The notes under the pieces were generated by a model that did no database searches, had not been told where the DNA came from, and was given only the letters and a program-made list of their open reading frames with translations. The position numbers and the translations under genes are program-made. A DNA stretch of 62,745 bases, filler included, from Trichosphaerium sp. ATCC 40318 (lineage: Eukaryota > Protista > Tubulinea): NCBI GenBank assembly GCA_038496445.1. It is 3 parts of 3 records of this genome, joined end to end, with 100 filler letters (N's around TTAATTAATTAA, not from the genome) between each part and the next. Parts side by side here need not be neighbours in the genome. Positions count along the whole stretch, not along the records: positions 1 to 29,405 come from JALMLS010000439.1; 2 more parts are not named here. One strand, 5' to 3'. Numbering within the stretch: position 1 is the stretch's first letter; the number at the start of each line of letters is the position of its first letter. Shown here one piece after another: positions 1 to 62,745 of the stretch.

Positions 1-1342
1 GGTATAAAAAGACGTGAAAAAGTTACTGCGAGGGACAGGTACTCACCTAGATGGCTAGATGAGCCATCAATAGAAACAGTAGCACTCGAATACAAACAAA
101 CAAGGAGTAACATTGCTGACATTATGTTACCAATGACAGAGGTTGTTTTGAAAGAGATTATTGGAGACGGTAACTACGGTATTGTTTATAGAGGGTACGT
201 GTCTTCTTATTTACTCAGAAATGGGTTCGCTTGGAAGTGTGCTTATGTTTGATTCTAGGGAGTGGCGAGCCATTAATGTGGCTGTTAAGATGGGCATTAA
301 TATTGCTAAAGATGCTTACACAGAGTTCCTTGATGAAGTATCAGTTATGAGCGCTATGCGACCTCATAAGCACGTGACCCAATTATTTGGAGTTATTCTA
401 GAACAGAACCATAGAGGAATAGTCATGGAGTAAGTAATATAAATGAAACTTTTTGATCGATATTAATAAGATTTGAACTTTTTGGTTTATTTACTGTATT
501 TTAGGTATTATTCTCGAGGTTCCTTGGATCGCTATTTATTTGACCTATCAACCGATATGACTCTTAAATATAGGCTTGAGCTTCTTATTGGAGTTGCTCG
601 AGGTATGTTACATATCCATAAGGAGGGTTTTGTGCACAGAGATTTGGCAGCTAGTAAGTTAAAAAAGATAAAAGGGTTTGGCTTGTCATTTACAAGTGTA
701 CAGGAAACATATTATTATCCGATACTGGTGTGCCCAAGATATCAGATTTCGGATTATCAAGAAATCTTAAACTTGGCACTAAAGGAAGGACAAAGGCTCT
801 AACAGGACCAATAAGGTACACTAAATCAATTATCGAAGTAGTAAAATTCTGGATTCTTTGTTTCTAACATTTGTGTTTTTTAAGGTGGATGGCACCTGAG
901 AGTATTGGTTCAGGTAGGATTTATTCTAATGCTTCAGATGCCTGGATGTTTAGCTGTGTTTGTTTTGAGTGCCTGGTAAGCCATTTTCTCTCTTTTTTTA
1001 TTGCTGCATGAATTACTTTATATTGTGACAGCTGTTGTTGACTGGTTATTTTCGTAGGCTAGAAAGGAACCACATGAAGGTTCTCATGATTTTTTGACTT
1101 TGGCTGAAGGAATACGAGATAAAGTGCGCGTTTGTTTTAACCTTTTTTTAAGAAATACAAGTCTCCATTTATTGATATTTGTCGCTTATACATACCAAAA
1201 GGGATCACATCCAAAGATGCCTATAGAAACGCCAGTATGGCTTATGGAACTTACACTAAAATGTTGGTCTTTTAATCCCGAAGAAAGGCTTACCTTTGAT
1301 GAAATTTGCTCCGTTTTTAAAAGAAATACTGAAAGCAAATAA
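1..1342 (+). CDS. Tyrosine kinase / TKL protein kinase, multi-exon, 5'-truncated by the window
   Basis: Spliced motifs IGDGNYG, VAVK, FLDEVSVM, HRDLAA(RN), ISDFGLS, GPIRWMAPE, SDAWMFS, CWSFNPEERLTF across GT-AG introns; stop at 1340-1342. Confidence 0.9.
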
Positions 1343-1536
1343 AATGTACAATTATCCTAATATCGTTTCATGACACTTGACGTAACCTTGTAGTAAATTT
1401 CACAAACCCCATCATGCCATAGCTCGTGAGCAAGATTTAACACAACTATCGACGGCTTTTTGTGACTTAAAAAAAAGTTGATTTTTCCCGCTCTGCTTAA
1501 CGGTTTGTATCGGTTATTTAGACTCATACATTCAAT

Positions 1537-2639
1537 CATGACAACTCAAGAAACACGCAGAAGCTTTTCTGATAAAGAAAACTACATTAATATGCCTACA
1601 ACGCCAACAAGGAGTCCATCAAAATCGATTTTAAAAAAGAGGAAATTGAACGACTTATCCTTCTCTATTTCGAAACGTAGGCACATAATACGCCCAAATG
1701 GTGCTTCAGGTACGTCATTATCGTATTCGTAGATGTATTTACAGCCAATAGACAAAATTTCGCTTACAAAGCTTGTTGGCGAATTTGCTACACGTATAAC
1801 TGCATCTGAACTATCTAGAAGAGCGTTGGAAGCAGAACTAATAAAATCAGAGCAAGGTAAAGAATTTTGAAAAAGAAACAGAAAAAAAGTAGCCGTTAAC
1901 TAAAACCGCGGCTAGAAAAACAAGAGTTGCTACAAAAACTAAGAGAAAAGGATGAATTAGAAGCGAGATTAAATTTAAAGACACAACAATTAGACCAGGT
2001 AAAGCTTTTTTTTGAAAAAATGTTCGATCCCTTACGATTTTTGTTTCTAGTTACTCATAGAATGTGATAAATGCGTAAGTACTATGTTTTCTTTGCATAA
2101 TGAAATGACAAGTTTTGATGTTGGTGTTTTCCTATTTTTTTCTTATTTTGTTTAAATCTCATCGAACCTAGTTCAAAAGATTTGAAACAGAGCGAGAGAA
2201 TATGGTAGAAACTGCGTGTAGGAAAGTAACAGAATTAACAGAGCAAAGTGCTGCGTTAGCGTCAACTCTTTCTTCAGTAAACAAAAACCACCGAGTGCGT
2301 TCGTTGTTCAAATACAGCCTTTTAGACCGTTCTTTTTCTTCGAGTATTTCGTCTGATTCATGCTGTAGATTTATGTAACGCGAAGCCAGGATGAACTAGG
2401 ACAAGTTAAAAAAGAGTACGCTAAAAATTAGTCTACAAAAATCACGTGATTTGGATACTCATCTAACTTTTTTTTTTTGTAGATTGTTTAATGCTTACGG
2501 TGTTATGATTAATCTCAGCGATATGGTTTCTGGTCACGAGATTAATAATTGTGATATGAATGAACTATATAATAAGGCCTTACAAGAAGGCGTTAGTTAC
2601 AGGGATTTTGCTTTGTGGTTATCGCAGCAATTCCATTAA
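1537..2639 (+). CDS. Hypothetical coiled-coil protein, multi-exon
   Basis: ATG 1537 (MTTQETRRSFSDKEN..KKRKL), heptad-rich exons separated by short GT-AG introns, last exon ..WLSQQFH*. Confidence 0.6.
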
Positions 2640-3067
2640 AAAACAAAGCCCAAGCAAAAAAGAAACAAATGAGAAAAACTCGTTTTGTATAATAGACTTG
2701 TAACATAAATAACTCCATTGTGTGATCTCTTGTTGGTTTTTTGGAGTTTCTATACCATCTCTTCAATAGTTAGGAAAATAACAATCAGTACAGGTTTGTA
2801 AACAAACGCCAGACTAGAGTGTCAACTTAATCGCTGTAGCAGTTCTTAGAAAAACGTCAAAACAGTTCAAAGTTAAGTTGTTATCCGCTTGGAGGCATTC
2901 TCGGAATAGCGAATCGCTCACTCTGGAATACATTGTCTTGCAAAAGAGCTCAGTTTGTTTCGAGCTTCAGTTGAAATTTACAACAGCTCTATCAACGGTT
3001 CAAAACGGCATTTTAAAACTTAACGAATGCCTTAAGCCGTCATTACATCCTTCAAACGCTACATATA

Positions 3068-3406
3068 ATGAACATCTGTGGTGTATCAGTAGAACAGGCT
3101 CTAGTGTACCTTCGTGAGACACATACAGATGCTTTAGCTCAGATTAAGTCCAAACATCAAGAAGCATTTGTAACTCATCTCGAACGTGTTTTGCATGAAT
3201 CAAATACAACCCTTTTGCAGCAACTAGACATGGCAATACTGAAATATACAAGTAGCAGCCAATTAAAACGTAATCAGGCTACTAAATATTCAAAACCTCA
3301 TTCGCTTAGCAATAAACAATTAGTAGGGTACGCAGTTTTTGTAGTCTTTTTTTTTCAACTGCAAATGGTTTTAGGCTTGTTTTTTTGTTTTCCACCCAGA
3401 TTGTAA
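3068..3406 (+). CDS. Small hypothetical protein
   Basis: 112-aa ATG ORF with helical composition; the 3' part may be intron/UTR. Confidence 0.35.
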   Translation: MNICGVSVEQALVYLRETHTDALAQIKSKHQEAFVTHLERVLHESNTTLLQQLDMAILKYTSSSQLKRNQATKYSKPHSLSNKQLVGYAVFVVFFFQLQMVLGLFFCFPPRL

Positions 3407-3626
3407 CGTTTTTTTTCTTAGTTTTGACTTTTTGACTACAAACAACAAGCTGGGTTTGCACTACATTTCGCGAAAGTAGGCAGCCTTGTTCTATTTCTTC
3501 GAAATCCGTTTTTTTGGAGGGCTTTTGTACAACATTTTGCAAGAAAGTAGTGCATTTTTTAGTCAATCGTGGCTCTAGTTACTTTTGCGAAAAGTAGTGC
3601 AAACCCTTTGCTTTTGAAAAAAATTT

Positions 3627-5123
3627 GTGAGTGACGACACGTGCGCCTTACAAATATTTCCAACTGAAGGAAAAAAACGTCTAGAGAAAAATAAAAAGTG
3701 CAAGAGTCTTGTTTGCCATTATGATATCATAGCCCTGCTTTCACTCATTTTTATTAGTACACTTACCCACGTGACATCACACAAAGAACCCTTTATTGTA
3801 ACAGACTTTCCACCAGAAGTTATTTCAAATATCTTAAGTTATACAAGAGGTAAAGATAGATATTCTGCTGCCCAATCATGCCATTTTATTGCTGATATTA
3901 TTCATGATATTGTTGGTTATGAGCAAGTAACCCTTTCTAAAGTTAAAGATATTCTACTCGCTAGAAGTTACAAGGGTATCATGAACAATAGTATAATTGT
4001 GATGAATTGTAATATTACAAATTTGTACTCATTGTTAGCTGGGTGTCACCACATTAAAAGATCATCAAATCGTCAAATGACCAACTCTGATCTGCAAGCA
4101 ATATCAGGTGTTCATACAATAGATTTAAGCTATTGTCAACAAATAAGTGCTCGTGGTCTCAAACAACTAAGAGGTGTACACAAGATTAATTTAAGTGGGA
4201 TCCGTAGGTATTCTTCAGAGGGGTGTGACGGCCTAACAGATAAGGCACTTAAAATAATGACAGGTATCCATACCATCAACCTTTCAGACACTTCAATAAC
4301 AGATAAAGGGTTCAAATATATGAAAGGTGTTTATTGTATTGATGTTAGTGATACAGTTATAACAGACAAAGGATTAACAGCTTTACAAGGTGTACATAAG
4401 ATAATTCTTAGAAACTGCTCCTACATTACAAACAAAGGTATTGAGGCTCTCAAAGGCGTCCACAGTATCTCTCTAAAGAACACAAAAATAACAGATGAAG
4501 GAATCAAATCCCTCAGAGGCGTTCATTGTACTGATCTTTCGTGTACTGCTATCACAGATAAAGGTCTCAAAGTATTACAAGGAACCCATACTATTTGTCT
4601 AGATGGTCTTGACACTATCAGTGATGAAGGTATCAAAGCATTAGCAGGGGTCCATGCCATTTCTGTGAGTGGATGCACTAACATCACTGATGAAGGTATC
4701 AGAGCGCTTAAAGGTGTTCATTGTATTGATCTGTCGTGTACTTCTGTTACTGATAAAAGTCTTAAAGCATTGGCAGGGGTCCATACCATTTCTGTGAGTG
4801 GATGTGCTAACATCACTGATGAAGGTATCAAAGCACTCAAAGGCGTCAATTTTATTGATCTGTCGTATACTTCTGTTACTGATGAAGGTATCAAAGCATT
4901 AGCAGGGGTCCATGCCATTTCTGTGAGTGAATGTGCCAAGATCACTGATGAAGGCATCAAAGCACTCAAAGGTGTACATTCCCTTGATATCTACTGTACT
5001 ACAATAATGGACGAGACCATCGATGCCCTAAGGCCTGAACTTTGTTATGTTTATGGTGATTTCATTTCAGAAGTTATGGGAGTGTGTAATGGGCTTTATG
5101 TAAATATTTGCGTTAAGTACTAA
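3627..5123 (+). CDS. F-box / leucine-rich-repeat protein, essentially intronless; true start uncertain
   Basis: F-box-like TDFPPEVISNILSY..AAQSCHF, then about 13 LRRs of consensus GVHxIxLSxTxITDEGIKALx; near-identical tandem duplications at ~4620-4970. Confidence 0.85.
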   Translation: MSDDTCALQIFPTEGKKRLEKNKKCKSLVCHYDIIALLSLIFISTLTHVTSHKEPFIVTDFPPEVISNILSYTRGKDRYSAAQSCHFIADIIHDIVGYEQVTLSKVKDILLARSYKGIMNNSIIVMNCNITNLYSLLAGCHHIKRSSNRQMTNSDLQAISGVHTIDLSYCQQISARGLKQLRGVHKINLSGIRRYSSEGCDGLTDKALKIMTGIHTINLSDTSITDKGFKYMKGVYCIDVSDTVITDKGLTALQGVHKIILRNCSYITNKGIEALKGVHSISLKNTKITDEGIKSLRGVHCTDLSCTAITDKGLKVLQGTHTICLDGLDTISDEGIKALAGVHAISVSGCTNITDEGIRALKGVHCIDLSCTSVTDKSLKALAGVHTISVSGCANITDEGIKALKGVNFIDLSYTSVTDEGIKALAGVHAISVSECAKITDEGIKALKGVHSLDIYCTTIMDETIDALRPELCYVYGDFISEVMGVCNGLYVNICVKY

Positions 5124-5182
5124 CACTCAAATAAAAAGAAAGTCGAAGTATCCTTCTGTTTCCATTCTTATCCCTCCACAAT

Positions 5183-6213
5183 CAGTGGTAAAATGAAAAC
5201 GGGATTTTGGATATAAATCCCACTAAATTCCTTTGTTTTAGGGATTTTTAAGGTAATTTGTGAAGAATTCTTATTTTTATTTTTTTTTATGGCAGGATTT
5301 TTGATAGAATTACCATAATATTCCCTTAAATACGGAATTTTCAGAATTATTGTACAAAATCCAGCAAATAATGTTCTAATTTAGTTAGGGTTAGGGTTAG
5401 GGCTAGGGTTGAGGTTTATGAAAGTACAAATTAAGTTAGGGTTAGGGTTTAGTTTTATATTTGCAAAAAACCATCGACACCTTAGGTACATAGGTTTTTC
5501 TAGCAAACAATATCCACATGCTATTATTAAAGGTGCAAAAACCAATGGTACAGGTTAAAGTGCGTTAATCCAAAAAGTAACAGAGAACGTGTTTTAGGTG
5601 GTTTGAAAAATCACTTAAACATAAATATCTCTTACTTATCTGTTTTAGGATGATTAAAGCATTGCAACAGCCTTATTACACCATTAAAGAATGTATTTAA
5701 AGCATTAACTCCAAGTACGTTGTTTTTAAAGCTTATTTCCACTTAATTTATCAAAAAACCCTACGCGTTCTTAATTTAGCATTTACAAACGCATTAATTA
5801 TTGTTCAGGCTCTCAAAACCAAATGCGATCAAATTACTTCTTTCGTTTATGAAGACACGATGTATTTAACTTGTACGTGTTATTTAGAATGTTTGTATTT
5901 GTAATGATCAATAAATAAAATGACTTTGCGTTAAATCTGAACCAAAGTATCGAATAATATTTTGTGTAATTTATAAAGTATTTTTTATTGAAATCTACAA
6001 AAAATACATTAAGAAATGCTATAAAGAATACATAGAGAATTCTATATAAAATACATATGCAATTCCAAAAGTAATACTCTAAGAATTCTATGGGTAATAC
6101 TTACGGAATTTCATATAAATTCAATGGGAATGAAGGAAGAGTTTTTCTGTCTACTTTTCCCATAAGAAAACAGGGTGGATTACTTAAAAATTCCCATTTC
6201 TATTTTACTACTG
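5183..6213 (+). mobile_element. Non-autonomous TIR DNA transposon, family A, copy 1 (~1.03 kb)
   Basis: Termini CAGTGGTAAAAT...ATTTTACTACTG, flanked by AT on both sides; near-identical inverted copy at 56485-58553. Confidence 0.92.
5381..5452 (+). repeat. TTAGGG telomere-like repeats inside element A
   Basis: ttagttagggttagggttagggctagggttgagg and gttagggttagggtttag; mirrored as CCCTAA at ~58284-58355. Confidence 0.85.
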
Positions 6214-6929
6214 ATGAGGGCATCGGCTGAAACCTTGTCAGATTTGATAGTATATTAGTAAATACTCCTCAATTTTGATAGCGCTTGGAAATGAGACCCA
6301 TAAAGTTTGTTTCAACAAAATCTTCTTTCGTTTTTGTGAATTTACAAGTGGCATGCATAAAAAATGAGTGAATTTATTGCATTGATACATTAGGAACCTA
6401 ACAGGTTCTATTTCCTCGAATATCAAGGTAACTTTTTTCTAGTATTGTTGATTGTGGAATATGTTTCTAACCCATACCACAAGTGTTACAGGGAGCCCTG
6501 GAATGGTTAGGTACACATTTAAAATATATAGATACTAACCTCCAAACCACTATATATTTAGAAAGTTTCCATGGCATATTATGTGCCTAGAACAATTGTT
6601 AAAAACTTGATTAAAAAAAACCCAATCAGGGCTGAAACTCAACAAGGCATTTTTGGACAATGCGTAGGCATTTTCATCAAATAATGCCTTATTTTTTACA
6701 AAAATGCCTAGTTTTTGCTTCATTCAAAAAGGCAAATACAGGGCAATGCCTTATTTTTTGCTCCAAAAATGCCTTATATTTGATGAAAAAAGCTTGCATC
6801 TGGTACACAAGATTGCAATGGTTTTGCCTGCATATTTTTAGGAATTATGCCCTTCAAATTAGGGCATAACTCATGCATCAATGCCTTATTTTGAAGGCAA
6901 AAAGTAAGCATTCAGGGCTAAAAATTTTC

Positions 6930-7425
6930 GTGGTAAAAATGTATAATTTACTGTCAAATTAAGATAAAGTTTACTGTCAAAAAGCAAGTTTTACTTCCTC
7001 AACTACAGTAAAAAACTGTCATTTTGAAGGTAAATTCAGGGTTTTTACTATGTTTTTTACTGGTAAAAAAGCTGTATTCTATGTAAAAACAAGACAAATT
7101 TACTGTCAAAACTTGGTAAAATCCAAACCATGTTACCGTCAAAAACTAAAGCTCATTACAGGTAAAAACCAAGGTATGTTACCATCAAAAACTACCCCAT
7201 ATTACCAGTAAAAACCAAGCCATATTACCATCAAAAACTACCCCACGTTACCAGTAAAAACCAAGGTATGTTACCATCAAAAACTACCCCATATTACCAG
7301 TAAAAACCAACCCATATTACCGTCAAAAACCAACCCATATTACTGTCAAAAATTACTCTACATTACCTGCAAATCACGACTTTATTTACTGGTAAAATAC
7401 AAGTTATTTTACTGTCAAAAAGAAC
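6930..7425. repeat. Left subterminal repeat array of element C
   Basis: ~22-23-bp units alternating TTACCAGTAAAAA and TTACCATCAAAAA (7150-7345) plus scattered TTACTGTCAAA; similar motifs at 20045-20175. Confidence 0.85.
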
Positions 7426-7441
7426 TACCAACAACCTGACG

Positions 7442-9687
7442 CTATAAAAACAAATAACCACACTCATCTTCTTTTTCCTTCAACTCAGATATTGAAAAGC
7501 GTTGTAATTTATCTAAAACTGCAATAATTTATTAGATGTGATTAACAATAATGCAACGTACAATACACATGATGTCTAATCAACTTCGCTTTGTTAGCCA
7601 AGTAAAATTGTTTGAAGAAGAACTTGATTTGGGCTGAACTAACACGACATTTAGAATTTTTTAAAATCCTTTTTGAAATCATGTCACTTCGTTTCTAAAT
7701 TCCGTTAAACACTGAAAGTTGCTAAAAAAGACTCACCTCAGGCTTTTGAACTGCAACTGCAGCATAGATGTATCTGGCAACCATTTCTGCATTTTGTTGA
7801 CGGCTCATCTGTAATTTGTTATCAATAACTTTAATCGCATAATCAACTTCTACAACAGTTTTATATGCTTCAAGCACAGGCATAAAACCAAGTATTTTGT
7901 GAGCATTTACACCTGGACCTGGTACAGTTACCAGTTAGCACTTAAAGCAACAAAGTACAAAAATAATTCCAAAAACCCAGATAACGCACAACATACAACT
8001 ACACACTCATGCTGCGGCACAGCAACCATACAAAGCCAACCTCTAAAGATCATTAATCCTCTATCATATAGATTAAACGCGTACATGTTGGTAGAGTAAC
8101 AATCATGTAAACTTTTTGGATTGACTATTTCACACCCAATTTCTTGGAACAAAAAAGGTACCAAACCAAACACCAAGGTTTTTGTTATATCAACCTAGGA
8201 GAGCGTTCAAAAAAAAGTGATAATTAAATGGTTTACGTCTAACTTATCTTCATCTTTGAGTGGCTTGTGAAATCCGATGATCTTATGTTCATACGTAACT
8301 CCTAAAAAGATCAACTAGCGGCATAATACAATGGAAAAATGTGCTACCTCTGTAAAAAACCAAAAAAAGTTAGCAACGCATGTAAAATGTATTTGCACGT
8401 ACTTTGGTCTTGCCACGTAAAGGTACGTTTGCATTTGAGCAGTATTGGGAGTTCCATCTTTAGAAAAGAGCCACACACAATCTTCAAATGTGTATGCTAT
8501 TGTTTTTACAAATAGCTCCGTAGAAAAAGAGAATTTGTCGCCCTTGGATTCTTGTTCTACAGTTGACGCTAATTCATCTATTTAAAGCGATTGAATTAGT
8601 GCACAATCAACTTAAAGCAGATACAAACTTGAGTTGGTTTCTTTGGTGTTTGAATTTTTGCCAACAGAATTTTTAGTAGGAGTTTTTGGTGGACTAGAAG
8701 CTGCGTCATATTCATTGATAAGTGCATCCAATGTACAGGTGATATTTTGCACATCAAGTAAATTGACATTTTCATCATATTCGTCGCTGTTGTTATAACA
8801 GTAAGCGAGCTGTTTGGTAATAAAATGGACGTACATGTATTTAAGAGCATCTTTTACTTCAAACCACTTGGTCGCTGAATTATAATAATTTACAAATTGT
8901 ACTTTTTTATCAACAGTAAGCACCTTCCACAGTCTATTAACCTACAATAACAGATTCAATTAGAGCTGTGTAAACAACATTTTTTATAACGCACATCAAC
9001 AGTGAACAAAGTCTCCGCTTTGTGAGTGATTTTAAATACAAACTGTTTACCAAAGAATGCTCCGCCACGCAAGGCCGCTTTCATTACACCAACTACAAGG
9101 TTATTAAGTGTTTATAAAGCGAGAAAAGAAGAAAAATTAATTTTGTGTTTTTTACCTGTACTTTCTGTTGAAATATCTGGTCGCTTCTCAAGCAAGATTC
9201 TCAAGTATGCAAACATGTATCCTCTCATCTTTTTTAGTTGGTTTTCATGCTTTTTTTTGACTAATGAAAAATCTATAACGACGTCCTGGGTTGTTTCTTT
9301 TTTTCGCCATTCAGCTTGTAACTCCTTCAAAACGGTGTCTTTGTCTGAAGAACCAGCCTCCATCAAGGCAATAATAGCTTTGGTTATTTGTTTTTTCTGT
9401 GTTGTAGTAAGTAAAAAATGAATGCTTCTAGCAATGCAAATAATTAAAGCTGTCGTAACGTACAGGCATAGGAGCAGGCGTAGAGAACTTTTTTTCTTTT
9501 AATTCTTTTAATTCTCCAGCCATTAATTTCAACATTTGACTCATGTTTCTACAAGTTAAATGAACAAAAAGAACCAGTAATAAAGCCAGAATTTAAAATT
9601 TAAATTGTATTGCTCGTACTTCATCATAGGGACTATTTTATCAGGAGTCAGCTGTTTTTTGGAAGGAGAAGGTTCTGATGACATCAT
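7442..9687 (-). CDS. Element C accessory gene 1 (multi-exon, unknown; TnpA-like position)
   Basis: ATG at 9687 (MMSSEPSPSKKQLTP), exons matching ORFs 9112-9366, 8612-8923, 7928-8176, apparent end ..KEKEDECGYLFL* at 7442; same strand as and directly downstream of the transposase. Confidence 0.6.
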
Positions 9688-9726
9688 TGAGCTTTGTAAA
9701 ACTCAAGTTGACTTTTATTCAATTTT

Positions 9727-12700
9727 TTAATTCGGAACTGCAAAGTGATGATAATTGATCAGATAAATGTTGTCATCTGGCGTTTTGTACAATTGTGCAA
9801 GTTTGTACACTCTTTTAAGCTCCACACACACAATTTCATCTGAAGGTTCAACTCTACAACAAACAATAAGCCAAAAAAACCCTCTTTGCCTCAATTGTGA
9901 TCACATACATCAAGAATTCTGTTTCTTCATCATAGCGGTATTCAGTATCAGAGACACGATAACACCTGTGGACATTAGTTAGCTTTTTGTGTAAGTAAAA
10001 GACATGTAAACGCACTCTCCTAGTATGAATACTGTGTTAGGTTGGTACAAGCTTTTGTATATTCGTTTTGTAGCAACATAAATGCAATTTCTTTTTGTTT
10101 CCTTTTGGTACGGTCGCCATGTTTTAAAAAGAGTCCTTTGTTCCATGGTGAGTTTGATTGTATCATCTGCAGACGTAACAGAATTGTACATAGCAAATGC
10201 TCCATTTTTTATTTCATCTGCTAGGTGAGGAAAGGAGTGTTCAATTGCTATTTTTTCTTCGAGACTTAACCATTTTTTTTTGCATTTGTTATTGCCTGTA
10301 ACAAGTGTCATGAGTTACACTAAGTTTGTCAAATGAATTTTGTAACTTACGTAAAGTCCATGTCATATGAGGCCTGTAGTAAAACGCTGGAGTTGTGACA
10401 GTAGGAGCTGGGTTCATTTTCTTTTTAACAATCACGCTTTGACACACATCATCAAATTTGCCAGCATAAGAAATCATAAGCCACGGAATCTCCTTTGAAG
10501 CAATGTCTCTGTAATAAAAATAAGTTTTTGTGCAGCCATTGTGTTATCAATGAACAATTAATAAACTGTACTGTATTTTATTGTGGTTTTTTGAGGACTT
10601 CTTCCAACTTTTAATGGTTGCGTGTTTTGATTCACATGCGTAAGTGCTGTCACCTGTCAAATGAACGTAAATCTGCTCTTAACGCACCTAAAATGCTTGA
10701 ATACACCAAATTTCTTTATCATGTACTCATAATGGTAAGGTATGTGAAAATTGATAGTGTTTGTGCTAAGATCTACAAATTTTTTGTAAGACGGAAAAAT
10801 TGTAATGAAACATTATTCACCTGGAAAGCTATCTTTTATTGCTTCCAACAAGCTTTTATATATGGCAGTAATCCTATTTAAGTGACCTTCAACAAGCAGA
10901 TAATCTCTTTGTGTCATGACTATGTACGACAACAAATTTTTCCTGTAAAAACTATTAGCAACAAAAAAAAAAAAAACACAATAAATACCACATGGACATC
11001 ATCTTGTTAGATAACACATTTCTAAACACCAACAATGCCATCTTTAAAAAAGTTCTCATATCTGTGCCATCCCAACTGTCTTTGACTAAACACCCTGTTT
11101 TGTTCCACACAGCTTTCATTCTGATGCGATGTGTTAACAAATTAAAGTAAAAAGAAAATAATATTTCGTACTTTCCTAAACCAGTGTTTTGTTGTCTGAT
11201 GTACTTTATCCGTTTGGTAACAGTTCTTTTTATCTCTGTGACAACGTTTTCTTCTTCTAGGTGAGCTATAGTTTCAATCAAAACAGTCTGTGATATCCCC
11301 AATATTATGTTGTGAAATGGACAGTACGGAGAGTCCAAAAAAAAATCAAACTTGAACGGCAGCATTAAAGCGAATGGAGTCTGATATAAAAAGCCAAGTC
11401 AGCTTTAAAAATAAACTCTGAGAAGACAAAATTGTACGAGAACTTGCCTTTTCATTGACTCCATAACAGTTCTTTACATGATTTTCATAATTTCTTGTGT
11501 CAAGGTCGTTCAATATCATTTTAGTTTTTCTGTGCTTTGCTTCTAATTCTTCAGCGTCCGTAATTGCTGTGAATGATGCTTTGGCCACTCTACAAATTCT
11601 GCAAGGATAAAAACAGGTGGTATTCTTCATAGCTATGTAAATGTAAAAAATGTGAATGATGTAACATTTAACGCACATATCAACCTGTTGGATCCTGGAC
11701 TGTCACCAAGTATCATTGTCAAACGTAAGAATACTGTAAAATACTATTGTAACAGTTTGTTAGTGCTCAAGAAAATTGGATTAAGAACTTTAAGCTTACC
11801 TTTCCTTCACTTTTGATGTAGCATTTCATTCCGTTAAAAACTTTCAAAAAATCTTGCACCACGTGTTTTAATAAATCTTCTTCATGGTGGCACTTAGGCA
11901 GCACAGACAACAACATTTTGCCTGTAGCATTGGCACTATTTGGTAAATTCCATACCACCATGTAAAGCGGTCCAAAAGTATCTTTTTTATCATAAGTGAA
12001 GTCGTCTTTACTTATGTATGCTGATACATTGTTAGGCAGAAATTGATGGCAATTTGACACTTTGCGTACCAGGAAGTAATATTGTATTGTGCTTATCAGC
12101 TTTATATCTATCCAACACATTTCCAAATATGGTTTTAATGTGAGATCCTGTTTCTGGCCCTCTGTAAACTTTATGGTCTGTAACTTCACCTTCAATGTTC
12201 GTAGTCACAGTTGGTAAATTGTCAATTATGCACTCTTTTATGCTGTTTCTGCTTGGCAAGTAATAAAGTACTCGTTTGATATGCTCTGATGGAGAATAGA
12301 ATGGAACTTTGACAGTTGAAACAGTTTCATTTGCTTTGTTTTTTTTTGGAACAATAATATGTTTCGTAGGCTTAAACTTCATAAGAAACTACAACGTATT
12401 TTTAGTCTAAAGCATGAAATTGAAATTAATACCTTGCTTTTGATGTTATTAAATAAAGTTTCAACACAACAAGAGATGATATCTACCAGAAGTTAACAAA
12501 AAGCCATAAAAAAAAAAAAGAAAAAAAGAAAACGAACCCTCATTTTTAACCCCGTAAAGCAGTAACGAGGTGTTAAATAAGGTCAAGATTTTTTGACAAA
12601 GGACTTTAGAAAGCTTGTATTCCATTTTTAAGGCCAATAAAAGATATCCAAACTTCTCTTCAGAAGTAGCATCAGCCAAAGATGCCATCGGTTCAAAATC

Positions 12701-13202
12701 AGGAGGCATATTATTATTTATTTCTGTTGATTTATGATATTAGTATAAACAATAAAGCAATCTTGTAACTTACCGTAGGGTTCTTGCAATTCAAATTGGT
12801 TGTCAAACATTTCTTCATCTTGATTGTTTTCAATCTCAAAGTTTTCATAGCTATTACTATCTTCACTGCTTACGCTACTATAATCCGCGTACTCTGAGCC
12901 ATAACCATCGCTTTCAGGGTCATCAGAATTCTCTTCATTAAAATTGTCGCAAGAATTATGTGAGCAGATTTCATACAGATTTTCTTCTACATTCATGTCG
13001 TCAGGCTCATTTGCGAGATTTGCCATCCTTTCTAAAACAAAAATTAGCATTAGCGTTGATATTCTATAAAAACCACAAAATACGTACCAGTACAAGCCAT
13101 AGCAGCTAAATGTTTGGTTGAATTGATGTGTTCATATTGAAAGTACCTTGTATTATACCGTCTATTGCAAATAATGCAATAAACTGTATCATCTTCAGCC
13201 AT
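9727..13202 (-). CDS. CMC-superfamily (EnSpm/Plavaka-like) DDE transposase, multi-exon, N-terminal C2H2 zinc finger
   Basis: Spliced motifs MAEDDTVYCIICNR..HINSTKH; YISKDDF..GPLYMVVWNLP; MILGDSPG (~11700); FYPCRICRV; PYCPFHNIILGI; WDGTDMRTFL; TINFHIPYHYEYMIKKFG|STYACESKHATIK (~10610-10760); stop at 9727. Confidence 0.88.
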
Positions 13203-13346
13203 ATTGTTAGCAAACACTGTAAAGTATAGTTTTATAAGTGTCAAATTAAGTCTCATTACAACGAGGAAAAATTGGTTGAAACGCGTTTAAACTGAGCTAT
13301 TTATTGTATCATCTAAAAAAAAAAAGTGAGCATGTACATAAATAGA

Positions 13347-16300
13347 TTATCTTTCGCACTTAAATCTTGACAAGTACTTTTCTTTTCTGACAGTGTAGGC
13401 TTTTTCTCGTTCTATAATGTGATCATCGCTGTCTGTTGTTGGCTTATTAGTTAAAGGTGGAATTAGCAAATGGTTTTTACAACAAGGACAGCATGGCAAT
13501 GTAGATCGTATTTTGTTCTGCCTTTTTTGTTGTCTAAATATAAAATACGATTGATTGCCACAGTATCCCCAGCCATGAATGTATGCTTTTACAATCAAAG
13601 CTTTCTCATAACCTCCAATAAAACTATTAAGTTTGTGGCTCATGTAATTATTAGCGTACCAACTGTTGATTTACCAATGAGAGAAAAGGATAATATCAAA
13701 TATGTAGCCCCTTCCCAAGTATCCATCTTTTGTTGTGTCCTCAAAGACAATTCAGCCATCTCAATCACATTATTTAAAGTATCCTTGTTATCGCAACCTT
13801 GTATTATAAAAAGATTGTCTCCAAAATATCTACAAAACCATCAATTGTTGTATTGGATATTGTTTTTTTTCGTACTCTTTGTTGACAGCGACACTTTTTG
13901 TTATAACTTTTAATCCAGGCTTGGTCGTTGCATGTGTACTGCCAAACATGCAGTTGTAGATAGTAGGAATAAGCTGTAATTGTTTGAAGCTGAGTGGAGA
14001 GTAAAAAAGTGCATTACTAAAGCAAAAAAATGTACATACCCGTTTTTGTTATATAACAGCACATCACCGTCATCCAAATAAAGGTGTTCATCAGTTTGCA
14101 TATTGTACATAGACCTTCCAACTATGCAATGAAGATTTGCTTTTACTTGGGGCATGTGCAAAGGTACTCTAAGTCTGTGGTCCCAGCGTATCTGTTTAAA
14201 AGGGCTTCTTTTAATGCCGTCCATCAATTTGTGCAATTTTAGCATTTTCTTTGCGACAGTTTCAGATAATGGCTAACAACGTAAGTGAAATTGCAGTTAT
14301 ACTAAACGTTGTATGAAATATAGTACCTCATCATTTATTTGTATGTGCCTCAATACTACAGTAAAGTAGTTGGTAGTGGCTGTAGAGTAAGCAGCTTTTT
14401 CACATGTGACTTTAACGGAGTGTGGAATACTCCTTGGACTCTTTACTATCTTACCATTGTCATCTTTCTCTACGCCATGCAGTCCCCACACAAATTGTTT
14501 TTCAATGAGTTTGACTGCATCATCAATGATAATTTCTTTTGTGTGACGATCGCCGTTTTTAAATACCACAGCTGCACATGTAAACCCGCTATTTGTATCC
14601 ATTGCCCCACCAGTTCCATCACAATGTCTGCCCAGCTCAGCACTCTTTTCAGTCCACCCCTTTTTGATGCAAATCAGTCAAAAATGGCACAGTAAATAAA
14701 TAAATGAAATACTATCGTACTTTTATTTCAACGTGTAGCTTTGAACAGTCACGCTTATAATCCAAACTATGCTTCAAACCACATTTGTAATGAAAAACAC
14801 ACAAGGGTTCCAATAATCTCTTATCTTCGGCATCCAAAAGATATGTGGGATCACAAAAATTATTGCCTTTGGCTTTGCCAGAAACAGGAGCTACCCATCC
14901 AAAGGGATCACAGTCTTCCGCATCTTTGAAAGAAACTGAAGAATAAGGACTCACATAATATGGTGTATTTATATTCGTGTCAGTGTATGCTCTAAGCTAA
15001 ACTGAACGATTAGTGACACAAGAAAAACTTTGTAAAAAAACCAAAAAAAAAAAAAAATGGAAAATAGTTTTTAGCACCCTGTATCGTAGTTTCTTTTTGT
15101 GTCGCAACACAAACTCTTTTAAACCTGCAAAAATAGAGCCATCATCCAAGGTGTCAGGGCCATTGATATTGGCATTGTACAGAAAAACACCACCAGAGTT
15201 TAATTCCGATATTTGAGATAATTTTGTAACCTTGACAGAGTTACTTGTATAAACACCAAACCTGTTGAGAGGGACTGAAACATCTTTTTCATTTTGAACA
15301 CCACTCTCCAATAATTCTTTAACCTTTTTTTGCTCCAGCAAAGTCTTTTCTAACTTCTGGTAGTCTATGATAATGGTTTCTGCACTCTTTCCCACTCTGA
15401 AACATTCGATCGCAGCATTTAAACTTCTTACACTTGGTGGCCTTCTCACCTTTATTGTTCGATGATCTAACTGTTGTTGAGCCACCCTGTGAATGACCAC
15501 AGCACATTTATAAACATCACAAGCTTGTAAATCTAATGTATTGGTGGCCTACAAATAAGTTTAACTAAAGTAAAAATAATCGGTTTGATACCCTTTCCAA
15601 TGTTTCATAGAAAGATTCTGCAGTTGGAATTGGACCATTTGCAGCAGAAGAAGCTCGTAATATTGTCTTCAATTTCTTGTGTCTACAACGACATTAATAA
15701 TTCGCAAATAAACACAATATGTGAATGAACAATACCTGTTATCTGCTTGTACCGTTATATGTACTTGTTTCATCCAAGGCTCCATATCTTTTTTACTTTC
15801 ACTTTTTTTGTAGAGCTTTTGAATTACTACGTCGGTTAAGAGGTTGTATAACCTCTTTTCAGTGCTAATTATTTGTGACATATATTCTTTCTCTTGAAAT
15901 GGCTTGTTTCTAAGTGGCATCAGAGGAAATTACGAGAAATAATGTACATATTATGACTTGTTCTTGTCTTTTGTTTTTTGGTATTTCTAATATTCTAAAA
16001 CAAATGTCATTAATAGCATTAAAGTAATAACACTCACCATTACATATGCCAGTTGTACATGTGCGCTAGATGCTTTTCTCTTTTTAGACAACACTTCACC
16101 AATGTCTTCTTCATCAACATCTGATATTGAATCGTCGCTAGGAACATCAAACGATCCATTTGCATGTGTATCTACAATTCCCTGACACAAAGTGAGATTA
16201 AAAATGTAAGTGTTCTGTACAGTTGTTGGAAGATCAGTGTCACCTGCTTCACTTTCATCAAAGCTCACATTTGCAGCGTCAATTTGAATATCATCAATAA

Positions 16301-16519
16301 TGTTTTCTCCAATGTCCTCTTGACTGCCTCCAACAACGGTACCACTGTTGTCTGCACCTTCAACAACGGTACCACTGTTGTTTGTTCGTCTGATTGCTCT
16401 AAGCGCCCTTGCTCTTGCATTATTTAAGCGCCTATAAGAAATCACAATTAACGAGACTTAAAACAATTTAAAACCAAGCCACACATGCACCTTTGTTGGC
16501 ACTTTCCTACACTTGACAT
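13347..16519 (-). CDS. Element C cargo gene 2 with putative 2OG-Fe(II) dioxygenase (AlkB/TET-like) domain
   Basis: ATG 16519, acidic N-terminus; spliced LHVEIK|GWTEKSAELGRHCDG..FTCAAVVF..RSIPHSVKV..YFTVVLRHI gives HxD (14618-14626), H (14420-14422), R (14348-14350); Cys-rich C-terminal exons. Could be more than one gene. Confidence 0.6.
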
Positions 16520-17169
16520 ACTTAAATGGACGTTTAAGGATCTACAACTAAGGTAAATTGAAATAAAACGTACAAGCACACAAAACGGGTAAAAACTTCA
16601 AACGCTTTTCACCCCACCTACATTTTTGTAGCACACACGATTAAAGAGCGTTTGAGCGACTTTGCTTACTTTTTAAGCGCCAAAAATTTTATTGAGCGTA
16701 TGGCGTTATACGCGCTAATAAACGCCATTGAGCGAGCTTTTCAAATTTTTGTGATTTTTCAAAAAAAAAAAAAATTTCTTGCTGAATAATTTTAGTGTAC
16801 GCCAAAGATTTGTAGCACCCATTTAAAAGTACGTTTTTATGATCTATTTTACATACCAAAGGAAACGACGATGGTTTTTAGAAGCTTTTTTCAAGGCCAC
16901 AATTTTTTATCCCCTGCTTGTCCTCCTCTAATGTCATTTTAGTGCGTAAGACAACAAATACGTGTTAAATAGCACTTTTACACAAAAACCTCAAAAAAGA
17001 CACTCACAGATGCTCGCATTTGCTTAAAAACGCTCGCATTCACTCACAGATGTAGAAAAATTATTTTTCAAGGTAATTTACTGGTATTTACCTGTATAGT
17101 CCAAGAATCTTCCGCTGAATCCTTGCTTAGAAGATAAAACGTTATGTGAAAGCTTTTTGACTTCAAGCA

Positions 17170-17460
17170 TACGCTTTCGCCAAAAACACTGCCATCAAAG
17201 ACGCTTTCATCAAGGACGCTGCGCTGCCACCAAAGACACTTTCATCAAGGTGCTGCCACCAAGACGCTTTCATCAAGGCACTGCCAAAAACACTTTCATC
17301 AAGGACATTGCCACCAAAGACGCTGCCACCAAAGACGGTTTCATCAAGGCGCTTCCACCAAAGACGCTTCTACCAAAGACGCTTTCACCAAAGACGCTTT
17401 CATCAAGGACGTTTTCATCAAGGACGTTTTCACCAAAAACGCTTCCACCTAAGATGCTGA
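17170..17460. repeat. ~14-15-bp minisatellite inside element C
   Basis: About 20 degenerate copies of CAAAGACGCTTTCAY / CAAGGACGCTGCCAC. Confidence 0.9.
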
Positions 17461-17730
17461 TAGTACCTTGAGAGAGCTTCTTGCTTTTCCAGTGACTTGG
17501 TGGTTTGTATTTGAGGTCAAACCACCAAAACAACACTTTTGACATTGCATGACCACCAAAAAGATTGGCATCACTACAGGTACGTCGCTTTTCGGCTGTG
17601 TTAGCGCAGTATATACTGCAATAATTAAAAATAACGTTCATTAGCATTTTCACCAGTAAAAATACTTGAAGGGCGCTAGGATAACGTACGTATTATATTA
17701 ACGCGGAAAATAACACTTTAAGACGTTTTT

Positions 17731-18000
17731 GTATTACATTTTCTAAAACTGTTCATTTTTTTTTAAAAACGCTCCAATACGCCCACGCGTATATATTTAG
17801 CCACTTTACGTGTCTCGTTAATTACATTATTTAAAACTGTTAATTTTTTTTTAAAAACACTCAAATACACCCACGCGTATATATTTGGCCACTTTTGCGT
17901 GTTTCTTGTATTACATTCTCTAAAACTGTTAATTTTTTTTTAAAAACACTTAAAAACGCTCAAATACGCCCACGCGTATATATTTCGCCACTTTTAAGTG
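17731..18000 (+). repeat. Three ~88-99-bp tandem repeats upstream of cargo gene 3
   Basis: Core CCCACGCGTATATATTT; ACGCGT at 17785, 17873, 17972. Confidence 0.9.
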
Positions 18001-18075
18001 TTTTTTTCTAACAATTACATTTGCAGCTAAAACTGTCATTTTTTTTCTTCAATTGTTCTAATTTTTTATTAGAAC

Positions 18076-19698
18076 ATGGCCGCGCTAAATCATAGTAAGA
18101 AAATTGCTGCAACATTAATTGCAATGGATCCATGTACGCGTTAAAGAATATTAATAATAAGTTGACATTATCAAAGCTATGTGGATTATATATGTGGAAA
18201 AACATGTACAAGCATTGAGAAGAGAGTTTGGAGATACATTACATAAAGTGACTGTTGTGGGGCAATTTACAACTGAAAATTCAAACAGACTCAACAAACC
18301 GGAACGCGTGGAGAAGTACAATTACACGTACGTTAATAAAACATTTTTCTTTTTATTTTATTGACTTCTTTAGCTTTATACCCATTCAACGATTACAAAA
18401 ACATAACTATTTGAAGCGTTTATTAGACTTTCATGATGCTCACAATAGCACATGCACTGTCGCTGGTAGAGAGACAAATTATCCAGCGCAATTTTGCACA
18501 TCAAATTATCGCTTTACTATGGACAACAAAGCGAGAATTGTTGATTGTGTAGTGATGGATGCTCCTTGGTTGATGTTTAGATTTGTACGTACATTACTTT
18601 TGGTTAGTTATCTTTGTTTACTTTAATCTTAGCCGACCGTCAGCAAAATGAGGGTAGTCGTACACAAAGCTTATATCGAGCAAAGTTGGAACCTTGTTGA
18701 TGTTTTATTGCAGTCGTCTCTTTGTCCTCCTCCATCTAGTAAGTGCTATTATCAATTGTAAAACAGCTCATAATAATTTCATAGGTCCGTGGTGTTTTCT
18801 AGGCGACATGGTCAGAGTCCATTTTTCTTTGGTAGATCAAATCATAGGCGCAAAGTACGTTGTAGAATAATTACATGACTTTGTATTAACTTTATAATTA
18901 GTGATTCAAGGCAATTGACCGTTGGTCAGTTCATAAACGATGATAAGATCAAAAAACCAATGGACGCCATTACAAATTATCAACGAACTCTTTTGACTAT
19001 ACCACCAGAGATGTTTGACGCTATTCGAAGCTTCGGTGGCCTTGAGTTTGATCACACTCTTTCAATGGTGTGTAAGGCCTTTGTGTCTACATTGTTTATT
19101 AGACACAATGGACAATGGCTTAAACATGGAGTCTGGGTTAAACATTCAAACGATGGTAAAAGTTCTATCTTCGCTACTTACAATTGTGGAAGATGTCTCA
19201 AAGTGGTATTTGAAGAAGCTATTAACTCATTCATGTACAAGTGCGTAACTACTATGTACCTTGTTTAAAAATAATAGTTTAATCTAGAGATGTTTTTCTG
19301 TTTAGTTCTGAAGGACATTTGAAACGAGGAACCAGAGTAACCACTGAGGGCGATAAACAACGAATTGTAGAGGTTGCATTTGCCGTACGACAAGATTCAT
19401 ACGAGGTTGAAAATTTCTTCACTTTTAAGAATACGCAGTACATTTCAACGACAACTTACTCATTGTCAAAACAATTGCTGCATTGTTGCATTGAGGCTAT
19501 TAAAAATGGCCAACGGTTTTTGGCTATGAAAATCAATTATCAACCTGAAGATGAAGTAACATGTGTTTGTTATGACAAGGACACACAAAAACCTTACATA
19601 GAAATATCCGATGGATTACTCATTAACCATTTCACTGGCACAGAAGAAGGTACGAAGTTTATTTGGAATTTATTATTATCTCAGTTTTAATACGATGA
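18076..19698 (+). CDS. Element C cargo gene 3 (multi-exon; internal F-box-like motif followed by MORN/YwqK-like segment)
   Basis: ATG 18076, GT-AG introns; LLTIPPEMFDAIRSF..TLSMVCKAF then WLKHGVWVKHSNDG..ATYNCG. Confidence 0.5.
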
Positions 19699-20000
19699 AT
19701 GTAGAGCTAGATGCAGAATATAGTGGTGCCCAATTTGTTGAAGAGACTTCGTCGTTTTCTCTAACATTTCCAATGTGGCCTTTTATTTACCATTATACTG
19801 AAGAAAGGCAACACTACAATGGCTATTCATGGTTGCATCCGAATATACTCACTCCTGTGATTTATTCGAACTGCATGACAGCATTCTTGACATTTGAAGG
19901 TTTGTTTACTTTTCCTAACTTTAGCAAATGGAACGAAGCCATGGACTCATTTTTGTTGGTATCATTGGATCATGAACACCATCTACGCTTGATTATGTAA
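19695..20000 (+). CDS. Element C terminal small ORF (separate gene or last exon)
   Basis: ATG at 19695 overlaps the predicted TGA of the previous gene; ~101 aa; AATAAA right after the stop. Confidence 0.35.
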   Translation: MNVELDAEYSGAQFVEETSSFSLTFPMWPFIYHYTEERQHYNGYSWLHPNILTPVIYSNCMTAFLTFEGLFTFPNFSKWNEAMDSFLLVSLDHEHHLRLIM

Positions 20001-20948
20001 ACCAATAAAGTAGTTAGTTTTTTATTCAAGGTTTATGTTACATACGGTAAATAACAGTAATTACTGTATAATGTCAATTACCGCAAATTTACCATTGTGA
20101 TGGATTTTTTTTATTCAGTAATTACGGTCAAATCCCTTTTTTACAGTAAATACCATTTTTTGACGGTAATTACTTTGAATATTTTTACCCCTGTTATCAT
20201 AGTCTACAGTGCCTAATAAACCAGGGCATTTTCAGGTAATAACACAACTATTTATTTTATAATACAGTACACATACAATACACAAAACTCCTAAGTCCAC
20301 ATTTGAAAAAACCTTAAAGAAAATATGAGATGGTGTAGAAAAAAAAAAAAAAAAAAACTTACCTTGTAGTGTTAGAATTCCGCGGTCCTGGAAATATCGC
20401 GGAGTTCACTTCTACTACTGTTGTAGGTGAAATAGAGTGCTGTGGTTCGTTTGACGGTGGTTTCGTCTAATTTCATGAATTACTAAGAGCGCTAGGTGCC
20501 TATCTATATAAAACGTCAGTAGGTGATGTGAAAAAAAAAGTGTAAAAGTTGTTTGACTGTTACTTACCTTAAACCACTTCCTTAATGTGATCAATCCTAT
20601 GATATAGTATAGGCAATGCCTTATATATGAATTAAAATACAAGGCATATATTGCTTAAAAAAATAAGGCATAATAAAGGCATAAAGTACTTGCAATACAG
20701 GGCATTACTTGATTTTATGCAATGCCAAAAAATGCAATACAAGGCATTACCTGATTTTATGCAATGCCAAAAGATGGCCAAAAATGCCTGGTATTAATGC
20801 CTTTTTGATGAAGGCATTGCCTTTTTGTAAAAATGCCTTATTTTATTGGGCATTGCCAAATGCAAATGCCTTGATTTTGCCATCTAATGCCAAATGTTAG
20901 AAATATGCATCATTTTTTAAGGCAATGCCTAACTGAGTTTCAGCCCTG

Positions 20949-22208
20949 ATGTGTACAATTAATTTTCCATTTGTGTGCATATGGTTGTCTACGTGTTCCT
21001 CATCTAGCCATCCCATACGCATTGCGTATTTGAAGGAAATCTTGGCAGAATATTGTTGCTTGAGATACCACCTCAGAGTTATTTCTAAAACCTTACAAAT
21101 ACATCAATAAAACAAATCATCTTTTTTTCCTTTTTTTATCCCGAATGGTTGGATGGAATCAGAACTTAATTATCGTACTACGAATCAAATACATGATGTA
21201 GAGGGAGGGTTTTGAGTGTTCCAGTATAACAATGAAATACGTACTTCTTTAAAAGAAATCTCCTTTTTTTTCTCAATCTCTGTCATTTTTTCTTGGCCAT
21301 AGTTAACACATGTTGCATCAACAGTACTGTCATAGCTAGTGTATATCTGTCGAGTTGGAAGGGTTTTCCTCAAGATTTTCATTCCCTCGGTGCTCGGTTT
21401 GTAGCCAAGTAATATTGTCTCAAACTCTTCTCTAAACTCTGTTACGTAATAAGGCTCTAAACCCACCACAATCGCAGCATCTCCAAAAACACGCTCTTTG
21501 ACGCTTAGCACAAGTGTTAGCAAAACAAAAACCATAACCATTATAGTGGTACCGTTGGGAGTAAACCTCACGTGTGTCCATATCCCATATCTGAATAAGA
21601 GATTGCTTACCATCGACTTCAATCACAGCATTGTAGATGGACTAATAAGAAAAATGGTAAAGAGGTTACTCGCAAGTATCACACAATTCTTCTTTCTTAC
21701 CCACATTTTTTTTGGTCCTTCTTCTTTTTCTTCAAACACGTGATCAAACACGTGTTTTATATTCATTCTATCTTTTGCTGTATCAAACAAGACTATTTTG
21801 GGAACATCACATGTGTTTACTTTCAAGCTGGCTACAAGCTTTTGGAGCTGTAAGTATGCAAGGACACGCACGTTTTGTTGTTTTTTTCAGTACCATTTTT
21901 AGCACTTTCGGTGGTGAGTCTTGTGGAAGAGCTGAAGCGGCTTGGGGCAAGCAGTACTTCCGCAAGCAATATGTAGATCCGAAAATACTCTTAAACGCTG
22001 TATTAATCATTTCTAAGGCGTTTTAGACAAAAAAAGCTGTACAAATACCAAATACCGCTTTTAAGGACTTCTTTTGGCGTCATGAATTGTGCCATGTCGT
22101 ATAAAACATCATCTGGGAGTTTATCGATGTACGATCGCTTAAACCGCGCAGTAATATTTCCTAACCATTTTCAGGGTGTTTGTGATACTTATTTTGTCCC
22201 TAACCCAT
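20949..22208 (-). pseudogene. F-box + degenerate Ras/Rab-like GTPase gene, interrupted by element B; 3' exons probably at 5127-5182 and 6214-6626
   Basis: Spliced MG|NITARFKRSYIDKLPDDVLYDMAQFMTPKEVL (F-box); IEVDGKQSLIQIWDM (G3 region); frameshifts; the coding frame runs open into the B terminus at 20948. Confidence 0.55.
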
Positions 22209-22263
22209 TCTTGATCCTTATTGTAAGGATGACAACTTACTGTTTCGCTGAATTGCTTTTCTA

Positions 22264-22420
22264 TTGTCCGTTTCAGTCAAGTTAGTCAACTAGTTATTTC
22301 GTCATTTATTTCTCGTAAAAAGTGCTCCATCCAGTGTATACCACAACACAAATAAAGTGCTTCCAGAGCGAAAAATATCTGGCGAAATAACTAGTTGACT
22401 AACTTGACTGAAACGAACAA
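22264..22420. mobile_element. 157-bp MITE with ~41-bp TIRs and TA flanks (Tc1/mariner-like)
   Basis: TTGTCCGTTTCAGTCAAGTTAGTCAACTAGTTATTTCG is inverted at 22380-22420 with 2 mismatches; TA on both sides. Confidence 0.8.
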
Positions 22421-22494
22421 TACAACTTTTGTTTACTTTGCTAGTTTATTGATTCAGACAGAGTTGATTTGAATAGCCCAGAAACTATTGTAGA

Positions 22495-22705
22495 AAAGAG
22501 ATGGGTCTAATGGTGTTTTGCGTTATGAAGCTTATAACAAGAATTGCTAACATGGACACCATAAAAGCTATGACAAGGATCAAAATTTAAAAGAGATTGC
22601 GGACTATGTACATGGCCGCAAGATCTCCCAGCGAAGATGTAAACCTGATGGTACCTTTCAGGAAGTATACCACACTGGCAATAGGCTATGTAGAGTAATG
22701 TAAAG
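22495..22705 (+). pseudogene. Degenerate MORN-variant/YwqK-like repeat fragment
   Basis: Frame reads NGVLRYEAYNKNC*HGHHKSYDKDQNLKEIADYVHGRK..KPDGTFQE. Confidence 0.45.
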
Positions 22706-25700
22706 GTATTTCAAGAGCTGGTTACAATAGTGTATTGGCGTTTGATAGATTGTTGACAGACTCTACAACAAGGAATTACAGGACCGTAGAAGCAAAGGGA
22801 GTTGCGGTTGGTGATTCACTTAATACAAAAAATGAGGCCACCATGTGATACATTAGAAATTATCAATCCTCCATAACCTCTATTATTGTGATATTACCTG
22901 TGGAGGCATTGAATAAATGGAAACAATAAGTTCTGAAGCCAGATTAAATCAGTCTACTATTGTTTGTTATAGTTCTTCGAGCCGTCATTACCACCAATGC
23001 GTAAAGCACCAAGGTAAATAGGTAGTTCCGTTCAAAACTTGAAAAATACTTGACAGTTTTAGCAATGGGTCTTGTCACTTGGCAACTAAAAGTTTCTTTT
23101 TTTAGATTTATCTTTGAGATTATTGTAGTAACATTCTTCTTTTGAGGTAATGTGTAGCTACACTAGCATCCGAATATGTTTACCAAACTTTTCAAGCTTT
23201 CCACATGGAAGTTTTTCGTTCCAATATATCTATCTGGGCCGTTGTCAAAAAAAATGGTCTTTGCAAACTCCGCAAATCTTTGCCAAAGACTTGTACAAAC
23301 TGATTATAGGAGATTTTGTTTATGGAAAAAAAAACCGTTATTTGAGTGGGCGTTTAATAATTTCTCGTCAAATACATAGCATGTTGTACCAGGAGTCTAA
23401 CCAAGCAGAACGCGGATTTAATAAAAAAGTTTTTCAAAAACCAAAAAAAAATTACTACACTAAACCAGATCACACATATGTGTCCTTTGGCCAAGCCATT
23501 TTGTGGAAACTCCACAGAAATATTATATGCTCTGTGGTGTTTTACAAGCTTCTCCTTCTCTTTCTAGGATCGAAAAATCGTAACAACTTTCGGGTCTATT
23601 TGTTCGGTTTTTAGCAATTCCGCTCTCAACTCGTAGCCCTTATGTAGTACTTCAAGTTTTACTATGATGCTTACCAATGAAAAACCTCCGTGTGAATCTG
23701 TTACGCAGTATTTTAAAAAAGGAGCCCAGAGGTAAATAAAACTCAGAGACGACAAACATAAACGCGTTGTGTACATGTGATCGTTTATCAAAAGCAAAAA
23801 AAAAAAACACGTCACGCCACAAGTGCTGCAGTTCCCAACACTAAACTCTTATCTGTATCTACACGAATCCACGTGTTCTCAGTAAAAGGCGCCAAGGTAA
23901 CGAACAGAGAAGGAGAAGGCCAAAAATCACAGGCATTGAAAAGGATGTTAACTTGGCATAAGCCCAAATCAACAACAGAACCATTCCACACAGCAGGTGA
24001 GGTTTTTTAGAGAGTTTCCTTTTTTTTAAGCTTATGTCCATTTTTAGGAACCCCAAAAGGATGTGATCTTACTCACATGGCTCGTATTGGCTACTACAAC
24101 TCTAAATAGCAACGCAACCATAAAGAATTGGCTGCGATGAGGTTATTTGTTTGTCTTCCAAGCATGAGCCTTAGTCTTATTGACAACCCTGTTGACGAAG
24201 AGGGAGAACAGTTTTGGTGTTGGAAGACCAAAATTGAAACCAAAATCTGTAACAAAAAGGTCTCATTCGTAGTTATTGATGAAGCATTGTAGTGTCAATA
24301 AATCTCTTAGTGTACTTCATTCAGTACAAATACGTACTTAGTTTTCCCTTTTTGTTGGTTGTCACCATCAAAAGTTTTTAAGGGCTTCGTTTGGTGTTAA
24401 CTGTACCCTATTCATGCTGAGCATGTGCCACCATGCGTCGTTCTAGGCTAGAACCTTTTTTAGGCAGAGAAATAAAACATCACGCAAGGAATTAAAAAAC
24501 TCGTTGTCCTCTTTAACGAGACCAGTTAGCCTCGCTACTGCATTTGTAAATTCTCCTTCTTTTAGGCAAATAGCACGTGAACATCCTGATGCATTTTGAC
24601 GAGGTCAAATCTTCTACTTGCGATTGATAGTTTCTCAATAGCTAGTAGAAGCTGAAGGCCTCGTATATATTGTCTGCCTCATTCAAGTATTTAGCCAGAC
24701 TGACTTTTAACAAAAAAATTCCAGTTTCTGTACGATCTATCAGATCTTGCGTACGGATCTGCCAATTCTGTCCGATCTTTACAAATCTCACATTTTATGA
24801 TGTACCCTCAACTGTCTAGCAAATCCAACCGTTTCAAAATCACGTGATTTAATTTACAATAGTTATTATTTTTATTTACATATTTGACGGATCCGGCGGT
24901 GTTTACAATCCTACAGCAACTTGGTAGTATTTTTGGGGAGGTTTAACGTTATTACGCCTGATTTGCTGTTTGGGTGCTGCGAGAGCGCTTTTCTTAGCGT
25001 GGGGTAGGCGCAAGCGTAGCGCTAGTAAGTCATACACGTGCCTTGATTTTAGAAGCAAAACAAGCACAGTAAAATTTTGACTTTAGCATTCTGTTAAAAA
25101 AATCGTTGAAACTATTTCTCTGCATGACTTAAACGTATAAGTTTCAAAGATAACGCTTTCCACTTGAGCAACGTACTAGATTGTTCTGGTACAAGTTAAA
25201 ATACTGTGAGCGAAAAGAATAGGTACAAATAATTTTAAAACGGTTTTATGGCCATTTCTTATTACTACGCGTAAACCTCTCCTTAGACGAGCTTTTGGGC
25301 TATTGGAGCTAAATTTGTTGAAATGAAACTAATGTCCCAATAGTCGTACTGAGAGTTCGCCTTCGGGTCTTGTACGCTTACCAGTGGAATTGGTAGTTAT
25401 AATAGTGCGTTCATTATCAGCAGGCCTGGTTTCACCATTGTCAGTACCTGCCAACTAATGAAAGATATTGTTCACAATGTCCTTGGTTACAACAGGTTAA
25501 AATTGAAGCATATTTCAGATGTACACGTGATTTTGAAGCAAAAAGCACCTCAAGAGAATACATAACTGTTTTTTGGTTGAGTATTCACATAACGGCTACA
25601 AAGCCATGTGCAAGTGTATTTAACTATTGTTCGTATTATCTCGTACTTGTTTAGATATTCCTTGAACTTTGATGTGAGGGTACAACAAAAAGCTCCTGCT

Positions 25701-26130
25701 TGCACCAATCATTCGGTTGTAGTGAACAACAAGTGCAACGCAGTTTTCTGCATTGTTGGCGATGCTCCTTTTGAGCCAAATGAAGAATAGGGTGATGACT
25801 CTATTGAACCTTGTTTTGATGATACAGATGACATACCAAACACAGTATTTTCACTTCAAAAGGATTCTTTGAATGGAAAGAGTATAACTCTATGTTCTAA
25901 AGGGTTCAATTCTTTTCCTTTAAGAACCCTCAGATTTTCTAAATCTGAAGCTTAATTCTGCTACTGTACGACGACCCTTACATGAAAGAAAGAACTGAAG
26001 AATACGATTTTATATAAGTGTAGTGAATTGTTGTCTTCAAAAATCTATCTTTGCCCAAGGCTTCACTTCTGATTTATTTTTCTTCGAAGAAAAAGTAACT
26101 AGTTTTTAAAAACAAGCAGTATTAATTATT

Positions 26131-26730
26131 TTACTTGTTATCTAACAACATTGCCAACCAATCAATACCTTCATACAATCCCTTACCATTTGCTGCACAA
26201 CTACCTTCAATGTGCCATTTTCTATCACTCAAAGATGTTTCCAAGCCCAGCTTTTCAGTCAGTTCAGAAGGTGTAATTGCATTTGGTAAATCTTGTTTAT
26301 TCGCCAGAATTAGAATGTATGATTCTTTTAATGCATCCACAGTAAGTACTCCAGCTAGTTCTTGTTGTGCTTCACAAAGACGATCTCTGTCGTTGCTGTC
26401 AATAACAAAAATAACACCGCTTGCTCCTTTATCTAACTCATTCTGCCATAGACGTCTTAGATCGTATCCTTTGCCTCCTAGATCAAAGGCGCTAAGCGTT
26501 ACATATCTGTTTGTTGCTATTTCTATGTTAAAACCTAGCGCTGGTGTTGTAGTTGTCATTTGACCAATGCGTAGCTTGTGAAGAAGCGTTGTCTTGCCTT
26601 ACTCGAATTACACTGTCAATATACGCTAAATACGCATAGTAATACCTGCATTATCCAATCCTACCATTATTACGCGATGTTTCTGGGGATAGCCAAATAT
26701 TTCTTGAAGCATACTGAATGACACTCCCAT
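26131..26730 (-). CDS. Arf-family small GTPase (one intron), atypical switch residues
   Basis: MGVSFS..MVGLDNAG|KTTLL, PALGFNIE, FDLGGK, FVIDSND, ANKQD, GSCAANGKGL. Confidence 0.92.
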
Positions 26731-27215
26731 TGTGCTTGTTGTAGTTTTATGTCTGTGGTATTTTGATTGAATTAGCTTTGTTTATTTGAAATATTGCGTT
26801 GCTGTTTAACTGAACTAAGCTCCAGTTAAACTTAAACTATTCCTATTTTCTCCTTAATATTAATATCCATGTATTGATTGTTCTCAATCAAGGAATCCCG
26901 CAAGTAGAACAATCCAACTTAAATTAACATAAGATACCAAGTCTTTTGTAGTCAATAATTGTTGCTGACGGATGATTGTTACTACCATCACCTTAGCATT
27001 TTATTAAAACTTGAGCTCTAGAACGTGGAGAGAAAGTAACTTAGCTTTTGTAGAACATCTTAAAGCTCCTCGTCCTGAGAAACAAATCTCACTTCAGAGG
27101 TGATAGCCAGTGCTTCTATATCCGAAATGGTTCTAATCTTTTTGTTCAGTTGTTTGTACTTATCAATTTTTTTACAAGTATTTTTTTATTTAATTTACAA
27201 ATCATGGCTAGTATT

Positions 27216-28950
27216 TAATCATCGTAATAATCTGGTACATAATCATCACCTTCTTCATCACTTTGACCGTCATCATATTCAGCGTCATCATCACCATCAA
27301 GGTCAAAATCAAATTCTTCCTCGTCATAAAAATCATCCTATTTCAACAAAAAGAAGTTAAAAACGACTCCTTCACGTCAAGCTTTGTTGATTTTTTTGAA
27401 ATCAAATATGTACCTCATCAAGATACATATCATTTACTTCATCAGCAAGTGTTTCAGGATTAACTGCAATCTCTGTTGACCGTTTTAAGCTCGCTTCGTA
27501 AAATTTTTTCATTTCTTCTTGTTCTTTGTTTAATCGTTCTTCACGTTCTTTTGCTTCTCTCTCTTCTTTAATCCTCTTTGCCTCTTCTTCCTCTCGTTTC
27601 CTTCGCGCTTCTTCGATTGGATCTACTGTCTGAGCACCACGCATCCTCTCCATCATTTCGCCCATACCACCCATACCACGCATGCTTCCACCCATCATAC
27701 CTCCTCCCATTCTTCCACCCATGCCACTCATGCCGCCCATTCGCCCCATGCGACCACCCATGCCGTGCATGCCACGCATACCGTGCATACCGCCCATACC
27801 ACCCATACGCCCCATACCACTCATGCCCATACCGTGCATGCCGTGCATGCCACCAAACTCATCAGCACGACGTTGTCTATCACGCATTGCACGGAAGCGT
27901 TCTTCCGCATCATCTGACGAATCGTCGCTACTATCATCTGCATCTGTGGTCGCAACTGTGCCCAAATCAACTGTATCTGGAGGCAAAGGCTTATTGACGG
28001 CCCGTACAGCAGCGGACTAAACGAGATAAGCACGAAAATCAATCCACAAACTTTTGGCGTAGTACGTACTAGGCGATGATGGAATATAGCTGCCAAGTCC
28101 ATAGGCCAATTTTTACCATCAACTGAATGCTCTACAGAAGGTTTAATTCGAAATGTAGGTAACGCTCACTGAAACAATTACGATTTAAATAAAAGCTTTT
28201 TGCTTGTTATCTGTATTGCACTTAAATAGCTTTGGTTTTGTTGTTGGCAATAAGTGTATCTCAGCAAAGTGGAGAGAAAAAGCAAAAAGCTCAATTGAAG
28301 CTCAAAAATGAAAGTTTTTTTTTTTTGGATGGCACGCTTGGTGTTATTCACGTAATGCAGTGTGAAGGCGAAAAACACTTTAAACGCGTCAAATGTCAGT
28401 TTGTTTAGGTGTTTACCGATAACAAGAGTCCTATCTTTTGTTATCTTTGCTTCTTCGATTGTTAGGTCGCTGTTTGTAAGCGCGTAACCCATTACATTGT
28501 ATTTATGACCGCTTTCACCCTTCTGTACAAAAAAAAATCAGAAATGGCCGTTAAAGGACTGATATGAGTTTAAATTGTGTTGCCAATAGGAACAAACAGT
28601 GTTTGTAAATATTGTAACCCGCCATTGCGTATAAATAACGTAAACGTACCTGTATTTTCATCCATATACGCACAGCACCTGGCCAGTCTTTGTCTTGGTA
28701 GAGTTTGTGTATTTCTCCAATTTTTGTCGTTGGAGCAACCTTCACAGTTGTTGGCGTGTCTTCAGCAGAAATACAGCCGCGTTTGTCACAAGCAGTACAA
28801 TAAATAGGAAATTCAACGGATCTGTAAGTACTGTAAGTCTAATCATTGCTCCACAACACAAAAAAGAGTATTTCAGAGACTGATTTTTAACGTTTAAACA
28901 GCTCCACACAACCAAATACATTTATTAACAAAAACGTACTCAGACGTCAT
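27216..28950 (-). CDS. Hypothetical multi-exon protein with Gly/Met-rich tract, charged helix and acidic tail
   Basis: ORF 27402-27986 (MGGMHG repeats, EEARRKREEE), upstream exons near 28551-28830 and 28420-28520, final acidic exon ..YYDD*; start approximate. Confidence 0.55.
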
Positions 28951-29405
28951 CAAAGAAGCACAAGATGCGTAGGGTATTATTTCTGGGTTCAGATAAGAGC
29001 ACAATACTTACAGTCAACTGTTTTCCCAGAACCTTAAATCTTTACTGATTAAGTTCAGAGGTCTTGCATTGTCCCAATTTGCATAAGTAACAAAACACGT
29101 CAGAAATATTTTGATGTACAAGCTACTACTTTTACTCCTTTTTTACAAAATGGTGACAAACACAATACAAAAACAAGGCGCCAACAATCAACGTTAAAGC
29201 ATTTTGCTTACTGAGGCGTTTCTAAGCCGAAGTCTATTAACGGCTTCTCTGTACTTGTTGTAGGTTCTATAGGTAGCACTGAAGCATCATCTTCGTCTGT
29301 GGACGTTGCATAATTACCATCACTTCGAGGTGTCAAGACGATATCTCAACAGGCGTGTGTTCTTTAAAAATTGTTTCTACCATCGCATCACCATCACTCA
29401 CGTCA

Positions 29406-29505
29406 NNNNNNNNNNNNNNNNNNNNNNNNNNNNNNNNNNNNNNNNNNNNTTAATTAATTAANNNNNNNNNNNNNNNNNNNNNNNNNNNNNNNNNNNNNNN
29501 NNNNN
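29406..29505. other. Assembly gap with artificial TTAATTAATTAA all-frame-stop linker
   Basis: N44-TTAATTAATTAA-N44. Confidence 0.98.
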
Positions 29506-30025
29506 GAGTACAGAGTCGTTCTAGGAGATGGTGTAAACGTACAGATAATAGAATGTACATTCGAAACTGCCACTTTTGATGGTACGGAACATTAGGTTTT
29601 TTTCTTACAGCCTTCATTTCATTAGTTTGCTTACCAACTGTTTAAGAATTTACTATCCTCGAAAACACGCTCGGCGTAGAGGTAACAAACACAGAGAATT
29701 CATTCAGGTTTGTGTTTTTATTTCTTTACTCACATGCTCTTAAAGTTGTTCAAGCTAATGGTTTTTTTTGTAGAGCAGAAGTGCCTTCTCAACTTGAAGG
29801 TGCTCCAGATATTGTACTCAGAATTCAATATGGCGAACCACAACCTAACATGGGGAATGTGAACCTGTCAGGTATATTTTTTCTTAAATCCTACTTACTT
29901 TGTTCAATCTCTAACCACGCGATTAGAAGAAGGTTAGCACGTAAAAGAGCACAGAGAATTGCACTCTTTTCCCAATAAACCACTTTTCCTTTCAATTATG
30001 TCACTTTTACGGTAAATTCATAGCT
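29506..30025 (+). CDS. 3' exons of an unknown gene truncated by the gap
   Basis: Short coding-like exons (..AEVPSQLEGAPDIVLRIQYGEP..) separated by GT-AG introns. Confidence 0.4.
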
Positions 30026-30459
30026 TCGCTAAAATGAGGGCAAAGTTGCCTTTCAACTTTGTATTGCTATACTTAGTTAGCCGCACATACATGTAAAACT
30101 CTCGGGTTAGCTTTATGGGTAATGTCGAGGCTCAATCAAATACTGTTTCTTATTGATTCAAACCTCAAGCTGAATCTCAGATTATAAGCACGTGCACAAG
30201 TCTTAGGGACAATTTCCCATTCGGTTATACGTGGGTTGTACCTTTAACTACCATTGCCACAAACTAAGTAGCAACACTTTATAAAGAAGTGGCTATGATG
30301 AACGTCAAGAGGTTTACTTAGGGCTGGCAAATGATTTTAAGTCAACTTTTTCTCAAAAGCATTTTTTTACTATTCAACGCACTGTATATACTAGTAAACC
30401 AAGGGAGATATCTTTACATTGCTTCTCCAAGCGAAAAACCACGTCAAAGGGCCCTCTGA

Positions 30460-31084
30460 ATGGAAAAAGAAGAAATAAACGCTGTAAAACCAGTATCCAA
30501 ACCAAAGAGAAAGCGTTCCAAGCGCCCAAAGCAAAAAAAGAGGCGAAAACTCAATAATGTCGCTATAAGACGTACATCTTATTTAATACAAGCTGCTGAC
30601 CTTGTAGCGGATTCAAATCCAGAGTTAGCACGATACTATGCCTACACAAATAAAAAAGTAGCAAAAAAGGTCCCAAACGACTTCAGACTGTACGCAAACG
30701 CATAAAACATCAATTTCAACTAATTTAAACAAGTGGAGCTGATGTAAAAGCCAATATATGCCGTTACTGCCATGCAGTGCTAATTTCAGGCGTAAACAAA
30801 CAAACTAGAATGAAAGGTAACGCAAAAAAAACACACCAGGAAATCATAAAAGAGAGTCGGTTAACCGTTCAAATATTTAGCTCAAAGAGAGACACATGTT
30901 GTCGTTACTTGCACAGAATGTGGGGCGTTACAACAACGTAGAATGGTTAAACGTCCTAAACCTAGAGTAAGACGTACAGATATACAAATAGAGGAGACAG
31001 TACGTCAAGAAATCATTCATTTAATATGCACGTGTGCTAATCGGTTCTTTCCCAAAAAAGACTGTAGAAAATTATCAAACGTAA
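30460..31084 (+). CDS. RPP21: RNase P/MRP subunit, Rpr2/Rpp21/SNM1 family
   Basis: RTSYLIQAA..LARYYAYTNKKVAKK, KANICRYCHAVLISG, HVVVTCTECG zinc ribbon across introns. Confidence 0.85.
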
Positions 31085-31347
31085 CCCTCTTATTGTTGGT
31101 ACTACGACCATAGACGATGTAGATCTTGTAAAATACTTTTCAACGTGACAGTTTCACAAACAGCTAACGGACCAAACATACACATCGCAGTTCGAGATGT
31201 GATACATTTGTAAGCTTTAACATAAATACTCAGGTTTTTGTATCTTTATGTTGTGTACGCCTTATACCTTCTGTTATTGTGGTGAGCACAACAATAAACG
31301 TGAGGCTACAACCTGATGATATCTTATTGTATAGTAGTTTATTATTG

Positions 31348-34300
31348 TTACGCAGCCTCATACATTGGTTTATATCCGTCCGGTACTTCATACCTATAAT
31401 TTAATAAGAATATCAACAGGTTCGTTGGACAGTTTGCATCAACGCACCTAAACCCATCCACACCAAAATTCGCTGTGCAAGCCTGGGCTATTTCAAGGGA
31501 AAATGCTGGTGCTAGACCTCCTTCTGGTACCTCAAATCCTACAAATTTATCCGCTAGCCAAGCCTAAAAGGCATCATTAGTTAGCATTCAACCAAAAACA
31601 AAATCGTTCAAAAAACCCCGAAAACATACTCCTCCGTTAAGACAGAATCTCATCCGTGTGGGTGTCTATTATACATATAAGAAATAATAATCATGCATAA
31701 TACTAGATTAACTTACCGAATCTAGGTCTAGGCAACATTGGAGAGTCATTCCTTTGCTCCACTTTGGCATTTCGTCCAAATCTTAGAAAACCAATTAATT
31801 TTAAAATGTTGTTGTTTTGGTTTACCATAGAAAGGAACACGCTTCTTTCCAGCATGCCAGTAAACACGTCTGTATAAATCAATAGCCCATGATAATTCAT
31901 CATCTCCAATTCCAGAACCATGCTAGTACGGAAAGGTTAGATAGCTTTCCAGACAAAACAAGCATAAAATAGTAATTTACCTTGTAATCTAACAAACAAT
32001 TGGGTGATGCCCAACCAACTTGCATTAGTCTGCTTGTGATAAATGTCACTTCATAATACCATTTACCTATAGAACTATTAAGTCAAATATCATGATGCCT
32101 ATACGCACCAGTAGTTACAAAGCAATCAGCAATACAACTATCAAAAGCACAGAATCGATTAACTACGGTTAAACCATCCTACAAAAAAAAGTTAGCCTTT
32201 CGTTTTTACTTACCCACATCACGTGCAAAACACGTATAAAGCACGTGCTTTGTACATGTTTTTTGTTTTCTTTTAATGTGTTATTAATACGTACAGGGCA
32301 TGTTAAGCTCCAGGAGTTATATACTTTAAGTTTTTAAAAGAACCTCTAGACATTTTGATTTTGCCTTTTGCAAAAAAATTAGTGAAAAGAAAAATCGGAC
32401 AAAGGCATTTGTCTTGTATGATAGAATATCCGATAACAAGAAATACTAAGAAAAATAGTTTTATAGTTCTTTGATTGGTCGTAGTTCATTATTATGGGGA
32501 AAGGGACTGTAATAGATACAAGACACAGATTTGTTCCAAAAAAGAAAAAACTTGACAATAACCAGGAGTTGTACCTGAAATAGTCTGTTGTGCACAAGAT
32601 AATAGTAAACCATTCAAATGGCTTTGATTGGTCGAATTTTGGGAGATCTTTCAGTTGTTCCGCAAAAGTCATATGTGATGCAGATGTTGTTTTTGCTAAT
32701 TTCTCAAGCTCTCCTCTATGGTCACGCATTACTGCTTCTATGATAGAAGGTCACAACAAACTCAATACAGTATAAAATCATGTAATACTTACCGTTCCTA
32801 GATAGAGCAACAAGAGCGTTGATAAGGTACCCAACAGCCTTTTTAGTAATATCACATTTAGCACGAAGAATATCTTTGAATACAGAGAACAGATTTTGAC
32901 CAATCAAGTACTCCACAGCTTGTGGTTCAAAACAAAGTGTCATTACTGTAAGAGCAATAACACTTAAGCATAATTTATCAGGTGCATTATATAGATAATC
33001 ACAGGCAAGATCCCATACTGACGAAAGAGATTTGGCTAGAAAAAAAGTAAGAACTAAAAAAACCAAGCAATAGCTTGAATCATTCAACCTCTTACACCCA
33101 TTAAATTGTTTTTATCATTAAAATTAGCGTAAGATCGTATTATGTGGGGTGGGAGGGAAAAAAGTGAAGAGAATTTGAATGATTTGAGTTGTGTCAAGAA
33201 AACCAAAACCGTACCATCTTGGCTAAGAACACACATAGTACGTGAATAAAATTTAGTCATTTGCTGTGAAAGTTCAATCTTAGTATAGTATTGCATAATG
33301 TACTTAGCAGTACGACATTTACGTAGTGCCATATAGAAAGATTCAGAGTCAATTGCTCCTAAGGGTCATAAAGTTAGCCAAAACAAAATCAAAAAACGAA
33401 AAAAATGTACCTTCATTTGTATAAAATCTACTAAATATGCATGCCGTCCAATATGTCGTATCATTGTGTCTGTGGAATTTCTCAGCATGCTGCATATCCT
33501 TTTCGAATATACCAGTGAGCAAACCAATACCACCAGCATTAAGTAGAGCATTGGAACCTTCTAAAGGAACAGTCAAAAAAAAACGTGCTTCCAAAAAACT
33601 GTTTTTTCAATTACCAGTACTGGAAGATACTACCAAGCGTAGCAAACATAACACCTCTTCAAAGCTGTCCGCATCTCTACGGATCCTTATAGCTTTATGA
33701 AATATGTCAATAATGCCTTTACTAATCAAGCCATTGCACACACTTGCTAAAGATAAAGTAAGCCTGTAAACGGTTTCTTTTTGTGTACTTTTCACATGTT
33801 TATTGTATGCATAAATCAAGTGCTTTAAACACTCTGATGTTGATTGCATTAACTCCGGTTCATTAATACTATCTTTAATATGCTCAAATAGAGTACTTTC
33901 AAACTGCATAGAGGCAAGGAGATGCTCTAAAATGTAGTTTAAAAAAAAAGAGGGATAGTTGTTTATTACTTACCACTGTCTTCTCCACCACGGTCAGAGT
34001 AAGCCTCAAATAATCTTGCCATGGCTTCAAAAGAGTCATTAAAGCATCTACTTCGTAATTCTTTGTTTGAGACATTATCTTTCCGAGCTTTTCGCGCAGT
34101 TTTGTATCCATGCCCAAAGCTATTAAAAAACGAGATTAGTTAGCACTTTTTCTGTAAAGATGCACCTTCTTCGCATTTATCAAAATCTTCCTTAGAAGAA
34201 ACGGCGTTACCACTAATCAAGAAAGCAGAACAAGATGCTAGAGTATGTATACATGAAGCTGCCATTATAGGATCTTCTCCATGGGCTTCCAGTAACTTCC

Positions 34301-35694
34301 AGTTCTGTAGGATAACTACAACATATTTGAGCAAACAAAGTGAAGAGATAACGTACACTTATCGAAAGAACCTGACCATTCTGACATATTAACAAGTAAA
34401 TTACATTCCTTACACCCATCTTTTAGATCAACAGGGATAAGCAGCTAAGACGTATTAGTAGGAAAGCAAAAAAAAAGCAAGAAAATATCAGCTAAAAAAA
34501 AAATCCTAAAAAACTAATAGAGAAAAGTACAAAGGTCTGGCTGTTTAACGTTTTGCCTGTAGTTTTCTTTGAATATTAAAATAGCGCACCGTTGAATTCA
34601 CAATTTTTAACCCACAGCCAGAGTTAACAGTAATACCACCATTGCCAGTTCGCTTATTTTCTTCAAGCAATGTATTGGTGAATACAACTTTGCCACTTTT
34701 GACTTCAACCTGACTAATAGATCCATTTGCCATATACGCAATAGCAGATGGATCTTTTAGTTCAATAGTAATCAAACCTTTCCATCCTTGCAAAATATAC
34801 CTCTTGTGTTGTGCTGTTATAAGAAAAAAAAAAGATTAGATATTAAGTCGCATGACAACTTAAGAGTTTGCCTTGTACGTACCTATACAACGTGAAATTC
34901 CAGAGCTTATATGCACAGCTTTATTTATAACTATATGATCTTCTGTATCTATGTCGTAGAAATGTCAGAATGTATTAGGAACAGACGGAACAAAAAAGAA
35001 AACAAGAAGTACGTTTCCAAAGTCCTAAGTTGTGTGCCACGTGTATGTAATCGCCATCATGTGCGTATTCCACTGCTTCATTAAGTGTTTTAAATATTCT
35101 CTTTTTTCTTATAGCTTGGTGGGGATGTGGCTGTTCATTAGGATCCCACACATCACTTTCATCCCAGTCTTCTGTTTCACTGCAAACAATAGTATGTGTT
35201 GCCTACCACAAATTCATGTTTTTTAGAAATAACCAACTCAACTAGAACTAAAAGTATTGTTTTTCGCTGTACTGACGTACCAATGTACGATATATGTACT
35301 GTGGTGAGAATTTCGGGCGGTAGTATTGAATACCATAGAACCAAATGCGTTGAATGAGTTCTGCCTTTGTTATGAGTGCTCTATCAGCGACAAACCTGTC
35401 TTTTCTAATAATAATAATTAGAATGATCAGTTATACTGTCATAGTCGCTTACGGAGTCTCTTGGTCCTTTGGAAGGTATTTAATATAGCTATCACACAGT
35501 TCTTGCCAAATTTCGTCCGTGTTCGCAATATCGCGCCACAATTGGCATGTTCTTATACTAGCTACTAGTGACTTGCCATCCATGCACTTAAATATAGCAA
35601 GCTACAAAAATTAGCATTTTCTGTCTTCTATGTACAAAATACGTACTAAAATCTCCTGTGGTAGGTCAGTTATCTCCCAATCTGACGATTCCAT
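31348..35694 (-). CDS. F-box protein with beta-helix-like segment, ARM-like repeats and C-terminal SPRY domain (many exons)
   Basis: N-term ITDLPQEIL..RTCQLWRDIA..IWQELC; GNGGITVNSGCGLKIVNST; helical repeats; SPRY KWYYEV..MQVGWA..GIGDDELSWAID..LAPAFSL..ANFG..YEVPDGYKP. Confidence 0.8.
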
Positions 35695-35935
35695 GTCAGT
35701 TATACTTATTTTCGATCCTCGTAGCATGAAAAAAGAAGAAGATAAATAGATTAAGTCAGAAAAAAAACTATTTCAAGTCAAGAACTACATTTTTCTCGTT
35801 CGAAAAATAAGTCAACACCCATCCACAGTCATGTATGAGCAATGTACAATATGATGTAAAGATTGATATGGCAGTAAAATGAGATCTCAAGGTAGACTTC
35901 TTTTTATTCTTTTTGTTGAAAGAAATGTAGAAAAC

Positions 35936-37362
35936 TCACAAATTTTCGTCTGCGCTATCAGAAGATAATTCTTGTGGAATGTCTCTTACATCATCAACAT
36001 TAGCGATAAGTGTTCTATCACCTTTGGTATCATCTCCACGGATAAAAGCTAGAAAGCGCAATACAACACATACAAGTCCCGTAATACCTGAAAGAACGCC
36101 CAAGGTCAAAGCCATAAAGAAGATGATTTTGTACTCGAATTGCTTAATGCTGATTGCAATGAGAGCCCAGCATACAACAAAGGCATAAGCTGCATCTCTC
36201 CTAAATACAACCATTGAAATCGTTGCAATAGCAATTACAACGAACAAAGCAATAGCTTGACCTTCAAGCCAAAATCCACGAATTTGGGACTTGTCAAGAA
36301 CTAAGAAAAAATTATTTGGCAAGAAAAACAAACATTGCAAATAGTGCTGTATTAGCTCATGGTAAACACGTCGAAATAACCTTAACATTACCTCTCAACG
36401 TTTTCGAGGAACGTGAAAGAGGTGTAAGGGATATCTCTGAGCGTGTTATGCAAAAAGAAAAGAAAAGAAAAGTGTGAAAAAAAAAAAAAGTTGAGCGTAC
36501 TTGTGTAAAAACATATTGCTAGATTAGCACATGATGCTACAGATAACCATCCAAAGTAAACTGAGAATGGCAATTCGACTGTAAGAAGTCTAATAATTTG
36601 CTCTCTCTTACTCTTACCATAAGGGTACTTGTGCTCATCTGTCAAAGGCATCAGTAAAAAACAATTCGAGAAAAAAAAACTGATAATAAAATTCCTTAAG
36701 AGGCCGTGAACGGAGTTGTTCATCTCCAAAAGGGTTTTCTCATGCGAATTTACAACCGCATGTATTACTCCGAGCCGTAATAATGGTATTTTTATAAAAA
36801 TGTACTAAAAACGTACCTGATCTCCCACCAATATCTAGACGGTGGTATATCATGGCGACGGAGAAAAGGGCAATCAAGATAATGACGAACGCAGCCCAAA
36901 GTTTTTGATAGTTGAATGCAACGGACCTGTTAGTTATTGTGAGTTTAATTTATGCGTATTCCAATACCTACCATACACCTACAGACAAATTAGAGATTTT
37001 GGTATCAAAAACGGTTATTTACCATTTGCTAGGCCATTCACCAGGATCCAGATGGATACTTTGTCCACTAAACCGTTCTTGTCCGCGTTACGAGGGAAAA
37101 GTTGATAAATAGCGAAAATCATAAGCCCAATGAATATTACTAGCCATATGCTAAACGCATAGCCAGCAGGAGTTATTCTAAGAGGTTTTTAACAGTTTGC
37201 TTGGTTTCGAGTTCGTATGATGTACCTTGTGTCGTACAACGCTGATACCTTAGCATTGGTAGTATTGTTCCAGCCAATGGTAGAGCTTAGCGCGTTCATA
37301 ACAATCATGAACAAAACAGCGCCAAGATTGCAGATTTGTAGTAAAAGCAAGCGTAGATTCAT
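35936..37362 (-). CDS. TspO/MBR-like multi-pass membrane protein
   Basis: VSALYDT|ITPAGYAFSIWLVIF, LPFSVYFGWLSVASCANLA, DAAYAFVVCWALIAI. Confidence 0.8.
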
Positions 37363-37960
37363 TGTTGAAGTCAAAAATCAAGCGTAAACACCAAAAAGCG
37401 CACAACAAAAAAGTTCCAGTTTTCAAGTCAAATTCCGTCAGTCCGTTACACAGGGTGGTTCAAAAAGGCGTCAATTCCATTTCCTTAGTAAAATAGTTAC
37501 AGAGCTAACTGCTGCTCTTGAGCATTGACACTAGGAAAAACAAAATTTTCTCAATTTCTTTGCATGCTACACGTGGTTTGTGCATCTTTTTTGGTGAATT
37601 TATTGTATACAAACAAACTTCGCTTTTTCCATTACGGAAGTAGTCAATTGAAGAGAATTTTCTCCCAGTTGCTACAGTATGACCAATCTTCAAACTCTAA
37701 ACGAACCATCCGTATTGGAAAAGTAAGCTCTAACATTTGGTCTGCGGATGCAGACCCGTTCTTCTCACTAATTTGAGACGCTTCAGAATTCTTTACAGTC
37801 AAATTCCTTTTGGAGCAAATATCGAAGTATCGTACAATATTTTTGCGAAATACAGAGTAACTACGGACGAGTTATCTCCGTAGAAGTAAGTAATGCGCTA
37901 TACATAACCAAAATACGTTTAAGGATATTGTTTATTTAAAGAAGAACAAGAAAACAAAGT

Positions 37961-38779
37961 TTATCTTAAACAAAGAATTTGGAGAAGAGTGTCTCCGGCA
38001 GAAACATTATTTTCTTTCATGGTCTTCTCGTTCACTAGCTTGACATCCTTCCCATACAATGAAAGTTGGGTAGTGGGTATGCCTTCTGAGTCGTTAATTT
38101 TAACGAGTAGGACATCAAGGGCGTCATCGGCAACGTAAGGGTAAAAAGAAGTACTGAAAGTTAGAGTCTCAATACAAATATAATTTGGAGGAGTGAGTCC
38201 TAATTCTTGTAAAAGTTCAGGGTCCGTGGTGTCTTTGAATTCTTTTACAAAGTCATCAATACTCACCCCAGTTATATCTTTACCACCAGCAATAAAACTG
38301 AGAAGTTGAGCTCCACTGGCATCCAAGGAATCGGTTTTTCCACTATTTGCAACTTTGTAGAATATTTGAAGACGTGTCGATAAATCACGTGATTTTGCTA
38401 AATCGCACATGTGAATGAATTCACCCAAATCAACAAAACCGTTTCCATCATCATCTAAAGCCTTGAATATCTGTTCAATATCTCCAAGCTTCTTTCTCTT
38501 CAAAGTGCGTTTTAACCTGAGAAAAGGCATAATACCGATTATATTATCTAGACTTATTTTTTTTCTTCCTCTTTCGCTACCAATAGTATATTCATTCTGA
38601 TCTACAAGTTTTCCGAGAGTTTCGCATGTCAAAACGGCTATTTTGCCTTTCTTCTTACTATGATCTGCAAAAGTAGCTTTAAGAGACCCTACTTCTCCCA
38701 GACTAAGGTTTTCTACGTCTAGACTTGATAGAGAAGCGTTCTCGCTTGCTTGTACTTTGCCGCCTTGCTTGTTGCCCAT
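37961..38779 (-). CDS. Myristoylated EF-hand protein with C-terminal ubiquitin-like domain, intronless
   Basis: MGNKQG; EF loop DDDGNGFVDLGE; C-term IETLTF..KINDSEGIPTTQLSLYGKDVKLVNEKTMKENNVSAGDTLLQILCLR. Confidence 0.8.
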   Translation of the reverse strand: MGNKQGGKVQASENASLSSLDVENLSLGEVGSLKATFADHSKKKGKIAVLTCETLGKLVDQNEYTIGSERGRKKISLDNIIGIMPFLRLKRTLKRKKLGDIEQIFKALDDDGNGFVDLGEFIHMCDLAKSRDLSTRLQIFYKVANSGKTDSLDASGAQLLSFIAGGKDITGVSIDDFVKEFKDTTDPELLQELGLTPPNYICIETLTFSTSFYPYVADDALDVLLVKINDSEGIPTTQLSLYGKDVKLVNEKTMKENNVSAGDTLLQILCLR

Positions 38780-39050
38780 TGTTGGTTAGATATATTTAAA
38801 TGGAAAGCGAGACAGCAACGTCAAAAAATGCGAGTTTTCTCAAACCTGGAACTATTTCGGGTTTCGTATACCTGTCAATGTTATGATGCAGATTTATTAT
38901 CAAAGCGTGTTTATTAAGAATTACGACAATTACAAAAGTTACAAAGCGAGAAATAATATTGTGGTATTTGATTCAGTGAAAGAGAAAAGGGACTTCGCTG
39001 AAGATATGAATCTTAAGTTAGGTACAACTTAACATTCCTCCTTGTCTAGA

Positions 39051-40724
39051 TTAATCTAAATTGTAGAAGTATTCTTCAGGGATATAATCATCAACTTCTT
39101 CGTCAGATGACAGGGCTGAAACTAAATAAGGCTTTTTTTGCAAAAGCCATTTTTTTGCCACCAAATACAGCCTTATTTTTCACCAAATTGCCTTGTTTTT
39201 GCCAAAAAAAATGGGCAAATATGAGGCATTGCCTTGTAATTTTGGGCTTTGAAGCCTCATATTTGGGCCAAATAGCAAGCAACTGGTTCACTAATTAGCC
39301 TTAAAATAGCCTGCATTGTTGGTCCAATAATGCCTCATTTTTTGTGCAACAATAAGGCATTTTTGCCCTCAATTTTTGGGCATAACCCAGGCACCATATA
39401 CTCATAAAACAAGGCTTTATATAGGCATACAATAGTGATTCATTTATTAAAGTACAGTACACAAAACACAAAAAACTTCAATGTCCTCCATGTGAAAAAA
39501 AACCTTTAGTTAAAAAAAAAAATTAACAAATTATTGGTATAATTTTCGCGGACTGGAAAAATGGTTTAAAGTACCTATAATCCTGTTGTAGCTGGATTTG
39601 GGTGCTGCGGTTCGAATGGCGGTGGTTTCGTTAGAATCCATAAAATACTAAGCGCGTGGTGACGGCGTCTATATAAAACGTCAGTAGTAAATGAAAAAAA
39701 AATGTTTAGGAAGTGTTGGTGTGGTGGAGACTTACCTTAAACCAATGTATCCTTAATGTACAATGTGTACACAACCAATGCCTAATTGGTGCCTATAAAT
39801 TTAAGGCTGGCAATGCATAAAAAAACTAGGGCAGGCATTGCCTAAAAAAAACAAGGCATTGCAACAATTAAGGCATTGCCCAACAAAGCCTTATTTCAAT
39901 GCCTGATTTTTGCCTTTTCTGCCATTGCCTTTGCAAAATCAGGCATTGCCATTTTTGCATGCCTGATTTTTGCCATCAATGCCTGATTTTAAAAAAATGC
40001 CTTCATATTTAAGGCAAAGCCTTGTTTAGTTTCAGCCCTGTGAGTAAACCATTTCATAATCAGATGAGTCAGGCACGTTATTGAAACCGTTGTTGAAATC
40101 GACGTGGATAGTACCATCCGCATTAGTTGTGACCATCGGTTGTTCTTGAGGGTCGCTGTTGTCGGTGGTATTTAAGCAAGATTCAAAACGCGGCATCTTA
40201 AGTGTAGGAACAGGAGAAGGCGCATTTCTGTTTACTGGACACTTAATACTTGTTAGCGACTCATTATCTCCAAAATCGACATCTGGATCGACGTCCATTG
40301 AAACATCATCACCATAACGTAACGCAGTATGATCTATCATGTCATGGCTGATTGGCGAAGTACATCCACTATAATTTGGCGAAGTTGGGTGATACGAAGG
40401 CGAACTCTCTTGAAAATACGGTCTCGGAGCTTTGAGAAGGCCCAGCAGATAAGTACGGCGTGCGATCGAAGATTGGCGCGTTTGGAGCGCTTGAGCGATA
40501 ACAATCATGCGTGGTACCGTCGTACAAAAAGCTACGATGGTTTCGGCTTCGCAACGTCTTAAAGCGAGGTCTTGGACCATTTGCGCAAGAAGCTCGTGTA
40601 TAGCTTTCATTGCGTTGGCGCTGAAACTTCCAGGTGTAAGGTCAATGGCCGGAATGGGTAAGGACGAATCGTTTGAAAGATCATCAGTGATCGTAGATAC
40701 TTCAGTTCTCCAGAGGTGCTCCAT
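39051..40724 (-). CDS. Extra ORF3 of retrotransposon 1, interrupted by element B2
   Basis: ATG 40724; removing B2 and one TGA restores ..MVYSSDEEVDDYIPEEYFYNLD*, ending just before the PPT. Confidence 0.75.
39111..40040. mobile_element. Non-autonomous TIR element B2 (930 bp, related to B)
   Basis: TIR CAGGGCTGAAACTAAA, 3-bp TSD TGA, AAGGCA/TGCC repeats, internal blocks homologous to B. Confidence 0.92.
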
Positions 40725-40872
40725 GTTGCTTGTATTTCTAATTAAATTATATTCTTTCTCTCGTTGTTGTGTTCAGTGATTTGTTATTGCGTCATGTGTG
40801 TTAAATGTCAATTGTATGTATTTGTCTGTTTTTAATCAGACTGTTGTAGGCTTTGATTTGTTCAGGGCTTTC

Positions 40873-43800
40873 TTATTTTGCTGAAAGCTCCATCCTAATT
40901 TTCATTTGGGAAGTGTTCTTATCTTGCGCCCATCTTTTAGCAATAGTGATAAGAGCTTGTTTGCTGTTTGCCGTTCTAACTTCTTTTCGGAGTTTCTTTC
41001 TTTGGTTAGTATTTGCAATGTACCCTTCAATAATTGAATACATTGGTGGCTTGTAGTTAGTTGGTTCGTTCGTTTTAGTGCCTTCCATTTTGGTAAGTAA
41101 CCGTTGTAGTTCTATTTGAAATGTATCTGCTACATTCGCTGTTCCTGCGGTTCTAGGTGACCTACGAATTCGTCGTGGTGGAGTAATTGGTACTTCTGGT
41201 GTGAAATAATCTTCTGTGTTATTATCGTTCAGTTCTATTGTCCCTTGTGATATGTTCTTTTTTTCGCGCAAAACTTCATCCGAATTTTTAACGGATATAA
41301 CCGGAGCGTTTTGTAATTTATATCTTCGCCAATTTTCATCCTCTTCTTCACTGATATCATCTTCGCTACTTACTTTGGAGCTTGTTTCGCTGTTTGAGAT
41401 GCTAATTTCTCCGCTAACACTCTCGCTTTGACTTAATTCTCCGCTGCTGTTTGTAGCGTCATTTTCTCCGTTATCAAGGTTGACGTCAATATCGTCTACA
41501 CCTCTTGGTAATGGTGGCGCTTTTGTCGTTTGTTGTTGCCCAGTATTTCTAAATTCAATATCATAATCATCATCATCTGAGTCTGATTCTTCTGAATTCT
41601 TTGGTAGCGGCTTTGTAATAGGTCTATTTAATGTTGTACTGACTTCAAACGGTGGGTACATAGTACTTTGTTCTATGTTTCTGTCTTCTCGTTCATTATA
41701 TTTTTTTAAGAATTTTATGCTAACTACATTGTGCATCCGACTCTGGCTTTTGAAGTTAAGCTTGTATGCATTCGTGTTAATACGTTTTAACACCACATAT
41801 GGGCCTTTCCATCGGTGTTGTAATTTCTTCGTTAGGCCCGGTGTGGGGTTGTACTGCCACATCAGAACTTTGTCACCAACATTGAATACTGTTGTATTTG
41901 TATGTGAATCGTGATTCACTTTTGCTTTCTCTGCTGCTTCTAGCATTTTAGTTCTTGCTAATTGATGTGATTTTTGTAGGGCCTCAACCATTCGTGATCT
42001 GTATAACTTTAACGTTGTTGGTTGTTCATGTATTACATTTAAATCCAGCGGTCTTCTTGGATGTCGTCCAAACATTAAAAAGAATGGTGTTTCTCCTGTC
42101 GCTACATGATGTGTGGTACGATATGCCTGTAAGCATTGTGGTAAGTATTCATCCCAGTCTGTTTGAAACTCTTGATCACAGAATATGCCTAACATTTCTG
42201 CAAGAGTATGATTAAATCGCTCAACTTGTCCATCGGTTTGAGGATGGTATGAGCTTGTGGAAAGCTTGCGAATCTTGAACAGTTTTAATAAATCCGTCAT
42301 TAATTCACTTAAGAATTGTGACCCTCGATCTGTAAGTAACTGTTCCGGATAGCCGAATCTTGCAATGACTCGATCAAATAGTAATTTTGCAATTACTTCT
42401 GTTGTTGGGTTATAACACGCAAATGCTTCAACCCATTTCGTGAAGTAATCACAGAAAACAACTATACTGTTATTTCCCAATCTTGTTGTTTTCATTGGTC
42501 CGACAATATCAATTGCAAGTCGTTGCCAAGGAAAACTGGCAATCATTGGCATTAATTTACCTTGTTGTTTTCCTCGCTTGATCTTTTTCGTTTGGCAAAG
42601 TTTGCAACTGTCAATATACTTCTTAATTTGACTGTAAAATCCTGGCCAATAATAGTTGGACCTAATTGAATTAAAGGTTTTGAAGAATCCTAGATGACCA
42701 TTGTTGTCGTGATGGCTCATCAGTACTTCTGATATTAATGATTTCGGTATCACAATCTGTGATACTTCTGCTTTGACTTTTGGTACTGTTGGTAACCATA
42801 TGTGGTTGAGAATTCCATCATCGTTTATCCACATGAATCTTGATAGTGCAGCTACATTACGTGCTGTTGTTTGGTCTTTAGGTAATGTTTTGGTTTTGAG
42901 ATATGTTGTGATATCTCTACAAAACTGGTCATGGCTTTGACACACTTTGAGTCTTTCGATGCTGAATCCAGTTTGTTCTTCATTTGTTGTATCTTTGATG
43001 AATGGTGGACGCGATAATGCGTCAGCGTTGCCATGTAACTTTCCCGCCCGTTGTTCGATTGTGAAATCGTATTCTTGAAGTGCAAAGATCCATCTTGCGT
43101 ATTTTTGACGCACGTGCTTAGTGGTTAACAGCCACTTTAGTGATTCGTGGTCTGTTATTATTCTTACTTTGTTGCTGGCAATATATGGTCTATATCGTTC
43201 AGCTGCTTTAATTACGGCTAAGCACTCTTTTGCTGTTGTTGAATAATTTCGTTCAGCTTTGTTCAAACTCTTACTGAAATAGGATATGACTGACTCAATG
43301 TCGTTCTTTCTTTGAGCTAGTACTGCACCTATGCCTACGTTTGAGGCGTCTGTGTACAGTATGAATGGAAGTTCAAAATCCGGATATCCCAATATAGGGG
43401 CATTGCATAAGGCTTCTTTTAATTTGTTTATGCTATGATCTTGCTTTTGTGTCCATTTAAACTGCATGTCTGATTTCAGCAATTCATATAGTGGATATGC
43501 GATTTCTGTATATTTGTCTACAAACGAGCGATAATAGTTTGAGATCCCCAAGAATGACCTTAGGTCTGGTACATTCGTAGGTGGTGTCATATTCACAATT
43601 GCCTCTATTTTTGTTTTATCAGGTTTAACGCCATGTTGAGTTACTACATGACCCAGATATTTAACTTCTGGTACACAAAATTTGCATTTCTTTGCGTTGA
43701 GTGAGTGCGAGTATTTGTCAAATCGTTTGAATACTAATGCTAGTGCAAGCAAGTGTTGGTTGAATGTCTTAGTGAATATGATGATGTCGTCAATATAAAC

Positions 43801-46285
43801 TAATGCATACTTCCATGTCAACCCATTAAGAAGTACTTCCATATATCTCTGGAACGTGGCCGGTGCATTGACTAATCCAAAAGGCATCCTGTTAAATTCG
43901 AATAATCCAAATTTTGTAGTGAATGCTGTCTTTTGTTTATCTTGTTCTGCAACCTCTATATGCCAATACCCACTAGGTTGGTCTAATGTGGTAAAATACA
44001 CGGCTCCTGCAACAGAGTCTAGTGCTTCCTCTACTCGTGGTATTGGGTAAGAATTCTTTCTTAGTTAGACCATTTAATTTTCGGTAGTCCACACAGAAAC
44101 GAAGTGTTCCGTCGCTTTTTGGGGCTATTACCACTGGAAATGCCCATGGTGAATTGCTTTCACGTATTATTCTGTCTTCCAGCATGGTGTTGATCCGGTT
44201 CCATAGGTAGTCTGCTTCAGATGGTGATACTCGGTATGGTTGGTTTTTGACTGGACGTGCATCTCCTGTTACAATGTTGTGTGCTGGCATTTTGGACCTG
44301 GGGGGGCGCTTCGTGTTTTTAATAAACAGGTGACGGTATCTTGCGAGAAATGCCATTAGGAGCAGCTTTTGTTCGTCATTGATATTACTGTTCGAGAAGT
44401 CAAACATATCTCTGATCCCTTCAATATCACTGCTAAGTGTTTTCATGTCTTTTAAATCATCAATTATTGACTTTGCTTCTTTGAGTTCTGTTGATCTGAT
44501 AGCGTTAATTCTATTTGACTGCATCCAACTTCCAGTTGCAATCTTTAAACCCTTTGAAACTCCCATTGTCTCATTTGAGAAGTTCGCTACCTTAATACCA
44601 GTGTGTCCTCCGTGTACCATTACTATTGCCCGTTCGACTGCTGTTCCGTGTATATTACGGAACCTTTTGTCTGGTTCGATCATCATTACTCCTGATGAGG
44701 TGAGCGAGTGTGTTCTGACTGGCACAAATGAGTATGATCTTGGTGGTAATTTTACTTCATGTGTAACAAATAGTGTTTGGTCTTGTTTGTTTGTTTGACC
44801 ACGAATGCATGGCGAATTGATGTTTGGGTTGTTATTGAAGATCAGTTGATAATTGGGGGCATCAATCGTTATTTTCATGGATAGAATAGTATCCATACCA
44901 ATGAGTGGTTTGTCAAAGTCATCTACTACGATAAATCTAATCCAACATGGTTTTGATAGTCCGATTGTAACTTGAAACATTATCGTTCCCATTATTTTAA
45001 GTGGTTCATGTCCAGCTCCTTGCAATGTTGCTTTGGTTGGTTGCAATTTTGTGATCCCCATTTGTATAATATCCTTGTATGGGAATATGCTTCGTACTGC
45101 TCCTGAATCTACAATGGTTTCCATAGTGACTCTTTCTGTTTTGTTTGCAAAGGTGGCTAATGTGGATAGCACCGATGTTGCCTGACTATTTGCTGACTTG
45201 ATCATATAAACTGGATAGTTACCATTTTCTTCTTCAAACTCATCATTGTAATCATCATATATATTGGGTTCGTTGTCATAGTATTGATCCTCTCCCTCGT
45301 TTGTAATCATTCGTATGTATTGTCCTTGTTGTTGGTTACGGGATCGTTGTCCCTGAAATCGTTGGTTTGATCGGTTATTGTTATTATTGAATCTGCGGCG
45401 AAATCCATTGCCTCGTCTTGGTCGTTGTTGATAACGGTTATACTGGGGGTTATAACGAAATGGTCCTTGTTGTCTGTTGTTAAATTGTCTTCGTCTTTGT
45501 TGGTTAGGGCAATTGCGAGCTATGTGTCCGGTTCCATTGCAGTTATAACATCTGATGTTTGGATTGTTCGGTTGTTGTACTACATTAATAGTGCTTGGTA
45601 CCGGTGTCGGTGTTGGAGCTTGTACCGTGGCCTTCATAGTACTCATGACACTGACATGAAACATAGCTACCTCAGCGGCCTCTTGGGCTGATGCTGGTCT
45701 TTGTAAAAGCACATATTGTGCCAATTCTGAGGGCATAAGCTTTAAGCAAAATGCATCTCTGAGTTGTGTTGGATCGTGAATGCGTGCTTCTCGTGCTGCA
45801 ATATGGAATCGTCCGCTAAAACTACCAATATCCTCTCCCAACTGCATTTTTAATGATGCAAACTCATGCTTTTTCAAAACTGCATTTGTTTTTCTGCCAT
45901 AACGCTCTAACAGGTTTTTAACAATCTGGGTCCAAGCCATACTCGAGATGCTTGAACCGTCAGCAGGCTTGATACAGTCGAGTGCTTCACCAGTGATGTG
46001 GTTACGCAAAACAATTTCGTATTGGGTAATTTCCCAGTTACTGAAAGTACTTATGGACTTGATCTTATCAAGCCAATCCTCAACGCTGATTTTGTCTACT
46101 AATCTGTCACCTGTGAAGGCGCGTAGAGAACCTTTAGGTATTGATGGGTATTTTGGTTGGACATAAACAGGAAGTTCATTCGCTAAAATCGGATTTCCGT
46201 CCTCTCCTACTGCTGCAACGCGTGCTTTAAAAACCGGCTTATACACCTCGATGGCGTCGTTGATATCCACTAACTGTTCTAACAT
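40873..46285 (-). CDS. Gag-Pol of retrotransposon 1 (Gag, CCHC knuckle, protease, RT, RNase H, integrase); one 1-bp frameshift at ~44052
   Basis: CYNCNGTGHIARNC, IVDSGA, YIDD, TDAS, HHCC, IDIVGP/TDRG/QVER, GPY; PR-RT-RH-IN order. Confidence 0.97.
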
Positions 46286-48575
46286 ACTAATTCTCGACTA
46301 GACTTCTTCGGCACAGAAAACGGCTGTGATCACTTAACTATATTGGACGTGCTTAATTGATAAAAGTAAGCAGGTAAAAATCTGACAGTGTCGCCAAATG
46401 TTATGATGCAGATTTATTATCAAAGCGTGTTTATTAAGAATTACGACAATTACAAAAGTTACAAAGCGAGAAATAATATTGTGGTATTTGATTCAGTGAA
46501 AGAGAAAAGGGACTTCGCTGAAGATATGAATCTTAAGTTAGGTACAACTTAACAGTCAAGTCGGGCAAATCTCTTTAAGAACAGGCAGAGCGCTTACTCT
46601 TACTTTATTATTCAAGTCGGGGCAAACCCGGAAAATTACCAATTTTGGGAACGTACGGATTCTTGTTAATTTGCGAAAGGTGGGTAGGAGCCGAGAAAGA
46701 CCCAACAAAATGTCGTCACCTTTTCAAAGGGAAAAAAAAGTGAAAAACAAAACTGTTTTGGAATCACGTGTCATAGTTTGTAAAACAACATAAAGAATGA
46801 TTTCTCATAAAAGTTGACAAAACAACAAACAACATTTGTTATGTGCAAAATAATACTTGCAGGTTAATCAATGTGCAGATAACGTACATCGCATGTTGTA
46901 AATCTACTACGAGATATATACGTGACCTTCATAAACTAGACGTTTGTAGATACCGTTTATTCAAAAAGGAATTTTTGGCTAAGGTCAAAATTGTGTTTTA
47001 AACCCATTTGATAAGAAAAATTGTATGACAAGTTGGAAGTTTTAGAATACTGTTAGGGTATCGGATACCTTTAAGATTCATTTCATTTTCTCTTTTAAAC
47101 CATGAAAGGTATTACCAACAAATAAGCTTCAAGACTTTCTCTTCCCACACTGTTGTACAAGTTGAGGTATACTACGTTGCCGCATAGATAGTTTTGTTGG
47201 CAATCGTGAAGTCAATTCTATGGCAATTTTTGTTTGATCAAATAGTGAAATTATACAGTGGCCTAGAACAAGTTTGTCTTCACAGGTATTCCAAAACGTG
47301 CCAGAAATAGTTCTACATTCTGCGGCACTAGAAACATTAAGTAAACGAAGCTACTGGATGTAAGTAGAAAACCAAGGACAACATAAAACTACAAAATCAG
47401 AGGCGTACACCAAATAGACTCCACGTCAACGGCATGCTACCATCCCATTCGATAAAATGTACCGTATTTTCAGGCTAAAATGGCGATATACTAATAGCAA
47501 ACTGTTCTGGTACGTTTTGAAGCGCTCTTAACAGAAATCAACAAAGATTCCATGCAGAGGCTTTGCCGTTCAAAAATGCTGACAACCCGGACATTGCACT
47601 GACTGGTGTAGATACTGAAACGAACAACGCAAGAAGGCTAAGGATCGTTCTATCCAGTGCAAGATTCGAAAGGAAAAAAACGAAAAAAAGAAGCAAATGC
47701 AAGTTGTTTTTAAAAGACACTTGCTGCTTTTGTTTTATTTAGGTATTATCGTAAATTGACGTGTGATTATCGTACGAAATGAAATACATTTTGTCCATCT
47801 GTTGTTTCCTATGGTTTGTATGACAAACAACGCAAAACAAGTGCTTCAGGTGCATTTTCTTAACTACTTTTTTCATTTGAATAAAAGCGCCAAAAAGCTA
47901 AAAAAGCTATTTAATGTGACTTGTAGCGTAAAAACTACGCACACGTTGTTAGTTTACGAGTTGTTTTTCCGATTTTTCTTCACAATTACTTCAGAGAGGA
48001 TCAACAATGGTTACAACACGTCATTGTTGCAACTTAGTACGTTTAACTGCGGAGAAACTTGCAACTAGTTCGACTGCCTATCATCGCAGCGTAGCGTTTG
48101 CTTCGCTAGAATATAGCGAAACGGAGTGTTAAATCAAGTAACACGTAAAAGGAATATGGCATTCTGCTAAAACCATACAAAAAGGCCCCAAATTAGTCTT
48201 CTAGCGTTCCATGTAGTAGAGCGTTTTAAATAAGTATGTTGGTTCGTGTGTTGCACTCTAATGTGGGATGAAATCGGGAATTTTTTGAACCGAGCTCGGA
48301 GGTTATAGGAAAGATTTGGTATCCTCTTAACAACTACACAGACGATAAATAAACGCATCTAGGCATCTTATACTTCCATATACTAAAAAAGTAAAGCGAA
48401 AACGCGGAAAAACTATAGAACCCTTTTAAAACGAGTTTTCAATGGATATTTGCAGTACTTTTGCAACAATTTTTTTCTACTACTCGGTACCGTGAAGTTA
48501 TGAAAAAAGATGAATTTTCCGCCAACTACATTTTAAATTTTTTTATAATTGCTCCGATCACTTTACAAAGCAACA

Positions 48576-48675
48576 NNNNNNNNNNNNNNNNNNNNNNNNN
48601 NNNNNNNNNNNNNNNNNNNTTAATTAATTAANNNNNNNNNNNNNNNNNNNNNNNNNNNNNNNNNNNNNNNNNNNN
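48576..48675. other. Assembly gap with TTAATTAATTAA linker
   Basis: N44-linker-N44. Confidence 0.98.
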
Positions 48676-48711
48676 TTTCGGGTTGGTTTTAGTTGTAATT
48701 TTTGTTTTACA

Positions 48712-50375
48712 GATTACTTGGATTTTCCCTTCCAGTCGTTTGTAGAACGTGTTACGCCAATTCTACAGGTAGAAGGGCATTGTATAGATGATAACTTAGT
48801 GCGACACTGTTTGCCTAGAGACTTTGCTTCCACTGCAATCCAGTTGGCTTTTCAAGGGAGTATGTTGTGCAACAAAATAAGTCTAATTTTTTTTAAAGGA
48901 TGGTTTGGAACCATTAGTCATCATTCCAACAGCGCAATCAGTTCTAATGGAATATTTCGTGTTACAAGTGGGAAAGTTTGGTGTGGTACTTGCTATCATA
49001 TGAAATACGATTTGAATGTCGTGGATTTTAGAACGCTTGGTATCATTGATGAACAAGCAGGCGTGCTAATTGCAAAAGAATACTTAAAAAAACATCTTTT
49101 AGATGGAAGTGCTAAGTTAGATGATAAAATCATAGCTGCATGTTCTCCATTCTGGAGCCAATTGACCAGGTGAACTTTCAGAACTTGAAAACCAAGCTGA
49201 AAACAACAGATGCCTTGGAAGGGTTATCGCTGAAAATACGTTATCCTTCTCTCATCTTAAGATTATTCTTGAGAAAGCGCTACACAATCCCAACAAACCG
49301 TTTGCTACAAAAATTCAGCATGATGTCATTTTCTATTTAGCGCGCTCTGGCGGAAATAATTCTAATGTGGAGCCAATCATTGATGTTGTTGGAAAAGGTA
49401 TACCACCATCACGTGCTTGGGAGATAATTGGTTCAGTACCTCTAACATGTGAAAATGTACCTACTATTCCCTTCTTCTGGAATGCTTTAAAGTACCACCA
49501 TGTTTACGTGACAGTATAACGGACTAATACTATTAGCATGGGAATGATTAAAGGTCAGCTGCAGTTCACAGAAGTACCCTATGAAAAGTTTGTACAAGCT
49601 CAGTCCAAAAAGAGTTTGTTGAATCAACCTATTGTCCTGGCACCTGTCGATGTTTTACCAGCAGTGTTGGCTGGGTGGAAAGCAAAATGGAGACAGAAGA
49701 GGCATTGTTACCAATTTGATTGGTACAATTTGCACCAGCTTTTTTTTTTTACAATCTTTGCTGACACAGTTAGGAACTGTGGATTTAACACTTGATAGAA
49801 AACTTGTACATGAGTAGCTACTCAAACAATAAATAGTCTGTTAGCTGTGTGGTTTTTTAATCTTCTCCGTAATACCAAATTTGACAGGCACTATTTCTTT
49901 GAACCTTTTTAACAATTTACAAAAGTTGACCTCAGTTTGCAGCTTTCTTGTCTTTACTTTCCAAAGTGTAACTTCTAATCTGCCTCACATGGGATCACCG
50001 CAACCCTTAAAAGTACTTGAAGATATGCTAGCTGCTGATAGCACGTTTTCCACAGAGAACATTAAAAAATTCCGTGGTGGGAGGTTTTATACATGGAATG
50101 ACGTGTTTACTGGCACTTACGCTATAGAGTGGATGCAAGAAAAGTATAATATAACGGCAGAGGAAGCAATTAGTATTGGTCAATCACTATTCGAGTCAAA
50201 ACATATGAAAATCGCTGTTTCTACTAAAGGTAAGGCTATTCAAGGCCGGTTAAACTTATCTCATTTGAAAAAGGGTTACCTGTTGAATTTGGAGACTATT
50301 CTATTTACTATACGCTTGCTAAGCCCGACCAAACGCCAAATAGATAAAAATAAGGCGTTTTGCAGTTTAACGTAA
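48712..50375 (+). CDS. 3' part of a multi-exon gene with a C-terminal DEP domain
   Basis: RFYTWNDVFTGTYAIEWMQEKYNITAEEAISIGQSLFESKHM; 5' end lost in the gap; 3' end approximate. Confidence 0.6.
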
Positions 50376-50791
50376 ACCGCTTTTGTTTATTTCTTGGTTT
50401 TTGATGTCACGGTGTCAAATTTAAGTGAAAGGAAAAGGTGTCAGCTTGCTTACCAGAAATGAACAATGGTTGAGTTGCTCTCAGTGTGTCGCATTGTTTG
50501 AGAACGACTCCTCAAACTTTCAAGGGTTACAGCGTAGTGCTTTTACGTTCGCTGTTTGATTGTAACGTTAAGCCCACTTTTTAAAAGCCGATTTGTAGCA
50601 CCCACGTGACTTTCTGCCCTTATGCTCATGTGAAGTATTCCATAAGGTTACACTATTGTATACGTTGCGGAGTTGCACAAAGGCTGCCTATCACAACCCA
50701 TCTTGAAAAATCAGCCTTAGCGTTATTTCAGGGTCACTGGCTGTATCTATTGTTTTCGTTTGCGTGTTGAGTATCAAGTTTCTATTACTAA

Positions 50792-53212
50792 TTATTTAAT
50801 CACTCGGTTATTGGGGAGGTGCTCTTCTCGCACTGAAAATTGTGGTTTGGTTTTTATTTTATTCACAAGTTAAAATTACATCCTTTTCTTTTTTCTTTTG
50901 GTTTCTTTTTCTTTTTTTTTTGCTTCTTCTTTGATACTTGTCAAACAAAACAATTCTCATGGTTAAGCATATCTGTTTTTAGCTTTTCAGCTGTCCAACA
51001 TTTTAGTCTGAACATACCAAAGTAATAATGAAAGCAAGGTTGACTTGTCAACATCCTAAAACGTCGTTAGATCCAAACAGAAAAAAAGAAGAAACCAAAC
51101 AAAAAAAACCAAAAAGAATGCACGAGGGCACATACCTAACACATTGATTCTGGTTGTTCACGACATGTGGTACAACACCAGTACGCGCAAATCCAGCTGC
51201 ACCAAAAGTAGATCCAGGTGAAGCAATGATCTCATTTGACTCACCAAGAAGCCACATATCCACAAGAGCCATTGCAATAGGTTTCAATCCTTTGAAACTC
51301 TCTTTTGGAATCTAAACAAAAGAAAGTCAGAAACTTTGAGTTCTGAAGCTCGATCTAGGACGTACATCTATAAGACGATCACCAACGTGTATACGGAACT
51401 GTTGACGAACTTTACCACTGTCTGTGGCCAAAAAATATCGAGTTGTTGGTTCGTCAGATAGAAAAGTAGCACAAGAATGAAATGTTGGGATATGACGCTT
51501 TGGTACGCCTAATTTTTCGTTTGCTCTTATTTGAATACCAATAACAGTGTTATCTTTAAAATGCTTCTCTTTTACACTATCGATAACATCTTGAATCTCT
51601 GGAAGTGGTACCAAAAGCCAACGTGAAAGACGACCAAAAATTTCGTTCACATTACCAAAAGTTTTACAAACTTGATAACGGTGGTGTTCATTATGCATTA
51701 GCGCAGGTAAAAACCTAGTAAATCAATAAGTAAGTCGCCAAAAGACACGAAAAAAAAATGAGAAAAGCCAACAAAAAAAGCGAAAAAAATCTGACGGAGT
51801 TTTTCTTTCGTTGTATAGTGTACCATACCATTGGTTTGATTTTAAGTGTACAATCCGTTTATCCTCTGGGATACCAAGATCAGCATCACAAACAAAGCCA
51901 TTGTAACAGTTACGAAAAGTTGAGCCCCATCGAAGAGGATGGCTTCTTTTATACTCAAAATCCATTCTAAAAACATCTCTTCCAGATAGACTCACATCAG
52001 AATAGTTATGTAAGTGCCACCCAAAATCAACATCCTACACAACAAAAAATAAATAAATAATCATAAAAATGGAGTATCATATTTTTTCGACCAAACATTC
52101 AAAAAAGGCAACGCCACTCTATTTCTGGCGTAGAAAGTTGCCTTTTTTGAGTTTTTAGACTACCGCGAGATCTCAATTCACTGTGCTTTTCGAAGGTGTC
52201 AGAGTCAAAAGCTTACCTGAAATAGATCGCGTGCGTCAGTGTCACACAATGAAGACTCTTTCCAGTGAAGCAGGAATGCACGGTTAGTACTTGCTGCCAA
52301 AACAAATGCGGATAAGATAGCTTGTAATCTATTTCCAAGTCCAAAATTTCCTGGCTCGTAAATAAGTAACCGTTGTTTGGACTTTGGTCCAGCCATCATC
52401 TCTCTTTAAAACAAAACTTAGTTAAATATATTAATGTCGTAGTAAAACAGATATATCAAAGGAGAAAGAACCTTGACACAAAGAACAGGGAAGATATATC
52501 TTCAAAAAAAAAAAAAAAAATGGTCAAATACCTGTGCATCTTTGTGTATTCGCGCTTAAATGTTTCAAAGTGGATTGGATGCATATCAGTCGCATTTAAT
52601 CCACTACAAAAAGGAGAAGGTGCAGACCAAGGGTCAGGAGCATTTAATGTCTCAGGTTCTCTGCAAACAATGCTAATATAAAAGTAGAATGCAATGTATA
52701 AAAACACAATGATCCATCTTAATGTCAAGATCTTTTTATCTTCTCTAAATATCGTATATCAGTCAACCACACTTATCTTTAAAACAAAACAATTTTTTGC
52801 TTTTCGAAAACTGCAATTGGCAAGCATTGCATATATTGGCGATTGTTTATATCATATATGTCTAACGAAACTGCCATTTTAAAAAAAAACGGAACGCAAA
52901 AAAAAAAACTGTCACTTTTCTTCGTTTTTGTGCGATTCCGATTGATAATCGACTTTGTGGTTAATGCTATCATACTTACTTGTATAAATATGTTGGTGCT
53001 ACACTAAGCGCTAGACAAGCCATCCAAAGTAGTGGAATATGCGCTAGTGTTATAAAAGAGCACAAGAAGCCCAAAACGGCCTAGAGAACCGTTAGTCTTT
53101 CAAGTCTAAGAGATTTTTTTATGCGCACCATGCTCGCAATACAAAGAACTGTAAAAACAGCGATACCATACCGTTTTGGTAGTAAAAGCAACGCCATAGC
53201 TGGGACACTCAT
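50792..53212 (-). CDS. Fucosyltransferase (GT37/GT23 NodZ-like fold), type II membrane protein
   Basis: GLGNRLQAILSAF, VIGIQIR, YFLATDS, VDMWLLGES..SPGSTFG; hydrophobic N-terminus; start approximate. Confidence 0.85.
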
Positions 53213-56200
53213 CCTACACTAGTAAGTATCGAAAAACAACCATAGGAATGATACAATGCACCACTAGTGATACAGTACGATATTCTCGTTTTTTCGTCTT
53301 GAAGACACGTACCAAAAGAAAAATAGCTCGGCGCTGTGGTGGTCAATAAATGAGAATATTGGAGACACTTGAAGAGCATGTAGCTATTATTTTATAAGTA
53401 TTCGCGTATTAGACCAATATAAGTGCGTACTAGACTCGACATCGCGTTAACCAAGGAGAAGCAGCTATCGCGACGACTATTCTAAAAAAGCCGTAGTTTT
53501 CTGCCCCAGACTACCCCAAAAGTTCTTAATTCAGCAAAGGTCTAGTGAATCAAAGTATAGCACTACGCAATAACGTTTCACAGCTTGTTTATTAAATGAA
53601 GAACACACAAAACATAAATACCAAAAAGCAAATTTCGTTACGGAGGTTTTTGTGAACAATCCCTTTCGCTGCCACTAAGCCCACAGATGACCGCGTCACC
53701 GGAAATGTTGGTGACAATTACGAGTTCCGTGCTCAAATTATCGATTAAGACTTTGTGAGGAGGTCTTTTTGCTTGTACTAACCAAAACAGTAATTCGATT
53801 CCTTGTATATTGTCGTGACTCTTACGCTTAAATTGTCACACTGCTTTGTGGACAAGTTCGTGTAAAGCACAATAACAAGGCGCACTACGCCTTGTTGGCG
53901 ACCTCAAAGCCCACTATACACCAAAAATGCGTGAAATAGGTGAGTAAAAATATGGCCAAGAAAACATGTTTAGCGCATTAGCTCTAAATATAACAGGAGA
54001 GGGTGCTTGGAGAACTCGAGGAGATTAAGTGTCTTTATTTGGGTTGATTACAGTTGACCGGCGTAAGCCAGTCCGTACATTACATCCTCCCCTTCTTTGA
54101 GTAGAGCACATAGTGAAGCGCGTGATCAATCATGGTCTTCATAGTTTCAACGTCCAAATACAGGAACCATAACTGAATCAGGCAATAAAGTACCTCACCA
54201 TTTTGAAATTTCGTATGCAAAAACTCAGTCAAAGTTGAGAACACAATCTTCCAGGAGTGCTAGTAGTTTTGCTTTTGAGTCAATATTATCAATAAAATTC
54301 TGAAAATATTCGCATCTTTTGTTGTTCGTAATGAATAACGATCCTAGGGCCAAGAGTCTAGTAAGTGGTTCTATCATCAATCACCAGGCATCTCCACGTC
54401 TGAGGGATAAAGCTTTAATTTGAAGAAGTTCCAATGAAGATTTAAGATTGTCCAAGAAACTGAAAGGTTTTCGTTTTGTTCTTTTGGGTCTTGAATAATC
54501 ATCTGTGATGTCATCGTCGTCGTCATCGTCATCATCTACAGGTTGTGCCGTTGTAATAGGAATAAGGGAGCGTGTAGTGGATAATGGTATTGTCGAGTGT
54601 GGAATGTCATTATGAATTTGAGGTACATCGTTGTAACTGTTGAGGTGGGAAGGTTTGAGGCAACTGACATTAACAACTGGATGCCAGCCGCCATCATCAT
54701 CATCTTTGTCGAGTACGTATACGAGGTCTGATACTTTAGCTGATATGGCGAATGGTCCAGTCCAATGGTGGGATAATTTTGTCGTGTGCTTGCCATGTGG
54801 CTTTGGAAGGTAAACCATAACTTGATCGCCAACTTCGTAGGTTCTGAGTGATACGTTGTTTGTTCGGTCGTGATAAGCCTTGTTATATTCGCGTCTTTTC
54901 TGGTTGTATCCTTTTGCAAGTGCTTGAGCTTTTCTGGTTCTATCGGCCAGGTCGTGAACATAGTCGCGTTTGGAAGCGTGTTGGGGAGCGAAGGTAGGCA
55001 TGGTAGATTGCATCGGTAAGTTAGCTTCGCGTCCAGTCATGAGGAGAAATGGTGACATCTTGGTTGAAGAGTGAGGAGAGAAGTTGTATGCTTGGATGCA
55101 TTGTGGTAATATTCTATCCCAGTCGAAGGAGCCACCAAGAGTGTACATAGAGAGCATTTCAATTATGGTGCGGTTAAAACGTTCGACTTGCCCGTTGGTT
55201 TGTGGGTGATATGCAGTAGTGTTGAGTTTCTTAACGCAAAACAAATTATTGATCCCTTGGATGAGAGTGCCAAGGAAATTGGCACCGCAATCGGAGAGCA
55301 GGAACTTGGGATAGCCCCATGTGCTAAAGATGTCATCTACAAGCCAACTTGCAACAGTTGGTGCTTCCTCGTCGGAGAACGCCTTAGCGCAAACCCATTT
55401 GGTGAAAAGACAAGTGACAACTACAACTTTACAGTTTCCACGTGGAGTGGTCGGTAATTTGAGTGTGTCAATTGAAACTTTTTCCCAAGGACAGGATGCA
55501 GGTGTAGCTCCTAAGGGAAAGACACGCTTGACATGCGGAGTTTTGCATGATGAGCATAATTTGCAGTTGGTGCACCATTCGCGGCAATCTCTGTTGCAGG
55601 TGGACCACCAATATCGACGGCGTACAAGAGCGAGTAGCTTCATGTACATTTGATGACCTAGGTCATCGTGAAAAGCAGCAAGTACTATTTTAATGTGCGA
55701 TTTTGGCACGCAAATCTGTACGTAACTTTCGCTGGATTCATCTTTGGAGGAAGCCCACCGTCGGCACACAAGTCCAGAAGCAGCGTCGATGAAATGAGTT
55801 TTGGCCATAGCACGTATACGTCATAGCAAAGGTTTTGAAGTTTTGACATGTCCTTTGGAAAGGAAAACGTGTAGAGGACCTAAAACTTCATCAGCGAGCT
55901 GTTCTTTAACGGAGAAAAGAGTATCAGTAGCACTTATCTTTTGTGTGTGGACGGTGTTGTCGGAGGTTGACGAGGATGAGATGTTGGCAACATCTACAAA
56001 GGGACGACAGCTAGGTCCGTCTGCATTGGCATGTTGGGTGCCAGGACGGTGGTGAACCGTATATTTGAAATCTTCCATCCTCATGATCCACCTAGCAAAT
56101 TTGGGTTTAAGATGTTTGTTCTTAAAAATCCACTTCAGAGCTTGGTGATTGGTGTAGATATGCACATCATTGTACAGCAGGTACAGCCTAAACTTATCAA

Positions 56201-56484
56201 GGGCGCGAATAATAGCTAACATTTCCCATTCTGTAGTGTTTTTATAAACTCGCTCGTGTTTTGAATGGGCTTTAGAAAAAAATGCAATGACGCGCCTTTT
56301 GCCTGTATCGTCGTCCTGTTCAAGAGTTGCACCTGAAGCATATCCAGAGCCATCCGTATACAAATGAAATGCGCGATCAAAGCGAGGTAGTGCAAGTACA
56401 GGAGTAGATGTTAGCCGCTTCTTAACATCATCAAAGGATTTGATTTGACTGTCTATCCAGGACCACTTGATGTCTTTACACAAT

Positions 56485-58553
56485 CAGTAGTAAAATAGAA
56501 ATGAGAATTTTTAAGTAATCCACCCTGTTTTCCTATGGGAAAAGTAGACGGAAAAACTCTTCCTTCATTCCCATTGAATTTATATGAAATTCCGTAAGTA
56601 TTACCCATAGAATTCTTAGAGTATTACTTTTGGAATTGTGTATGTATTTTATATAGAATTCTCTATGTATTCTTTATAGCATTTTTTAATGTATTTTTTG
56701 TAGATTTCAATAAAAAATACTTTATAAATTACACAAAATATTATTCGATACTTTGGTTCAGATTTAACGCAAAGTCATTTTATTTATTGATCATTACAAA
56801 TACAAACATCCTAAATAACACGTACAAGTTAAATACATTGTGTTTTCATAAACGAAAGAAGTAATTTGATCGCATTTGGTTTTGAGAGCCTGAACAATAA
56901 TTAATGTGTTTGTAAATGCTAAATTAAGAACGCGTAGGGTTTTTTGATAAATTAAGTGGAAATAAGCTTTAAAAACAACGTACTTGGAGTTAATGCTTTA
57001 AATACATTCTTTAATGGTGTAATAAGGCTGTTGCAATGCTTTAATCATCTTAAAACAGATAAGTAAGAGATATTTATGTTTAAGTGATTTTTCAAACCAC
57101 CTAAAACGCGTTCTCCGTTACTTTTTGGATTAACGCACTTTAACCTCAGGGCTGAAACTCAACTAGGCATTGCCTTAAAAAATGATGCATATTCCTAACA
57201 TTTGGCATTAGATGGCAAAATCAAGGCATTTGCATTTGGCAATGCCCAATAAAATAAGGCATTTTTACAAAAAGGCAATGCCTTCATCAAAAAGGCATTA
57301 ATACCAGGCATTTTTGGGCATCTTTTGGCATTGCATAAAATCAGGTAATGCCTTGTATTGCATTTTTTGGCATTGCATAAAATCAAGTAATGCCCTGTAT
57401 TGCAAGTACTTTATGCCTTTATTATGCCTTATTTTTTTAAGCAATATATGCCTTGTATTTTAATTCATATATAAGGCATTGCCTATACTATATCATAGGA
57501 CTGATCACATTAAGGAAGTGGTTTAAGGTAAGTAACAGTCAAACAACTTTTACACTTTTTTTTTCACATCACCTACTGACGTTTTATATAGACAGGCATC
57601 TAGCGCTCTTAGTAATTCATGAAATTAGACGAAACCACCGCCAAATGAACCGCAGCACCCTATTTCACCTACAACAGTAGTAGGAGTGAACTCCGCGATA
57701 TTTCCAGGACCGCGGAATTCTAACACTACAAGGTAAGTTTTTTTTTTTTTTTTTCTACACCATCTCATATTTTCTTTAAGGTTTTTCAAATGTGGACTTA
57801 GGAGTTTTGTGTATTGTATGTGTACTGTATTATAAAATAAATAGTTGTGTTATTACCTGAAAATGCCCTGGTTTATTAGGCACTGTAGACTATGATAATG
57901 CTTACTTTTTGCCTTCAAAATAAGGCATTGATGCATGAGTTATGCCCTAATTTGAAGGGCATAATTCCTAAAAATATGCAGGCAAAACCATTGCAATCTT
58001 GTGTACCAGATGCAAGCATTTTTCATCAAATATAAGGCATTTTTGGAGCAAAAAATAAGGCATTGCCCTGTATTTGCCTTTTTGAATGAGGCAAAAACTA
58101 GGCATTTTTGTAAAAAATAAGGCATTATTTGATGAAAATGCCTAGGCATTGTCCAAAAATGCCTTGTTGAGTTTCAGCCCTGCTGTACCGTTGGTTTTTT
58201 CACCTTTAATAATAGCATGTGGATATTGTTCGCTAGAAAAACCTATGTACCTAAGGTGTTGATGGTTTTTTGCAAATATAAAACTAAACCCTAACCCTAA
58301 CTTAATTTGTACTTTCATAAACCTCAACCCTAGCCCTAACCCTAACCCTAACTAAATTAGTACATTATTTGGTGGATTTTGTACAATAATTCTGAAAATT
58401 CCGTATTTAAGGGAATATTATGGTAATTCTATCAAAAATCCTGCCATAAAAAAAAATAAAAATAAGAATTCTTCACAAATTACCTTAAAAATCCCTAAAA
58501 CAAAGGAATTTAGTGGGATTTATATCCAAAATCCTGTTTTCATTTTACCACTG
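56485..58553 (-). mobile_element. Family A copy 2 (contains B copy 2)
   Basis: Reverse complement of 5183-6213; AT TSD; removal restores the pol frame QKL|LCKDIKWSW. Confidence 0.95.
57147..58182 (-). mobile_element. Family B copy 2 (uninterrupted, 1036 bp)
   Basis: TIR CAGGGCTGAAACTCAAC; CT TSD confirmed by the empty site in A copy 1 (GGTACAGGTTA at ~5547-5557). Confidence 0.95.
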
Positions 58554-60305
58554 ATAACTTTTGCATCGGTTCCGAGATCAAGGCGAAATCCTTGATGAAC
58601 TTACGGTAGTAGCCTGCAGTAGCAAGGAACGTACGAAGCTCAGAGATATTCTCCGGAGGACGACATTTAGCAATGACAGCAATCTTGTCAGGATCAGGAC
58701 GAACACCTGCAGAGGAGATAAGATGTCCAAGGTAAGAAATTTCTGTTTGAAAAAATTGACACTTTTTAAATCGTAATGTGAAACCAGAGGCTTCAATTCG
58801 ATCGAAAACAAGAATGAGAGCGAGCAAATGCTCTAAAAAGGAATTTGAATAAATTATTATGTCGTCCATATAGACGAGACAAACGTGCCAAGTTAATCCA
58901 GACAACAAGGTGTTCATAGTACGTTGGAATGTAGCAGGAGCGTTGGTTAGCCCAAAAGGCATCCGATTCCACTCGTATAAACCATCACGAGTTGCGAATG
59001 CTGTCTTGTGTTTGTCTCGTTCGTCAATGGGTATGTGCCAAAAGCCGTTGGGAGCGTCTAAAGCAGAAAAGAATTTAGCCATCTGTAAATGGTTGAGAGC
59101 GTCATTAATTTTTGGAAGAGGAAAGACGTCCCTTTTTGTAACACAATTTAAAGAGCGATAATTGATACAAAAGCGTTTTGTGCCGTCTTTCTTGAGAGCA
59201 AGTAGGACAGGAGCACTCCAGGCGCTCTTTGAAGGTCGAATGATACCATCCTTCAACAGCTGTCTGACCATATCGGCAATATACTCTGCTTGTGGGGGCG
59301 AGAATGATCGCAGAGGGACACGCACAGGACGAGCATCGCCGGTGTCTATCGAGTGAGGAGGTACATTCGCTTCAGGAGGTGCCTTAGGGTTTTTAGTAAA
59401 AATATGACTAAAATGGAATAAAAATAAAAGAAAAACTTTGTTTTCAGAATGGGTTAAATTAGAATTTTTGACAACGCCAAAGAGTCTGTCTACTTCGCGC
59501 CTGACATGTGGTGTGAAATTACGAGGGTTGAGGAGGTGTTTCATTTTTCTCAGTGCTCTGATGACTTCAGACTTGACGTGTCTGAGTTTCTCAACAGCGT
59601 TTGAGTCGAACGTAGCGAGAGCTGTGCCTTCGGGAATGGTGACGGTGTTACCAGAGAGGTTAGAGACCAACAACGGAATCCTATTACCACGTGCAACAGC
59701 CATGCCTCGAGCAATTGATATTGGTAGGTCATGATCGTGTATGGTTGACACTAAGCCTTCCTGTATGTCGTACGATTTATCCATTTGTGTCCAGATGACG
59801 CGAGGCATATCAGCGTCAGTAGGAGGAACAGTAATAGCAGAGGACGTACGTATAAAACTACGTGTGGTAGCGTAACATTCGACATGACAGGTGACAGACG
59901 GTTCCAAAGCGGTTTCTTTGAGTAGAATTTGCTGTTTTGGGAGATCAAGGACAGCACTGAAAGCGAGCAAGGCGTCCATGCCTAATATGACGTCGTGCTT
60001 GGAAGAGTCGACAACCAGGAACTGAATTGATCGAGTACGTATCCCAAGACGAACGTCTAGGTGAATGGTACCTAACACTCGTACAGCGGAGCCATCAAAA
60101 GCGTTGACAGTAGAAGGAGACGTCGTTGGTGTCATAGAATGTGTTAGTAATGAAACCATACGAGATGATAAAACTGACACTGAAGCGCCAGTGTCGAAAA
60201 GGCAAGGAAACTGTGAATTGGAAAGAAAACACGTGCCGATGAGAGGTTGTGGAGGTGCGGCCAATTTATTTTTCCGAGCGCTAGCCACAAAAGCGCCGTA
60301 GTTTA

Positions 60306-60312
60306 GTTTCCC
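60306..60312 (-). promoter_or_regulatory. -1 ribosomal frameshift slippery heptamer G GGA AAC joining gag to pol
   Basis: gag ends CAG GGA AAC TAA; the -1 frame reads GKLNYGAFVASARK into the protease ORF. Confidence 0.8.
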
Positions 60313-61679
60313 TGGTCGTAGTATGGCCAGTGAGAAGGGACAGCATACGGAGGAGCGTTGTAGTAGCCAGGAGGAGGAGGTTGAGAATAGCCATAAGCGT
60401 CGTATTCAACGTTGTTGACGTTCCAGCATTGACGTCTTTGAGGAGGGCGTTGAGGAGGGCGTCTTGGACCAAAGTGTCGAGGGCGTCTTTGATTGAAACA
60501 TTGAGACCACTGCTGTCGTTCATATTTAGCTGGTCTCTTCGGTCTGATAGGGCAATTGCGTTTGATGTGGCCTGGTTTCTTGCAATAGTAACATATGAGA
60601 TGGCCATGTTGAGGCTGGGAGGAGGGAGGAGGGGAGATGGCACTGACAGAAGGCAAAGAAGATGTAGTTGGAGGAGTGGAAGATGCCATGGAAGTTTTGC
60701 GGGCTTGAAAAGAGGCTTCCATTGCTTGAGCCAGTGAATAAGCCTTTGTGATGGTCTTTGGTTGCTGGGAGATGAGGAGAGCAAAATAATTCTTGTGAAT
60801 ACAGGTGATAAATCTGTCGAGAAGATACTTGTCTTCTGGAGCGTAACCGGCGTCGTAGGATAGGTTCTGGATCTTGTTGTAGAAATCTGCCACAGTTTCG
60901 GTATTGCGGTGAACAAGCGTACGAAGTTTCTCACGTGCGTCAGTTTCGGTCGTTGCTGGGACGTACGCTAATACCAAGGTGCATACTAGCTCATATGAAG
61001 CAGAAGAAATCGTTCATTCAGCCAACGGTTCGTCTGCGGTAGGGTCTGCAATCTGGTGCTTAGCTTCGTCATTGTACACGAGGTTTCGTGTCTTCTGAAG
61101 GGCTAAACCTGATAGATGTGAACGCAAAATGCCTTCAAACTGCTTGTCGGTCCAACTATAAGTAGTGGCGTGCCGTTTCATCGAGTTTAACCATTCGCGG
61201 ATCCCAGGCGAGTTCTTGGAAGGTGGCGCACCAGAGAAAAACAGAATACTGCTGTGGGGAAGCTGAGGGGCTGTGGCTTGGCTGGAAATGAAGTCGGTTT
61301 CGGAAACCGTGTCGGCTTTGAAGTCCTTCTGTTTGTAGAGCAATTTCAGTCGCGTGTTTCGTGCCGTTTTGATTTTGTCGAAGTCCGGTAGATAATTCCA
61401 AGGAGCTAATGTACGTTCTAGATCGCTGAGGGTGTTCATGGTGTGTTCAAATCGATTCGTGTCATCAAATATAACAGGAGAGGGTGCTTGGAGAACTCGA
61501 GGAGATTAAGTGTCTTTATTTGGGTTGATTACAGTTGACCGGCGTAAGCCAGTCCGTACATTACATAAACACCCATCCCACTACATTTTTCAGCGTAAAA
61601 AACATAATTGACATACGTCTAAACTGCAGTTTAAAAAAGTCGCGGCACACAAAACAAAACCAATAACGGAGTACGGAGT

Positions 61680-62745
61680 ATGTCTGTAAGCAAAGCGGTA
61701 TCCACGGAATGGAAGTGCGTCAAAGCGTTTTTTTTTTCAACTGTTCGATAATTTAGACAAAAAGAGTACAGCAGCTTACGCTATTACGTCCGTTGATTAA
61801 GGCTGGTTTATTGAAGGAATGTACTAACCATGCAATTTTTAACGGCTCATACGACTGGCACTCTGCAGTTCATGCTCATTGGGCACTATTCCGCATAGGT
61901 ACGCTAGTAACTATGCTGTACAAAAACTAGAAAGCTGAAACGGCATAAAGCTATTGTAATAGATGATCCTCAGTCGCACAATGAAGCCCTTGCAGTGTAT
62001 AAGCGATTTACACCAGAGACGCTGAAAAAAGGTATAGAAGAAGAGGTTTTGCTTCATTTTACTAATCCGTTTAAAAGAAACTGAGCTGCTAAACCAACAT
62101 CCTAACTTTGAGTATCCATACGGAAGAGCTTGGCTGTTGAGGCTAGCAATTGATTGTGAAAAATGGTGTCAAAAGCAAACGTGCGTTTTTGCCGACAAGT
62201 TGGTTCTCGTCTTGGCTGTGCTAACTACTGAGAAGGCTAGAAAATAACTTGAATCATACTATTCTACGGCCAATTGCATCTGGTGTTGCTGATAGTCTCA
62301 TAAAACGTATAGAAGCTCTCAATAAGATAGATCCATGCTCTGTTGAGTACAGCAATATACCTTGGGCTCTTGTACAGCTGTATGAGTTTTACGAGTTCAT
62401 TGGAAGCAAAGAGAAGATGGAAAGAGTAAAGAATATAACAACAGCGATCCTAGACAACATATCAAACTGTTCTGTGCGTGATTTTACTTCAGATCACTCC
62501 TCAGTGGAGTTCTTCTCACCCTTTGGAAACTTGGCTTATTTAATAGCTTCTGTACTCGATACAGAGCGTCTTATGGCGTTCATCAAAGAATATTGCGGAA
62601 TTGGCCAGAATCTTGATGCTTTGAAAGTTAAAGCGTCTTCTGATATGCCTGTTCATGTTTTCGGATTAAATTGGAGCCGTGCTTGGGCTTTACGGTCTCT
62701 GAGTAGACGCGTAGATGATAAAGAATTATCAGATGTCTTTGAGAG
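61680..62745 (+). CDS. DUF2891-family protein with introns, 3'-truncated by the window
   Basis: HAIFNGSYDWHSAVHAHWALFR, FEYPYGRAWLLRLA, EFFSP, FGLNWSRAWALRSL; GT-AG introns near 61899 and 62032. Confidence 0.8.

Follow-up and report, generated by a model that had tools for sequence, protein, structure and literature searches.

Transposons of the CMCT clade have in common 5'-CA..TG-3' termini, target site duplications (TSDs) of 2–5 bp, and a clade-wide set of transposase signature residues (Kojima 2025, PMC12730594). EnSpm/CACTA elements in the strict sense have CACTA (CAC..GTG) termini and a canonical TSD of 3 bp, although CACTA elements with 2-bp TSDs, animal ones included, are on record (PMC6004678). 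Plavaka elements terminate in TGT..ACA (PlavakaA) or CATCA..TGATG (PlavakaB) (PMC12730594), and the TSDs of the fungal PlavakaA/B and of the giant Plavaka elements of red algae are 2 or 2–3 bp long. The giant multi-gene elements, published from the red alga Bostrychia, measure 17–19 kb and combine a transposase with three accessory genes and tandem repeats; Plavaka and EnSpm elements carrying TET/JBP have also been published. The KDZ elements (Kyakuja, Dileera, and Zisupton) duplicate 7–8 bp (PMC12730594). We analysed a window of 62,745 nucleotides from Trichosphaerium sp. ATCC 40318, composed of three genomic parts joined end to end, and examined a locus in its first part (positions 1–29,405). 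With a probability of roughly 0.8, this locus represents a nested, autonomous CMCT-type element with a Plavaka-like, divergent transposase and four accessory genes of its own, inserted in a related outer element.

The inner element was read directly from the sequence as positions 6913–20193 (13,281 bp). Its left 17-bp terminal inverted repeat (TIR; 6913–6929, plus strand; CAGGGCTAAAAATTTTC) and its right TIR (20177–20193, minus strand; reverse complement CAGGGGTAAAAATATTC) are identical at 15 of 17 positions. The termini are CAGGG..CCCTG, and TT is present on both sides (6911–6912 and 20194–20195), in agreement with the boundaries, the two TIR mismatches, and the TT duplication given in an initial annotation of this DNA. 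A 3-bp TSD produces a mismatch at both the inner element (ATT/TTA) and the outer element described below (AAT/ATG), while the 2-bp reading suits both. By itself, a 15/17 inverted match is unremarkable in 29 kb of AT-rich DNA, in which we estimated ~100 chance pairs, and a 2-bp flanking repeat is weak evidence when taken alone. The ends are instead pinned by the distribution of two motifs. In the window, CAGGGSTRAAA has exactly four matches, all of them correctly oriented and at a terminus of the inner or outer element. The 11-bp subterminal motif TTACYRKYAAA has 17 matches at 6948–7419 (plus strand), which include 23-bp tandem units at 7116–7391, and one inverted match at 20159–20169, with zero elsewhere. 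A second inverted copy with a slightly altered pattern lies at 20139, and the right subterminal region (20040–20176, minus strand) contains the inverted copies (TTACCGTCAAA and TTACTGTAAAA) together with degenerate ones. In shuffled sequence, 0.76 matches were expected in the whole window, with a maximum of three; the subterminal arrays noted earlier, 17 plus one or two copies confined to the ends, are thus well above this expectation. The left motifs are presumed to be transposase binding sites. An empty site in the same window, which the initial annotation had offered as proof of the TSD, was not recovered: blastn of the joined flanks against positions 1–29405 returned the flanks alone, and such a site may lie in another, unrelated piece.

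The inner element sits within a second, smaller, non-coding element with CAGGGCT ends (6627–20948; 1,039 bp without the insert). The perfect 15/15 inverted match between 6627–6641 (CAGGGCTGAAACTCA) and 20934–20948 forms its TIR, which begins with CAGGGCT like the inner TIR, and its AT duplication directly precedes CAGGGCT at 6627 (6625–6626) and directly follows CCCTG at 20948 (20949–20950). The last two bases of the MITE-like left arm (6627–6912, plus strand) and the first two of the right arm (20194–20948, minus strand) double as the inner TT duplication. The short repeat AATGCCTTAT clusters in the arms, at 6642–6889 and 20615–20841 (13 matches versus 3.3 expected). It is accompanied by GGCATT repeats in the left arm, and the right arm contains a 42-bp repeat in two copies (20691–20776). 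On this reading, the 1,039-bp non-coding element, which shares the CAGGGCT heptamer and had itself made a 2-bp (AT) duplication, would have been the insertion target of the inner element. Because the outer element has the same terminal heptamer and a TSD of 2 bp, it appears that this genome holds another family of the group. The nesting was absent from the initial annotation.

The transposase gene (9727–13202, minus strand) was modelled with 16 exons from 13202 to 9881, and the C-terminal exon or exons extending to ~9727 are model-dependent. The model is stop-free, comprises 849 aa, and contains 14 GT-AG introns and one GC-AG intron of 41–67 nt. We identified the motifs GDSP, CRIC, HNIILG, NFHIPYH, and ESKH, and the residues D315/316, D397, C416-x2-C419, H490, H631-x3-H635, and E655; the GDxP, CxxC, HxxxLG, NxHxxxH, and ESxH motifs that the first reading had quoted as marks of CMC elements are all present. 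An N-terminal C2H2 finger at aa 9–31 (Pfam zf-C2H2_jaz, E = 2e-5) was the only Pfam match in the whole element when the large exons of all five genes were searched. In exon-by-exon searches, no Pfam transposase family, Transposase_21, Plavaka (PF18759), and DUF4218 included, matched any single exon, nor did any match the relatives P0001–P0003, even at E = 10. From these features, the inner element would encode a DDE transposase of ~880 aa. Its C2H2 finger would bind the 11-bp subterminal motifs, and the D, D, C(2)C, H, H(3)H, E core would cut at the CAG/CTG ends. The cut ends would then join a target cut with a 2-bp stagger, giving the TT duplication.

A HMMER search with the exon encoding HN..LG against 1.84 billion representative proteins found as relatives three JGI metagenomic fragments only (L001–L003). 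All eight CMCT signature residues are kept in these fragments, as are the DDF, ILGD, HN..LG, N.H...H, and E(S/H)K motifs. L002 shows 33% identity to the transposase across 223 aligned positions (E = 1e-24); the N-terminal C2H2, DDF, and ILGD motifs are common to both. No further relatives were found by word-indexed searches with P0002 and alignment A1, or in metagenome contigs (scanned twice) and viral contigs, and a PDB profile search with A1 returned noise only. CAGGG ends were absent from the three related loci, whose contigs span only 2.4–7.1 kb. Among protein-language-model neighbours, the window's own piece was closest to Plavaka (0.95, 169 shared features), followed by RAG1_ZnH2, Transposase_21, and DUF4218. 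The same search with P0002 also retrieved Plavaka (0.95, 178 features). When the exon with the first D was used to query the Atlas, none of the neighbours was meaningful. In a shape search with an AlphaFold2 model of P0002, Plavaka clusters occupied rows 2–3, a result we regard as a lead, as the model was built from four sequences and has low confidence (pLDDT 49.8). The clade membership of the transposase rests on the motifs, the language-model features, and this shape search with a low-confidence model. Together, the sequence and model comparisons point to a very divergent lineage, whose nearest recognisable kin would be the Plavaka transposases.

The inner element is a cut-and-paste DNA transposon that probably belongs with CACTA, Mirage, Chapaev, and Plavaka. 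Both the inner CAG..CTG ends with TT and the outer CAG..CTG ends with AT fit the CA..TG termini and 2–5 bp duplications of the clade, unlike the 7–8 bp TSDs of KDZ elements. Similarities to Plavaka include the short TSD, the C(2)C and H(3–4)H of the DDE transposase, and the nearest position by language-model features and shape; the Bostrychia elements likewise combine large size, internal tandem repeats, and multiple accessory genes. In contrast, the CAGGG..CCCTG termini match neither Plavaka form, the transposase exons do not match PF18759, and no TET/JBP, methylase, SET, or other recognisable domain was seen in the accessory genes. With EnSpm/CACTA, the inner element shares short TIRs starting with CA, several products from one strand, and short subterminal repeats that form asymmetric arrays. 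It differs from them in its CAGGG ends and in its 2-bp rather than canonical 3-bp TSD, and no Transposase_21, DUF4218, or TnpA-like protein was recognised in it. Mirage, Chapaev, ESTA, and Lanisha, compared by description, have the signature residues, CA..TG ends, and 2–5 bp TSDs seen here, but the TSD of ESTA is TA, as compared with TT and AT at this locus. The earlier assignment to a CMC-type transposon is supported by the signature residues, the 2-bp TSDs, and the CAG..CTG ends, with the correction that CAG ends are not outside the known range (PMC12730594). As far as the transposase lineage is concerned, it is plausible that the element is undescribed, but this does not extend to the CA..TG ends, the 2-bp TSDs, or the giant multi-gene organisation, which have already been published for this group. 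Rather than a mobile element of a new kind, it seems to be a new lineage within a known one.

Stop-free segments of at least 100 aa are in excess (23 observed versus 2.3 ± 1.4 in dinucleotide shuffles). Five ORF chains span 8.4 of the 13.3 kb of the inner element and contain 42 introns of 41–81 nt, with a donor consensus, GTRCGT, that was not imposed in model building. At least three intron-containing genes besides the transposase, arranged divergently around a repeat-rich core, had been predicted, and we found four. Three of them form a minus-strand tandem with the transposase: gene 4 (7442–9687; ~11 exons, ~564 aa), of which the first six exons (9687–8403) are secure and the tail follows the longest path that splicing allows; gene 2b (13347–15920; 9 exons, 704 aa); and gene 2a (15925–16519; 3 exons, ~164 aa, acidic with basic ends). 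Gene 3 (18076–20000; 8 exons, 524 aa), with AATAAA just past its stop, is divergent on the plus strand. In this gene, a 28-nt intron was replaced by an in-frame 46-nt alternative. The intergenic core (16520–18075) contains a 15-bp array of 19 copies (17171–17458) and an 88-bp repeat of 2.6 copies (17725–17954), each unit of which includes CGCGTATATATTT; it is presumed to act as the promoter region for gene 2a (minus) and gene 3 (plus).

The stop of gene 2a overlaps the ATG of gene 2b (TGATG). A model with one continuous gene 2 was rejected, as the small exon 15994–15957 had no GT donor in the needed phase, and the gene was split into 2a and 2b. The two may nevertheless be a single longer gene whose 5' portion, gene 2a, is frameshifted, and in that case the inner copy is not fully intact. 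Judged from its sequence, the inner element is apparently intact and looks autonomous and recently active, recent activity being read only from the intact ORFs and near-perfect ends.

The four extra genes show no similarity to one another or to the transposase. Pfam searches with their large exons gave no match, including TET/JBP, methylase, and SET domains, and phmmer with four accessory exons returned noise only, with no PDB homologue for gene 2b or gene 3. The largest exon of gene 2b had no homologue in a 5.8-billion-protein database. Homologues of the accessory genes were absent from 16 kb of host flank and from the contigs of L001–L003.

Alternative interpretations concern the extent of the element, the identity of its transposase, and the origin of the extra genes. 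The outer TIRs (6627 and 20948) might bound a single 14.3-kb element, in which the inner CAGGG ends are repeats within the element or else a second set of ends on which the one transposase acts. Such an arrangement would agree with the perfect 15-bp outer TIR and its own AT duplication, and with the CAGGGCT start shared by both end pairs. The inner ends nevertheless possess a TIR and a TT duplication of their own and are adjoined by the TTACYRKYAAA arrays, which the outer ends are not, while the outer arms bear AATGCCTTAT, a different short repeat. As nesting accounts for all of these end features without coincidence, we consider a single element very unlikely. The transposase could also belong to another superfamily (KDZ/Zisupton, MULE, or hAT), its CMC-like motifs being convergent or over-read, as might be suspected from the lack of a Pfam CMC-type family (Transposase_21, Plavaka, or DUF4218) on its exons. 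The 2-bp TSD and CA..TG ends argue against both hAT (8 bp) and MULE (about 9 bp), and four sequences keep the D, D, C(2)C, H, H(3)H, E residues in this order. Furthermore, all named language-model and shape neighbours are Plavaka, RAG1, Transposase_21, or DUF4218, and a 2-bp TSD with CA..TG ends is at odds with the 8-bp TSD of Zisupton and the 7-bp TSD of Kyakuja (PMC12730594). Membership in another superfamily thus appears most improbable.

Genes 2a, 2b, 3, and 4 could be captured host genes carried as cargo. CACTA-type elements are well known to capture genes; the four resemble neither each other nor the transposase, and their intron size and base composition fit those of the host. Against this origin, captured host genes normally have recognisable cellular relatives, and the searches of the flank, Pfam, PDB, and, with the largest exon of gene 2b, the protein database returned none. 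Their donors follow GTRCGT, like those of the transposase, versus mostly GTAAGT in one neighbouring host kinase gene (a small sample). Complete genes fill the element end to end with gaps of 40–145 nt, and this tight packing resembles an integrated genome organisation. Dedicated accessory genes are, moreover, known from the published giant Plavaka elements. We therefore regard host capture as unlikely, and the description of the element as a gene vehicle with cargo is unproven, given four genes without a homologue in the flanks, the related loci, Pfam, the PDB, or the database searched with one exon. Most probably, the four genes would be the element's own accessory genes, rather than recent captures from the host.

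If the genes are the element's own, a further, speculative interpretation can be considered. The inner element might be the founding member of an uncatalogued CMCT lineage sister to Plavaka, with CAGGG ends and 2-bp TSDs, in which the four orphan genes form a conserved, co-mobilised accessory module that might serve, for example, in anti-silencing or in modifying, by way of the internal tandem arrays, the DNA of the element itself. We hold this proposal to be conceivable but rather unlikely. The module would parallel the PAG cassette of the red-algal giant Plavaka, though with unrelated proteins. If other copies keep the orphan genes, the locus would provide a second, independent Plavaka-like element with a multi-gene accessory cassette, and such a cassette, if conserved, is relevant to the ways in which large DNA transposons escape silencing by their hosts. 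A truly uncatalogued lineage would form an additional branch of the transposase clade from which RAG1 arose, and its compact, apparently intact representative, whose ends and presumed binding motifs are defined, would lend itself to transposition assays. These findings leave the overall view of cut-and-paste transposition as it is. The related, non-coding outer element shows repeated activity of the group in this genome.

The boundaries of the 13,281-bp inner element (6913-20193) could be read directly. Its left end at 6913 is CAGGGCTAAAAATTTTC, and the reverse complement of its right end (20177-20193), CAGGGGTAAAAATATTC, matches it at 15 of 17 positions, with TT directly outside both ends. 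By our estimate, 29 kb at 35% GC would contain ~100 chance pairs with a 15/17 inverted match; such a match is not rare alone, and the ends are pinned by other features. We detected 17 matches to TTACYRKYAAA within 6948-7419 (15 on the plus strand), in an array that is partly a regular 23-bp tandem repeat. The right side holds one inverted match (20159-20169), and a slightly altered pattern gives another at 20139. The motif has no match anywhere else outside these two subterminal regions (expectation from dinucleotide shuffles, 0.76; maximum, 3). The inverted ends, the flanking TT and the end-confined motif together bear out the boundaries proposed in the initial annotation. The empty site that it also reported in the same window was not found within 1-29405, where blastn of the joined flanks returned the flanks alone.

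The inner element lies within a 1,039-bp non-coding element (the outer element, 6627-20948), a nesting that had gone unnoticed. The left end of the outer element (6627-6641) is CAGGGCTGAAACTCA, with a perfect inverted copy at 20934-20948 and AT directly outside both ends. Exactly four matches to CAGGGSTRAAA exist in the window, and all are termini: both left ends carry it on the plus strand and both right ends on the minus strand. This second pair of ends and the correct orientation of the four termini indicate the nesting. The two elements have a common terminal heptamer and both have a 2-bp duplication; their internal repeats differ, indicating that the outer element belongs to another family. 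It thus provides independent support, within the window, that CAG..CTG ends and 2-bp target-site duplications (TSDs) characterise a group of this genome's elements. A short repeat, AATGCCTTAT/GGCATT, crowds the flanks on both sides of the inner element.

The transposase gene was modelled on the minus strand as 16 exons (13202 to 9881), giving 849 codons with no stop; for the last exon(s), extending to about 9727, several joins are possible. The 15 modelled introns measure 41-67 nt, 14 being GT-AG and one GC-AG. The predicted protein begins with a C2H2 finger (Pfam zf-C2H2_jaz, E = 2e-5), followed in the spliced model by SKDDFTYD (residue 313), ILGDSPG (394), CRIC (416), PYCPFHNIILG (485), NFHIPYH (629) and CESKH (654). 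In order, these supply D, D, C(2)C, H, H(3-4)H and E, the shared signature of the CMCT clade (Kojima 2025, PMC12730594), which comprises EnSpm/CACTA, Mirage, Chapaev, Transib/RAG1, Plavaka, ESTA and Lanisha (PMC12730594). The broad superfamily named in the initial annotation was correct.

The transposase exons matched no Pfam transposase family, even at E = 10. When a 147-aa stretch (10958-11398, including an in-frame 51-nt intron) was searched exhaustively with HMMER against 1.84 billion representative proteins, three matched (E = 3e-5 to 2e-4), all of them fragments from JGI metagenomes. Word-indexed protein searches and scans of metagenome and viral contigs found no more family members. The three contigs, L001-L003, have the same transposase architecture as the window. 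L002 encodes the N-terminal C2H2 finger, WDDFE, ILGD, PYCPLHN..LG, NFHVGEH and ESKH, and is 33% identical to the window transposase over 223 aligned positions (E = 1e-24). In the relatives from L001 (4917-5309) and L003 (732-1118), homology ends right after a conserved 'MW', the same spot at which the window gene has an intron (10989-10991), and this coincidence in sequence suggests an intron position conserved across distant relatives. Upstream of its transposase, the 7.1-kb L001 contig carries divergently oriented, Lys/Glu-rich, coiled-coil-like ORFs (1634-3408, minus strand), which showed no similarity to the accessory genes of the window; L001 is possibly another multi-gene element.

For the metagenomic relative P0002, the language-model neighbours were Plavaka clusters (0.95, 178 shared features) followed by DUF4218 and Transposase_21; for the stretch from the window, they were Plavaka (0.95, 169 features), RAG1_ZnH2, Transposase_21 and DUF4218. 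In a shape search with a low-confidence P0002 model (pLDDT 50), the top match was a Basidiomycota cluster, followed by two all-Plavaka clusters (TM 0.43, with about 160 aligned residues). As these three leads agree and none is a formal statistical test, we have good confidence in assigning the element to the CMCT clade and moderate confidence in calling it 'Plavaka-like'. By its ends and TSD, it fits none of the named lineages compared. Its ends differ from the CACTA/CAC of EnSpm in the strict sense and from the TGT..ACA and CATCA..TGATG of PlavakaA and PlavakaB, respectively, and its TSD is not the TA of ESTA.

The element contains 23 stop-free segments of at least 100 aa, versus 2.3 ± 1.4 (maximum 7) in dinucleotide shuffles. 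Splice-consistent chains define four further genes: 2a (16519-15925, minus, 3 exons, 164 aa), 2b (15920-13347, minus, 9 exons, 704 aa), 4 (9687 to about 7442, minus, about 11 exons, about 564 aa) and 3 (18076-20000, plus, 8 exons, 524 aa). With the transposase, they cover 8.4 of the 13.3 kb; the minus-strand intergenic gaps are only 40-145 nt, and AATAAA lies 3' of the transposase gene and of genes 2b and 3. Genes 2a and 2b overlap in TGATG (15920-15927), in which the stop of the former runs into the ATG of the latter; the two are either separate genes or one gene frameshifted in this copy. A nearby A-run (about 15975-15985) could conceal a 1-nt frameshift splitting one ancestral gene. The 42 predicted introns (41-81 nt, 29% GC) have the donor consensus GT[A/G]CG[T/A], which was not imposed during model building and thus speaks for real introns. 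Most donors are GTACGT, GTGCGT or GTACGA; in the small sample of five introns from the neighbouring host kinase gene (380-1340), they are mostly GTAAGT/GTAAGC. If real, this difference would mean a distinct splice-site flavour for the genes of the element.

The proteins of these four genes matched nothing in Pfam, the PDB, the host flanks, L001-L003 or one another, nor did the largest gene 2b exon, the sole accessory piece searched there, in a 5.8-billion-protein database. Because the genes fill the element end to end, have no cellular relatives in these searches and resemble the transposase in splice-site flavour, we favour dedicated accessory genes (probability about 0.6); the same features weigh against recently captured host cargo, which we consider unlikely. 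Of the earlier 'gene vehicle' proposal, the further intron-containing genes are retained, and their status as cargo is unproven.

The DDE gene is intact-looking, and the ends, target duplications and motif arrays are present. By analogy with CACTA-type and related elements, the N-terminus with its finger would bind the 11-bp subterminal motifs, which are numerous at the left end and sparse at the right, and the DDE core would cut at CAG/CTG and insert the element into a 2-bp staggered cut. The same analogy makes the 1.5-kb core a putative bidirectional promoter region for genes 2a and 3; it contains a 19-copy array of a 15-bp repeat and, just upstream of gene 3, three TATA-like 88-bp units.

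CMCT elements typically have CA..TG ends and 2-5 bp TSDs (PMC12730594), and a TSD of 2 bp is known from both CACTA and Plavaka elements (PMC12730594, PMC6004678). In fungi, TET/JBP and third genes are found in Plavaka/EnSpm elements (PMC12730594), and in red algae, 'giant Plavaka' elements (17-19 kb) combine tandem repeat arrays with a transposase and three accessory genes (bioRxiv 10.1101/2025.02.11.637652). The concept is thus not new. The lineage may be: its transposase is divergent enough to escape Pfam, with only three metagenomic fragments resembling it, and it combines CAGGG ends with four orphan genes.

Host genes on both sides place the transposon pair in gene-rich DNA: a multi-exon Tyr/Ser-Thr-type protein kinase (161-1342, plus), an intronless F-box/LRR_6 protein of 498 aa (3627-5123, plus) and an Arf-family GTPase exon (26131-26559, minus; Pfam E = 7e-38). 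A minus-strand ORF of 194 aa (27402-27986), without a Pfam match, contains about 12 copies of a CCACCCATG-like 9-bp repeat (27645-27827) with a predicted Met/Gly/His-rich repeat product. A near-perfect 167-bp hairpin at 22259-22425 (57-nt arms, 89% complementary, 53-nt loop; -46 kcal/mol as single-stranded DNA, z = -13.7 versus shuffles) is probably another small foldback/MITE-like repeat, unrelated to the CAGGG elements.
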